Shown: positions 1 through 32,000 of the stretch, piece after piece
Position numbering within the stretch: position 1 is the stretch's first letter
Layout of the letters: every line of letters starts with the position of its first letter
Source of the DNA: Jiangella aurantiaca
Lineage (GTDB): Bacteria > Actinomycetota > Actinomycetes > Jiangellales > Jiangellaceae
NCBI RefSeq assembly: GCF_004349105.1
Contig: NZ_SMLB01000050.1
Coordinates: 2,393 to 34,392, forward strand
Length of the DNA: 32,000 nt
Reading direction: 5' to 3'
The notes under the pieces: generated by a model
Told to the model about the DNA's origin: nothing
Databases searched by the model: none
The model's input: the letters and a program-made list of their open reading frames with translations, nothing else
Translations under genes and position numbers: made by a program

Positions 1-62
1 AGACGGCCGCCGTCGCGCTCACGACCGAGCTGGTCGCACGCGGCGTGATCGTGCGGCGCTGA
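1..62 (+). CDS. 3' end of an unidentified CDS entering from the left window edge
   Basis: Frame 3 is open from the window edge to TGA at 60-62 (..TAAVALTTELVARGVIVRR*). It is too short to identify and overlaps the 3' end of the convergent small membrane-protein gene. Confidence 0.2.
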   Translation, partial: TAAVALTTELVARGVIVRR

Positions 63-273
63 GCCGGACGTTGGCCCGGGTGAGCGCCGGGACGACGAGG
101 TAGACGGCAACGGGGACGACCAGCAGCGTCAGCACCAGTGTGCTCACGGGAATCGGCAGGTCGCCGATGAGCGGGCGGAGCAGCAACTGTCCCAGGGTCA
201 CGAGCGGGTAGATGGCCAGCCAGATGATCAGAGCGCGGCGGTGGGCGGACGGCGGACGATTTTCCAACTGCAT
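19..273 (-). CDS. small hydrophobic (about 2-TM) membrane protein, function unknown
   Basis: Internal ATG at 273 of the 19..828 ORF gives 84 aa (MQLENRPPSAHRRALIIWLAIYPLVTLGQLLL..LVLTLLVVPVAVYLVVPAL). The longer upstream extension is antisense to the TetR gene. The gene is divergent from the TetR gene, with a 66-bp gap. Confidence 0.5.
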   Translation of the reverse strand: MQLENRPPSAHRRALIIWLAIYPLVTLGQLLLRPLIGDLPIPVSTLVLTLLVVPVAVYLVVPALTRANVRLSAARSRRVRPARS

Positions 274-339
274 GGTTGGAGTTTGCGTCTTCTCCTCCGA
301 AAAAGCAACTGAACGGTTGGAGATTGCTACGGTGCTCTC

Positions 340-957
340 ATGCCGTGGGACACCGAGGCGACCCGCCGCCGCCTGCTCGACGCCGCCGTCGAGGAGTTCG
401 CGGAGTACGGCCCGGCCGGTGCGCGCGTCGACCGCGTCGCCCGGTCGGCCGGCGTCAACAAGGAGCGCATCTACCAGTACTTCGGCGACAAGGACGGGCT
501 GTTCCGCGCCGTCCTCGAGCGGGAGCTGCAGCGCCTCGCCGCCGCCGTCCCACTCACGCTGGAGCAGGCCGGCGACCTCGGCGACTACGCGGGCCGGCTG
601 TTCGACCACCACACCGACCACCCGCACTTCCTCCGGCTGCTGCACTGGGAGGGGCTGGCCAGCGGCGGCGAGGCGGTCGCCGAGGCGAAGCGGGCGGCAC
701 TGCAGCACGACAAGGTCGCGGCGATCGCCGACGCCCAGCGCAGCGGGCTGGTGACCGGCGCGATCGGCGCCGGGCAGTTGCTCTACGGCGTGATGGCACT
801 GGTCGACTGGTGGTTCGTCGCGCCGCACGTGGTCCGGATGACCGTCGGCGCCGAGGGCATGGACCGCGCGGCGCAGCGGGCCGCCGTCGTCGAGCTCGCC
901 CGCCGGATGACCGCGCCTGACCGGGACGAACCGCCCACCGGCGCGACGTCAAGGTGA
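340..957 (+). CDS. TetR/AcrR family transcriptional regulator
   Basis: N-terminal TetR HTH signature RRRLLDAAVEEFAEYGPAGARVDRVARSAGVNKERIYQYFGDKDGLFRAVL. ATG at 340, TGA at 955-957. Confidence 0.9.
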   Translation: MPWDTEATRRRLLDAAVEEFAEYGPAGARVDRVARSAGVNKERIYQYFGDKDGLFRAVLERELQRLAAAVPLTLEQAGDLGDYAGRLFDHHTDHPHFLRLLHWEGLASGGEAVAEAKRAALQHDKVAAIADAQRSGLVTGAIGAGQLLYGVMALVDWWFVAPHVVRMTVGAEGMDRAAQRAAVVELARRMTAPDRDEPPTGATSR

Positions 958-1156
958 TCCTTCCCACGCCGTAACGCTGGGAACAACCACGGACATCAGG
1001 TAGTTTCAGGTACTGGCGACAGCCCTTCGGGGCTCTCGCTGGGCGGCGGGCCGTGGTAACCCCGGGTCCCACTTATAGCCGCTACGAGCGGCCGTTGCGC
1101 CGAGAGGCGTTCCCGGCCCGGCGCCCGAACCATTCTTCCTACGCCAGACTGGCTCC

Positions 1157-2086
1157 GTGGAGCTGAGGCAGCTGGAGTACTTCGTCGCCGTCGCGCACGA
1201 GAAGAGCTTCACGCTGGCCGCGAAACGGCTGCATGTCGTCCAGAGCGCGGTCTCGGCGGCCATCGCGGCGCTGGAGAAGGACCTGAAGGTCACGCTGTTC
1301 GAGCGCAGCGCGCAGCGAGTGGTGCTGACGGAGGCCGGCGCGGCGCTGCTGCCCGAGGCGCTCGCGGTGCAGGACGCCGTCCAGGGCGCACGCGACGTCG
1401 TCGACGAGCTCGGCAGCGGACTGCGCGGCCGGGTCCGGGTGGCCATGCTCGGCGGGCTGGCGCTGGTCGATCTGCCAGCCGTCGCGGGCGTGTTCCGGAC
1501 CCGCTACCCGGGCGTCGAGCTGCAGCTGCGGGTCGAGGCCACCGGTTCGTCTGGCAACCTGGCGGCGCTGCTGGCCGGCGACTGCGACGTCGCGTTCCTG
1601 GCCCTCGCCGGGCCGGCGCACCGCGACCTCGCCAGCTGGGAGCTGGTCCGCGTGCCGAACGTGCTGGCGGTCCCCGTCGGGCACCGGCTGGCCCGGCGGC
1701 GCCGGGTCACCCTGGCCGACCTCGCCGACGAGAGCTTCGTCGACTTCCCACTCGGCTTCACCAACCGGGCGATCGTCGATCAGGTGTTCGAGGCCGCGGG
1801 CATCTCCCGCCGCATCGCCGTCGAGGTGGCCGGGGTCGACGACGCGGCGGCGTTCGTCCGCCACGAAGTCGGGGTGGCGGTCCTGCCGGAGTACGCGGCC
1901 CGGCTGGCCGCCGACGTGCGCATCCTGCGGGTCGAGGGGCAGACGTTCGAGTGGGCCGTCCACCTGGCCATGCTGCGCAAGCGGCGGCCGTCGGCGGCCG
2001 TGCGGGCGCTGCTAGGGCTGGTGATGCAGCACGTCCGGCTGCTCGACGGGACGGTCGCCGGGCGGGACTTGCATCGCCAGAACTGA
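1157..2086 (+). CDS. LysR family transcriptional regulator
   Basis: MELRQLEYFVAVAHEKSFTLAAKRLHVVQSAVSAAIAALEKDLKVTLFERS is a classic LysR wHTH, followed by a LysR substrate-binding domain of the expected length. GTG start at 1157, TGA at 2084-2086. Confidence 0.92.
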   Translation: MELRQLEYFVAVAHEKSFTLAAKRLHVVQSAVSAAIAALEKDLKVTLFERSAQRVVLTEAGAALLPEALAVQDAVQGARDVVDELGSGLRGRVRVAMLGGLALVDLPAVAGVFRTRYPGVELQLRVEATGSSGNLAALLAGDCDVAFLALAGPAHRDLASWELVRVPNVLAVPVGHRLARRRRVTLADLADESFVDFPLGFTNRAIVDQVFEAAGISRRIAVEVAGVDDAAAFVRHEVGVAVLPEYAARLAADVRILRVEGQTFEWAVHLAMLRKRRPSAAVRALLGLVMQHVRLLDGTVAGRDLHRQN

Positions 2087-2181
2087 TTCTGGCATCGAAG
2101 AGATTCGTTTGTATTGATGCTCGGCCCGGGCCAAGGATCGAGGTGTCAGCACGACAGCTCAGATCCGGAAGGAACCCGGCC

Positions 2182-2922
2182 ATGACCGACCAGAACACTC
2201 CCCGCGTTGCGATCGTCAGCGGCGGCTCCCGTGGCATCGGCCGCGAGACCGCCGCCCGTCTGGGCCGCGAGGGCTACGCCGTCGTCGTCACCTACGGCAG
2301 CGCCAAGGAGGAGGGCGAGCAGGCCGCGGCCGACGTCGTCGCGGCCGGCGGGCAGGCCATCGCCGTCCAGGTCGACGTCGCCGACGAGCACTCCGTCGCC
2401 GCGGTCTTCGACGAGGCCGAGCGGGTGTTCGGCGGCGTGGACGTCGTCGTGAACTCCGCCGGAATCATGCGGCTCGCACCGGTGGCCGACCTCGATCTCG
2501 CCGAGCTCGACGCGCACCTGCGCACCAACGTCCGCGGCGCCTTCGCCGTCGACCAGCAGGCCGCCCGGCGGGTGCGCTCCGGCGGCGCGATCATCAACGT
2601 GTCCAGCTCGCTCACCCGGTTCTCGCGGCCCGGCTACGCCGCCTACGCGGCCAGCAAGGGCGCCGTCGAGGCGATCACCCTGATCCTGGCCCGCGAGCTG
2701 CGCGGCCGCGACATCACCGTCAACGCCGTCGCCCCCGGGCCGACCGCCACCGCGCTGTTCCTCGAGGGCAAGCCGCAGGAGCTGCTCGACCGGATGGCCG
2801 CCGAGCCGCCGCTGGAGCGCATCGGCCGGCCGGAGGACATCGCCGAGATCATCGCGTTCCTCGCCGGCCCGGCCCGCTGGATCAACGGCCAGACGCTGTA
2901 CGCCAACGGCGGCGCGATCTGA
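2182..2922 (+). CDS. SDR family oxidoreductase (FabG-like)
   Basis: Internal ATG at 2182 of ORF 1951..2922. Carries the motifs VAIVSGGSRGIGRE (TGxxxGxG), NSAG, and YAASKGAVEAIT (YxxxK). Confidence 0.9.
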   Translation: MTDQNTPRVAIVSGGSRGIGRETAARLGREGYAVVVTYGSAKEEGEQAAADVVAAGGQAIAVQVDVADEHSVAAVFDEAERVFGGVDVVVNSAGIMRLAPVADLDLAELDAHLRTNVRGAFAVDQQAARRVRSGGAIINVSSSLTRFSRPGYAAYAASKGAVEAITLILARELRGRDITVNAVAPGPTATALFLEGKPQELLDRMAAEPPLERIGRPEDIAEIIAFLAGPARWINGQTLYANGGAI

Positions 2923-2953
2923 CTCGGTCCCACCCACCGCAAGGAGACCCACC

Positions 2954-3844
2954 ATGAGCACGATCCTCATCAGCGGCGCGTCCAGCGGGTTCGGCGCCCT
3001 CACCGCCCGTGCCCTGGCCGACGCCGGCCACACCGTTTACGCCGGCATGCGCGACCTCGCCGGCCGCAACGCGCCTGCCGCGGCCGAGGCCAAGGCGCAC
3101 GCCGCCGAGCACGGCGTCGACCTGCGCGCCGTCGAGCTGGACGTCGCCTCGGACGAATCCGCCCGGCAGGCCGTCGCCACCGTCGTCGGCGAGCAGAACC
3201 GGCTGGACGTCCTGATCCACAACGCCGGCCACATGGTCACCGGCCCGGCCGAGGCGTTCACGCCCGAGCAGCTCGCCGAGCTCTACGACACCAACGTCGT
3301 CGGCACCCAGCGGCTCAACCGCGCGGCCCTGCCGGTGCTTCGCGGGCAGAACGACGGGCTGGTGGTCTGGGTCGGCAGCTCCAGCACCCGGGGCGGCACC
3401 CCGCCGTACCTGGCGCCGTACTTCGCGGCGAAGGCCGGCATGGACGCGCTCGCCCAGAGCTACGCGCTGGAGCTGTCGCGGTTCGGCATCGAAACCACCA
3501 TCGTCGTGCCAGGCGCGTTCACGCACGGCACCAACCACTTCGCGCACAGCGGCTCGCCCGCCGACGCAGCCGTCGTCGCCGAGTACGAGCAGAAGTACCC
3601 GCGGCTGATGGAGCAGGTCGCGCAGAGGCTCTCCGAGCTGGAGCCCGGGTGGGCCGACGTGGCGGACGTCGCCAGGGCGATCGTCGACGTCGTCGGCACC
3701 GAGAAGGGCCGCCGCCCGTTCCGCGTGCACATCGACCCGTCCGACGACGGCTCGGTCGTGGTCAACGCCGTCGCCGACCGCGTCCGCGCCGAGCTGCTGC
3801 GCCGCATCGGCCTCGACGACCTGCTGCACCCGAGCGTCGCATGA
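2954..3844 (+). CDS. SDR family oxidoreductase
   Basis: MSTILISGASSGFGALTARALADAGHTVYAG is a Rossmann motif, with NAG and YFAAKAGMDAL (YxxxK) downstream. AAGGAG lies 7 nt upstream of the ATG at 2954. Confidence 0.88.
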   Translation: MSTILISGASSGFGALTARALADAGHTVYAGMRDLAGRNAPAAAEAKAHAAEHGVDLRAVELDVASDESARQAVATVVGEQNRLDVLIHNAGHMVTGPAEAFTPEQLAELYDTNVVGTQRLNRAALPVLRGQNDGLVVWVGSSSTRGGTPPYLAPYFAAKAGMDALAQSYALELSRFGIETTIVVPGAFTHGTNHFAHSGSPADAAVVAEYEQKYPRLMEQVAQRLSELEPGWADVADVARAIVDVVGTEKGRRPFRVHIDPSDDGSVVVNAVADRVRAELLRRIGLDDLLHPSVA

Positions 3845-4749
3845 CGTTGGTCGACGTGCACGCGCACTTCCTCACCGAGGAGTACGTGGCCGCGGCCGTC
3901 CGAGCCGGGCACCTCGCACCCGACGGGATGCCCGGCTGGCCGCGGTGGTCCGCCGGTGAGCACCTGGCCCTGATGGATCGGCGCGGGATCGCCCGCGCCG
4001 TCCTGTCGGTGTCGTCGCCCGGAGTCCACTTCGGCGACGACGTCCGGGCGCGGGTGCTCGCGCGGCAGGTCAACGAGGCCGCGGCGGCGTTCGTCGCCGG
4101 CCGGCCGGACCGGTTCGGTTTCCTCGCCAGCCTGCCGCTGCCCGACCTCGACGGCTCCATCGCCGAGGCCGGGCACACGTTCGACCAGCTCGGCGCGGAC
4201 GGCATCGTCCTCCTGACGAACGCCGCCGGTCGGTACCCGGGCGATCCGCGGCTGGAACCGCTGTGGCGGTTGCTCGACGAACGGCAGGCGGTGGTGCTGC
4301 TCCACCCGACCTCGCCGCCGAACTGGCGCGACGTCGCGCTGGACCGGCCCCGGCCGCTCATGGAGTTCGTGTTCGAGGGCGTGCGCGCGGTCGGCGACCT
4401 GGTGCTCTCCGGCGTGCTGGCGCGGTACCCGCGGATCCGGTTCGTGGTCGGGGACGCCGGGTCGGTGCTGCCGCTGCTGGCGTCGCGGCTGGAGCTCCTC
4501 GCCGACGACGGGGTGCGGCTCTCGACGCACCTGGAGCGGCTGTGGGTCGACCTCGGCACGTCGGGCGTCTGGCCGTCGGGGTCCGAGCGGGTGGTCTACG
4601 GCAGCGGCTTCTGCTTCACCCCGGCCGACGGGGTCGCGCGGCAGCTGCGGCGACTGGACCGGACCAACCCCGGCTGGCGTGCGACGACGACGGCGAACAC
4701 GGCGAAACTGTTCGGCGGCGTGCCGGCACGGAGCCGAACCGGCTCATGA
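3841..4749 (+). CDS. amidohydrolase family protein (Amidohydro_2 / ACMSD-like metal-dependent hydrolase)
   Basis: The ATG at 3841 overlaps the upstream stop (ATGA). MTLVDVHAHFLTEEY is an HxH metal-binding start typical of Amidohydro_2. The ORF extension upstream of 3841 is out of context. Confidence 0.8.
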   Translation: MTLVDVHAHFLTEEYVAAAVRAGHLAPDGMPGWPRWSAGEHLALMDRRGIARAVLSVSSPGVHFGDDVRARVLARQVNEAAAAFVAGRPDRFGFLASLPLPDLDGSIAEAGHTFDQLGADGIVLLTNAAGRYPGDPRLEPLWRLLDERQAVVLLHPTSPPNWRDVALDRPRPLMEFVFEGVRAVGDLVLSGVLARYPRIRFVVGDAGSVLPLLASRLELLADDGVRLSTHLERLWVDLGTSGVWPSGSERVVYGSGFCFTPADGVARQLRRLDRTNPGWRATTTANTAKLFGGVPARSRTGS

Positions 4750-5094
4750 CCAGCCGAGTTGGTGCAGCCGTTCGTCGTCGATGCCGAAGTGGTGTGCCAC
4801 CTCGTGCACGACGGTGATCAGCACCTCCTCGACGGCGTCGTCGGGCGTGTCGCAGATGCGCAGAATCGGCAGCCGGAACAGCCGGATGGTGTCGGGCAGC
4901 ACGCCGGTGTACCACTCGCCGCGCTCGGTCAGCGGCGTGCCCTCGTACAGTCCCAGCACGTCGGGAGCGTCCTCTGGGGGCTCGTCCTCGATGAGGATCA
5001 CCACGTTGTCCATCATCTCGGCCAGCTCCGGCGGGATCTCGTCGATCGCCTCCGACACAAGCCGCTCGAACTCCGCCTCGGTCAGCTCCAGCAC
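4744..5094 (-). CDS. zincin-like metallopeptidase family protein
   Basis: 116 aa with an HEVAHHFG (HExxH) motif. This is the small acidic protein type conserved in actinobacteria. GTG start at 5094. Confidence 0.8.
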   Translation of the reverse strand: MLELTEAEFERLVSEAIDEIPPELAEMMDNVVILIEDEPPEDAPDVLGLYEGTPLTERGEWYTGVLPDTIRLFRLPILRICDTPDDAVEEVLITVVHEVAHHFGIDDERLHQLGWS

Positions 5095-5143
5095 GGCACC
5101 AGTCTCGCCTGCCGGACCGGCGCCCGACGATTCCGGGGGCGGA

Positions 5144-6691
5144 ATGTGTTACCAACGAACCGTGGACGTGGCGACGGAGACCAGCCCGCCGGGTGACCGG
5201 CTGCGGCGGCGGGCGTGGCGTGACTACTCCCGCCCGGCGACCTGGCCGTGGTGGCTACACCGGACGTTCACGCTGCTCAGCCCGGTTGTACTGGCACTGG
5301 CCGGCGCCTGGATCGCGCTCGCCGTCGCCGGCACCACACAGGCCTATGTGGGCCCCCTGGCCATCGACGTCGCGTTCCGGCCGACGCTGAGCGGCGAGTC
5401 GGTGATCCACCTCGACCCCGTCGGCGCCGTGGTCCTCGACACCCATTCCGGCCCGGTGACACTGGACATCTCGGTGCGCCAGGTCGATCTCGACGGCCTC
5501 AGCGGCTACGTCGACAACCCGTACTCGCTGTCCGGATTGGACGACGAGATCACCGCCGGCATCCAAGACGTGCTCGTCGACGCGGCGATCCGGGCCGCCC
5601 TGACGGCGGTCATCGGGGGCACGCTGGCGGCGGCGCTGGTGCTGCGGTCGGTCCGGCGGACGGCGCTGGCGGCCGGGGTGGCGACCGCCGCAGTGCTCGG
5701 CAGCTACGGGCTGACGGCGCTGACGTTCGACTCCGAGGCCGTCCGCGAGCCCGCCTACACCGGCCCGCTGGCGGCCGCGCCGCAGCTGATCGGCAACGCC
5801 GAGGACATCGCGACGAACTTCGACGCCTACGCCGACCAGCTGGCCGGGTTCGTCGCCAACGTCGCCGCCGTCTACGACACCACGCTCAACCTGCAGACGT
5901 TCCAGCCGAACGACGACACCATCCGGGTGCTGCACGTGTCGGACCTGCATCTCAACCCGGCCGCGTGGGACATCATCGACGCCGTCGCCGAGCAGTACGC
6001 CGTCGACGTCATCGTCGACAGCGGCGACATCGTCGACCAGGGCACGCCGCTCGAGAGCTCCTACGTGCGCCCGATCGCCGACCTCGGGCGGCCCTACGTC
6101 TTCGTCAAGGGCAACCACGACTCCGTCGCGACCGCCGCCGCCGTCGCCGCCGCGCCGAACGCCGTCGTGCTCGACGGCGAGCCTGCCGAGGTGGCCGGGC
6201 TGAGGTTCCTCGGAGCGCCGGATCCCCGGTTCACGCCGGACAAGTCCGTCCGCGGCGTCCCCGACGAGGTGATACGCGAGGGCACCGAGGAGTTCGCCGA
6301 CGCCGCCGAGGACCTCGAGCCGCCGCCGGACGTCATCGTCTACCACGACCCCAGTCACGCCGAGCTGTTCGACGGCATCGCCCCGCTGGTGCTCTCCGGG
6401 CACGCGCACAAGCGCGACACGTACGTCCTCGACGAGGGCACCCGGGTCATGGTGCAGGGCTCCACCGGCGGTGCCGGGTTGCGCGGACTACGTGACGAAG
6501 ATCCCACTCCGGTCAATCTGTCGGTGCTCTACTTCGATCCGGAGACGAAAGCGCTGGTGGCCTGGGACGATCTCACGCTCGGCGGCCTCGGCCAGACCAG
6601 CGCCGAGATCGACCGCCACCAGGCCGGCGAGGACGACGGCGCCGCTCAGGGGCCAGAAGACCCCTCGCCAGCTCCCGATTTGGAGAACTGA
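5144..6691 (+). CDS. membrane-anchored metallophosphoesterase
   Basis: Hydrophobic N-terminal segments are followed by calcineurin-like motifs LHVSDLHLN, DSGDIVDQG, VKGNHD and GHAHK. The start is uncertain: ATG at 5144 or GTG at 5162. The ORF portion 4679-5143 is antisense to the peptidase gene. Confidence 0.8.
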   Translation: MCYQRTVDVATETSPPGDRLRRRAWRDYSRPATWPWWLHRTFTLLSPVVLALAGAWIALAVAGTTQAYVGPLAIDVAFRPTLSGESVIHLDPVGAVVLDTHSGPVTLDISVRQVDLDGLSGYVDNPYSLSGLDDEITAGIQDVLVDAAIRAALTAVIGGTLAAALVLRSVRRTALAAGVATAAVLGSYGLTALTFDSEAVREPAYTGPLAAAPQLIGNAEDIATNFDAYADQLAGFVANVAAVYDTTLNLQTFQPNDDTIRVLHVSDLHLNPAAWDIIDAVAEQYAVDVIVDSGDIVDQGTPLESSYVRPIADLGRPYVFVKGNHDSVATAAAVAAAPNAVVLDGEPAEVAGLRFLGAPDPRFTPDKSVRGVPDEVIREGTEEFADAAEDLEPPPDVIVYHDPSHAELFDGIAPLVLSGHAHKRDTYVLDEGTRVMVQGSTGGAGLRGLRDEDPTPVNLSVLYFDPETKALVAWDDLTLGGLGQTSAEIDRHQAGEDDGAAQGPEDPSPAPDLEN

Positions 6692-6756
6692 GCGCGTCAC
6701 CCTATGCTTTCAACGTCCCGAACGGCGACGAGCCATGGGCCATGTCGTCAGATCTG

Positions 6757-6829
6757 GTCCCCATCGTCTAGCGGCCTAGGACTCCGCCCTTTCAAGGCGG
6801 CAACGCGGGTTCGAATCCCGTTGGGGATG
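6757..6829 (+). tRNA. tRNA-Glu(TTC): tRNA-Glu (anticodon TTC)
   Basis: Hand-folded cloverleaf. Acceptor GTCCCCA/TGGGGAT, anticodon stem CCGCC/GGCGG with loop CTTTCAA, and T-arm GCGGG-TTCGAAT-CCCGT. CCA is not encoded. Confidence 0.93.
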
Positions 6830-6874
6830 CGGTGTTCTGCTCCGGCAGGAACATCGGGCACGGCAGTACAGCAA

Positions 6875-6952
6875 GGTCCTGTGGAGCAGCTCGGAGTGCT
6901 CGCCGCCCTGTCAAGGCGGAGGTCGCGGGTTCAAGTCCCGTCAGGACCGCCA
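6875..6952 (+). tRNA. tRNA-Asp(GTC): tRNA-Asp (anticodon GTC), with encoded CCA
   Basis: Acceptor GGTCCTG/CAGGACC, D stem GAGC/GCTC, anticodon stem CCGCC/GGCGG with loop CTGTCAA, and T-arm GCGGG-TTCAAGT-CCCGT, followed by discriminator G and CCA. Confidence 0.95.
6908..6952 (+). repeat. attL core (inside the intact tRNA-Asp, from the anticodon loop to CCA)
   Basis: ctgtcaaggcggaggtcgcgggttcaagtcccgtcaggaccgcca is identical to 17188-17232. Confidence 0.9.
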
Positions 6953-6966
6953 GCAATACCAGCAGC

Positions 6967-8226
6967 TCAGAGGTCATCCTCTGGGCTGTTTTCATGTCCG
7001 GGGCCGGTCTCGTCGGCGGGCCGAGGCAGCGAAAAGGCATCGAACAGTCCCCTCACTCTGGTGCGTGCGCTTCCCGAGTCGTGCGTGTAGAGGTTGAGCG
7101 TCGTCGTCGCCTGTTCGTGCCCCATGACGCGCTGCACGTCGTTGACGGGCACGCCGTCGGAGACCAGCCAGGTCGCGTACGAGTGGCGCAGGTCGTGGAA
7201 CCGCAGCCCGCCGGAGGCCCGGCGAGACACCTCTTTGACGGCGGCGGCCTCGGTCTCGAAGGTCTCCGTCAGCTCTCGCCCGGCGTCGTCCTGCCACGTG
7301 CCCCGGTACACCTGCTCGCCCTCCTGGACCACCTTGCCCAGCAGTCCGGCCCGGACGAGCGCAGGACGCCACACACGGACGCGGAACAGCGTGCGTCGCA
7401 CCGGTCCCCCGGCCTGGTTCGTGAACACCTCCCCCGCGTCGCCCTGGCCGTAGCGGCGACGGTGGTCGCGTAGTGCGGTCACGACGAACGGCGGCAGCGG
7501 GACGACGCGGCGGCCGGCGCGCGACTTCGGGAACGGTTTGGTCGTGACGGCCCCGGCAACCTCGACGGCGACTCGCACGACGTGGACCTCCTCGGCGTCC
7601 AGGTCGACGGCGTCCCAGCGGAGGCCGGCGCACTCGCCCCACCGCAGCCCGGTTCCGCCCGCCAGCGCCACCAGGGCGCGATGACGCTCGGGAACGGCGG
7701 GCAGGAGCTGGCTCACGAACGCCTCACGGCTGATCGTGCGCTCGTCAGTGTCCGAACGACGGATCGCCGGGAGCTGGACGCCCTCGCACGGGTTGAAGGC
7801 CAGCAGCCGGTCACGGACGGCGAGCCGCATGATGCCCGCGAGCACGTGGAAGCACTTCCGCACGGTGGCCGGGGAGCGGGTGGCGTTCAGCTCCGAGACC
7901 CAGCGCTGGACCGACGAGTGGTCAATCTTGTCCAGCGGCACCGACCCCCAGCGCGGCAGCACGTGCGTCCGGAGGACGGAATCCGTGCGCACGGTGGTCG
8001 TCGTGGCGCTCGCCCGCCCAGCGACCCACGTCGCCGCGTAGTCGCTCAGACGGACCCGCCCGGCGCGAGGATCGACGTAGAGCCCGTGGTTCTTGGCCGA
8101 CTCGACCTCGGCGAGGAAGCGGGATGCCTCACGCTTGGTCGGGAACGACTTGGAGCGCTGGGCCCCGGACGGATCACGCCACGAGGCGCGGAAGGTCCCG
8201 GCGGTCGTCTTGCGTACGAAGCCCAT
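6967..8226 (-). CDS. int: tyrosine-type site-specific integrase
   Basis: Starts at the internal ATG at 8226 (MGFVRKTTAGTFRASWRDPSG..). Carries an N-terminal SAM-like/arm-binding region and catalytic-box motifs TGLRWGECAGLRWDAVDL, RFHDLRHSYATWL and GHEQATTTLNLYTH. Its start overlaps the xis stop by 1 nt. Confidence 0.93.
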   Translation of the reverse strand: MGFVRKTTAGTFRASWRDPSGAQRSKSFPTKREASRFLAEVESAKNHGLYVDPRAGRVRLSDYAATWVAGRASATTTTVRTDSVLRTHVLPRWGSVPLDKIDHSSVQRWVSELNATRSPATVRKCFHVLAGIMRLAVRDRLLAFNPCEGVQLPAIRRSDTDERTISREAFVSQLLPAVPERHRALVALAGGTGLRWGECAGLRWDAVDLDAEEVHVVRVAVEVAGAVTTKPFPKSRAGRRVVPLPPFVVTALRDHRRRYGQGDAGEVFTNQAGGPVRRTLFRVRVWRPALVRAGLLGKVVQEGEQVYRGTWQDDAGRELTETFETEAAAVKEVSRRASGGLRFHDLRHSYATWLVSDGVPVNDVQRVMGHEQATTTLNLYTHDSGSARTRVRGLFDAFSLPRPADETGPGHENSPEDDL

Positions 8227-8504
8227 CAGAACAGTCCGTCCTGGCCGGGGAGCAGCGGGCCGGGCTCCGGATCGGGCTCGAGGGTGACGTTCTCCAGCCA
8301 GTCGTGGAACGCCTGTTTGGGGATGACCCAGCGGCCGCCGAGCTTGCGTGCGGGGATGTCGCCGGAGCGCACGAGGGCGTAGGTGCCGCCGAGGGCGAGG
8401 TTCAGCAGCTCGGCGACCTCGGCGACGGAGTAGACGAGGGCGTCGACGCGGGGCTGTTGTCCTGGCGGCCGGTGGGCGTCGAGGCGGATCACGTTGTCGG
8501 GCAT
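8226..8504 (-). CDS. xis: excisionase-family helix-turn-helix DNA-binding protein
   Basis: 92 aa. VYSVAEVAELLNLALGGTYALVRSGDIPARKLGGRWVIPKQAFHDWL is the excisionase/MerR-like HTH pattern. The gene sits immediately upstream of int. Confidence 0.8.
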   Translation of the reverse strand: MPDNVIRLDAHRPPGQQPRVDALVYSVAEVAELLNLALGGTYALVRSGDIPARKLGGRWVIPKQAFHDWLENVTLEPDPEPGPLLPGQDGLF

Positions 8505-10063
8505 GGCGGGGTTCCTTCCGGGGAGGACGGGTCGGTTGCCGAAACATCACTGGACGGCGGTCCGGTGGCCTGTTTGGCGGCGTCGTACTGCTCGCGCCAG
8601 CGGCGGCGTTGTGCGATCGACTTGGCGACGGCCCACACGTAGGAGGGCGCGTCGGGGTCGCCGGGTCGGACCGGGGTCCAGATGTAGCGGGCCTTGCCGT
8701 CGGGTGCGGTGGCGGTTGCCGAGAGCTGGTCGTGGTCGTCCATCTCGATGCCGGCTTCGGCGAGGACGGCCCGGACGACGGCGGCCCGGTCGGCGCGGTG
8801 CTCGGTCAGCGTCTTGCCGGTCCACTTGCGCGAGACGAGGACGCGGCGGCCTCCGAGCCCCAGGTGGTCGCGGTCGTGGGCCTTGGATGTGCAGCGGCCG
8901 GGTTCCATGCCTGGCTTGGCATTCTTCGGCTGAGTGCCGTAGCGCAGCCAGTTCGCGCATGTCGGCGAGCACGGGAGCCAGCGGACTTCCTCGGCGAGGC
9001 GGTCGATGTGGGCGCGGCGAGCGGCCGAGATGCGGTTCGGGTCGTCGATGTCGAGTGGTTCGGCGATGGACTTGGTCAGGTACTTCGTCAGGTAGCCGAC
9101 GCGGCGGTCAGCGGCCGGTGTCCCGGCGAGGATGCCTTGCAGGTCGACCTGGACACCGAAGCGCAGCACGTGCACCGGCTCTGGTTCTTCGCCGAGGTCG
9201 AGGCCGTCGCCGTTGTCGACGTAGTCCATCGCCTCGTCCCAGGTCGGCAGCATCCAGCCGCCGTCATCGACGTAGCCGCCCTGTTCCTCGTCCCACGCCG
9301 GCCAGCCGTCGCGGTAGTGGTGGACGTGGTTGATGCCGGGCCACCAGACCTGGTGGTACGTGGCCGCGACGACCTGCTTGATGAGCTTGCGCGGGATCGC
9401 TCCACGGATGGCGGCGTGCAGGTGCGGCGCGAGGCGTTGTTGCGGTTCGACGGCGGCGAAGTACTGCACGTTGTAGCCGGTGGCGCGGCGAAGGTTCTGC
9501 CAGAACCGGTCGACGAGCTTCGGGAAGTGCATCGCGTCCAGCGCTGCACGCCGGTAGTCGTAGCGGTCCGGGTCGACCGGGACGCCCTCGTCGGTCACGC
9601 GCCCGTAGGACGGCATCGTGAGCGTGAGGAACATCGACGGCCGGTAGGTCTTGCCGTCCGGGGCATCGAAGGTCCGCCCGACGGTGTGGCCCGAGACCGG
9701 CAGCCGAGGTAGGTCAGGCACGTCCTCACGTCGTCTGGTGGACCGGACGCGCCGTTCTGTCGCGTCGTCCTCGTCGTCGACTGTGGGAGTCTCGTCGTCG
9801 CCCTCTGTGGCGTCGGGGCCGGCGAGCTCGGGTTCGGTGTCGAGGTGCCAGCCCTCGCGGCACTGCTGCATCCGCAACCGGCGAGCCCGCTCCGCGCAGG
9901 ACGGGCAGACCGCCTCACGGGTCGCGCCACACGCGATCGTCACCGTGCGCACGTCGCCGGTTGTCGTGTCGGTCACCCTCGACAGGACCGGACGCACGCA
10001 AGCGCCGACGAGCACAGCAGCACCGCGGACCAGCTCGCCGGACAGGGCCGGGCCGAGCACCAT
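8489..10063 (-). CDS. repSA: RepSA-type replication initiator protein
   Basis: Starts at the internal ATG at 10063 (MVLGPALSGELV..). Motifs CGATREAVCPSCAERARRL, FLTLTMPSYGRV and APHLHAAIRGAIPR match my memory of pSAM2 RepSA-family initiators. The start overlaps the upstream gene stop by 1 nt, and the 3' end overlaps xis by 16 nt. Confidence 0.85.
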   Translation of the reverse strand: MVLGPALSGELVRGAAVLVGACVRPVLSRVTDTTTGDVRTVTIACGATREAVCPSCAERARRLRMQQCREGWHLDTEPELAGPDATEGDDETPTVDDEDDATERRVRSTRRREDVPDLPRLPVSGHTVGRTFDAPDGKTYRPSMFLTLTMPSYGRVTDEGVPVDPDRYDYRRAALDAMHFPKLVDRFWQNLRRATGYNVQYFAAVEPQQRLAPHLHAAIRGAIPRKLIKQVVAATYHQVWWPGINHVHHYRDGWPAWDEEQGGYVDDGGWMLPTWDEAMDYVDNGDGLDLGEEPEPVHVLRFGVQVDLQGILAGTPAADRRVGYLTKYLTKSIAEPLDIDDPNRISAARRAHIDRLAEEVRWLPCSPTCANWLRYGTQPKNAKPGMEPGRCTSKAHDRDHLGLGGRRVLVSRKWTGKTLTEHRADRAAVVRAVLAEAGIEMDDHDQLSATATAPDGKARYIWTPVRPGDPDAPSYVWAVAKSIAQRRRWREQYDAAKQATGPPSSDVSATDPSSPEGTPPCPTT

Positions 10064-10392
10064 CACAGCCTTCCTGCCGGTCGCGGCGTGACCATGAACT
10101 CCGGCTCGTCGTCCTCCAGCCGGTACACGGGCAGCGGCCGGCGCAGCTCGGCGGGATCGACGGCCGGTGTGGCTTCCATCAGGCCGTGCACGCAGTGGCA
10201 GGCGTCCAGCGGACCGATCACGCCGAAGCCGTCGCAGTCGATGCACACGATCCACACCGACCTCTCGTGCAGACCGATGCAGCGTGGCGACGTGCACCAC
10301 CGGTATCCGCACCAGATGCACACCTGGGCGAAGTTCAGCCGCAGCGGGCGGAGCGTCGCCGCCGTGGCTGAGGCAAGTGCCTGGGTCGTCAT
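10063..10392 (-). CDS. small Cys-rich (putative zinc-binding) protein in the pra position of the element
   Basis: ATG at 10392 is preceded by GGAGG with a 5-nt spacer. 109 aa containing CIWC, CTSPRC, CIDC and CHC clusters. Translationally coupled to repSA. Confidence 0.6.
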   Translation of the reverse strand: MTTQALASATAATLRPLRLNFAQVCIWCGYRWCTSPRCIGLHERSVWIVCIDCDGFGVIGPLDACHCVHGLMEATPAVDPAELRRPLPVYRLEDDEPEFMVTPRPAGRL

Positions 10393-10437
10393 CGTGACCT
10401 CCGGGGATAGGAGATGACTCCATTCGACACGCAACAC

Positions 10438-10445
10438 GTTATAAC
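10438..10445. promoter_or_regulatory. candidate GntR/KorSA-like operator (perfect palindrome GTTATAAC) in the divergent control region
   Basis: GT-N4-AC palindrome within the 163-bp gap between the pra-position gene and the GntR gene, flanked by four ACACG repeats. Confidence 0.3.
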
Positions 10446-10555
10446 AAGTAGCACGACTGGACAACACGGAATCCGACACGCCAGGCTGACCGCCTCAGTT
10501 ACGCAAGCGACCGCCCAGGTGGAAGACTTGTTCTGTCGAGTAGAGGGGAGGGCCT

Positions 10556-11320
10556 GTGGCGGACTTCAGGGGTCGCCCTGCCTACCTGCAGATCGCTGAC
10601 GACATCCGCAGCCAGATCCTCGACGGCACGTTGCAGGCCGAGGACCGGTTGCCCAGCGAAGCCGACCTCATGGCCGACTACGGCGTCTCGCGCATCGTCG
10701 TGCGCAACGCCGTCGAAGTCCTCCGCTCCGAAGGACTCGTGGTCAAGCAGCAGGGGCGCGGCAGCTTCGTCCGCGCACAGCGACCACAACGCACCCGCGT
10801 CGTCGGCGACCTCTACAGCGAGCGCCCCGAAGGATCGCCGTTCGCGGCGTCAGCCCGAGCGTCCGGCCAGGTCCCGGAGTGGGAGTACCAGACCCGCCGC
10901 ACCACCGCATCCAAGACGATCGCCGACCGGCTCGGCATCGCGGCCGGCGACCCGGTGATGCGCACCAGCTATCGGTTCTTCGCCGACGGCGAGCCCGCGA
11001 TGCTCTCAACCTCGTTCGAACCCCTGGCCATCACCGAAGGCACACCCGTCGAACAACCCGAAGGCGGCCCCGTCACCGGCGTCGTGCCCCGGATGGACGC
11101 CATCGGCATCCACATCACCCACGTCGTCGAGGACGTCACCGGGCGGTCAGCGCGACCCTATGAGGCCGAGACACTGAAGGTCCCGGTCGGCGTGCCCATC
11201 CTCGCGATCGAACGCACCTACTACGCGAAGAGCCGGCCCGTCGAGACCGCCGACATCGTCGTCTCCTCCGACCGCTACGTCCTCTCCTACCGCCTCCCCG
11301 TGCCACCGCGGGCGGACTAG
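10556..11320 (+). CDS. GntR family (HutC/UTRA-type) transcriptional regulator, KorSA-like
   Basis: RLPSEADLMADYGVSRIVVRNAVEVLRSEGLVVKQQGRGSFV is a GntR wHTH, and the C-terminal length is consistent with a UTRA domain. GTG at 10556 lies after GAGGGGAGGG. The gene is divergent from the repSA operon, as korSA is in pSAM2. Confidence 0.9.
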   Translation: MADFRGRPAYLQIADDIRSQILDGTLQAEDRLPSEADLMADYGVSRIVVRNAVEVLRSEGLVVKQQGRGSFVRAQRPQRTRVVGDLYSERPEGSPFAASARASGQVPEWEYQTRRTTASKTIADRLGIAAGDPVMRTSYRFFADGEPAMLSTSFEPLAITEGTPVEQPEGGPVTGVVPRMDAIGIHITHVVEDVTGRSARPYEAETLKVPVGVPILAIERTYYAKSRPVETADIVVSSDRYVLSYRLPVPPRAD

Positions 11321-11694
11321 CCGGCACCTGCGTCTGTTGACCCTGCGAGAGGCTACGTCACCTGATGTCTGGCCCCGCCGCCTCGGATACCCGGACTCGC
11401 CCGCATGCCGATGATCGAGCGGTCGCAAGAAGCTGGCGGCGGCTTGTGCGATGTAGAACAGCACCTCACAACGTTGCGTTGCGCCGCCCAGCACGTCACG
11501 CCTAGTAAGGCTCGTCGATCCGCTCACCTTACGTGTAACCTGGTCCACCTATCTATCAGCCGCCTCACCTAGTGACACTGCTGTCTTGGTCCACTAGAGC
11601 ACGCACCGAAACTGCGGGCAAGTAGTACCTCAAATGATCCTGTCTCGCTGAGTTCCCTAATGCGTCGATTCCAAACAAGTTACAAGGGGGCGAC

Positions 11695-12204
11695 ATGGCC
11701 TATCGAAACAAACTGTACATCGCCTTCGACGGCGACAACGACATGCGCTGGTACCGCCTATTGACGGCATGGGAAGCCAATAAGAACATCGATTTCGACT
11801 TCCACAATGCTCATGACTTGCATCCGGCCCGAGACACGAGCCTGCCGGATTCCATTAAGGCGCAACTGCGCAAGCGGATGCAAAGCTCGAAGACGTTTCT
11901 GCTTTTGGTCGGGGAGCGGACCAAGTACATCCGCGGCTACATTCCATGGGAGATCGAGTACGCGCGCCACCTGGACCTGCCGATCGTCGTCACCAATCTA
12001 AACGACAAACGACGGTACGATTCCGATCTGTGTCCCAGTTCGATCCCGAGCGGTAAAGGCGCAGTGCACGTTTCCTATGAGGCACAAATCCTAAAGCACG
12101 CACTCGATAATTGGCCGATCTACTACGCCTCGAATCGGCAGAAGGTGCTTGACGGCGTGTGGCATTACGACGATGAGATCTACAAGAGCGTGGGCCTGGG
12201 ATAA
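11695..12204 (+). CDS. thsB: TIR-like domain protein (MTH538/ThsB-like, DUF1863-type)
   Basis: 169 aa. KLYIAFDGDNDMRWYRLL.. and ..KTFLLLVGERTKYIRGYIPWEIEYA match the ThsB TIR-like pattern, with a putative catalytic Glu at W85-E86. AAGGGGG RBS precedes the start. The sequence is lower in G+C. Confidence 0.8.
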   Translation: MAYRNKLYIAFDGDNDMRWYRLLTAWEANKNIDFDFHNAHDLHPARDTSLPDSIKAQLRKRMQSSKTFLLLVGERTKYIRGYIPWEIEYARHLDLPIVVTNLNDKRRYDSDLCPSSIPSGKGAVHVSYEAQILKHALDNWPIYYASNRQKVLDGVWHYDDEIYKSVGLG

Positions 12205-12269
12205 GCAGGCGGCGGCTCAAAGCCCTATTCTCCAGCCGGCTCGGAGCTCATACGATGAGGCTATAGCTT

Positions 12270-13127
12270 GTGACTCTCACGCGCGACCTTAGGAACAAGC
12301 GCTTCTGGCGGGGCCTTACTACGCACGGCCTCGCCGCTCTCGGTGCCCTATCCGCGACACTTGGGCTGTATGACCTCTTCTCGCCCGATTCCCTGGGAAG
12401 GCTCGACCTGCCCGAGATCATGCTAGTTCCCGCAGTCGCGCTCGCCTACGCCGCGTGGAAGTCATGGCCCTACCCAGTGGAGCAGCACTACGCGACGCCA
12501 GACACCAAGATCCGTTTAGTGACCGGCGATCTGTTCGAACAGGGCACTAACCTCGTCATCGGCATGGCGGATACCTTTGACATCGAAACGCCGCACATCA
12601 TTGCGACCGGAAGCGTGCAGGGCCAGTTCCTCGACCGTGTCTACCACCACGACGTGGCAGCCTTGCGCTCAGATCTAGAGGCTGCACTCATCGATAAGGT
12701 GCCGATTGAGACGGGTGTGGCGAAGCCCGGGAACACGGACCGCTACCCCCTGGGTACCGTCGCTACTATCTGCCACCAGCGCACTCACTATTTCTGTGTT
12801 GCCTATACGCGTATGGACGAGAACAACAATGTGTCGTCATCCATCGCAATATTGTGGGAAGCGCTAGAAAGACTTTGGGACGAGGTCCGGGCTCGCTCCA
12901 ACGGCGAGCCGGTCTCCGCGCCTGTGATCGGACTTGGACAGTCGGGCATGTCGACCGTCCTTCCCATCCAAGACGCCATTCGATTCCTCATCCTCTCATT
13001 CATGTTCGCTTCACGCCGCCAAAGAGTATGCGGGGAACTATTCATCGTAATTCGCCCACAGGACGAGAGGCGGATTGACATGCTTGAGATCCAAGAGTTC
13101 CTCCGGTCCTTGAGGTTGTCTTCGTGA
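12270..13127 (+). CDS. thsA: ThsA-like effector: two N-terminal TM helices plus a C-terminal ThsA-type Macro domain
   Basis: 285 aa. Hydrophobic segments GLTTHGLAALGALSATLGLYDLF and IMLVPAVALAYAAWKSW are followed by IRLVTGDLFEQGTNLVIGMADTFDIE..GSVQGQFLDRVY..APVIGLGQSGM, resembling PF20016/DUF6430. GTG start at 12270. Confidence 0.72.
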   Translation: MTLTRDLRNKRFWRGLTTHGLAALGALSATLGLYDLFSPDSLGRLDLPEIMLVPAVALAYAAWKSWPYPVEQHYATPDTKIRLVTGDLFEQGTNLVIGMADTFDIETPHIIATGSVQGQFLDRVYHHDVAALRSDLEAALIDKVPIETGVAKPGNTDRYPLGTVATICHQRTHYFCVAYTRMDENNNVSSSIAILWEALERLWDEVRARSNGEPVSAPVIGLGQSGMSTVLPIQDAIRFLILSFMFASRRQRVCGELFIVIRPQDERRIDMLEIQEFLRSLRLSS

Positions 13128-13555
13128 GCCATCTCGTTGTTCCAGATGTATACCCCTGTCCCTTCTGTGACTACCTTAGCGGTGCTCGACCGTATACGAT
13201 CCTCCACCGAGAAGCGGACGCAGCAATCCTCGTTACGCGTGAGCAGCGTGGAGCTTCCCACCTTCTGGTCGTTACTGAACGCCACGCCCCAACAATCCTC
13301 GAACTTCGCACCGCAGAGTCGCATGCGGTGATTGAACTAGTGCGCATGGCTGCCAGATTGATAGACCAGGCAGAACAGCGGCCGGGGATTAGCGTTTGGC
13401 AGAACAATGGCGCGGCCGCTCACCAGACGATACCTCACGTGCACTTTCATATCGCTGGCACACTCCCAGAAGGCGGTACCGATTGGGAGGAGGTTCACGA
13501 ACTCAGCATCGAAGAGACCGATGCCATGGCCGAGCGCCTGCGTGCGTACTTCTAG
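13124..13555 (+). CDS. HIT (histidine triad) family nucleotide hydrolase/transferase
   Basis: 143 aa with CPFC near the N-terminus and NNGAAAHQTIPHVHFHI (HxHxHxx). The GTG start overlaps the upstream stop (GTGA, 4-nt overlap). Confidence 0.88.
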   Translation: MSHLVVPDVYPCPFCDYLSGARPYTILHREADAAILVTREQRGASHLLVVTERHAPTILELRTAESHAVIELVRMAARLIDQAEQRPGISVWQNNGAAAHQTIPHVHFHIAGTLPEGGTDWEEVHELSIEETDAMAERLRAYF

Positions 13556-13667
13556 GCTGTAGAGGGCTAGGTAACGAGTTGTCCGCTACGCCGTCAAGAT
13601 CAGTCGAAACGCGACCCGACTCCCGCGCAGCGCCGTACATTGCTGGATTGAGCTATTGAGGATCAAG

Positions 13668-13688
13668 GCGGCGCGCTCCGCGCGCCGC
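13668..13688 (+). terminator. GC-rich hairpin (9-bp perfect stem, 3-nt loop) downstream of the HIT operon
   Basis: gcggcgcgc-tcc-gcgcgccgc. There is no U-tract. It lies about 110 nt after the HIT stop, at the point where composition returns to high G+C. Confidence 0.3.
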
Positions 13689-14203
13689 GTGGCCGCTCGC
13701 CCGCTCGCGTCCGGGCATGCGGCCTGGCGGCCGGTCCCTCCCGCTCGGCGGCGGCGGCCACACGCACGGGGACGACCCCTTGGCTAGACAACCGGAACAG
13801 TCACCGACAGCCGTCCCCCTCTACGCGGCCAGTCTCCGGCCTCCACTCCGCGCCTCAAGGGCGCTTCTCGTCACTATGTGACCGGCTTTCGCCGACCCTT
13901 GACCCGCTCCCAAGCGAACACATCATCGAGATCCAACGACCTGGTGACCCGGCGTATGACGCTCACCCTCACCTGCCGTCGAAGTAGCCGACAATATGAC
14001 GAGCAGGCAAGGAGGCACGGTCCGCCATACCGCCCGGCCAGAGACGAGGTCGTGCCCCGCATGACCCCAGGCGGTTCGACGACATTATCCCCGGGTTAAG
14101 CGTTGGGCGTCCGCTGGTCGAAAATGCCCCGGCCCCCTGCGCCCTGCCTCTCCGAGCGCGTGCCCGCGAGTTCGGTGTCAGGCGCTCCGACTAGGGTCGG
14201 CAC

Positions 14204-15292
14204 ATGCAAGCCGAGCTCGAAGAGACACTCCTCCTCCAGGAGGAATGGACAGCCGACAACACAGAGGCGATGCAGCGTCGCGGTGTCCTCGTTCGGCAGA
14301 TGATCCCTCAGTGGCTTCGACAACAGCTCAATGAACCGACCTCCACAGCCGTTATGAGTGACCTCGCCGTGGAGGGACGTGATGGCACCGGCAGAAAGAC
14401 TGAGATCCCCTGGACTCGTGTCTACTCAGCGCGCCGATCACCCTCCGCAACCCAGGGCTGGTACATCGTCTATCTGTTCAGCGCGTTCGGAGATCGGGTC
14501 TACATCTCCTTGAACCAGGGGACGACAAGGTGGGAAGGCGGCGAGTTCCGCCCGCGCGCTGGCGAGGAGCTTGCCGCCCGCGTCTTATGGGCGCGGAATG
14601 TCCTCGGCATCACCTGGGCCAATGAACTGGCCTTGGATATTTCACTGGAGGCTCGGCGGTCCAACCTGGGTCATCAGTACGAGCTCGGCAACGTGGTGGC
14701 TATTGAGTATCCGCTCAACAGCATCCCGGACGATGCCGCCCTGGCCTCTGACCTGCGGCGCATGATCGACTGGCTCGGGCGGATCTACGAGGCTGAGGAG
14801 ACCTCACTGACGATTCCGGGTGAACCGGCGGCCGAGATCGCGGACGCCCTCGTCGCGATACGTCAGGCCGCAGGCTCGGCTCGCAAGACCGGGCAGGGTT
14901 TCCGCCTGAACACCGCTGAGAAGCTCGCGATTGAGAAGCATGCCGTTCAGGTTGTCACGAAGCACTACGAGGATCTCGGTTACAGCGTCGATGATGTCGG
15001 AACCAAGCAGCCGTTCGATCTCGATGTGAAGCGAGGAGACATCCATCTAAGTGTGGAGGTCAAGGGCACCACATCCGTCGGTGCCGAGGTCATCCTGACC
15101 AGCGGCGAAGTGAATCACCACCGCGAGCGGTTCCCGAACAACTCCCTGGCCATCGTCCACTCGATCGAGCTCAACAGGTCTGATGAGGCCCCCATGGCCA
15201 CCGGGGGCGAGCTGCACATCGTCAGCCCGTGGGAGGTCGAGGACTCCGACCTCATCCCACTGGCCTTCAAGTACCAGACAGGGCTGACCTGA
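14204..15292 (+). CDS. MrcB-like N-terminal domain (DUF3578) fused to a DUF3883 nuclease-like domain; candidate modification-dependent (type IV) restriction protein
   Basis: 362 aa. The N-terminal half, GRKTEIPWTRVYS..ATQGWYIVYLFSAFGDRVYISLNQG, matches the DUF3578 pattern. The C-terminal half, EKHAVQVVTKHYEDLGYSVDDVGTKQPFDLDVKRGDIHLSVEVKGTTS..VILTSGEVNHH, matches the DUF3883 PD-(D/E)xK-like pattern. Confidence 0.8.
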   Translation: MQAELEETLLLQEEWTADNTEAMQRRGVLVRQMIPQWLRQQLNEPTSTAVMSDLAVEGRDGTGRKTEIPWTRVYSARRSPSATQGWYIVYLFSAFGDRVYISLNQGTTRWEGGEFRPRAGEELAARVLWARNVLGITWANELALDISLEARRSNLGHQYELGNVVAIEYPLNSIPDDAALASDLRRMIDWLGRIYEAEETSLTIPGEPAAEIADALVAIRQAAGSARKTGQGFRLNTAEKLAIEKHAVQVVTKHYEDLGYSVDDVGTKQPFDLDVKRGDIHLSVEVKGTTSVGAEVILTSGEVNHHRERFPNNSLAIVHSIELNRSDEAPMATGGELHIVSPWEVEDSDLIPLAFKYQTGLT

Positions 15293-15330
15293 GACTGTGC
15301 ACGAGCGATATGACGACCGCGCTTAGGTTC

Positions 15331-15708
15331 TTACACAGCGTGAAGACGGATGGGCTTGTTGAGTGCGTCCGCCAGGTGAGAGAGGTCGCCGGGGTCGCTG
15401 GTCACGACCAGGTCGCCGCGTGACAGGGCGGAGATGACGACCGTGGCGTCGACAACGTCGCTCGTCCTCGCAGTGGCACACGCAGCGCCGGCTTCGCGGG
15501 CGAGTTGTTCGCTCATCGGCTCGATCTTGCAGCCACGCAGCAGGCGTGAGAGCTGGTGTTGAGGGCCGCCGCGCCATGCCTGCGCCAGGACGGCGGCGGG
15601 CACGACGGGGCGGATCTCGTGGCGCAGAGCGTCACGGTGCAACGCCCAGATATCGACTCGATTGGCTTCCGCCGCGACCAGCGCGCCGGTGTCGTAAGTG
15701 ATGCCCAT
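15331..15708 (-). CDS. vapC: PIN-domain type II toxin (VapC family)
   Basis: 125 aa. MGITYDTGALV.. supplies the N-terminal acidic residue, and DVVDATVV and VVTSDPGDL are PIN acidic motifs. The start overlaps the antitoxin stop by 1 nt. Confidence 0.85.
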   Translation of the reverse strand: MGITYDTGALVAAEANRVDIWALHRDALRHEIRPVVPAAVLAQAWRGGPQHQLSRLLRGCKIEPMSEQLAREAGAACATARTSDVVDATVVISALSRGDLVVTSDPGDLSHLADALNKPIRLHAV

Positions 15709-15962
15709 CAGTCGGTGATGACGCCCTCGCGGACCAGCACGTCGTGCGCCTTGCGCGCTTCATCGGCCGGGATCGGTCCGTGCTCGGCCTCGAACTCCTC
15801 AACGGCCAGCAGGCCATCGAGGACGGCCGCGCGCTCCGCCGGCATGATTGCAGCCAGGCGGACTCCGTGGTCGGTCAGGTAGATGACCTCCCCGGTGGAC
15901 GTGGCTCGGCTGATCACCTCGCTGAGGTGATCCTTCGCGTCCTGCACCGGCATCTCGGACAT
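15708..15962 (-). CDS. Phd/YefM-type antitoxin
   Basis: Starts at the internal ATG at 15962, giving 84 aa. MSEMPVQDAKDHLSEVISRATSTGEVIYLTDHGVRLAAIMP is the typical Phd/YefM N-terminus. Confidence 0.8.
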   Translation of the reverse strand: MSEMPVQDAKDHLSEVISRATSTGEVIYLTDHGVRLAAIMPAERAAVLDGLLAVEEFEAEHGPIPADEARKAHDVLVREGVITD

Positions 15963-16123
15963 AGTCCCAGCGTACGGCAGAAGCTCAGCAGACACAGCAG
16001 TCCTCACTCTCGATCGAGACGACGCAACGCTTGGGAACGATCGCTCGTCGTTGCAGCTTGTTGTACGGAACGGCTGATCCCGTCGCACCATCAGCGGATG
16101 CGACGAGACCAGCCGACACATCG

Positions 16124-16417
16124 TTATAGGTCGTCGCGGCCAGCTCGTCGGTGGATTCGTTCGACGGCCTCGCGGATCGCCTCGTGGAGCAGTTCCGCCT
16201 CACGGGTCCCGAGGCGGACCACAGTGCTGCGGCCGTGACGCGGCACGGTCGTCAGCTCGACCCCAGTCGTCGAGCTATGCGGGCGGACGACGTTGACGCC
16301 GAGCATCCAGCGTCCGGAGTCGGCCGGGATCGACTCCAGATAGTGCCGGTGGATGGTGTGGGCGCCGGCCTCGTCGCACCACTTCACCGGGCAGTCCACC
16401 CGGTCTGCGGCGATCAC
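16124..16417 (-). CDS. hypothetical protein (CPxxWC..H..H motif, small actinobacterial mobile-element type)
   Basis: 97 aa. The GTG start overlaps the upstream stop by 4 nt. Codon usage is consistent with high-G+C coding sequence. No family was recognised with confidence. Confidence 0.55.
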   Translation of the reverse strand: MIAADRVDCPVKWCDEAGAHTIHRHYLESIPADSGRWMLGVNVVRPHSSTTGVELTTVPRHGRSTVVRLGTREAELLHEAIREAVERIHRRAGRDDL

Positions 16418-16938
16418 AGGGCGTCCTCAGTCTCGGCGCGCTGGACCTTGCGCAGATCACGGACAACGGACTCCAGCTCGCCCAGCGTCACCCCCGCTTC
16501 CGACAGCACGCCGGCAATGCGGTCGACCACCTGGCGGTGTGCTTGGCGGGTGAGCTCGTAGCCGTCCTGCGGGTAGAGCACCCCCGGCTTCATCAGCTCC
16601 AGACCGCCGACACGCTCGACCATGCGATTGAGCTGTTCGACGATCTCGGCATCGGTCGCACCGGGTAGGTACCGCTCCCGGACATTGGCAAGCAGCTTCG
16701 GCGTCCACATCGCCTGTTGTGCGATATCGGCGATGCGCACCAGATCGGCGGCGAGCCGTCGCGCCTCCTTCGGCAGCAGGTCGAACTGCGCGTACATCTC
16801 CGTCTCGAACGGCTTGATCTCCACATCGATGTGGGCATCGCCGTGCAGGATGTGCGCGACCATCTCGCCGACCCCCTCTTCGACGAAGGGTGCGCGGGCG
16901 ATGATCTCTCGGGTATCGGGTTCGGGTAGCTTGACCAC
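16414..16938 (-). CDS. hypothetical protein
   Basis: 174 aa. GTG at 16938 is preceded by GGGAGAG with about a 6-nt spacer. The composition is balanced and non-Arg/Pro-biased, unlike antisense artefacts. No family was recognised. Confidence 0.62.
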   Translation of the reverse strand: MVKLPEPDTREIIARAPFVEEGVGEMVAHILHGDAHIDVEIKPFETEMYAQFDLLPKEARRLAADLVRIADIAQQAMWTPKLLANVRERYLPGATDAEIVEQLNRMVERVGGLELMKPGVLYPQDGYELTRQAHRQVVDRIAGVLSEAGVTLGELESVVRDLRKVQRAETEDAL

Positions 16939-17187
16939 GGGTCTCTCCCTGGTAGGTCAGGTTGGGATCAAGTCCCCGGTCCGGTGTTAGCGCACCGGCC
17001 GGGGGCGACTACTCATGAGGACGCGCAGGCATCAGGTGGGCCGCGTGGCCGTGCAGCGACGAGGCAGCGATGAGGCATCAGAACCCGCACCGCCGACGAC
17101 CAGCGGCCGATATCAACCGCCATACTGACCTGCGCAGATGCACCACCAACGGCAACGGACGACAGCGGACGGCGAGCCCGATCCGCA

Positions 17188-17232
17188 CTGTCAAGGCGGA
17201 GGTCGCGGGTTCAAGTCCCGTCAGGACCGCCA
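17188..17232 (+). repeat. attR core (duplicated 3' part of tRNA-Asp)
   Basis: Identical 45 bp to 6908-6952. The upstream sequence does not complete a tRNA. Confidence 0.9.
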
Positions 17233-17243
17233 AGAACAGCAGG

Positions 17244-17520
17244 TCAGGCGATCTCTGCGTGATCTTGTGGGTTGTCGGCGGTGCGGTTGGTCCGCACATA
17301 GTCCGCAGCTCGGACTATGTCGTCCAGTCGGTCCGTCACGGCCCCCAAGGCGTTGTCGAACAAGTCGGCATAGGCGTCGAGCGTCATCGATGCTTTGGCG
17401 TGGTGAGCATATGCGTTCGACCGCCCTTCACATTTGCCCCAGCCGACACGGCGAGCGACGCAGCGGTGTGGCGCAACTCGTGGCGCGCGGAAGTCCTGCG
17501 AACCCGGTCCCAGAACCATC
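17244..17520 (-). pseudogene. relic C-terminal fragment of a second tyrosine integrase (frameshifted and truncated)
   Basis: Minus-strand translation gives ..ARHELRHTAASLAVSAGANVK in one frame (HxLRH box at about 17465-17482). It then continues as ..HHAKASMTLDAYADLFDNALGAVTDRLDD..* in another frame down to the stop at 17244. An in-frame TGA lies just upstream of the HELRH segment. The fragment ends 11 bp from the attR repeat, mirroring the int/tRNA geometry. Confidence 0.7.
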
Positions 17521-17654
17521 ACGCTGTAGGCGAGGAGTCGGCTCTCGCCGGTGACGTGGAGCAGGCTTGCCCATGTCTGTGCGCCTCCTGCCGTCACACC
17601 ACGGCTGCTCGGTGAGCCAGCGGATCGTGTCCTCGTGCCGGCCGCGGCAGCACG

Positions 17655-18587
17655 CTAGAAGGCGAGGAAGCGGGCGGGGTTCGAGACGAGGATCGCGTGG
17701 ACGAGCTCGTCCCCGCCCGCCCGCGCGACCCGGGGAACGAACACGGAGGGGAGATAGGCCATCCCGGGGAGCCCGCCGTAGGCATGGAAGGACGAGCGGC
17801 GCGCCACGTCGCCGCCCAGTAACAGGCGTTCCGCTCCGCCTCGCTCGGCGACGGAGACGAGGCAGTCGACGAGCATGCTGTCCGGCCAGTACTTCGTCCG
17901 CCCGGCGCCGTCGTAGCCGAGGTATACCCCTGCAGTAGCCAGCTCGGCGTGCAAAACCGGGTCCGGGTTGCGGTCGGCGTGCGCGAGAGCCACGTCGGCC
18001 GGGGAGACCCCGGCTCCGGCGAGCAGCTCGACCACGTTCGTGGCCGCCGTGCCGAGCTCGAGGTGACACACGATCGGCGCTCCGGTGGCCCGATTCGCTT
18101 CGGCGGCGGCGAGCAACACCCGGCGTTCGAAGCCGCTGATCGACCAGTAGCCGGTCCCGACCTTGATCACACCAGCGCGGACGTCCGTCGGCGGTCCGTG
18201 AAGTCCGATGCTGTCGGCGTCCGAGCATCCTTCCACGATGTCGAGGACGAAGCGCTCCGCGAGGTCGTCCGGCTGGACCGTACGTAGCCAGTGGTCCGGC
18301 CCATAGTGGGCCTCGCGATGCACGCCCGTCGCCAGCACGATGTGAACGCCGGTCCGCTCGGCGATCGTCGCGATACCGAGCGGGTCCCGGCCACATCCCA
18401 GCGGCGTCAGCTCGACAACGGCGTCGATGCCGGCGTCGCGCAGTTCCGCGGTCTCGGCTGCCGACCGGTCGACGTCGTCGAGCTCGTCACCGGCCAGCAG
18501 CGGTGAGCGCATGAGCAGGTGCTCGTGGTAGTCGGTACGACCGAGCTCGTCGGGTTGGATGTCGCCCCTCACAGTGCGGATGAGCAC
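17655..18587 (-). CDS. phosphotriesterase-related protein (PTE/PHP family amidohydrolase-fold hydrolase, possibly a lactonase)
   Basis: 310 aa. LGRTDYHEHLLM (HxH), ..VELTPLGCGRD.. and IVLATGVH match the PTE homology protein pattern. GTG start at 18587. Confidence 0.82.
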   Translation of the reverse strand: MLIRTVRGDIQPDELGRTDYHEHLLMRSPLLAGDELDDVDRSAAETAELRDAGIDAVVELTPLGCGRDPLGIATIAERTGVHIVLATGVHREAHYGPDHWLRTVQPDDLAERFVLDIVEGCSDADSIGLHGPPTDVRAGVIKVGTGYWSISGFERRVLLAAAEANRATGAPIVCHLELGTAATNVVELLAGAGVSPADVALAHADRNPDPVLHAELATAGVYLGYDGAGRTKYWPDSMLVDCLVSVAERGGAERLLLGGDVARRSSFHAYGGLPGMAYLPSVFVPRVARAGGDELVHAILVSNPARFLAF

Positions 18588-18588
18588 G

Positions 18589-19563
18589 TCACGAGCGCAT
18601 CGCAGTGGCTACGGCGGAGAGCCGTTCGATCGCCGAGTCATCGAGGTTGAGGTCGAAGGCCTCGTCGATAACGGCGCTCCACCCGTGCACGAAATAGCGC
18701 CAGCCGTCCTCGATCGTGAGCTGTCGGACCGTTTCCTGCGCCCGGGCCTGATGCAGGAAGTCGAGCTCGCCCCGATAGTTGAGCTCCCACACGAGGCCGC
18801 GCTCGGGAAAGCAGCCCTCGGCGGTGATGGGGGAGCCGGGACGGTCCTTGCCCAAACCCGTCGCGTTGATCACGAGGGACCCGGGCGGGAGCTCGCCCAT
18901 CAGCGTGTCGTTGACTCGAGGATCGGCGTTGGCGACGTAGACGAACTCGGGACGCGGGACAGGCTGCTCCTGACGCTGGTGGACAGCCCGGCACTCGTGA
19001 AGCCGTTCGACCCCACGGTTGACCATTGTGATGCGCCGCGGGCGGTCGGCGGCGTCCGGCCGGGTCGCGAGGTAGAGCGAGATCGCTAGGCCGGACCCTC
19101 CCGCGCCGATGCACAGCACCTCCGCCTCGCCGGCGAAGCGGCCGGCCGGGACGAATGCCGCCAAGGACCGGCCCGCCGTGATGGGGTCCTTCGCGTGGCC
19201 GCGAAGCAGACCGTTCCGCTTGGAGATACACGACACCTCGCCGGTTAGGTTCGCCAGCGGATCGAGCTCGTCGAACAGATCGGCCGCCGCCTGGAGAAGC
19301 CGGACCTTGTGCGTGGTGACCAGCGCGCCGTGATGTCGCGAGTCGCCCGCGATATCGCGCACCACCTCGCGGTACCGCTCGGGTGGAGTATCGAGTTTCA
19401 GGTCGACAGGATCGAGGCGGACGTCACCCAGCCCCAGCTCCGCGGCCCAGGCCGGGAACACCTGGTTGATGGACGACTGGGTCGCGGTCACGCCGATGAA
19501 GCCGAATCGCGATCCGCGGGCGATCCTCCCCACTCCGACCTCCTCACCGCCGATGGCCGGCAC
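18589..19563 (-). CDS. shikimate/quinate dehydrogenase-like oxidoreductase
   Basis: 324 aa. Carries FGFIGVTATQSSINQVFPAWAAELGL, ALVTTHK, the Rossmann motif VLCIGAGGSGLAISLYL, and VINATGLGKD. It lies immediately upstream of the PTE-like gene with a 1-nt gap. GTG start at 19563. Confidence 0.72.
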   Translation of the reverse strand: MPAIGGEEVGVGRIARGSRFGFIGVTATQSSINQVFPAWAAELGLGDVRLDPVDLKLDTPPERYREVVRDIAGDSRHHGALVTTHKVRLLQAAADLFDELDPLANLTGEVSCISKRNGLLRGHAKDPITAGRSLAAFVPAGRFAGEAEVLCIGAGGSGLAISLYLATRPDAADRPRRITMVNRGVERLHECRAVHQRQEQPVPRPEFVYVANADPRVNDTLMGELPPGSLVINATGLGKDRPGSPITAEGCFPERGLVWELNYRGELDFLHQARAQETVRQLTIEDGWRYFVHGWSAVIDEAFDLNLDDSAIERLSAVATAMRS

Positions 19564-19606
19564 CAGCGCCGCCTTGACGGTAACGAAAGATCACTCGTAA
19601 TGTCAT

Positions 19607-19620
19607 CCTGTACGGTCAGG
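19607..19620. promoter_or_regulatory. operator candidate, copy 1 of a shared 14-bp palindrome (CCTGTACGGTCAGG, within ATCCTGTACGGTCAGGAT)
   Basis: Lies in the 121-bp divergent intergenic region between 19563(-) and 19685(+). It has 2 mismatches to the ideal palindrome CCTGTACGTACAGG. TTGACG lies about 30 bp upstream. Confidence 0.45.
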
Positions 19621-19684
19621 ATACAAGGCCGAGTCTCATGAGCCATACCAGTAGCACGGCAGTTCGAGTCGGAGCGCGCGTGTC

Positions 19685-20434
19685 ATGAAGACGGCAGTCG
19701 TCACGGGCGCGACGAAGGGGATCGGCCGGGCGGCGGCGATTGCCCTCGCGGACGACGGCTGGTGGGTCATGGCCACCGGACGGGACCCGGAGGCTGGCGC
19801 CGCGGTGCAGAAGGAGCTCGAGGATCGGTCGGGCGGCCTGTTCTATCCGGCGGACTTGACCGACCCGGCCACCCCGGAAGATCTTGTCGCGCGGACGCTC
19901 GCCGAAACGGCGTCCCTCGACCTGCTGGTCAACAACGCCGGCATCCACCACGAGGCCTCCGTGGAGAACACGACAGCCGAGATCTACGACCGGGTCATGG
20001 CCCTCAACCTGCGAGCAGCGGTGCTGCTGACGGCACTGGCCATCCCGGCCATGCGCCGAGGTGGGGGAGGCACGATCGTCAATGTATCCAGCGAAGCCGG
20101 CGTGATCGGTTTCCCGAACCAGCTGGCCTACAACCTGTCAAAGGCCGGTCTGGTGATGCTTACCCGCTCGATCGTCGCGGACCACACCGGCGACAGTATT
20201 CGAGCGGTGACGGTATGCCCAGGTACGACCCGGACACCGCTCGTGCAGCAGATCATCGACGAGGCAGACGACCCCGCCGCGATGGAGCAACGGATGGCGT
20301 CGTTGCGGCCGGCCGGCCGGCTCGGTCGTCCGGAGGAGATCGCGGCCGTCATCGCGTTCGCCGCATCGGACCGTGCGCCGTACATGACCGGGACGGAGAT
20401 CGTCGTCGACGGTGGCAACGTCGCTGTGACATAG
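19685..20434 (+). CDS. SDR family oxidoreductase
   Basis: MKTAVVTGATKGIGRAAA (TGxxxGxG), NNAG, and YNLSKAGLVMLT (YxxxK). Confidence 0.9.
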   Translation: MKTAVVTGATKGIGRAAAIALADDGWWVMATGRDPEAGAAVQKELEDRSGGLFYPADLTDPATPEDLVARTLAETASLDLLVNNAGIHHEASVENTTAEIYDRVMALNLRAAVLLTALAIPAMRRGGGGTIVNVSSEAGVIGFPNQLAYNLSKAGLVMLTRSIVADHTGDSIRAVTVCPGTTRTPLVQQIIDEADDPAAMEQRMASLRPAGRLGRPEEIAAVIAFAASDRAPYMTGTEIVVDGGNVAVT

Positions 20435-20483
20435 AAGAGCGCCGGAGCCCGACCAGACAATGACGGGCGGAGGAGTGGAAGCC

Positions 20484-21512
20484 ATGGGTGGAGACATCCG
20501 GGTCATCCTCGTCGGTGCGGGCCGCGCGGGTCTCGTACACGGGCGCAACCTCGCCTCCGGTGTCCGCGGAGCGCGGCTTGTCGGCGTGTGCGAACCAGAC
20601 GACGCGACGCGCGAGTCGGCGCTGGCCGAGCTCGGTTGCGAACACGGTTTCGCCGACCCGATGGATGCGGTCGCGCACGACGCAGCCGACGCCTTGGTAG
20701 TGGCGTCACCGACCTTCACCCATGCAGAAGTGGCCATCGCGGCGCTGAAGGCGGGCAGGCACGTCCTGTGTGAGAAGCCGTTGGCCTCGAGCCTTGACGA
20801 GGCGTACGCCATTCGTGAGACGGCCCGCAGCTCGGATGCCGTGTTCCTGATGGGCTTCATGCGCCGCTTCGACACGGGGTTCGCCCGCGCGGCCGAGCGA
20901 CTGGAGGCTGGTGACATCGGCGAGCCGCTGCTGGTCCGGTCGACCGGTCGCGGCCCCGGCCTCCCACCGCAATGGGCGTGGAACGTCGATCTTTCCGGCG
21001 GGCTGATCGCGGAGGTCAACGCACATGACCTCGACACCGTCCGGTGGCTGACCGGCCAGGAGTACCGCCGGGTCTACGCCGTCGGCCGCGCAAGGAAGCG
21101 GCGGGATCTCTCTGAGAGACACCCCGGGTTCGTGGATCTGGTGACCGCGACCTTCGAGATGTCCGGTGATGCGATCGGCCTGGTCGATGGGGCGTGTCCA
21201 GCCGGATACGGGTACGACGCCCGGGTCGAGATCTACGGGTCCGAGGGCATGCTGCTCGTCGGCGACATCCGCGCCAACCACACGTTGCTGGTCCGGCGTG
21301 ACGGTGTGGTGGCAGACCCGGTGGCCAGCTGGCGCACCCTGTTCGCGGAGGCCTATCGCGCCGAGGATCAGCACCTCGCCGCGGTCGTCCACGGCATCGA
21401 GGAGCCGAGGACGACCGTGGACGACGGCGTGGCGGCACTGGAGGCTGCCGTCGCTACGAACCGGTCCATGGCCGCCGGCGAGCCGATCGAGTTCGACACG
21501 GTGCGCGGCTGA
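20484..21512 (+). CDS. Gfo/Idh/MocA family oxidoreductase
   Basis: MGGDIRVILVGAGRAGLVHGRNL is a Rossmann motif, and EKPLASSLDEA is the EKP motif. GGAGGAG lies 8 nt upstream of the ATG at 20484. An alternative ATG at 20460 lacks an SD. Confidence 0.86.
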   Translation: MGGDIRVILVGAGRAGLVHGRNLASGVRGARLVGVCEPDDATRESALAELGCEHGFADPMDAVAHDAADALVVASPTFTHAEVAIAALKAGRHVLCEKPLASSLDEAYAIRETARSSDAVFLMGFMRRFDTGFARAAERLEAGDIGEPLLVRSTGRGPGLPPQWAWNVDLSGGLIAEVNAHDLDTVRWLTGQEYRRVYAVGRARKRRDLSERHPGFVDLVTATFEMSGDAIGLVDGACPAGYGYDARVEIYGSEGMLLVGDIRANHTLLVRRDGVVADPVASWRTLFAEAYRAEDQHLAAVVHGIEEPRTTVDDGVAALEAAVATNRSMAAGEPIEFDTVRG

Positions 21513-21514
21513 TC

Positions 21515-22468
21515 ATGCGCGCCGTCAGGGTGGCCGGACCGGGAGACGTCTCGGTGCTCGACATCCCTTCGCCGGAGCCCGCGCACGGCGAGGTCCTCCT
21601 CGAGGTCGCCGCCACCGCCGTCTGCTCGACTGACCGCAAGTTCGCCGCACGCGGGCATGACAGCCCTCGGACGCCCGGGCATGAGGTCACCGGCCGGCTC
21701 CTGGATGGCACGGTGGTCGGCGTGCACCCGGAGATCGCCTGCCGGCGGTGCCAGGCGTGCCTGGCCGGCTGGCACAACCGGTGTCCATACCGGGAGGCGT
21801 TGGGCCTGGACCGGGACGGTGGGTTTGCCGAGTTGGTGGCCGTGCCCTCCAGCCAGGTGGTGCCGCTAGGTGACCTCGATCCCGTGATCGCCACCATGCT
21901 CGAGCCCTTGGCGTGCGCAGTGCACGCAGTCGAAGTGGCCGGGATCGATACGGCCCGGCCGGCCGTGGTCGTCGGCGCAGGCGCGATGGGCATCCTGTGC
22001 GCGTGGGTGCTGCAGGCCGCAGGCTCCCGGGTGGTCGTGTGTCAACGCTCACCGCAGCGCCGGCGCCTCGCCCGTGACCTGGGGGTCAACGCAGCGATCG
22101 GCCCGGACGAAGATCCCGCGGATCATCTGGGTGAGCCGCCCGCAGCCATAGTCGTGACGGCACCGGGTGCGGAGCCGCTGGCGTGGGGCCTCGAGCGGGT
22201 GGCGGTGGGAGGTGTCGTGCACGCTTTCGCGAGCCTGCCCGGCGTGGTGCCGGTCGACGTGAACGTCGTCCACTACCGGCACCTCACGCTGGTCGGCAGC
22301 ACCGGATCGCGCCTTCAGGACTACGAGCGGGCCTGCGACCTGGCCGCGAGCGGCGCGATCAAACTCGAGCGGCTGCCGCACCGGGTGGTCGGCCTGGACG
22401 GCGCGCCGGCCGCAGTACTTGACCGACCGCCGAGCGGTGTCCTCAAGACGATCGTGGCGGTGAGCTGA
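21515..22468 (+). CDS. zinc-binding alcohol dehydrogenase (MDR family)
   Basis: GEVLLEVAATAVCSTDRKF..PGHEVTG is the catalytic-Zn motif, CRRCQACLAGWHNRC is the structural-Zn Cys cluster, and VVVGAGAMG is the Rossmann motif. Confidence 0.88.
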   Translation: MRAVRVAGPGDVSVLDIPSPEPAHGEVLLEVAATAVCSTDRKFAARGHDSPRTPGHEVTGRLLDGTVVGVHPEIACRRCQACLAGWHNRCPYREALGLDRDGGFAELVAVPSSQVVPLGDLDPVIATMLEPLACAVHAVEVAGIDTARPAVVVGAGAMGILCAWVLQAAGSRVVVCQRSPQRRRLARDLGVNAAIGPDEDPADHLGEPPAAIVVTAPGAEPLAWGLERVAVGGVVHAFASLPGVVPVDVNVVHYRHLTLVGSTGSRLQDYERACDLAASGAIKLERLPHRVVGLDGAPAAVLDRPPSGVLKTIVAVS

Positions 22469-22469
22469 G

Positions 22470-23990
22470 GTGACCGTCTTTGTCGGCTGTGACCTCGGGA
22501 CGATGGGCACGAAGGCCGCCGTCGTCGACTTGTCCGGACGCATCCTCGGCAAGGCGTTCGAGGAGGTGCCGCTCCGGCACCCGAAGCCACGCTGGGCCGA
22601 GCAGGACCTGGCCGAGATCGAGGCCTCGGCCCACCGGACGATCGGGCGAGCCCTCGCCGCCTCGGGCCGTGCGAAGGACGTGGCGGGGGTGGCGTTCTCC
22701 GGTCAGATGTCTGGCATCGGCACGATCGACGCCGAGTTCCGCCCCGCGACGTACTTCGACTCGTGGCTCGACTCCCGGTGCACGCCCTACATCGAGGAGA
22801 TGGCCGAGCATGCTCAGCGGGTCGTCGAGTTGTCCGGCTGCCCCCCCACCTACTCGCACGGTCCGAAGATCGTCTGGTGGCAGCGGGAGCGACCCGGCGA
22901 CTTCGCGCGAATCGAACGGTTCGTGGTGCCGGGTGCCTTTGTCGCTGGCCGTTTGTGCGGGCTGGCCCCGAAGGAGGCCTTCATCGACCGGACGTACCTG
23001 CATTTCTCCAACCTGTCAGAGACGGCGGCGGCTCGTTGGTCGGACGAGCTCCTCGACGAGTTCGGCGTTGACAAGCGGGTGCTGCCGCGCATTGTCGACC
23101 CGCTGGACATCGTCGGGCAGGTGACGCGCGAGGCAGCCGAGTCGACCGGCCTGCCGCCCGGAACGCCGGTCGCCGCAGGGGCTGGCGACCAGAGCGCGGC
23201 GTCCCTCGGCGCCGGTGTCGTGTCCGGCGGCCAGGTGTTCGACTCGGCGGGCACCGCAAGCGTATTCGCGGTCTGCACCGACGGGTTTCGACCTGACACC
23301 GCCCACTTGACGCTCACCTCCGGGCATTCGGTGATCCCCGGCAGGTTCATCACCCTGGCCTTCATCAACGGCGGCGGGCTCGCGCTTCGCTGGTTCCGCG
23401 ACGAGGTAGCCGCGGGAAGGTTGGCGGGTTCACCGACGGCCTATGCCGTGCTCGATGAGCTGGCGGCTGCGGTCGAGCCGGGCTCCGATGGGCTGCTATG
23501 GTTCCCGCACTTCCAGGGCGGCGTCTTGCCTCCGCAGCCGCGAGCGCGCGGCGCCTGGGTGGGTCTCACCGCTGGGCACGGACGTGGCCACATGTTCCGG
23601 TCGTTGTTGGAGGGCATCGCCTACGAGTACGCGGTGTGGGCCGACCTGGTCCGCCGGAGCGGTCAGAATCTACACGAGGCCCGCGCCCTAGGCGGCGGTG
23701 CCGCCTCGTCATTGTGGAACGGCATCAAAGCCGATGTCCTCGGCATCGACTGGGTGCCGACCGTGCGCCAGGAGTGTGGAGTGCTGGCCGACGCGCTGAT
23801 CGCGGCGGCGGCCACCGGGCATGTCGATGACGTCGCCGCCACCGCCCAGGCGTGGCAGGATACCGCCCCGCCGATTCGCTCCGACCCGGACCGGCACGCG
23901 ACCTACCGCGAGCTGCGGGTTGCGTTCGAGGTGCTGCGACGCCAGCTCGGGCCGGTGTACGACCGGCTGGGCGCCCTCTCGGGGCGATGA
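22470..23990 (+). CDS. FGGY family carbohydrate kinase (xylulokinase-like)
   Basis: VGCDLGTMGTKAAVVD, GAGDQSAASLGAG and GGGAASSLWNGIKADVLG are FGGY N- and C-terminal signatures. GTG at 22470 lies 1 nt after the upstream stop. Confidence 0.9.
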   Translation: MTVFVGCDLGTMGTKAAVVDLSGRILGKAFEEVPLRHPKPRWAEQDLAEIEASAHRTIGRALAASGRAKDVAGVAFSGQMSGIGTIDAEFRPATYFDSWLDSRCTPYIEEMAEHAQRVVELSGCPPTYSHGPKIVWWQRERPGDFARIERFVVPGAFVAGRLCGLAPKEAFIDRTYLHFSNLSETAAARWSDELLDEFGVDKRVLPRIVDPLDIVGQVTREAAESTGLPPGTPVAAGAGDQSAASLGAGVVSGGQVFDSAGTASVFAVCTDGFRPDTAHLTLTSGHSVIPGRFITLAFINGGGLALRWFRDEVAAGRLAGSPTAYAVLDELAAAVEPGSDGLLWFPHFQGGVLPPQPRARGAWVGLTAGHGRGHMFRSLLEGIAYEYAVWADLVRRSGQNLHEARALGGGAASSLWNGIKADVLGIDWVPTVRQECGVLADALIAAAATGHVDDVAATAQAWQDTAPPIRSDPDRHATYRELRVAFEVLRRQLGPVYDRLGALSGR

Positions 23991-24012
23991 GCGCGCTGGA
24001 AGGAGAGTGGCC

Positions 24013-24396
24013 GTGAAGACCACCGTGTTCGAGCTCGACGGCGATGCCGTCAGCGCCCGGGTGACGCCCGAGCCGTCGTGGCAGCCATTCGACGAGTGGG
24101 ACGGGCAGCCGCTGACGAATGTGCAGATGGCCGAGCTGCTCGAGGTTCCGCGGGCCGAGCTGCAGCTGGTTCAGCTACGTGCCGGCGGCCACTTCGTCAT
24201 GCACTCCAGCCCGGACCTGGCGTTCTGCCAGGTTGTGCGAGGGCGTGGCGTGTTGCGGCTGCCGGGCGGGGAACGGCTGCCCTTCGAGGGACCTGAGCTC
24301 TACGTGTTCCAGCCTGGCACTCGCCACGAGTGGACGGACATCGAGTTGGACACGCTGCTCAGTGTCTGCCTGGTCCGCCGGCCGTCGGACGGTTGA
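24013..24396 (+). CDS. cupin domain protein
   Basis: GTG at 24013 lies after AAGGAGAG with a 5-nt spacer. LRAGGHFVMHSSPDLAFCQVVRGRGVL..GPELYVFQPGTRHEW is cupin motif-like. The start is uncertain (alternative GTG at 24007). Confidence 0.62.
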   Translation: MKTTVFELDGDAVSARVTPEPSWQPFDEWDGQPLTNVQMAELLEVPRAELQLVQLRAGGHFVMHSSPDLAFCQVVRGRGVLRLPGGERLPFEGPELYVFQPGTRHEWTDIELDTLLSVCLVRRPSDG

Positions 24397-26769
24397 TCAA
24401 GGCAGGGTGACCGGCACGTGAACGCGGCCGTCCTTCAGATGCCGCCACGCCCGATCCTCGGCTCCCAGTGGCCGACCGTTGACCAACACCCGCGTCACCT
24501 CGCGTCGTTCGCTCGCGAGCTCTACGACCAAGTCGATGGCTGTCCTGGCTCCCGATGCCTCGATCTGCAGTGCCGACCCGTCCAGGCGGGCGTCGACCAT
24601 GGTGTCGCCGTCCACATCCCTCAATCGGAAGCCGGCGCGCTCCCTCAGGAACGCCCGGAACGTCAGCTCGCGGAACGGTTCCTCGCTGATGTGCGCTGCC
24701 GGCTCGATGGTCGGGAGCAGTGAGTCGAGCCGGACGTAGAGCGGCAGCCGCTCCAGCGGCGCCTCCACGGTGCGGTAGCCCGGACCCTCCAGGACCTCAC
24801 GTGTCCAGTAGTCGACCCAGCCGCCCGCGGGAAAGTACACATCGCGAACACCCTCGGGATTGAACACCGGGGCGACCATCAGCTCCCTGCCCAGAAGGTA
24901 CTGCAGGTCGATGGCGTGGGTGGCTGGATCGTCCGGGAACTCGAGAACCAGTGGGCGCATGATCGGCAGGCCGGACTCAGCGGAGATCACACCGTACGTG
25001 TAGAGGTAGGGCAGCAGGTGGTAGCGGAGCCGGACGTAGGTTCGGAAGATCTCGAGAGCCTCCTCACCGAAGTCCCACGGGAGCCGGCTGGTCATGCCGT
25101 GCGCCCGGGAGAGCGGCGAGAGCAACCCGAACTGGGCCCACCGGACGTAGAGGTCAGGCGCCGGTGTGCGGTGGAACCCCCCGATGTCGTGCGACCAGAA
25201 GGCGTGCCCGCACATCGCCAGGCTCAGCCCGCCGCGGAGGGTCGAGGCCATGGCGGGGTAGCTGCAGTTCGGGTCGCCACCCCATTGCGCCGCATGCCGC
25301 TGGCCACCCGCGTAGGTGGACCGCCCCCACACCAGACCGCTCCCGCCGGTCTCCGCCGTCGTGACGGTGGCGACCAGGTCGTTGTACAGCAGCGGGTACA
25401 GGTTGTGCAGCTCCTCACCGCTCATCCCGTTGTGCGCGACCGCGTCGCGGGGGACGCCCTCGCCGAAGTCGGTCTTGAAGACGTCCACCCCCATGCGCAG
25501 GTGCGGCCGGAGGAGCTCCTGGTACCACGCCGCCGCCCGCGGGTTGGTGACATCGACGATCGCCACCGGCGGGTGGAACGTGCCCCACAGCGGCAGCACA
25601 TAGGTCGTCCCGTCCGGGCGCTTGAGGAAGAAGCCGTTCTCGTCCGCCTCCCGGTAGCGCTCGGTGCCCGGGCTCAGGTAGGGGTTGATCCACAGGCAGA
25701 CCCGGAAGCCCAGTCGCCGCAGTTCAGTGACGAGCCGCTCCGGCTCGGGGAACAGCTTCCCATTCCACTCCATGTTTGACCACGTCCCGTGCTCCTGCCA
25801 GTAGCAGTCGAGGTGCAGGACGTCGGACGGAATCGCCCGCTGGCGCAGTTCCTTCGCCCGCCGCAGGGTCTCCGCAGCGCTGTCGTCGGTGAACCCTGAC
25901 GACACCCACAGCCCATACGCCCACTTCGGCGGCCGGGCGGGCCCTCCGACGAGGTCGGTGTAGAGCTCGATGACGCGGGCGAGCCCGGGACCAGCTATGA
26001 CGTAGTAATCGAGCACCTCGCCGGGACAGACGATCGACCAGGCGGAGTGGTTGGAGGCGGCCATGTCGAACTGGACATGGCGGTGGCTGTCGACGAACAC
26101 GCCGTAGCCGCGGGTGCTCACGACGAACGGCACGTTCTTGTACGCCTGCTCGTGGTGCACGCCGTGAGCGTCATAGTTCCACATCTGGACGATCTGGCCG
26201 CGCTTGTCAAAGTCGGTGAACTTCTCGCCGAACCCGTAGAAGTGCTCGTCCGGCTCGCACAAGAACGAGTCGTGGAGGAACACCTGGCTGTCGCGCTCGG
26301 TGAATCCGCAGGGCAGCGTGGTGAGGTACTCGCCGACGTCGCGCTCGGCGCCGCTGTGGGCCAGCAGCCGGCGGCCCCCTGGGGTGGAGAACACGATCCC
26401 GAACGGCTGACGCGTCACCCGCGTGACGATCTCGTCGGCTTCCAGCAGGATGTGATCGTCCTGCTCGCGGACGGTCGCGCGTGGCGGTAGACCAGAGTCG
26501 CGGGCGAGCCGCGTCCGCTTGCTGAGGTCGGCGTCCGGCCGGCGGAACTGGACGCGGACGACACCCGCGGAGACGGCCTCGACCCGGACGCGCAACTCCT
26601 GACCGCCTGGGGTGAAGCCGCGCAACGCGATGCCGGACGGCGTCGTCATGTCCACCTGGACCCGATCCACGTACTCGGGATCGGCCCAGTCGGCGAACTC
26701 GCGTACCGGCAGCGGCGGTGCGATGGCCGGCCACGGGCGGTTCGGCAGCAGGGACGCCCGCCACACCAT
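24397..26769 (-). CDS. glycoside hydrolase family 31 (alpha-glucosidase/alpha-xylosidase type)
   Basis: 790 aa with KWAYGLWVSS, LHLDCYWQ, VFKTDFGE and WGGDPNCSY, which are YicI-like GH31 signatures. Confidence 0.9.
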   Translation of the reverse strand: MVWRASLLPNRPWPAIAPPLPVREFADWADPEYVDRVQVDMTTPSGIALRGFTPGGQELRVRVEAVSAGVVRVQFRRPDADLSKRTRLARDSGLPPRATVREQDDHILLEADEIVTRVTRQPFGIVFSTPGGRRLLAHSGAERDVGEYLTTLPCGFTERDSQVFLHDSFLCEPDEHFYGFGEKFTDFDKRGQIVQMWNYDAHGVHHEQAYKNVPFVVSTRGYGVFVDSHRHVQFDMAASNHSAWSIVCPGEVLDYYVIAGPGLARVIELYTDLVGGPARPPKWAYGLWVSSGFTDDSAAETLRRAKELRQRAIPSDVLHLDCYWQEHGTWSNMEWNGKLFPEPERLVTELRRLGFRVCLWINPYLSPGTERYREADENGFFLKRPDGTTYVLPLWGTFHPPVAIVDVTNPRAAAWYQELLRPHLRMGVDVFKTDFGEGVPRDAVAHNGMSGEELHNLYPLLYNDLVATVTTAETGGSGLVWGRSTYAGGQRHAAQWGGDPNCSYPAMASTLRGGLSLAMCGHAFWSHDIGGFHRTPAPDLYVRWAQFGLLSPLSRAHGMTSRLPWDFGEEALEIFRTYVRLRYHLLPYLYTYGVISAESGLPIMRPLVLEFPDDPATHAIDLQYLLGRELMVAPVFNPEGVRDVYFPAGGWVDYWTREVLEGPGYRTVEAPLERLPLYVRLDSLLPTIEPAAHISEEPFRELTFRAFLRERAGFRLRDVDGDTMVDARLDGSALQIEASGARTAIDLVVELASERREVTRVLVNGRPLGAEDRAWRHLKDGRVHVPVTLP

Positions 26770-26827
26770 GTCGCGTTCCCTTCGGCGGAATGAAGGCTAC
26801 GCACCGCGTCGAGCAGCGCAAAAGCAA

Positions 26828-26841
26828 CCTGTCCGTACAGG
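26828..26841. promoter_or_regulatory. operator candidate, copy 2 of the shared palindrome (CCTGTCCGTACAGG)
   Basis: Lies in the 168-bp divergent region between the GH31 gene (-) and the ABC substrate-binding protein gene (+). It has 1 mismatch to CCTGTACGTACAGG. Confidence 0.45.
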
Positions 26842-26937
26842 CGGTTATACGGCTGACAGTACTACGATGAGAGAACTTCGCCGGGGCCTCTGGGGCGGAG
26901 GCGACCGGCGGAACGCTCCTACGAAAGGGGTGTAGGC

Positions 26938-28239
26938 ATGCATCGCCGTATTTCTCGCCGGAGTTTCCTGAAGCAACAGGGCCTTACTCTGGTCGGCCTC
27001 TCGGTCCTGGGCTCCGCCGCATGCGCAGAAGACACCGACGACACGGAGAAGGAGGCCACGCTCACCCTTGACTGGTGGGACTACCACGCCGTGGGTCCCT
27101 TCGATCAAGTCATGTCCGACATGGTGTCGGTCTACACGGACGAGAATCCGAACGTCACGATCAACCGGCGCAGCATCCCCTTCGCCGACTTCAAGCGCAC
27201 CCTGCTGTCGGCCGGAGCGGCCGGCGAGCTGCCCGACATCATTCTCATCGACAATCCCGACCACCAGGCCTTCGCCGCGCTCGGATTCCTCGCAGACATC
27301 GGCGATCTGGTCGACGCGTGGGGCGAGGGCAACCAGTATTACGACGGCCCATGGGCATCGACCGAGTACCAGGGCCGCCGGTTCGGTGTGCCCCACGGCA
27401 GCAACTGCCTCGCGCTGTTCTACAACCAGGACGCCCTGACCGAGGCCGGCGTGGAACCGCCGACCAGCTGGGACGACCTCCGGAGCGTGGCGGCGGCGAC
27501 CGCCGGCAATGGCCGACATGGGTTGGCCGTCAGCGGTGTGCGCAGCGAAGAGGGCACCTTCCAGTTCCTGCCGTTCCTCTGGCAAGCCGGCGCCGACCTC
27601 GACACTCTCGACACCCCGCAGGGGCGGGAGGCATTGAGCCTCTGGGTCGAGTTGGTCCAGGGCGGCCACATGTCGGAGGGAATCCTCGGGTGGATCCAGG
27701 AGGACGTGAAGGAGCAGTTCATCGCCGAGCGGGCGGCCATGATGGTGAACGGCTCGTGGCAGGTTGGGCGGCTCCGCGAGGAGGCAGCGGATATGAACTG
27801 GAACGTGGTCACGCTGCCCGAAGGACCAGCCGGCGAAGCGTCCATCCTCGGCGGTGAGAACTACGCCGTCACGGCCGATGCCGAGGATCCTGCGGCTGCG
27901 TGGACCGTGGTCCAGCGGCTGGTCGAGGAGGACGTCTTCATGGAGTACATGAAGGAGGAGCGCCTCCCCAGCAGGGCGGACCATGCGGAGGACCCGTACT
28001 TCAAGGACGATCCTGTCCTTGCGGTGTTCACCGAGCAGCTACAGGTCGCGCGGCCACGAGCGTACGGCCCTCACTACCCGGAGATCTCGAACCAGATCCA
28101 GGAGATGTTCCACGCCGCGATCAGCGGGCAACGTGACGTGGACACGGCCGTGTCCCTCGCGGCGGAGCGGATCTCTGAGCTGCTGGAGGCCGAGCCGCCG
28201 GAGGTCGAGGAGCTTCTCGAGGAGGACGACGAAGGCTAG
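26938..28239 (+). CDS. ABC transporter sugar-binding lipoprotein (CUT1 type)
   Basis: MHRRISRRSFLKQQGLTLVGLSVLGSAAC is a twin-Arg-like signal plus lipobox. The mature domain has the length and style of extracellular solute-binding family 1. Confidence 0.88.
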   Translation: MHRRISRRSFLKQQGLTLVGLSVLGSAACAEDTDDTEKEATLTLDWWDYHAVGPFDQVMSDMVSVYTDENPNVTINRRSIPFADFKRTLLSAGAAGELPDIILIDNPDHQAFAALGFLADIGDLVDAWGEGNQYYDGPWASTEYQGRRFGVPHGSNCLALFYNQDALTEAGVEPPTSWDDLRSVAAATAGNGRHGLAVSGVRSEEGTFQFLPFLWQAGADLDTLDTPQGREALSLWVELVQGGHMSEGILGWIQEDVKEQFIAERAAMMVNGSWQVGRLREEAADMNWNVVTLPEGPAGEASILGGENYAVTADAEDPAAAWTVVQRLVEEDVFMEYMKEERLPSRADHAEDPYFKDDPVLAVFTEQLQVARPRAYGPHYPEISNQIQEMFHAAISGQRDVDTAVSLAAERISELLEAEPPEVEELLEEDDEG

Positions 28240-28272
28240 CTGACCTCCGTCACTGCTCACTGCGGACTGTCC

Positions 28273-29259
28273 ATGGAGCGCAAAGCCGGGACGGCCACCG
28301 GGCACCGGGGCGGCCCGCGGCATGCTGGATCCGCTCCAGTATCCGCTCGCCTTGACCGCGTTCGACTCTTCGGAGCGAAGCGGTGGGTGCGCGTCCAGGC
28401 CTACCTTCTCACCGCACCGGCTGCTCTCTTCCTCGTCTTGTTCCTCTTCTATCCCCTGCTCAACAACTTTTACCTCAGCCTGCAGGACGTGGGAATCGCG
28501 AACTTCCGCGTCGGCGAGCGGCCATTCGTGGGCTTAGCCAACTACGCCCGCCTCGTCGGCGACCCGGTCTTCCACTCCTCCGTCGGCCTCACCCTGCTGT
28601 TCGTGTCGGTGTCGCTGCTCGGCCAGTTCACGATCGGGTTCGCCCTGGCCATGTTCTTCAACCGCGCGTTTCCCGGCTTCCGAGTGCTGCGCGCGCTGAT
28701 GCTGCTGGGATGGCTGCTGCCGTTGGTCGTCACGGCCAGCATCTTCCGGTGGATGCTCGAGGGCGACCTCGGGGTGGTCAATCACGGACTCCGGGCGATC
28801 GGCCTGACCGAGCTGGCCAAGCACTGGCTGACCGACCCGACAACGGCCATCTGGGGGGTGATCCTCGCCAACATCTGGATCGGCATCCCGTTCAACATGC
28901 TGCTCCTGCTCGCCGGCCTCCAGGGCATTCCAAGGTCGCTCCTCGAAGCCAGCATCGTGGATGGCGCGAACGGCTGGCAGCGGTTCTGGCACGTCATCTG
29001 GCCGCTGATGAAGCCGGTCTCGTTGACCGTCCTCATCCTTGGTGTCGTTTACACGTTCAAGGTGTTCGACCTGATCCTGATCATGACAGGAGGCGGGCCC
29101 GTCAACGCGACCACGATCCTGACCATGTTCGTTTACCGGACCACTTTCGAGTTCTTCCGCTTCGGCGAGGGTGCCGCCGCTGCTGTCCTGGTCATGCTGA
29201 TCCCCTTGCTGTTCACCATCGGGTACGTCCGGGCGACGCGCCACGAGGAGGCGCTGTGA
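28273..29259 (+). CDS. carbohydrate ABC transporter permease (MalF-like)
   Basis: Six hydrophobic segments, plus the EAA-like loop LLEASIVDGANGWQRFWHVIWPLMKP. The start codon is uncertain (ATG at 28273 taken). Confidence 0.85.
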   Translation: MERKAGTATGHRGGPRHAGSAPVSARLDRVRLFGAKRWVRVQAYLLTAPAALFLVLFLFYPLLNNFYLSLQDVGIANFRVGERPFVGLANYARLVGDPVFHSSVGLTLLFVSVSLLGQFTIGFALAMFFNRAFPGFRVLRALMLLGWLLPLVVTASIFRWMLEGDLGVVNHGLRAIGLTELAKHWLTDPTTAIWGVILANIWIGIPFNMLLLLAGLQGIPRSLLEASIVDGANGWQRFWHVIWPLMKPVSLTVLILGVVYTFKVFDLILIMTGGGPVNATTILTMFVYRTTFEFFRFGEGAAAAVLVMLIPLLFTIGYVRATRHEEAL

Positions 29260-30098
29260 GTGTCCTGGCGTGGATCAAGCGCCGGCGCCTGCACCTGACG
29301 GTAACCGGGCTGGTGATCGTCGGTGTCTATCTGTTCCCGGCCTACTGGATGGTGGCGACGTCGCTGAAGCCGCGCGCGGAGGTCTTCGCGTCGCCGCCTG
29401 CCATCGTGCCGTACCCGCCCGACTTCGGGTCCTACCAGGACGAGGTCATCGGCAACCCGATCCTCCTGCGGGCCTTCCTGAACAGCGCGATCATCGCTTC
29501 CGGCGCGACTCTGGTCACGCTGGTGATTGCGGTCCCGGCGACCTATGCCCTGGCTCGGCTGCGGCTCCGGTTCGCCGGATCGGCCCGTTTCGTCACGATC
29601 CTTGCTCAGATGCTGCCGGCGATCGTGGTGGCCACCCCACTGTTCGTGCTGTTCAGCCGGGTCGGCCTCGTCAACTCGTACCTGGGGATCATCCTCGCGG
29701 TCGCCACGATCACCATTCCCTTCGCCCTGGTGATCCTGCGGCCGTTCTTTCTCGCCATACCGACTGAACTCGACGACGCCGCGAGCGTCGACGGGTGCAA
29801 CGTGTTCCAGACGTTCCTACACGTGGGGCTGCCGCTGGTCCGGCCGGGCCTGGCCACTGTGGCCGCGTTCACGTTCCTGCTGGCCTGGGGCGAGTTCGTG
29901 TTCGCACTGGTCCTGCTGCAGCAGCAGTCGCTGCAGCCACTCACCGTGCTGCTCAACACGCTCATCGGGCAGTACGGAACCCGGTGGGATCATCTCATGG
30001 CCGTCGCCACGGTGATCGGGCTCCCCATTGTGATCGTTTTCATCGCGTTGCAACGGCTCATCGTGGGAGGCCTGACGGCCGGCGCGATGAAGGACTGA
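29256..30098 (+). CDS. carbohydrate ABC transporter permease (MalG-like)
   Basis: The GTG at 29256 overlaps the upstream stop (GTGA). VSVLAWIKRRRLHLTVTGLVIVGVYLFPAYWMV.. is followed by the EAA loop LDDAASVDGCNVFQTFLHVGLPLVRPG. Confidence 0.88.
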   Translation: MSVLAWIKRRRLHLTVTGLVIVGVYLFPAYWMVATSLKPRAEVFASPPAIVPYPPDFGSYQDEVIGNPILLRAFLNSAIIASGATLVTLVIAVPATYALARLRLRFAGSARFVTILAQMLPAIVVATPLFVLFSRVGLVNSYLGIILAVATITIPFALVILRPFFLAIPTELDDAASVDGCNVFQTFLHVGLPLVRPGLATVAAFTFLLAWGEFVFALVLLQQQSLQPLTVLLNTLIGQYGTRWDHLMAVATVIGLPIVIVFIALQRLIVGGLTAGAMKD

Positions 30099-30140
30099 GA
30101 TCACAGCTCAGCATCAGCCGGCGACGTTCGTTGACTGCCA

Positions 30141-30154
30141 CTTGTACGTACAGG
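30141..30154. promoter_or_regulatory. operator candidate, copy 3 of the shared palindrome (CTTGTACGTACAGG, core TGTACGTACA perfect)
   Basis: Lies 72 bp upstream of the second substrate-binding protein gene and directly follows a TTGACT (-35-like) hexamer at 30131-30136. It has 1 mismatch to CCTGTACGTACAGG. Confidence 0.45.
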
Positions 30155-30225
30155 ATGATGAAATTCTAGGCACAGCGAGTGCGGAGCTACACGGCGCCGC
30201 TGCGCGCCGGAGAGGTTGCGTTCCG

Positions 30226-31437
30226 ATGCGCAGGCTGCACAAGCGTGGGGTAATGCTTTGCGTTGCGATGGCGGCCGCCATGGCGATGGCCGCCTGTGGT
30301 GAAGATGTGGAAATCGATGATCCCGAGACACCTGCCCAGGAGGACGATGCCGAGGACGTTGACCCCGCGGCGATCACCATCGGCTGGACGCCGCCTGACA
30401 TCACGGGCGTGTTCCAGACCGCGACCGACTTCTTTGAGCAGGCCGCCGCGGAAGCCGGCGAGCAGGGTATAGACGTCGACGTGATCAGCCGGTCGCCGGC
30501 TACGCACGTGGACTTCGCCGACCAGGTAGCGATCATCGAGGACTACGTCACCTCGGGCGTGGACGTCATTGCCATCTCGCCCGCGGATACCGAAGCCATC
30601 AAGCCCGCTGTCCAGCGGGCCAATGAGGCCGGCATTCCAGTGATCATGGTCAACCTGCTCGAGGAGCAGGCCGATGTGGAGATCGCCTCCTACATCGGCT
30701 TCGACAACGGCGATGCGGCGAGGGTGTCGGCGTACGCCGTGCTCGACTACTTCGGCGGTCCGGGTGTGCTGGGCGCCGGCGAGAAGGTCGACGTGCCCGA
30801 CGACCAGTTCCTCGACCTGGAGTTCTGGGAGGAGCTCTACACCGACGTGGACCGGTCGGACATTCAGGCCCGTGGTGTGATCATCGAGGGCATCGCGGGC
30901 ACGTTCTTCTCCGAGGCCCGGCTCGCGGGCTTCCGTGAGGTCATCGAGCAGGCGGACGGCATCGAGATCATCGCCGAGCCAATCGCCGCGGACTGGAACC
31001 GCGAGAAGGGTGTCCAAGCTGCCGAAACCTTCCTCTCCCGGTTCGGTCCCGGAGAGCTCGACTTCATCTGGGCCGCGTCCAACGAGATGGGCCTGGGTGC
31101 AATGCTCACGGCCGACCGCGAGGCGCGGCTGGACGACACCGGCGGCGACACGCCACCCGCGGAGGACCTGGTCGCCATCTTCACCAACGACGTGACCCCC
31201 GAGTCGACCGACGCGATCCGTGAGGGTGGAATCGTTGCTGAGACGCATCACGGCTTCCCTGAGTGGGGCTGGTTCGGTACCGAGTTCGCGGTACGCCTGG
31301 CTTGCGGGCTCGAGGTGCCTCAGCTCCAGGACATCCGGCCGCGGACAGTCTGGCAAGGCAACGCCGACCTGTTCTACCCCGACCCGGATCTTCCAGAGAT
31401 CGACTGGGACGGCATCGAAGCCGAATGCACCAGGTGA
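30226..31437 (+). CDS. sugar ABC transporter substrate-binding lipoprotein (periplasmic-binding-protein/RbsB-like, CUT2 type)
   Basis: Starts at the internal ATG at 30226. MRRLHKRGVMLCVAMAAAMAMAAC is a lipobox signal. ITIGWTPPDITGVFQ.., VDVIAISPADTEA.. and AGIPVIMVN match the Peripla_BP pattern. Confidence 0.85.
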   Translation: MRRLHKRGVMLCVAMAAAMAMAACGEDVEIDDPETPAQEDDAEDVDPAAITIGWTPPDITGVFQTATDFFEQAAAEAGEQGIDVDVISRSPATHVDFADQVAIIEDYVTSGVDVIAISPADTEAIKPAVQRANEAGIPVIMVNLLEEQADVEIASYIGFDNGDAARVSAYAVLDYFGGPGVLGAGEKVDVPDDQFLDLEFWEELYTDVDRSDIQARGVIIEGIAGTFFSEARLAGFREVIEQADGIEIIAEPIAADWNREKGVQAAETFLSRFGPGELDFIWAASNEMGLGAMLTADREARLDDTGGDTPPAEDLVAIFTNDVTPESTDAIREGGIVAETHHGFPEWGWFGTEFAVRLACGLEVPQLQDIRPRTVWQGNADLFYPDPDLPEIDWDGIEAECTR

Positions 31438-32000
31438 TCGGCGGGCGTCTTCTGCAGCTTCACGGCGTGTCGAAGGCCTACCCGGGTGTCCAGGCCCTCG
31501 CCGGCGTCGACTTCGATGCCGGCGCCGGTGAAGTACACGCTTTGCTCGGTGAGAACGGCGCCGGCAAGTCCACGCTGATGAAGATCGTCGCGGGGTCGGT
31601 GATTCCCGACGAGGGCGAGCTGGTCCTCGGCGGCGAGCCGCTGCCCACCGGATCGCCGGCCGCTTGCCGGCAGCGCGGCATCGGCGCGGTCTACCAGGAC
31701 CTCAGCCTGGTGCCATCCATGTCGGTCGGGGAGAACGTCCTGGTCGGTCGATGGCAGCGCAACCGCGGGCTGATCAATGTACGGCGAACTGAGCGGGACG
31801 CCCAGCCCTTCCTCGAGCGGATCGGTCTGAAGGTCTCACCCGCGACGCTGGTCCGCGAGTTGGGCGTCGCCGAGCGCCAGCTCGTAGAGATCGCCAAGGC
31901 GCTGTCGGCCAGGGTCCGCGTCCTGCTGCTGGACGAGCCTACGTCGGCGCTCTCTGACCCGGAGTCTCGCCGCCTGTTCAGCGTGATCCGGGACCTCGTC
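31434..32000 (+). CDS. sugar ABC transporter ATP-binding protein (RbsA/MglA-like), 5' part, running off the window
   Basis: The GTG at 31434 overlaps the upstream stop (GTGA). My translation is VIGGRLLQLHGVSKAYPGVQALAGVDFDAGAGEVHALLGENGAGKSTLMKI.. (Walker A), then ..LLLDEPTSAL (Walker B). The frame is open to 32000. It is not in the ORF track because no stop is reached. Confidence 0.9.
   Translation, partial: MIGGRLLQLHGVSKAYPGVQALAGVDFDAGAGEVHALLGENGAGKSTLMKIVAGSVIPDEGELVLGGEPLPTGSPAACRQRGIGAVYQDLSLVPSMSVGENVLVGRWQRNRGLINVRRTERDAQPFLERIGLKVSPATLVRELGVAERQLVEIAKALSARVRVLLLDEPTSALSDPESRRLFSVIRDLV

Follow-up and report, generated by a model that had tools for sequence, protein, structure and literature searches.

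AICEs of the pMR2 and pSAM2 type are characterised by integration at the 3' end of a tRNA gene, a tyrosine integrase and an HTH_17 excisionase (te Poele 2008, PMC2440964; Ghinet 2011, PMC3218068), and they carry a repSA-xis-int operon and a GntR/UTRA (KorSA-like) regulator within about 10-11 kb. AICE-like islands that miss one canonical component have been described as remnants, DAICEs or putative mobilisable elements (Ghinet 2011; Bordeleau 2012, PMC3429521; Choufa 2022, PMC9513070), and some of them were speculated to be genuine helper-dependent mobile elements (PMC3218068, PMC3429521, PMC9513070). DAICEs as defined by Choufa 2022 retain traB (PMC9513070), and defence systems were reported on 103 of 1061 AICEs, the definition applied there admitting Tra+ elements only (Botelho 2023, PMC10201445). 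Pipelines which take traB as a signature gene cannot detect a Tra-less lineage of the kind described below.

An element with all of the pMR2- and pSAM2-type features listed above, about 10.3 kb long and bracketed at 6908-17232, was found inserted in a tRNA-Asp gene of Jiangella aurantiaca (Table 1; positions are those of the window, the whole 32,000-nucleotide stretch of DNA that was analysed). We give a probability of roughly 70% to the reading that it descends from a RepSA-type AICE, is not self-transmissible and belongs to a monophyletic Tra-less lineage of Jiangella and related soil Actinomycetota. As predicted for integration from the anticodon loop to the tRNA 3' end, the att repeat begins 2 nt 5' of the anticodon and reaches the end of tRNA-Asp. 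Its inner 45 bp are exact and lie within an extended direct repeat (6903-6962 and 17183-17242) of 60 nt with 92% identity, and a 32-nt core occurs twice in the whole window as against zero times expected by chance. The identical repeat pair also brackets five relatives (L003, L005, L006, L007 and L085) and both att sites of the present element are intact. A recombinase with flanking att repeats at a tRNA 3' end, as the AICE criteria of Ghinet 2011 and ICEfinder require, is therefore present.

Table 1. Features of the element and its target site, with positions in the window.
Feature	Position	Strand	Evidence
tRNA-Glu	6757-6830		
tRNA-Asp (GTC), integration target; 3' part is attL	6875-6952	+	ARAGORN; Rfam tRNA 59.7 bits
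attL core, 45-bp exact direct repeat, anticodon loop to tRNA 3' end	6908-6952	+	
Int, tyrosine integrase, about 420 aa	6967-8229	-	Pfam PF00589 E 8e-21; PHROG 1 integrase E 5e-59
Xis, excisionase HTH_17	8226-8504	-	Pfam PF12728 E 4e-15; PHROG excisionase families
RepSA-family rolling-circle initiator, 524 aa	8489-10063	-	Pfam PF20199, 316 bits, E 5.8e-94
Small ORF with 8 invariant Cys, immediately 5' of repSA	10066-10392	-	Two alignments
Divergent promoter/operator region (inferred role) between small gene and gntR, palindrome GTTATAAC	10396-10555	.	
GntR/UTRA (HutC-type) regulator, KorSA position	10556-11320	+	Pfam GntR E 1.7e-18; UTRA E 8.5e-19
Cargo slot A, type II Thoeris operon	11324-13635	+	
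ThsB (TIR)	11695-12204	+	PADLOC ThsB1 PDLC00429 3.7e-66; ThsB2 1.2e-58
ThsA, Macro	12270-13127	+	PADLOC ThsA2 5.9e-121
ThsC (HIT)	13124-13555	+	PADLOC ThsC2 6.5e-69
Conserved non-coding segment of about 310 nt, predicted RepSA origin	13636-13949	-	
CTTGAT nick motif (predicted)	13662-13667	-	
dso hairpin (predicted)	13668-13688	-	
Cargo slot B, MrcB_N-NOV_C (DUF3883) protein at 14204-15292	13950-15330	+	Pfam MrcB_N E 3.4e-35; NOV_C E 2.6e-6
PIN-domain toxin, VapC-like	15331-15708	-	Pfam PIN 22.8 bits, marginal against 23.6-bit cut-off
Phd/YefM-type antitoxin	15708-15965	-	NCBIfam phd_fam 28.9 bits (cut-off 20.8); Pfam PhdYeFM 29.1 bits
unk97, conserved backbone gene	16124-16417	-	
unk174, conserved backbone gene	16414-16938	-	
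attR core, second copy of 45-bp repeat	17188-17232	+	

The predicted order of small gene, repSA, xis, int and att with a divergent GntR gene was reproduced by the Pfam and NCBIfam calls, and the integration, replication and regulation module was observed to be intact, as expected of an AICE derivative. The small gene shows no homology that would support naming it 'pra'. The integrase retains its catalytic residues (R194, H345xxR348, H371 and Y381), and the xis stop and int start overlap by 4 bp. The repSA ORF translates to exactly the called protein P0001, and its 316-bit Pfam match supplies the replication initiator (RepSA, RepAM or Prim-Pol) expected of an AICE. It contains HLH (aa 214-216) and YLTKY (aa 324-328), which correspond to the HxH metal-binding and catalytic tyrosine motifs of pC194/phiX174-type rolling-circle Rep proteins and are kept in 98-100% of 77 relatives; weak matches to PF23343 and to a PHROG rolling-circle initiator were also observed. 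The label 'pSAM2-type' holds no further than membership of the Pfam family PF20199. This RepSA fails the NCBIfam pSAM2 RepSA equivalog model NF041486 (29.1 bits with a cut-off of 700), and it is nearer to that of pMR2 (47% identity).

All nine backbone genes were found to have dN/dS values of 0.03-0.30. For example, values of 0.08-0.27 were obtained for Int, 0.03-0.10 for Xis, about 0.11 for RepSA, about 0.13 for the small gene and 0.03-0.05 for the GntR/UTRA regulator, which shows 97-98% identity in five relatives. The backbone dS behind these ratios is about 0.2-0.3 against relatives of 92-98% identity, and values reach 0.59 with L007, a divergent relative, and with the int of L004, which is swapped. 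Inactivation of RepSA or Int, which would have told against the original prediction, was looked for and not seen; purifying selection and the intact motifs of both proteins indicate that the element is not a decaying remnant. Some members of the lineage do seem to decay, because RepSA and Int are frameshifted in the metagenomic branch L098-L102.

The conserved non-coding segment is predicted to carry the RepSA double-strand origin, in the form of a hairpin with an adjoining CTTGAT. Members of the pC194 family are nicked at CTTGAT, and pSAM2 has been assigned to this family (te Poele 2008, PMC2440964); a predicted CTTGAT beside a hairpin is the arrangement of a pC194/phiX174-type double-strand origin. 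The 5' half of the segment is an imperfect palindrome. A perfect 7-9-bp GC stem ending 0-1 nt before CTTGA(T/C) was found in 40 of 43 RepSA elements, always with the motif on the repSA strand, and the stems covary, with at least ten different complementary sequences. The same hairpin-CTTGAT motif is present in pMR2, and the segment matched no Rfam family. It is also the only non-coding DNA in common with the Tra+ Jiangella AICEs L002 and L084, while L086 additionally shares about 70 bp upstream of unk174.

Searches for transfer genes were all empty, as the original prediction, in which no ORF had a Walker-A/FtsK-like sequence, had anticipated. Neither Walker A pattern ([AG]xxxxGK[ST] or GxxGxGK) occurs in the six frames of 6800-17400, and tblastn with two FtsK-like Tra proteins of close relatives gave nothing in the whole window. 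An HMM of 57 lineage-specific Tra proteins reached a best E value of 0.78 in the element and of 0.15 in the unrelated locus L035. An HMM of spd138, a conserved 138-aa spd-like protein, found no match in the element and Pfam found no NUDIX match in the window; among the relatives, only L007 has a NUDIX gene. The FtsK/SpoIIIE-type Tra (TraB/TraSA) and the spd and Nudix (Pif) genes listed for AICEs are accordingly missing, and an integration/excision module of its own together with no transfer apparatus gives the element the composition of a helper-dependent, IME-like element.

Self-transmission through a non-FtsK protein is a very improbable alternative, for which the small 8-Cys protein, unk174 and unk97 would be the candidates. 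The small gene is clade-specific and takes precisely the place of the tra/spd block, and its product belongs to an uncharacterised family of 183 representative clusters with no match in Pfam or PDB. However, no NTPase motif was found in any frame of the element, the candidates are just 97-174 aa long, and proteins of this size are not known to carry double-stranded DNA from cell to cell by any mechanism. The original prediction had named a divergent DNA translocase among the unknown ORFs at 16124-16938 as a possible objection. The AF2 model of unk174 (pLDDT 82) was observed to consist of four strands and helices with neither a P-loop nor a RecA-like fold; it retrieved nothing from the PDB at E < 0.1, only a weak resemblance to PC4/Sub1 being seen. 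Furthermore, unk174, whose family comprises 18 clusters found nearly all in Jiangella, occurs also in the Tra+ AICE L086. The remaining candidate, unk97, shows 83-90% identity in six relatives with a dN/dS of 0.17-0.30 and, like unk174, has no family match in Pfam, PADLOC, PHROGs or NCBIfam.

The Tra-less state was found to be common to a whole lineage. In a comparison set of about 100 related loci, at least eight elements, the one of J. aurantiaca included, have the same backbone; L003, L004, L005, L006, L007 and L085 share all of it at 80-98% protein identity. The MAG locus L008 (ABM-XRE-small-small-RepSA) has no Tra, and the metagenome loci L094, L096 and L097, in which GntR faces small-RepSA-xis-int, show no FtsK match in any frame. 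In a distance-based neighbour-joining tree of one protein only (77 RepSA sequences), the clade without Tra and with the small gene was recovered in 196 of 200 bootstraps and is nested among transfer-proficient AICEs, its sister group being the Tra+ ones of Jiangella and Phytoactinopolyspora. This topology suggests a single origin of the Tra-less state. The small 8-Cys gene marks the clade: it is restricted to Tra-less elements among about 90 loci and, in the metagenome loci, always lies directly 5' of repSA. An FtsK-like gene is located just upstream of repSA in 67 of 81 RepSA loci. The other 14 include six of the Tra-less clade, four truncated contigs, the IS-disrupted L035 and L077, and L011 and L061, in which TPR genes or a giant ORF lie upstream and no transposase was found.

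One part of the original prediction did not survive this comparison, namely that defence genes took over the place left empty by tra and spd. The nearest Tra+ relatives (L083, L002/L084 and L091/L092) and pMR2 keep tra and spd within the repSA operon, in the interval from the regulator to repSA, and in the Tra-less clade this interval holds the small 8-Cys gene only. The arm unk174-(unk97)-Phd-PIN-cargo-ori-cargo is present in the Tra+ relative L086 too, and defence-type cargo occurs in other Tra+ relatives in the form of an MmeI-type restriction-modification gene (L092) and ApeA (L091). Therefore, tra and spd were deleted and not exchanged for cargo at one site.

The cargo occupies two slots which flank the origin segment, and their edges are sharp: homology to the relatives stops about 3 nt past the gntR stop and restarts at the PIN stop codon. 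Comparison with the related elements at tRNA-Asp, which had been proposed as a check, returned a shared backbone with differing cargo. Slot content differs in every clade member, is low in GC (0.57-0.61 in slot A) and consists mostly of recognised defence genes, with Thoeris, Pycsar, GmrSD-like, OLD/Gabija-like, HEPN, Fic and PDC-S19 cargo found across the clade. Defence cargo makes up about 4 kb of the present element, which, as predicted, has no conjugation module. The operon in slot A had been called Thoeris-like; Thoeris was confirmed and can be sharpened to type II, given full-length PADLOC matches to ThsB2, ThsA2 and ThsC2 and Pfam matches to ThsB_TIR, ThsA_Macro and HIT. By its genes it conforms to the type II definition of the PADLOC model (a ThsB TIR protein, a ThsA Macro effector and a ThsC HIT protein), and ThsA has two hydrophobic N-terminal segments before its Macro domain. 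None of the slot A genes has a homologue at the same position in any relative. The MrcB_N-DUF3883 gene of slot B, for which PADLOC gave no secure match, is a candidate defence gene of the modification-dependent restriction type. Next to it, the Phd and PIN genes abut at 15708 in the manner of a type II toxin-antitoxin pair, the PIN score being marginal; PIN shows 91-95% identity in five relatives.

Signs of past movement and of long residence were both observed. J. rhizosphaerae has two copies, at tRNA-Asp and tRNA-Pro, with an integrase only 66% identical, and other members are located in tRNA-Met, tRNA-Ala and tRNA-Val, which brings the targets used across the clade to five. Integrase-gene remnants adjoin attR in L003, L005, L006 and L085 and point to past tandem insertions. 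However, the backbone (dS 0.17-0.29) has diverged about as far as the neighbouring chromosomal gene (dS 0.21-0.34), and the tRNA-Asp site is shared by six of the seven close members, as would be expected if the element had long been inherited vertically and had moved little of late. These two observations, together with a syntenic left flank, are also those expected of a domesticated immobile AICE remnant, fixed at tRNA-Asp in a forebear of these Jiangella species and inherited vertically as a chromosomal defence island only, in which int, xis and repSA are kept for a reason at the level of the host or simply by inertia. There are precedents for such a remnant, as pMEA-like AICEs are reported to co-evolve with their hosts mainly in the integrated state (PMC2440964) and AICE remnants without tra are already known (PMC3218068, PMC9513070). 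In int, xis, repSA and the small gene, a dN/dS of 0.03-0.27 at a dS near 0.25 is not what unused mobility genes would be expected to show, nor would such a remnant account well for an intact predicted origin and att sites, the additional tRNA-Pro copy and its swapped integrase, the variety of tRNA targets or the tandem-insertion remnants. Truly decaying RepSA loci look different, with IS elements and frameshifts, and we consider domestication unlikely, if the strongest of the alternatives.

A helper-dependent descendant of an AICE, our preferred reading, would function as follows. The GntR regulator would hold the operon off, and upon derepression Xis and Int would excise a circle which RepSA would nick at CTTGAT and replicate. 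The PIN/Phd pair may stabilise the element. Cargo cassettes may turn over by recombination between co-resident elements, with gntR, the origin and PIN-Phd as homology arms. Cell-to-cell spread would be non-autonomous, mediated in trans by an FtsK-like Tra protein that a Tra+ AICE in the same cell supplies or, alternatively, through cis-mobilisation from a tandem array. Tra+ and Tra-less elements were found together in J. ureilytica (L002 with L003) and J. alkaliphila (L086 with L085), and the origin segments of these pairs are closely similar. A clt-like cluster of 8-mer repeats was looked for in the element and not found, and no excised circle, unoccupied attB or transfer event was seen.

Spread in hijacked capsids, after excision and replication induced by a helper phage, would make the element a phage satellite of the PICI or P4 type. 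Its size of about 10 kb, its int, xis, regulator, replication module and origin, and its variable defence cargo are compatible with such a satellite, and four conserved uncharacterised proteins (small, unk97, unk174 and a 523-aa protein in L003) could hide interference genes. This was judged improbable: PHROGs matches are confined to integrase, excisionase, Rep and antitoxin families, with none from the backbone to structural, packaging or capsid-redirection families, and no relatives were found in IMG/VR or among GenBank phages. In addition, the replication module, origin and unk174 are common to bona fide Tra+ AICEs.

Compared with pMR2 and the pSAM2-type AICEs, the element differs in its missing FtsK/SpoIIIE Tra, spd and Nudix/Pif genes, in the clade-specific 8-Cys gene before repSA and in its defence cargo. 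It differs from the described AICE remnants in that its Tra-less state belongs to a conserved clade under purifying selection and not to scattered decay. A fixed backbone with bounded slots that hold differing anti-phage systems is also seen in defence-carrying ICEs, IMEs and AICEs (Botelho 2023, PMC10201445), and P4-like satellites, PICIs, SXT/R391 ICE hotspots and pipolins (PMC11551731) likewise combine a conserved backbone with sharp variable slots and member-specific systems. Unlike in those defence hotspots, the backbone here is an Actinomycetota RepSA rolling-circle replicon whose slots flank the predicted origin, and phage-derived genes, a relaxase and an oriT are absent. IMEs and the MGIs of SXT are similar in having their own integrase and excisionase, no transfer machinery and potential helpers in the same genomes. 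However, those islands use a mimic of the helper oriT and the helper relaxase, whereas the helper here would be a clt-recognising double-stranded-DNA translocase, for which the clt search in the element was empty. Taken on its sequence, the locus would therefore represent a variant of the AICE design, a transfer-less yet conserved lineage with member-specific anti-phage cargo arranged around a predicted origin.

The element is bounded by an exact direct repeat of the final 45 nt of tRNA-Asp, which begins two bases before the anticodon and reaches the 3' end of the tRNA gene. Weaker similarity extends over 60 nt around the repeat, and its 32-nt core occurs twice in the window where no occurrence is expected by chance. 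The genes were identified with Pfam, PADLOC and NCBIfam and are listed below with the other features. In the Thoeris II cargo, ThsB matches both the ThsB1 (PDLC00429, 3.7e-66) and ThsB2 (1.2e-58) models of PADLOC. The third gene of this system encodes the HIT-family hydrolase; its start overlaps the end of thsA and its product perhaps turns over the Thoeris II signal molecule. The GC content of about 0.70 drops to 0.57-0.61 across 11-14 kb of the window, and ordinary sugar-metabolism genes are located to the right of attR. A pSAM2-type element was originally predicted; the RepSA of the window fails the NCBIfam equivalog model for pSAM2 RepSA.

Features of the element, its flanks and its relatives, with coordinates in the sequence named
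Feature	Sequence	Coordinates	Strand	Remark
tRNA-Glu	window	6757-6830	+	
tRNA-Asp(GTC)	window	6875-6952	+	Rfam also matches
att repeat in tRNA-Asp	window	6908-6952		
att repeat, second copy	window	17188-17232		
Tyrosine integrase (int)	window	6967-8229	-	family match
HTH_17 excisionase (xis)	window	8226-8504	-	stop overlaps int start by 4 bp
RepSA-family initiator (repSA)	window	8489-10063	-	316 bits
Small gene (8-Cys protein)	window	10066-10392	-	
GntR/UTRA regulator (gntR)	window	10556-11320	+	family match
Thoeris II cargo (ThsB-TIR, ThsA-Macro, HIT protein)	window			full-length PADLOC matches to ThsB, ThsA2 and ThsC2
HIT-family hydrolase	window	13124-13555	+	full-length PADLOC ThsC2 match
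Conserved non-coding segment	window	13636-13949	-	
Predicted double-strand origin, CTTGAT	window	13662-13667		
Predicted double-strand origin, hairpin	window	13668-13688		
MrcB_N-NOV_C (DUF3883) protein	window			between att repeats; domain matches
PIN/Phd pair	window			between att repeats; family matches
PIN gene	window	15331-15708		
unk97	window	16124-16417	-	no family match
unk174	window	16414-16938	-	no family match
Second-element remnants beyond attR-side repeat	L005	1473-1646, 3209-3677		
Second-element remnant beyond attR-side repeat	L003	3082-3186		
Second-element remnant beyond attR-side repeat	L006	2840-2957		
Second-element remnant beyond attR-side repeat	L085	9651-9753		

The predicted absence of an FtsK-like translocase from the element was borne out by every search. 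No Walker-A motif was found in its six frames with a strict or a relaxed expression. The strict expression is too strict for this Tra family since the FtsK-like Tra of the related locus L083 has GATGSGKG, and the relaxed expression, tblastn and a lineage-specific HMM were added for this reason. We obtained no tblastn match in the whole window with the FtsK-like Tra proteins of close relatives, and the HMM, built from 57 Tra proteins of the same RepSA lineage, gave a best E value of 0.78 in the element. With respect to the defining transfer gene, the element fails the definition of an AICE (actinomycete integrative and conjugative element). An unconventional translocase among the genes with no family match is unlikely. 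The conserved backbone protein unk174 is modelled by AF2 (pLDDT 82) as a four-stranded sheet with helices and no P-loop, and occurs in Tra+ elements too, while unk97 and the small 8-Cys protein are too small and lack an NTPase motif. No Pfam, PADLOC, PHROG or NCBIfam match was found for unk174, and Foldseek returned nothing from the PDB at E < 0.1. Residues 11-77 of unk174, four strands and a helix, are weakly PC4/Sub1-like (Foldseek probability 0.8-0.85, E ~0.3-1, not significant); such a single-stranded-DNA-binding fold would suit a rolling-circle element and is a weak lead.

The closest RepSA homologues were found in Jiangella and Phytoactinopolyspora, and 80 RepSA loci were obtained when a single genome of each species was scanned. 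The whole backbone is common to the window and six elements at 80-98% protein identity, namely those of J. ureilytica (L003), J. rhizosphaerae (L004 and L006), J. endophytica (L005), J. asiatica (L007) and J. alkaliphila (L085). Family members are 8.9-10.3 kb long with the order att, unk174, unk97, Phd, PIN, slot B, conserved segment, slot A, gntR facing the small gene, repSA, xis, int and att(tRNA). The tRNA-Asp site and an identical att pair are present in five of the six relatives; L004 occupies tRNA-Pro with a 47-bp repeat and its integrase is just 66% identical to that of the window. An FtsK-like gene, usually accompanied by a conserved 138-aa spd-like gene, was observed to end just upstream of repSA in 67 of 81 RepSA loci (L002-L082). 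Six of the other 14 belong to the Tra-less clade, and in four the contig has an upstream sequence shorter than 2.2 kb. The last four comprise L035 and L077, which are interrupted by transposases, and L011 and L061, which have TPR proteins or a 1,677-aa ORF upstream, with no transposase found. L035, L077 and L011 were rejected as independent Tra-less examples, the first two being IS-disrupted and the third carrying unrelated genes; for L061 the ORFs were listed only.

More distant members were also found. A metagenome-assembled contig (L008) has a tRNA-Met target, a RepSA of 71% identity and the order ABM-XRE regulators, two small genes and RepSA, with Tra absent. Three soil metagenome loci (L094, L096 and L097) have GntR facing the small gene, RepSA (50-53%), xis and int at tRNA-Ala or tRNA-Val, and no frame of these gave an FtsK match. 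A neighbour-joining tree was computed from 77 RepSA sequences. It unites all the Tra-less elements with the small gene in a single clade, supported by 196 of 200 bootstrap replicates, and the sister group of this clade consists of Tra+ AICEs of Jiangella (L002, L084, L091 and L092) and Phytoactinopolyspora. On this phylogeny, the loss of tra is a character of the clade and not scattered decay. A search of JGI metagenomes with unk174 gave no further family members. A decaying branch of the small-gene lineage is represented by one element that was found in five soil metagenome samples (L098-L102) with identical RepSA and Int frameshifts; it also has an IS110 transposase and a gene for an M4 peptidase. 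Gene calling splits the translocase of the Tra+ element L092 of J. endophytica, an element with MmeI-type cargo, into two ORFs of 249 and 191 aa (8589-10004), a possible frameshift and possibly a loss of Tra in progress.

The reference AICE pMR2 and the Tra+ relatives have a regulator facing the spd genes, which are followed by FtsK, a small ORF, repSA, xis and int; the missing tra/spd block therefore sat in the interval from regulator to repSA. The only gene in this gap of the Tra-less clade encodes a protein of ~110 aa with eight invariant cysteines, which is restricted to Tra-less elements among the loci examined. Clustering at 50% identity divides its uncharacterised family into ~183 clusters; the protein has no Pfam or PDB relative, and its AF2 model is unusable (pLDDT 35). 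The gene is in tandem duplicate in L008 (1754-2083 and 2071-2460), and several database homologues have two copies of the domain in one protein.

All members have in common a non-coding segment of ~310 nt that lies centrally in the variable region. Its profile also matches Tra+ RepSA AICEs of Jiangella, Phytoactinopolyspora, Kribbella, Nocardioides, Cryptosporangium and others, always on the repSA strand, and its 3' end is the most widely conserved portion. In 40 of 43 RepSA elements we observed a perfect GC stem of 7-9 bp with a 3-4-nt loop, placed 0-1 nt before CTTGA(T/C)C…AGAG…CAAnTCGGCA; the stems have at least ten differing complementary sequences, which are compensatory changes. The same motif occurs in a non-coding region of pMR2 (L090, about 2451, minus strand; E = 2e-9). 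CTTGAT is the nick-site consensus of the pC194 rolling-circle family, which includes pSAM2 by assignment (PMC2440964; PMC3218068). On this basis we read the hairpin and CTTGAT of the window as a predicted double-strand origin. The 5' half of the segment is palindromic and could serve as a single-strand origin or a binding site. The single-strand folding energy of the segment is no better than shuffled (z = -0.68), and the hairpin is supported by covariation instead. A known RNA was also considered for the segment and no Rfam family matched. The origin motif was seen in many actinobacterial genera (L002, L009, L012, L018, L042 and others). Some AICEs differ in that a portion of the 5' half sits just downstream of repSA (~11500-11650; L014, L044, L047 and others).

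Alignments of the members lose homology at the gntR stop codon (window 11323), at the edges of the origin segment and at the PIN stop codon (15330). The two slots so bounded differ in content in every member, and their DNA is low in GC (0.50-0.63).

Cargo of the window element and its full-backbone relatives in slot A (gntR to origin) and slot B (origin to PIN)
Element	Slot A	Slot B
window	Thoeris II	MrcB_N-DUF3883
L003	Swt1-like HEPN + 107 aa	523-aa unknown
L004	Pycsar (PycC + PycTM)	PDC-S19 / DUF3644
L005	280-aa unknown	GmrSD_N/NsnA-like + RiboL-PSP HEPN
L006	Fic/DOC	OLD/GajA-like ATPase-TOPRIM
L007	NUDIX	GmrSD_N
L085	DUF6414	two unknown genes

The defence genes had been predicted to stand in the slot vacated by tra. 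This was found not to be the case, since the tra/spd site is the regulator-repSA gap and the Tra+ AICE L086 has the same arm of unk174, Phd-PIN, cargo, origin and cargo. In further Tra+ relatives the cargo is an MmeI-type restriction-modification gene or ApeA, so the slots are a feature of the whole AICE group. We looked for homologues of the window cargo genes in the other loci, which would be a direct sign of cassette exchange, and none were found. At the gntR-proximal end of slot A, L003 and L004 are alike in the 60 nt upstream of the gntR stop and differ in cargo; the two variants of gntR 3' ends across the family point to a mosaic junction.

With anatomy, conservation, backbone selection and translocase absence established, a mechanism can be proposed. 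GntR would repress the small-repSA-xis-int operon, and the divergent intergenic region between gntR and the small gene contains the palindrome GTTATAAC. On derepression the element would excise at the 45-bp core and undergo rolling-circle replication from CTTGAT, PIN/Phd would stabilise it, and co-resident elements would recombine and swap cargo, with homology arms provided by gntR, the origin and PIN-Phd. Any cell-to-cell transfer would have to use a helper; Tra supplied in trans to mobilise DNA with clt-like sequences was proposed earlier (PMC3429521). Tra+ AICEs are co-resident with Tra-less elements in J. ureilytica (L002 with L003) and J. alkaliphila (L086 with L085), and their origin segments are very similar. 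As candidates for clt-type 8-mer repeat clusters, only 3-copy chance repeats inside coding DNA were seen. The earlier speculation that replication raises defence-gene dosage is compatible with an origin between the cargo slots.

We give a probability of somewhat under one in five to the Tra-less small-gene clade being a hitherto unrecognised class of actinobacterial mobile elements, replicative parasites or 'satellites' of AICEs which pay their host in defence cassettes and use the 8-Cys protein for hijacking. Such satellites would keep int, xis, RepSA and the origin for excision and amplification, and the 8-Cys protein, replacing tra/spd, would sense or hijack the double-stranded-DNA translocase of a co-resident AICE. 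The anti-phage cassettes that flank the origin would be swappable and would serve as payment to the host, and RepSA at the shared CTTGAT origin would drive their exchange and possibly boost defence copy number. No support was found for a satellite of phages instead, with nothing phage-like in PHROGs, IMG/VR or GenBank phages.

Pairwise Nei-Gojobori dN/dS between the window and five relatives of 92-98% identity is 0.03-0.30 for int, xis, repSA, the small gene, gntR, PIN, phd, unk97 and unk174 (dS ~0.2-0.3), and reaches 0.21-0.59 against L007 and the swapped L004 int. RepSA of the window has the HLH and YLTKY motifs, which are 98-100% conserved among 77 relatives, and the catalytic residues of Int (R194, H345xxR348, H371 and Y381) are present. 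These low ratios and intact motifs argue against a decaying remnant. The PIN gene and its orthologues have a dS of 0.48-0.62, about twice that of phd, unk97 and unk174 (0.23-0.45), with low dN; recombination at the slot B edge is a possible cause. Phd-PIN is wholly absent from L003.

The main rival, a domesticated island that is inherited vertically, appears rather unlikely. The left flank is syntenic, and the adjoining metallophosphoesterase gene of the chromosome has a dS (0.21-0.34) similar to that of the backbone, so the close members may have co-diverged with their hosts. The right flank past attR is non-syntenic between Jiangella species (window 17233-20000 against L003-L007 and L085), and the region downstream of tRNA-Asp therefore varies independently of the element. 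The evidence for movement is indirect. One genome has two copies with differing integrases and targets, five tRNA targets are used across the Tra-less clade, and remnants of the int-proximal arm lie just outside attR in L003, L005, L006 and L085, with 430 bp of the int 3' end reached in L005. Such remnants mark past tandem insertions. The two J. rhizosphaerae copies, L004 (tRNA-Pro) and L006 (tRNA-Asp), have backbones 86-88% identical and differ in cargo; their integrases are 66% and 96% identical to that of the window, which looks like integrase-module swapping. The L005 remnant also includes origin-like fragments among these accretion scars at tRNA-Asp, and the window has merely ~10 nt of such similarity beyond attR.

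AICEs are the main conjugative elements of Actinomycetota. Their detection tools use traB as the signature gene (PMC9513070, PMC10201445), so elements like that of the window are invisible to surveys. AICE-like islands lacking a canonical component have already been described as remnants or possible mobilisable elements (PMC9513070, PMC3218068, PMC3429521), and Bordeleau et al. asked whether they are decaying remnants or helper-dependent elements (PMC3429521). A conserved, monophyletic lineage under purifying selection, with Tra+ relatives in the same genomes, offers a concrete test system for this question. The RepSA-origin definition (covarying hairpin and CTTGATC) is useful for AICE annotation and vector building. 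The two sharply bounded slots that flank the origin are a defined place to search for new defence genes in high-GC actinobacteria, the candidates being MrcB_N-DUF3883 (window), the 523-aa (L003) and 280-aa (L005) proteins, and the 198-aa, 188-aa and DUF6414 proteins of L085. In the searched literature we found no account of a Tra-less RepSA lineage that is conserved and monophyletic, has defence slots flanking the origin and carries a Cys-rich gene specific to the clade. Defence cargo is found on ~10% of AICEs (PMC10201445), and satellites, ICEs and pipolins are already known as defence hotspots. Among these systems, the present element is AICE-like in integration and replication and IME/MGI-like in its presumed transfer.

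Follow-up and report, generated by a model that had tools for sequence, protein, structure and literature searches.

A putative HIT-containing TM-Macro (type II) Thoeris operon carried by a pSAM2-like element in Jiangella aurantiaca

RESULTS

Gene organization of the locus

The window, a stretch of 32,000 nucleotides from the actinomycete Jiangella aurantiaca (contig NZ_SMLB01000050.1), contains three adjacent, co-oriented genes at 11695-13555: thsB, thsA and a gene for a histidine-triad (HIT) protein (Table 1). On their common strand, thsB and thsA are separated by a 65-nt spacer, whereas the GTG start codon of the HIT gene overlaps the TGA stop codon of thsA by 4 nt (GTGA). A GGGGG Shine-Dalgarno sequence is found 4 nt 5' of the thsB ATG. 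The initial annotation had delimited the first two ORFs, with their strand and the gap between them, exactly as we find them, and the peptides that it quoted (KLYIAFDGDND, FLLLVGERTKYIRGYIPWEIEYA, IRLVTGDLFEQGTNLVIGMADTFDIE, SVQGQFLDRV and APVIGLGQSGM) are all present in the translations. It described a pair ending at 13127, however; its ThsB/ThsA core stands, but the third gene, which starts at 13124, had been missed. Because the HIT gene is coupled to thsA throughout this ThsA clade, the unit is the three-gene variant defined in PADLOC. All three ORFs are intact, and sequence comparison establishes what each protein is, that it is complete and that its catalytic residues are conserved.

Table 1. 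Features of the Thoeris locus and of the integrative element that carries it
Feature	Coordinates	Strand	Size and start	Description
tRNA-Asp	6875-6952
attL	6908..6952	+	45-nt core	Identical to attR; 3' end of tRNA-Asp
Tyrosine integrase (int)	6967..8226	-	419 aa from ATG 8226	PF00589 8e-21
Excisionase (xis)	8226..8546	-		TIGR01764 7.4e-12
RepSA-type replication initiator (repSA)	8489..10423	-		pSAM2 family; PF20199 5.8e-94
GntR/UTRA regulator	10556..11320	+		KorSA-like; PF00392 1.7e-18, PF07702 8.5e-19
Intergenic region upstream of thsB	11321..11694	+	374 nt	Presumed promoter region; left edge of the low-G+C cassette
thsB	11695..12204	+	169 aa, ATG	Predicted TIR-like sensor and signal synthase; EcThsB2-like 'subfamily 9'
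thsA	12270..13127	+	285 aa, GTG	Predicted effector: N-terminal two-helix hairpin and C-terminal ThsA-type Macro domain
HIT gene (PADLOC 'ThsC')	13124..13555	+	143 aa, GTG	Putative histidine-triad nucleotide hydrolase/transferase
attR	17188..17232	+		Repeats part of the tRNA-Asp 3' end; right end of the element

The cassette has a G+C content of 0.575, compared with 0.692 in the remainder of the window, and the drop from ~0.68 to 0.57 takes place within the intergenic region upstream of thsB. The HIT gene has the same low G+C as the rest of the cassette. Cassettes of this kind have a G+C content below that of their flanks in 52 of 59 loci. A promoter and terminator scan of positions 11250-14300 returned nothing above the shuffled expectation; its consensus was of the sigma-70 type, which is uninformative for an actinobacterium. 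Rfam detected two tRNAs in the whole window and no riboswitch or leader 5' of thsB. In NCBI records, genes of this kind are labeled 'hypothetical protein', 'molecular chaperone Tir' or 'HIT domain-containing protein'.

The operon is cargo of a pSAM2-like element

The initial annotation had placed the genes on a tRNA-integrated actinobacterial element, and we were able to delimit this element: it is pSAM2-like, measures ~10.3 kb, is located at tRNA-Asp, and carries the Thoeris cassette as its low-G+C cargo. Its ends form an exact direct repeat of 45 nt, between the two copies of which lie int, xis and repSA. At attR, ARAGORN and Rfam found no complete tRNA. The int start codon overlaps the xis stop codon by 1 nt. 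A longer integrase ORF of 527 aa (extending to 8550) was rejected in favor of the 419-aa form because its codon bias is wrong upstream of 8250, where in-frame GC3 is 0.47, compared with 0.86-0.90 downstream. The GntR gene is divergent from repSA, and the Thoeris cassette is located directly downstream of it. The integrase, excisionase, RepSA, GntR-type Kor regulator and tRNA 3'-end att repeats by which a pSAM2-type actinomycete integrative and conjugative element (AICE) is recognized are thus all found here, in the typical arrangement of a repSA-xis-int operon that ends at the tRNA att site and a divergent KorSA-like GntR gene.

Unlike this element, pSAM2-type AICEs also carry conjugation genes, which code for an FtsK-like Tra protein and for Spd spread proteins. 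We detected no FtsK-like Tra and no Spd domain in the larger ORFs between the att sites (searched with Pfam and/or NCBIfam models), and therefore the element is at best a reduced, non-self-transmissible derivative of a pSAM2-type AICE. The rest of the 10.3 kb is accounted for, the space being filled by defense and toxin-antitoxin cargo, the latter a PIN/Phd pair next to the cassette. An element of Streptomyces pratensis that does encode SpdB also carries thsB-thsA-HIT, and there a single DUF218 gene separates the cassette from the GntR gene upstream of it.

ThsB resembles the TIR proteins of TM-Macro systems

The first protein, correctly recognized in the initial annotation as a ThsB-type TIR, matches the Pfam model ThsB_TIR (PF08937; 2.3e-15, model positions 1-98 of 100), the PADLOC models ThsB (ThsB1; 3.7e-66, end to end) and ThsB2 (1.2e-58), and, over its full length, EcThsB2 from E. 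coli (PDB 8v6t; 2.4e-32). It is nearer to EcThsB2 (2e-32) than to the ThsB of PDB 9uv0 (6e-06), which we take to be the Bacillus protein. NCBIfam has no model for either ThsB or ThsA.

Four residues (Y8, E86, Y158 and Y163) show a conservation of at least 95% among 64 aligned ThsB sequences, the crystallized EcThsB2 included. In this alignment, Y8 and E86 correspond to the active-site tyrosine and the catalytic glutamate of EcThsB2, so that the earlier assignment of the near-invariant E86 as the catalytic residue holds, and Y158 and Y163 are tyrosines of the C-terminal tail. 'Subfamily 9' of ThsB proteins was defined by an active-site Tyr beside the catalytic Glu and a C-terminal tail of ~20 residues with two Tyr, and it is associated exclusively with TM-macro ThsA (Shi et al. 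2024). Judged by these residues, the window ThsB can be assigned to this subfamily. On the other hand, EcThsB2, the closest crystallized TIR, had no detectable NADase activity in vitro. This weighs against assigning a product to this type of ThsB, for which His-ADPR would be an extrapolation from Bacillus amyloliquefaciens.

ThsA has a Macro domain and a predicted membrane anchor

ThsA matches the whole of the ThsA_Macro model (PF20016; 6.4e-52, positions 1-183 of 183) and, end to end, the PADLOC ThsA2 model (5.9e-121); its sequence matches in PDB are 9uuz, 8r66, 8v6q and 8v6s. Its AF2 model (pLDDT 84) has 8r66, 8v6q, 8v6r and 8v6s as best Foldseek matches (E ~1e-13), with TM scores, normalized to target, of 0.80-0.84; the score is 0.80 for 8r66, the structure of ThsA-Macro with His-ADPR. 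The Macro domain that had been proposed for this ORF is thus found both in sequence and in the model, at residues ~80-283. Two N-terminal helices, 11-37 and 47-64 (AF2, pLDDT 65-81), form a predicted membrane anchor. Their hydropathy is moderate, with Kyte-Doolittle 19-residue maxima of 1.29 and 1.40 compared with the classic cut-off of 1.6, and the term 'transmembrane' is therefore a prediction only.

The adenine-binding aspartate of the Macro pocket is conserved (D87, equivalent to D100 of the Bacillus and D83 of the E. coli protein), as is the G-x-G loop, and the ribose-contacting positions (D87, Q117 and T180) are conserved or conservatively replaced relative to Bacillus ThsA. Where ThsA of Bacillus, E. 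coli and Pseudomonas has Asn, 67 of 67 family members have Gln (Q117). We considered it as a pocket signature specific to HIT-containing systems, or as a sign of a different ligand, and rejected both ideas because ThsA from HIT-less systems (L166 and L167) also has Gln. Once Q117 is dropped, the sole pocket change left without explanation is an Arg-to-Gly replacement: the subclade of the window ThsA has Gly (G226) where Bacillus ThsA has R240, which contacts the histidine carboxylate of His-ADPR. As far as a residue comparison can tell, this replacement counts against a mechanism based on His-ADPR.

The third protein carries an intact HIT site

The third protein matches PF01230 (8.6e-12) and, end to end, the PADLOC ThsC2 model (6.5e-69). 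It has the motifs H105-V-H107-F-H109-I-A, C12xxC15 and W92-Q-N-N-G96, and residues H105, H107, H109, Q101, N94/N95 and C12/C15 are invariant among 30 homologs with 59-77% identity. The predicted nucleophile is H107, the central histidine of the triad. The H-phi-H-phi-H-phi-phi motif and the predicted HIT alpha/beta fold both point to membership in the HIT superfamily. With its AF2 model (pLDDT 86.6), Foldseek returned 130 PDB matches at E<=1e-3, and the best 50 of these 130 all have the HIT fold. The best match is an uncharacterized bacterial HIT protein (3lb5; TM 0.83), compared with TM scores of ~0.68-0.74 for Fhit and ~0.58-0.61 for Hint1. By fold, the protein would thus be placed between uncharacterized bacterial HIT proteins, Fhit and Hint, without a match diagnostic of any branch. 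NCBIfam gives a weak similarity to ATP adenylyltransferase/GalT, far below every cut-off, and the Foldseek list includes the Ap4A phosphorylase Rv2613c. The protein is a single domain of 143 aa with no sensor or regulatory domain.

We found no ThsC-like HIT protein in the phage collection and thus no sign of a phage-borne cassette. The plasmid collection yielded two matches only, one of which is on a Mycobacterium intracellulare plasmid with an IS3 element upstream of the HIT gene.

ThsA and the HIT protein are linked, whereas ThsB is exchanged

We surveyed 80 genome loci anchored on the HIT protein, 78 of which were assessable, and 80 metagenome loci anchored on ThsA, 70 of which were assessable for HIT. 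ThsA adjoins the HIT gene in ~70 of the 78 genome loci and is upstream of it in all but one (L056). In the metagenomes, thsA is immediately followed by the HIT gene in 70 of 70 loci, and ThsB is upstream of ThsA in 37 of 37. The two genes overlap at 60 of 68 thsA-HIT junctions (by 4 nt in 46 and by 1 nt in 14). ThsA and the HIT protein co-diverge, and ThsB is swapped: between the pairwise-identity matrices of 63 complete systems, the correlation is r=0.74 for ThsA and HIT, compared with 0.27 and 0.24 for ThsB with either of them. Relative to the window proteins, HIT is the more conserved of the two (54-73% identity vs 36-80% for ThsA). The linkage of ThsA and HIT is therefore obligate and co-evolving, and in the window it is set in a mobile element; the same cassette is also present in many non-AICE contexts. 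Taken together, these sequences reveal a widespread, mainly actinobacterial clade of ThsA whose effector is obligately accompanied by an apparently intact HIT enzyme.

In 8 of the 80 HIT-anchored genome loci, the HIT homolog (56-64% identity) has no Thoeris genes nearby; seven of these eight proteins belong to sister clades outside the Thoeris-linked clade. Several of the eight orphan genes are located beside LysR-like regulators.

The window ThsB has 33-42% identity to most members of the HIT-containing family. Its lineage occurs otherwise in HIT-less systems, namely two-gene ThsB-ThsA(Macro) operons in Agrobacterium deltaense (L166) and one further locus (L167), or as a second ThsB, convergent with a canonical thsB-thsA-HIT operon (L165, L040 and L041). 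The window thsB is a swapped-in variant, separated from thsA where the family usually has an overlap. Since this lineage serves HIT-less operons, the HIT protein is not needed for making the signal.

DISCUSSION

Relationship to known systems

By its sequence, the locus is a member of the HIT-containing 'Thoeris type II' of PADLOC and in this sense already catalogued. That type comprises ThsA2, ThsB2 and a HIT-family ThsC2, and it is known from genome mining alone, with 167 systems (Payne et al. 2021, PMC8565338). The window genes match all three models end to end and are adjacent and co-oriented, but their ThsB is not of the family's usual type. As a hypothesis, the PADLOC authors proposed that the HIT protein works as an off-switch, and they drew the analogy to ring nucleases (PMC8565338). 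In the literature that we searched, theirs is the only paper to link HIT with Thoeris, His-ADPR or ADPR hydrolysis, and no experiment is reported on any HIT-containing Thoeris system or on the role of its HIT protein.

The combination of a TIR with a TM-Macro protein is the architecture of type II Thoeris with a His-ADPR signal, as the initial annotation had stated in agreement with the published systems. TM-Macro Thoeris uses His-ADPR, whose production upon infection was shown for the Bacillus system alone. The ThsA Macro domain oligomerizes once the ligand is bound; it also binds ADPR and aggregates. The system of B. amyloliquefaciens Y2 shares with the window a ThsB TIR and a ThsA with two N-terminal helices and a PF20016 Macro domain. 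It differs in having no HIT gene, in the R240 of its ThsA and in sequence, with an identity between the ThsA proteins of only ~22%. The TM-macro systems of E. coli and Pseudomonas corrugata (Shi et al. 2024; 8v6q, 8v6r, 8v6s and 8v6t) have in common with the window ThsB the Tyr-Glu site and the tail tyrosines, and the TM scores of 0.80-0.84 extend to their Macro domains; the E. coli system, however, is described as one ThsA and two ThsB, and a HIT protein is not mentioned.

In type III CRISPR-Cas, the cyclic oligoadenylate signal is degraded by ring nucleases (Crn1-3 and Csx3), which the host encodes. They resemble the HIT protein by functional analogy alone, in that a small enzyme, constitutively co-encoded, would remove the second messenger and thereby restrain a suicidal effector. 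In fold and chemistry they are unrelated to HIT, and they are sporadic accessories, whereas HIT is obligate and coupled to the effector.

Proposed mechanism and alternatives

We consider it reasonably probable that 11695-13555 is a single anti-phage operon, a HIT-form TM-Macro (type II) Thoeris system that works as follows, the off-switch included. ThsB, with the Tyr8/Glu86 site typical of TM-Macro-associated TIRs, would sense infection and convert NAD+ by base exchange to a linear ADPR conjugate, most likely histidine-ADPR. This signal would be bound by the Macro domain of ThsA, which would then oligomerize, and the clustering of its N-terminal hairpins would compromise the membrane and abort the infection. 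The GTGA overlap would keep translation of the HIT enzyme in constant proportion to that of ThsA. The enzyme would attack the signal, the by-product ADPR or both at the AMP phosphate, yielding AMP and (His-)ribose-5-phosphate; this hydrolysis would set the threshold of activation and reset the effector. In this scheme, we infer what the signal is, that ThsA acts on the membrane, and what HIT cleaves and in which direction it works. Taken by itself, the idea that HIT acts as the off-switch, by hydrolyzing specifically the signal made by the TIR protein (His-ADPR / histidine adenine dinucleotide) or the by-product ADPR, is tentative, and we give it somewhat less than an even chance. An off-switch, or toxin-antidote, design predicts an obligate, co-evolving ThsA-HIT module with exchanged TIR sensors, as found here. 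Whereas negative regulators are usually sporadic accessories, HIT is obligate within its clade of ThsA, as would be expected just as much of an essential positive component.

Such a component could mature, convert or amplify what the TIR protein makes, one possibility being the nucleotidyl transfer known from the GalT/Ap4A-phosphorylase branch of the HIT superfamily, or it could be a structural or catalytic partner that ThsA needs to fire. The invariable presence of HIT beside ThsA in the metagenome loci (70 of 70), its co-divergence with ThsA, its translational coupling to thsA and its stronger conservation are all compatible with this role, as are the weak ATP adenylyltransferase/GalT similarity, the appearance of Rv2613c among the structural matches and the absence, in the window subclade, of the His-carboxylate-contacting Arg of Bacillus ThsA. 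Nevertheless, the same ThsB lineage occurs with HIT-less ThsA, and the characterized TM-Macro systems need no third gene; since such systems exist, neither the production nor the reading of a signal requires a HIT protein. Moreover, the adenine-binding Asp is kept in the Macro pocket, which argues that the ligand still has the adenosine that HIT cleavage would take off, and Q117 is shared with HIT-less ThsA. On balance, we regard a positive role as unlikely. The intact catalytic site would also suit a second, independent arm, which might be an effector that degrades nucleotides or a guard against phage countermeasures, destroying, for example, the ADPR-derived intermediates from which phages rebuild NAD+ or the nucleotides produced by anti-Thoeris proteins of phages. 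Defense operons often bundle several effectors, and both ADPR-based NAD+ reconstitution and signal sponges are documented as phage counter-defense. TM-Macro Thoeris, however, does not act by depleting NAD+, and reconstitution of NAD+ is therefore no obvious threat to it; the small HIT protein lacks any sensor or regulatory domain; and its strict coupling to ThsA, not to ThsB, points to the effector or the signal and away from the phage. An independent arm therefore seems quite improbable.

The cassette might chiefly benefit the mobile element, by post-segregational stabilization or inter-element competition, instead of shielding the host against phage, or this chimeric copy might be non-functional. 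Such readings are suggested by the AICE-like element with its adjacent PIN/Phd pair, by the likeness of an effector with an overlapping 'antidote' gene to an addiction module, and by the swapped-in thsB with its 65-nt spacing. We hold this to be very improbable: none of the three ORFs is disrupted and the catalytic residues are conserved, homologous TM-Macro systems have been shown experimentally to protect against phage, and the cassette is found in many contexts other than AICEs. Least credible of all is a plain two-gene type II Thoeris system with a neighboring housekeeping gene. It is true that HIT proteins are ubiquitous housekeeping enzymes, that the NCBI annotation reads just 'HIT domain-containing protein', and that 8 of the 80 HIT-anchored loci lack Thoeris genes; but seven of these eight orphans fall outside the Thoeris-linked clade, the HIT gene shares the low G+C of the cassette and has a dedicated PADLOC model (ThsC2), and the statistics of adjacency (70 of 70) and of overlapping junctions (60 of 68) effectively refute this explanation.

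Implications

The locus itself adds little, since TM-Macro Thoeris has been characterized and the HIT-containing form has had PADLOC models since 2021. The main interest is in the third gene, an apparently intact HIT enzyme that is coupled to, and co-evolves with, the effector while the TIR sensors are exchanged. To our knowledge, ways of avoiding self-activation and of resetting the response are known for type III CRISPR, in the form of ring nucleases, and not for Thoeris or other TIR pathways. If the proposed off-switch is true, HIT would provide the first example, for Thoeris or any TIR pathway, of an off-switch that the host itself encodes and that degrades the signal, and the ThsA-HIT pair would be a toxin-antidote-like module whose threshold is set enzymatically. 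The thsB-thsA-HIT operon offers a simple three-gene system for studying the control of self-activation and reset. For the actinomycetes that carry them, small pSAM2-like elements can trade transfer genes for defense cargo, with a recurrent site near the KorSA-like GntR gene.

The ThsB-ThsA-HIT operon

The initial annotation proposed a two-gene type II Thoeris pair, a TIR protein followed by a Macro effector with N-terminal helices. Both genes and the type II identity hold, with family, PADLOC, and fold matches in agreement, but the third gene, which encodes a HIT protein, was missed; this interpretation is right but incomplete, and the unit is a three-gene operon. The first two ORFs had been delimited correctly, on the same strand and 65 nt apart, and all of the peptides quoted for them are present in their translations.

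Features of the Thoeris operon and of the element that carries it
Feature	Position	Strand	Remarks
tRNA-Glu and tRNA-Asp	6757-6952
att repeat	6908-6952 and 17188-17232		last 45 nt of tRNA-Asp, exact copy
Tyrosine integrase	6967-8226		start revised on codon bias
Excisionase	8226-8546
RepSA, pSAM2-type	8489-10423		5.8e-94
GntR/UTRA regulator	10556-11320		divergent
Thoeris cassette	between GntR/UTRA regulator and MrcB_N + NOV_C gene
thsB	11695-12204	+	169 aa; ATG start; GGGGG before start
thsA	12270-13127	+	285 aa; GTG start
HIT gene	13124-13555	+	143 aa; GTG start shares 4 nt (GTGA) with thsA TGA stop
MrcB_N + NOV_C protein	14204-15292	+	362 aa; PF12102 3.4e-35, PF13020 2.6e-06
PIN-domain toxin	15331-15708	-	downstream of antitoxin; coding regions share 1 nt
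Phd/YefM-type antitoxin	15708-16121	-	137 aa as listed
Two small unknown ORFs	between att repeats

The TIR assignment of ThsB is borne out by whole-model Pfam (PF08937, ThsB_TIR, 2.3e-15) and end-to-end PADLOC-DB ThsB matches (3.7e-66 and 1.2e-58), and among PDB sequences the E. coli TIR protein EcThsB2 (8v6t) aligns with it over the full length (2.4e-32). In an alignment of 64 ThsB sequences, EcThsB2 included, E86, named earlier as the catalytic glutamate, is near-invariant, as are Y8, Y158, and Y163. Because these residues match the TM-macro-specific ThsB "subfamily 9", defined by an active-site tyrosine beside the catalytic glutamate and a C-terminal tail with two tyrosines (Shi et al.), E86 is the right residue for mutation.

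The Macro assignment of ThsA is supported by the whole PF20016 model (ThsA_Macro, formerly DUF6430; 6.4e-52) and PADLOC-DB ThsA2 matched end to end (5.9e-121). Its relatives among PDB sequences are 9uuz/8r66, which we regard as coming from Bacillus amyloliquefaciens, with the signaling molecule bound in 8r66, as well as 8v6q/r (E. coli) and 8v6s (Pseudomonas corrugata). An AlphaFold2 model built with 42 homologs as input (mean pLDDT 84) has two N-terminal helices (11-37 and 47-64) ahead of an alpha/beta domain; in Foldseek searches 8r66 and 8v6q/r/s rank first (E about 1e-13; TM 0.80-0.84, normalized to target), with generic macrodomains far behind. Both of the N-terminal hydrophobic helices described previously are therefore present in the model, but their hydrophobicity is only moderate, so we treat membrane insertion as a prediction. 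In the ligand pocket, the adenine-binding D87 and the structural D104 are kept, and the ribose contacts show conservative replacements (Q117, T180). G226 occupies the position of the arginine that holds the histidine carboxylate of His-ADPR in the Bacillus structure: glycine is found here in the subclade of the window protein (15 of 67 family members), whereas ThsA from Bacillus, E. coli, and Pseudomonas and most of the family (51 of 67) have arginine or lysine.

The HIT protein matches PF01230 (8.6e-12) and, end to end, the PADLOC model for ThsC2 of the HIT family (6.5e-69). A Jiangella aurantiaca protein is 100% identical to it. It has 781 homologs at E<=1e-5, and in 30 of them with 59-77% identity the invariant residues are H105-V-H107-F-H109, Q101, W92-Q-N-N-G96, and C12xxC15. 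Its AlphaFold2 model (pLDDT 86.6) has the HIT fold and is closest to uncharacterized bacterial HIT proteins in the PDB (3lb5, TM 0.83), followed by mycobacterial HIT proteins and Fhit (TM about 0.7) and by Hint1 (lower, about 0.6).

The three-gene operon is already recognized by existing defense-finder models. In standard annotation, on the other hand, the system is invisible because NCBIfam lacks models for both ThsA and ThsB: the NCBI names of the three proteins are "molecular chaperone Tir", "hypothetical protein E1262_24860", and "HIT domain-containing protein". Systems with an extra HIT gene, "ThsC", beside ThsA and ThsB (167 systems, 2.4% of Thoeris) were named Thoeris type II (PADLOC, 2021, PMC8565338). 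This usage clashes with that of the Sorek laboratory, where type II is any TIR plus TM-Macro system, and with a 2025 preprint that would give the name ThsC to the Macro effector.

The integrative element

The operon had been described as cargo of a tRNA-integrated element, and the tRNA-Asp att repeat, integrase, excisionase, and RepSA are indeed present. No FtsK-like Tra or Spd gene was found among the larger ORFs between the att repeats; thus, the element is a reduced one, similar to actinomycete integrative and conjugative elements (AICEs). The G+C content is 0.57-0.61 at about 11.0-14.0 kb, compared with about 0.68-0.74 upstream of this stretch and 0.63-0.72 downstream, and genes beyond 17.6 kb are ordinary metabolic ones. 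Downstream of the cassette lies the gene of the MrcB_N + NOV_C protein, which has an McrB-type N-terminal DNA-binding domain. This protein is a candidate single-chain, modification-dependent restriction enzyme of type IV-like character; NCBIfam has no model for it, and the sole PADLOC match, HmaA at 0.0022, is not convincing. The PIN/Phd pair on the same element is VapBC-like. Only from residue 54 onward does the antitoxin ORF match Phd, so its true start probably lies farther downstream than listed.

The HIT gene is followed by a gap of about 650 nt (13556-14203) in which no ORF is convincing as a gene; the gap forms the right edge of the low-G+C cassette. Around 13640-13830 it contains very G+C-rich, partly palindromic sequence (e.g., GGCGGCGCGCTCCGCGCGCCGCG). 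The gap, which has no Rfam match, could be a terminator or the scar of a recombination event.

The window element keeps the pSAM2-like core of repSA-xis-int and GntR but has neither Tra nor Spd genes. A Streptomyces pratensis element (L082) that retains SpdB carries the same Thoeris cassette close downstream of a GntR/UTRA gene, with one DUF218 gene between, and has AbiEii downstream. The position of both cassettes near the GntR gene suggests a recurrent cargo site near a korSA-like gene. Cassette G+C is below that of the flanks in 52 of 59 loci, by 8 points on average, which is consistent with frequent horizontal transfer. No copies of the cassette were found in the phage collection, and the plasmid collection gave two matches.

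A ThsC-like HIT gene (61% identity) was seen on the mobilizable 247-kb Mycobacterium intracellulare plasmid pFLAC0070_1 (L081; 1527-1976), with an IS3 transposase gene upstream at the expected thsA position in an incomplete PLSDB gene table; it may represent a disrupted system. Separately, a few HIT-containing systems occur on metagenome-assembled (MAG) contigs assigned outside Actinomycetota, to Pseudomonas (L039, L062), Methylotenera (L057), Ideonella (L067), Hyphomicrobiales (L053), Vicinamibacterales (L056), Saccharibacteria (L050), and Verrucomicrobiales (L076). These labels may reflect real cross-phylum transfer or binning error.

Linkage of the HIT gene to ThsA

We gathered 80 genome loci by HIT protein, nearly all from Actinomycetota with a few MAG contigs labeled otherwise, and 80 metagenome loci by ThsA. 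A ThsA homolog adjoins the HIT gene in about 70 of the 78 assessable HIT-anchored loci, immediately upstream in all but one (L056); ThsB precedes ThsA or, in a few cases, lies downstream in convergent orientation. Conversely, the HIT gene is directly 3' of thsA in all 70 assessable ThsA-anchored loci, and ThsB is upstream in all 37 with enough flank. Of 68 thsA-HIT junctions, 46 overlap by 4 nt and 14 by 1 nt, and the spacing never exceeds 8 nt, bar one locus with a start-codon artifact. When pairwise-identity matrices are compared across 63 complete systems, r is 0.74 between ThsA and HIT but only 0.24-0.27 between ThsB and either of them.

Eight HIT-anchored loci (L017, L019, L020, L023, L055, L061, L065, L073) have orphan HIT homologs (56-64% identity) with no Thoeris genes nearby, and in a neighbor-joining tree seven of these proteins group in clades that are sister to the Thoeris-linked one and lie outside it. 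Recruitment went in one of two directions: from an actinobacterial housekeeping HIT protein to Thoeris, or from Thoeris to housekeeping. Several orphan genes adjoin ORFs that, judged by eye, resemble a LysR-type regulator and an arginase-like enzyme. A HIT gene that is merely a chance neighbor is ruled out by the adjacency, the overlapping junctions, the co-divergence with ThsA, and the position of the orphans outside the clade. Judged by synteny, junctions, matrix correlation, and tree, the HIT gene of this ThsA clade is an obligate partner that is inherited together with thsA, is translationally coupled to it, and co-evolves with it.

Exchange of the TIR sensor

Where other loci have ThsA and HIT proteins 70-80% identical to those of the window, their ThsB shares only 33-42% identity with the window ThsB, and none of 37 metagenome systems has a ThsB more than 42% identical to it. 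Relatives of the window ThsB at about 50% identity come from two-gene ThsB-ThsA(Macro) operons that lack a HIT gene (Agrobacterium deltaense L166, L167, and a JGI contig), and those at 54-70% identity are extra, convergent ThsB proteins whose genes lie downstream of HIT, next to canonical thsB-thsA-HIT operons (L165, L040, L041, L025). In the window this swapped-in variant is the sole ThsB, and a 65-nt spacer (12205-12269) separates it from thsA in place of the usual gene overlap, as expected after ThsB replacement. By these relationships, TIR sensors are exchanged with HIT-less systems. Effectors with and without a HIT partner are served by one TIR lineage, so their signals probably belong to the same class; the HIT protein is then unlikely to be needed for making the signal.

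Proposed role of the HIT protein

The authors of PADLOC guessed that the HIT protein may make or break down the messenger, possibly serving as an off-switch in the manner of ring nucleases (PMC8565338). We found no studies in the literature testing the HIT protein of Thoeris.

The TIR protein of the Bacillus system produces His-ADPR, a ligand of the ThsA Macro pocket; ThsA Macro domains oligomerize upon ligand binding, and the ThsA N-terminus has been described as resembling membrane-impairing effectors. By established chemistry, HIT enzymes take a nucleoside 5'-monophosphate bearing a leaving group and attack its alpha-phosphate. Such cleavage of His-ADPR or ADPR would give AMP and (His-)ribose-5-phosphate. 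On this basis, we favor a scheme in which ThsB would make the signal and ThsA would read it and kill the cell, while the HIT protein, held in a fixed ratio with ThsA, would clear basal signal and ADPR, so that the effector would fire only on a burst of TIR activity; the HIT protein could later also reset the effector. Its step in the scheme is inferred. The main rival reading makes the HIT protein an essential positive component, and the obligate ThsA-HIT association fits such a role equally well.

What is new here, on comparative evidence, is that the HIT gene is obligate in its ThsA clade, translationally coupled to and co-evolving with thsA, and that TIR sensors are swapped with HIT-less systems. 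Together, these features open the long-hypothesized regulatory role of the HIT protein to direct testing.

Follow-up and report, generated by a model that had tools for sequence, protein, structure and literature searches.

The gene at positions 13124 to 13555 on the + strand of the window (the whole 32,000-nucleotide stretch of Jiangella aurantiaca DNA analyzed here) is, with very little room for doubt, thsC, which encodes the HIT-family protein of a Thoeris operon with three genes in the order thsB (TIR), thsA (Macro-TM), and thsC (HIT). The operon is a "Thoeris type II" system as PADLOC uses the term, and thsC is inherited attached to this clade of ThsA across phyla. The most likely role of its product, which we put forward tentatively, would be hydrolysis of the ADPR-derived signal at its pyrophosphate, which would give the membrane effector an activation threshold or reset it.

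The identity of the 143-aa product is supported by its open reading frame, Pfam and PADLOC profiles, and an AF2 model. The His triad H105-V-H107-F-H109 is encoded at positions 13436 to 13450 on the + strand (H105, 13436–13438; H107, 13442–13444; H109, 13448–13450), and H105-V-H107-F-H109-I-A satisfies the HIT motif H-x-H-x-H-x-x, where x is hydrophobic. At its N-terminal end the HIT domain carries the CxxC motif C12-P-F-C15 (codons at 13157–13168, + strand), which lies within YPCPFCDYL, and the sequence also includes NNGAAAHQTIPHVHFHIAG. ThsC matches the Pfam HIT model PF01230 (E = 8.6e-12, 46 bits with a cut-off of 21.5) and the PADLOC ThsC model PDLC00441 (E = 6.5e-69), residues 2–142 covering profile positions 4–144 of 148, while NCBIfam contains no specific model for ThsB, ThsA, or ThsC. 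A 100% identical protein is annotated in J. aurantiaca, and 795 homologs were recovered at E ≤ 1e-3. The start position, a GTG codon in the translated open reading frame, is kept across homologs. The subfamily itself is small and distinct, with 8 clusters (50% identity) at E ≤ 1e-30 among 1.84 billion representatives.

The AF2 model of ThsC (pLDDT 87.5) has the HIT alpha+beta fold and was matched by Foldseek with probability 1.00 to 3lb5 (TM 0.82–0.86) and Fhit (TM 0.68–0.79), placing it nearest to uncharacterized bacterial Hit-like proteins and Fhit. Eleven residues are invariant in homologs, namely C12, F14, C15, H46, H54, N94, N95, Q101, and the triad H105, H107, and H109, the last three assessed over 20 diverse and 38 closer homologs. 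Motifs, PF01230, and fold agree with the sequence-only reading that this is a genuine HIT gene with a His triad and an N-terminal CPFC. Generic HIT proteins, among them 3ksv and 3l7x, have the same CxFC. The HIT fold and active site of ThsC are intact, and H107 is the expected nucleophile. The motif is the hydrolase type, HxHxH, with H109 invariant; the HxHxQ of the GalT/Ap4A-phosphorylase branch is absent, and scores against NCBIfam transferase models fall far under their cut-offs. The ThsC profile aligned without gaps to human FHIT (probability 97.2, score 68.8), compared with 95.7 and a score of 54 for HINT1. In the same comparison T38-R39 falls at FHIT N27-R28 (L-V-T-R in ThsC, L-V-N-R in Fhit), and a Thr occupies the position of the ribose-binding Asp43 of Hint. 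These features suggest that ThsC may be slightly nearer to Fhit than to Hint, by a small difference. FHIT is a pyrophosphate-cleaving HIT protein, and NMP-X compounds of many kinds serve as substrates for HIT enzymes.

The sequence-only reading had taken the HIT gene for a possible undescribed component of Thoeris, whose canonical systems it gave as ThsA/ThsB pairs alone. The gene is not undescribed: a HIT partner was catalogued in 2021 as ThsC, and PDLC00441 matches the window protein over its full length. Payne et al. 2021 (NAR, PMC8565338) found that 167 Thoeris systems (2.4%) include a HIT gene, gave it the name ThsC, coined Thoeris type II for the HIT-bearing systems, and already proposed a ring-nuclease-like off-switch for it. 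The same paper allowed "formation or degradation" as a part for ThsC, framed the pathway in terms of v-cADPR and NAD+ depletion, and leaves unmentioned that the partner ThsA is of the Macro type, without a SIR2 domain. The HIT third gene of Thoeris is already known, and what the window contributes is one more member of a catalogued system together with an example of defense cargo on an actinomycete integrative element. Nomenclature is complicated by a 2025 preprint in which the Macro effector itself is renamed "ThsC". In the literature searched, we found no experimental reports on the HIT protein ThsC, and the experimental Thoeris papers there do not mention it.

The linkage of thsC to thsA is best seen in other genomes. 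Relatives of the window ThsA with 36–79% identity were found at 68 genomic loci (56 Actinomycetota, 10 Pseudomonadota, 1 Eremiobacterota, and 1 Saccharibacteria), and in 67 of these a HIT gene lies immediately downstream of thsA on the same strand, a count taken from motif-seeded loci and valid within this ThsA clade only. The start of thsC overlaps the stop of thsA in 55 of the 67, by 4 nt in 38 and by 1 nt in 17, and pairwise distances of ThsA and HIT are correlated (r = 0.76, Mantel p = 0.001). The sequence-only reading had proposed comparing the downstream neighbors of Macro-TM homologs, and this part of it was borne out; its companion suggestion, that the HIT gene might co-vary with one particular ThsB clade, was not, as HIT-ThsA pairs accompany at least 3 ThsB lineages (PADLOC PDLC00440, 00429, and 00421). 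Where ThsB has been replaced or relocated, the HIT gene stays downstream of ThsA (L016, L017, L023, L025, L039, L053, and L064). An apparent co-evolution of HIT with ThsA and not with ThsB (r of 0.76 versus 0.37) weakened upon removal of five replaced-ThsB loci, which gave an r of 0.74 between ThsA and ThsB. As a rule ThsB, ThsA, and HIT evolve together, and the firm conclusion concerns position only, in that an exchange or relocation of ThsB leaves HIT beside ThsA. At L037, the sole locus lacking HIT, a Nudix box in a 485-aa HTH protein encoded downstream was considered as a substitute and rejected after Pfam gave no Nudix match, and a supposed ThsA-HIT gene fusion in L020 was discarded on account of a TAA stop between the genes.

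In metagenomic data, 48 of the 72 ThsC-like loci with enough upstream sequence had a Thoeris association, and the other 24 were orphans with neither ThsA nor ThsB as a neighbor. Some of these orphans adjoin a LysR regulator or metal-resistance genes on their contigs, and a 488-aa protein encoded upstream of some showed no domain with Pfam or PADLOC.

Within the window, thsB (11695–12204), thsA (12270–13127), and thsC adjoin one another on the + strand. The GTG of thsC (13124–13126) overlaps the TGA of thsA (13125–13127) in a GTGA at positions 13124 to 13127, and a GAGG (13112–13115) stands 8 nt upstream of the GTG. Through this overlap ThsC shares with ThsA the stretch of transcript from which both are made, and the translational coupling initially proposed is supported. 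Scans of positions 11300–14300 for promoter and terminator consensus sequences gave background-level hits that are uninformative on the operon. The G+C contents of thsB (0.547), thsA (0.587), and thsC (0.579, with a GC3 of 0.59) are atypically low for the window, which averages 0.68, as had been noted originally, and this property, common to all three genes, upholds the placement of thsC in the same acquired cassette as the TIR and Macro genes. The int, repSA, and gntR genes of the carrier have G+C contents of 0.69–0.71 and GC3 values of 0.80–0.88.

The carrier is a pSAM2-like integrative element inserted in tRNA-Asp (6875–6952), with thsB-thsA-thsC as its cargo. A 60-nt direct repeat corresponding to the 3′ part of the tRNA (6903–6962) forms a putative attachment site, and a right copy with 92% identity is found at 17183–17242, the element spanning about 10.28 kb. 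Pfam matches define the backbone (6967–11320), which comprises a tyrosine integrase (6967–8550, − strand), an HTH_17 excisionase-like gene (8226–8504, − strand), RepSA (8489–10423, − strand), and a GntR/UTRA regulator (10556–11320, + strand).

ThsA (285 aa) combines two N-terminal helices with a ThsA-type Macro domain, matching PF20016 (E = 6.4e-52) and the PADLOC ThsA2 model PDLC00439 (E = 5.9e-121). The helices (residues 10–37 and 47–65 in an AF2 model of pLDDT 86.9) are predicted membrane helices with only moderate hydrophobicity (Kyte-Doolittle about 1.5). [quoted passage not shown] In an alignment at about 21–25% identity to 8R66, the adenine-binding Asp D100 is kept in the window protein (D87), as is the equivalent of Q135, and the contacts N133, S194, R240, and Y277 correspond to Q117, T180, G226, and R262. 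The position of N133 is Q in this ThsA clade, that of R240 is R in 46 of 59 ThsA sequences and G in the window's sub-clade, and that of Y277 varies across the clade. The idea that the R-to-G change at 226 tracks the window's ThsB lineage was rejected, as it marks the ThsA sub-clade of the window and L001–L014. Because the nearest Macro structures hold such ligands and D87 is kept, the ThsA ligand is still likely to be an AMP-containing ADPR derivative, although the signal of this clade may differ from His-ADPR since several His-ADPR contact positions differ.

ThsB is a 169-aa TIR-like sensor and signal synthase (PF08937, E = 2.3e-15) that scores higher against PDLC00429 ("ThsB1"; E = 3.7e-66, 220 bits) than against PDLC00440, the model for type II (196 bits). 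E86, in a W-E-I-E context, is kept in no fewer than 95% of the 59 sequences compared and is presumably the catalytic Glu. The window ThsB has 69% identity to the ThsB of L016 and L017 and 34–45% to the majority lineage, and the gap of 65 nt between thsB and thsA is unusual. It is a replaced TIR lineage, a minority among HIT-linked systems.

In the mechanism that we propose, infection would cause the TIR protein ThsB to convert NAD+ into an ADPR-derived signal, which is His-ADPR in the only characterized Macro-type system, and binding of this signal by the Macro domain of ThsA would switch on the membrane effector. If the ThsA ligand is an AMP-containing ADPR derivative, it is in principle cleavable by a HIT enzyme. 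H107 of ThsC would attack the alpha-phosphate of the AMP moiety to form a covalent His-AMP intermediate, splitting the pyrophosphate of the signal into AMP and a phosphoribosyl conjugate. Present constitutively beside the effector, ThsC would clear away signal that is basal or left over and so provide an activation threshold and a reset, in the manner of a ring nuclease. A point against such an off-switch is that acceptance of ADPR conjugates by HIT enzymes is an assumption and the preference for FHIT over HINT1 appears small. An off-switch is also not generally required, since the characterized Macro-type Thoeris works without a HIT protein. Moreover, orphans account for about a third of the metagenomic ThsC-like genes sampled (24/72), so that ThsC may act on a common cellular nucleotide and not on a dedicated signal. 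The comparative data are compatible alike with a degrader of the signal, a maturase, and a scavenger of by-products.

Maturation would have ThsC convert the TIR product into the real ligand of ThsA by trimming or nucleotidyl transfer, making it necessary for activation. The near-obligate tie to the ThsA clade, the co-evolution of ThsA and ThsC, and the divergence of the His-ADPR contact positions of 8r66 would all suit such a role, for which the "formation" allowed by Payne et al. 2021 also left room. We nonetheless consider maturation unlikely: the ThsC motif is that of a hydrolase and not of a transferase or phosphorylase, removal of AMP would destroy the adenine moiety that the conserved D87 is kept to bind, and the occurrence of ThsA/ThsC pairs with three ThsB lineages is easier to square with a generic degrader.

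Just as improbable in our estimate is that ThsC clears competitors, hydrolyzing free ADPR or AMP-containing by-products of the TIR NADase that would otherwise fill the Macro pocket, which would sharpen signal discrimination and leave the signal itself untouched. Free ADPR can occupy such pockets, because a related ThsA Macro domain was crystallized with plain ADPR (8v6r). Orphan ThsC-like genes outside Thoeris suggest a substrate present in uninfected cells. Cells already possess Nudix ADPR pyrophosphatases for such a task, however, and clearance does not specifically predict the tight translational coupling to ThsA.

Somewhat less probable again is an obligatory place for ThsC in signal chemistry, in which the product of the TIR protein is remodeled by ThsC, or ThsC itself acts as the acceptor that bears the histidine, and the messenger of this ThsA clade differs from His-ADPR. 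If true, this would constitute a two-enzyme TIR and HIT signaling pathway, new to Thoeris. We rate no higher the proposal that ThsC serves in counter-counter-defense or as a second effector, destroying nucleotides of phage origin (decoys, alarmones of the Ap(n)A type, or adenylylated intermediates) or depleting a nucleotide pool in the course of an abortive response. The broad NMP-X range of HIT enzymes and the resemblance in fold to uncharacterized bacterial Hit-like proteins and Fhit would accommodate it, but ThsC is a bare 143-aa HIT domain and would be constitutively active because it has no sensor or regulatory domain. Moreover, 50,697 phage records yielded generic HIT genes alone (<30% identity), with no phage-borne counterpart or close homolog that might hint at an arms-race target, and the conserved adjacency to ThsA, in place of a free-standing location, is left unexplained. 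That thsC is a housekeeping HIT gene lying by chance beside a Thoeris pair, as the orphans near LysR or metal-resistance genes might suggest, is highly improbable and effectively refuted by the 67/68 linkage across phyla and the 55 start/stop overlaps, and runs against the low G+C shared with the acquired cassette and the small, distinct subfamily.

The preferred reading, degradation of the signal by ThsC, would if true be the first instance of a TIR-derived signal being degraded by an enzyme that the host itself encodes. Host enzymes that degrade their own defense signal are known from type III CRISPR, as ring nucleases, and to our knowledge no case has yet been demonstrated in Thoeris or elsewhere in TIR signaling. 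ThsC is an obvious candidate, encoded in a compact three-gene system, tied to the Macro-TM effector clade and not to the SIR2 type, almost never lost there, tolerant of TIR replacement, and translationally coupled to the effector.

Among known systems, PADLOC Thoeris type II (ThsA2/ThsB2/ThsC2; PDLC00439/00440/00441) has the same three-gene make-up as the window operon, ThsA and ThsC matching its models over their full length and ThsB fitting PDLC00429 better. The type II system of the Sorek laboratory, from Bacillus amyloliquefaciens Y2 (PDB 8R66), likewise pairs a TIR sensor with an effector of N-terminal helices and a Macro domain, but it has two genes, no HIT, and His-ADPR as its signal, with about 21–25% sequence identity and different ThsA contact residues. 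Within the HIT superfamily, ThsC shares with FHIT, HINT1, 3lb5, and 3ksv the HxHxHxx motif, the conserved His/Asn/Gln active-site set, CxFC, and the fold. It differs from the Fhit and Hint branches in having only 20–28% identity to them, a family-specific strand T38-R-E-Q-R-G43 in place of the D-I-x-P of Hint, G117-G118-T119 and E126 conserved past the triad, and a C-terminal helix (129–140). ThsC resembles Crn1, Crn2, and Crn3/Csx3, the ring nucleases known from type III CRISPR-Cas, in its proposed role only: a small host enzyme whose gene accompanies that of an effector activated by a signal, and which breaks down this second messenger so that the response is limited or reset. Ring nucleases cut the phosphodiesters of cyclic oligoadenylates, whereas a HIT enzyme would cut a pyrophosphate through a His-AMP intermediate, and the folds are unrelated.

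The window is high-GC DNA (approximately 68–72% GC), with a dip to 57–61% GC at 11.5–13.6 kb that is occupied by three ORFs on one strand. The first, thsB (11695–12204, + strand), encodes a 169-aa TIR protein (Pfam ThsB_TIR, E 2.3e-15) matching the PADLOC ThsB models PDLC00429 (E 3.7e-66) and PDLC00440 (E 1.2e-58). It is followed by thsA (12270–13127, +), which encodes a 285-aa Macro protein (Pfam ThsA_Macro, E 6.4e-52; PADLOC ThsA2 PDLC00439, E 5.9e-121), and by thsC (13124–13555, +), whose 143-aa product matches Pfam HIT (E 8.6e-12) and carries the motifs C12-P-F-C15 and H105-V-H107-F-H109. The GTG start of thsC overlaps the TGA stop of thsA (GTGA), with a GAGG 8 nt upstream of the GTG. The GC contents of thsB, thsA, and thsC are 0.547, 0.587, and 0.579, versus 0.69–0.71 for the neighbouring integrase, RepSA, and GntR genes. 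A sequence-only reading had reported the ORF, its triad and CxxC motif, the GTGA overlap, and the low cassette GC, and every one of these details is correct; HIT and ThsA proteins identical to those of the window are also present in the Jiangella aurantiaca annotation. Approximately 115 nt past the thsC stop, a GC-rich inverted repeat (GGCGCGC-TCC-GCGCGCC, 13669–13686) could be a terminator lacking a T-tract, and it was not flagged by a consensus terminator scan.

The HIT gene is already known as a third gene of Thoeris. The window protein matches the PADLOC-DB model PDLC00441, "ThsC2|ThsC, HIT family," across its whole length (E 6.5e-69), and Payne et al. 2021 (PMC8565338) reported an additional HIT-domain gene in 2.4% of Thoeris systems (167 systems), naming the gene ThsC and the arrangement Thoeris type II. 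The sequence-only reading had presented the HIT gene as a possible undescribed component; that headline, along with the first role it proposed, an off-switch that cleaves the messenger, repeats the published account, so the linkage it recognized is real and strong but the novelty it claimed is wrong. Payne et al. 2021 framed their idea of ThsC around v-cADPR and NAD+ depletion, and the word "Macro" is absent from their text (PMC8565338). Beyond that study, none of the papers searched ties HIT proteins to Thoeris or phage defence, and the experimental papers among them on Macro-type Thoeris leave the HIT gene unmentioned. The name ThsC is now ambiguous because a 2025 preprint uses it for the Macro effector itself.

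An alignment of 24 ThsA homologues was used to retrieve 68 loci from a contig set with one genome per species (56 Actinomycetota, 10 Pseudomonadota, one Eremiobacterota, and one Saccharibacteria; 36%–79% ThsA identity to the window), and gene neighbours were read by tblastn and gene placement. A ThsC-like HIT gene (47–74% identity) lies directly 3' of ThsA on the same strand in 67/68 loci, a figure that holds within this ThsA clade rather than for all Macro-type ThsA, since the loci were seeded with clade motifs. Of these 67, 38 have a 4-nt and 17 a 1-nt overlap between the ThsA stop and the HIT start; in nine others (L020 included) the two genes are separated by 1–8 nt, and in one by 40 nt. 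The HIT gene is frameshifted in two MAG loci (L032 and L033, approximately 5860–6320), with its N- and C-terminal halves in different frames, reflecting either sequencing errors or genuine pseudogenes. An intact predicted HIT hydrolase is encoded together with the Macro-TM effector, coupled to it by the start/stop overlap, and inherited stably alongside it. Chance adjacency of the HIT gene to the Thoeris pair is essentially excluded.

The sole exception, L037 from Amycolatopsis bartoniae (4054–5861), has a ThsA relative with no HIT gene, preceded by a CAP12/Pycsar-type TIR (PF10137, E 1.8e-23) in place of a ThsB-type TIR and adjoining an NgoMIV-like restriction gene. This pair may be a distinct TIR-Macro system; in this single case, loss of the HIT gene coincides with a changed TIR family. 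In L055 (4950–6244) and related Micrococcales loci (L048–L066), ThsA fits the PADLOC "ThsA1" model PDLC00415 better than "ThsA2," and a ThsC-like HIT gene is directly 3' of ThsA in all of them, so HIT-linked systems may be undercounted by the published division into types I and II.

In pairwise distance, ThsA correlates with HIT at r = 0.76 and with ThsB at r = 0.37 when every taxon is included but at 0.74 without the five loci in which ThsB has been replaced; with these removed, the values indicate that thsB, thsA, and thsC usually travel together. The majority ThsB lineage (PDLC00440) accounts for 54/59 sequences, a second (PDLC00429) comprises the window, L016, L017, and L025, and a third (PDLC00421) is found in L039. 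At several loci the TIR gene is downstream, on the opposite or on the same strand, and in every locus with an exchanged or relocated TIR the HIT gene is immediately after ThsA. The window ThsA and ThsC group with systems bearing the majority ThsB: the nearest ThsA relatives (L001 and others, 75–79%) have a majority ThsB only 34–40% identical to that of the window, which is a minority-lineage protein with 69% identity to the Amycolatopsis loci L016/L017. The thsB-thsA gap is 65 nt in the window versus −4 to +5 nt in most same-strand loci with thsB upstream. The mismatched lineage and the long gap point to a TIR replacement, and the window thsB with the gap that follows it (11695–12269) looks like the product of a recombinational swap.

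The association was also read in the converse direction, from HIT to ThsA. A metagenome scan was seeded with a 20-sequence ThsC alignment, and the best 80 of 265 confirmed loci were kept; 72 of these have at least 300 nt 5' of the HIT gene, with ThsA directly upstream in 48/72 and neither ThsA nor ThsB in 24/72. Among these 24 orphans, 21 form one tight clade (83–100% mutual identity, approximately 60% to the window) that adjoins a divergent LysR gene or directly follows a 488-aa ORF overlapping the HIT start, and the other three occur in unrelated contexts. The HIT of orphan L077 matches the PADLOC ThsC model (E 2.5e-66), and ThsC-type HITs are therefore not exclusive to Thoeris. In six soil metagenome contigs (L076, L077, L080, L088, L090, and L092), the HIT gene follows a conserved 487–489-aa ORF with an ATGA overlap (in L077, ORF 2532–3995 and HIT 3992–4450). 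No Pfam or PADLOC domain is recognised in this ORF, which also has a match in L108 that is weak and partial; three contigs encode an AAA_16/TPR protein ahead of it, and the sister contigs L087 and L106 have a divergent LysR gene in its place. It is either a partner of the HIT or a chance open frame in high-GC DNA.

The Thoeris cassette is carried on an element of 10.28 kb that is flanked by a 60-nt direct repeat, whose left copy (6903–6962) is the 3' part of a tRNA-Asp and whose right copy (17183–17242) is 92% identical to it. The element encodes a tyrosine integrase, an HTH_17 excisionase-like (Xis-like) protein, a pSAM2-type RepSA, and a GntR/UTRA regulator. After the Thoeris genes comes a 362-aa MrcB_N/NOV_C protein (14204–15292, +; MrcB-like N-terminal domain E 3.4e-35, NOV_C E 2.6e-6; intermediate GC of 0.617), a candidate for a further defence gene of restriction-like type, and then a PIN-domain gene (E 1.5e-4, just under the Pfam cut-off) and a Phd/YefM-like antitoxin gene overlapping by 1 nt (15331–16121, −), probably a VapBC-type addiction module. 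No ORF longer than 362 aa occurs from the GntR gene to the right repeat, and hence no obvious FtsK/Tra-type transfer gene. Overall it resembles a small, pSAM2-like integrative element of actinomycetes that has taken on defence and addiction cargo, and defence genes may have replaced its transfer module.

The ThsA AF2 model (pLDDT 86.9) combines a pair of long helices at the N terminus with a Macro domain, whose closest structures are ThsA Macro domains with His-ADPR (8r66), ADPR (8v6r), and imidazole adenine dinucleotide (8v6s), at a target-normalised TM of approximately 0.8. The His-ADPR contacts listed for 8R66, from Bacillus amyloliquefaciens Y2 ThsA (ThsA_amylo), were transferred by sequence alignment, and the equivalences are tentative because identity is only ~21–25%. 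The window ThsA retains the adenine-binding Asp (D87) as well as Q119, and has Q117 and T180 in place of N133 and S194; Y277 aligns with a position that varies among ThsA relatives. R240, the residue of ThsA_amylo that contacts the carboxylate of the histidine in His-ADPR, is matched by Arg in 46/59 sequences and by Gly in the window sub-clade (13/59; window and L001–L014). By the same low-identity alignment this residue is G226 in the window (12945–12947, +), a change that may point to another ligand or another way of binding it. Tentatively, the pocket is compatible with an ADPR derivative that contains AMP and need not be His-ADPR.

Our preferred but far from secure reading is that ThsC is a signal-degrading threshold and reset enzyme of the Macro-TM effector. 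The TIR would make an ADPR conjugate, and ThsC would cleave its pyrophosphate via a His107-AMP intermediate, clearing basal or residual signal so that the lethal membrane effector would fire only above a threshold and could be reset. Maturation of the signal by ThsC appears unlikely, and equally so the removal by ThsC of competitors such as free ADPR; a role in counter-counter-defence or as a second effector is a little less probable still.

In ThsC, C12, F14, C15, H46, H54, W92, Q93, N94, N95, G96, Q101, H105, H107, H109, T113, T119, and E126 are all invariant among homologues 45–70% identical. ThsC homologues form a small, clearly set-apart family, with only 8 clusters at E<=1e-30 and 111 at 1e-10 among 1.84 billion representatives. 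The AF2 model is confident (pLDDT 87.5) and most resembles uncharacterised Hit-like proteins of bacteria (3lb5, TM 0.82–0.86), then Fhit and Hint structures; by sequence, the nearest solved protein is 3ksv (E 8.2e-12). Retention of the third His argues for a hydrolase and against a transferase of the GalT or Ap4A-phosphorylase type. A pyrophosphate-linked substrate (e.g., an ADPR conjugate) rather than a phosphoramidate is weakly supported by comparison with FHIT and HINT1 sequences. Human FHIT aligns to the ThsC profile without gaps over 90 columns (prob 97.2, score 68.8) and HINT1 slightly more poorly (prob 95.7, score 54), with the invariant T38-R39 of ThsC aligning with N27-R28 of FHIT and standing where Hint has its ribose-binding Asp43.
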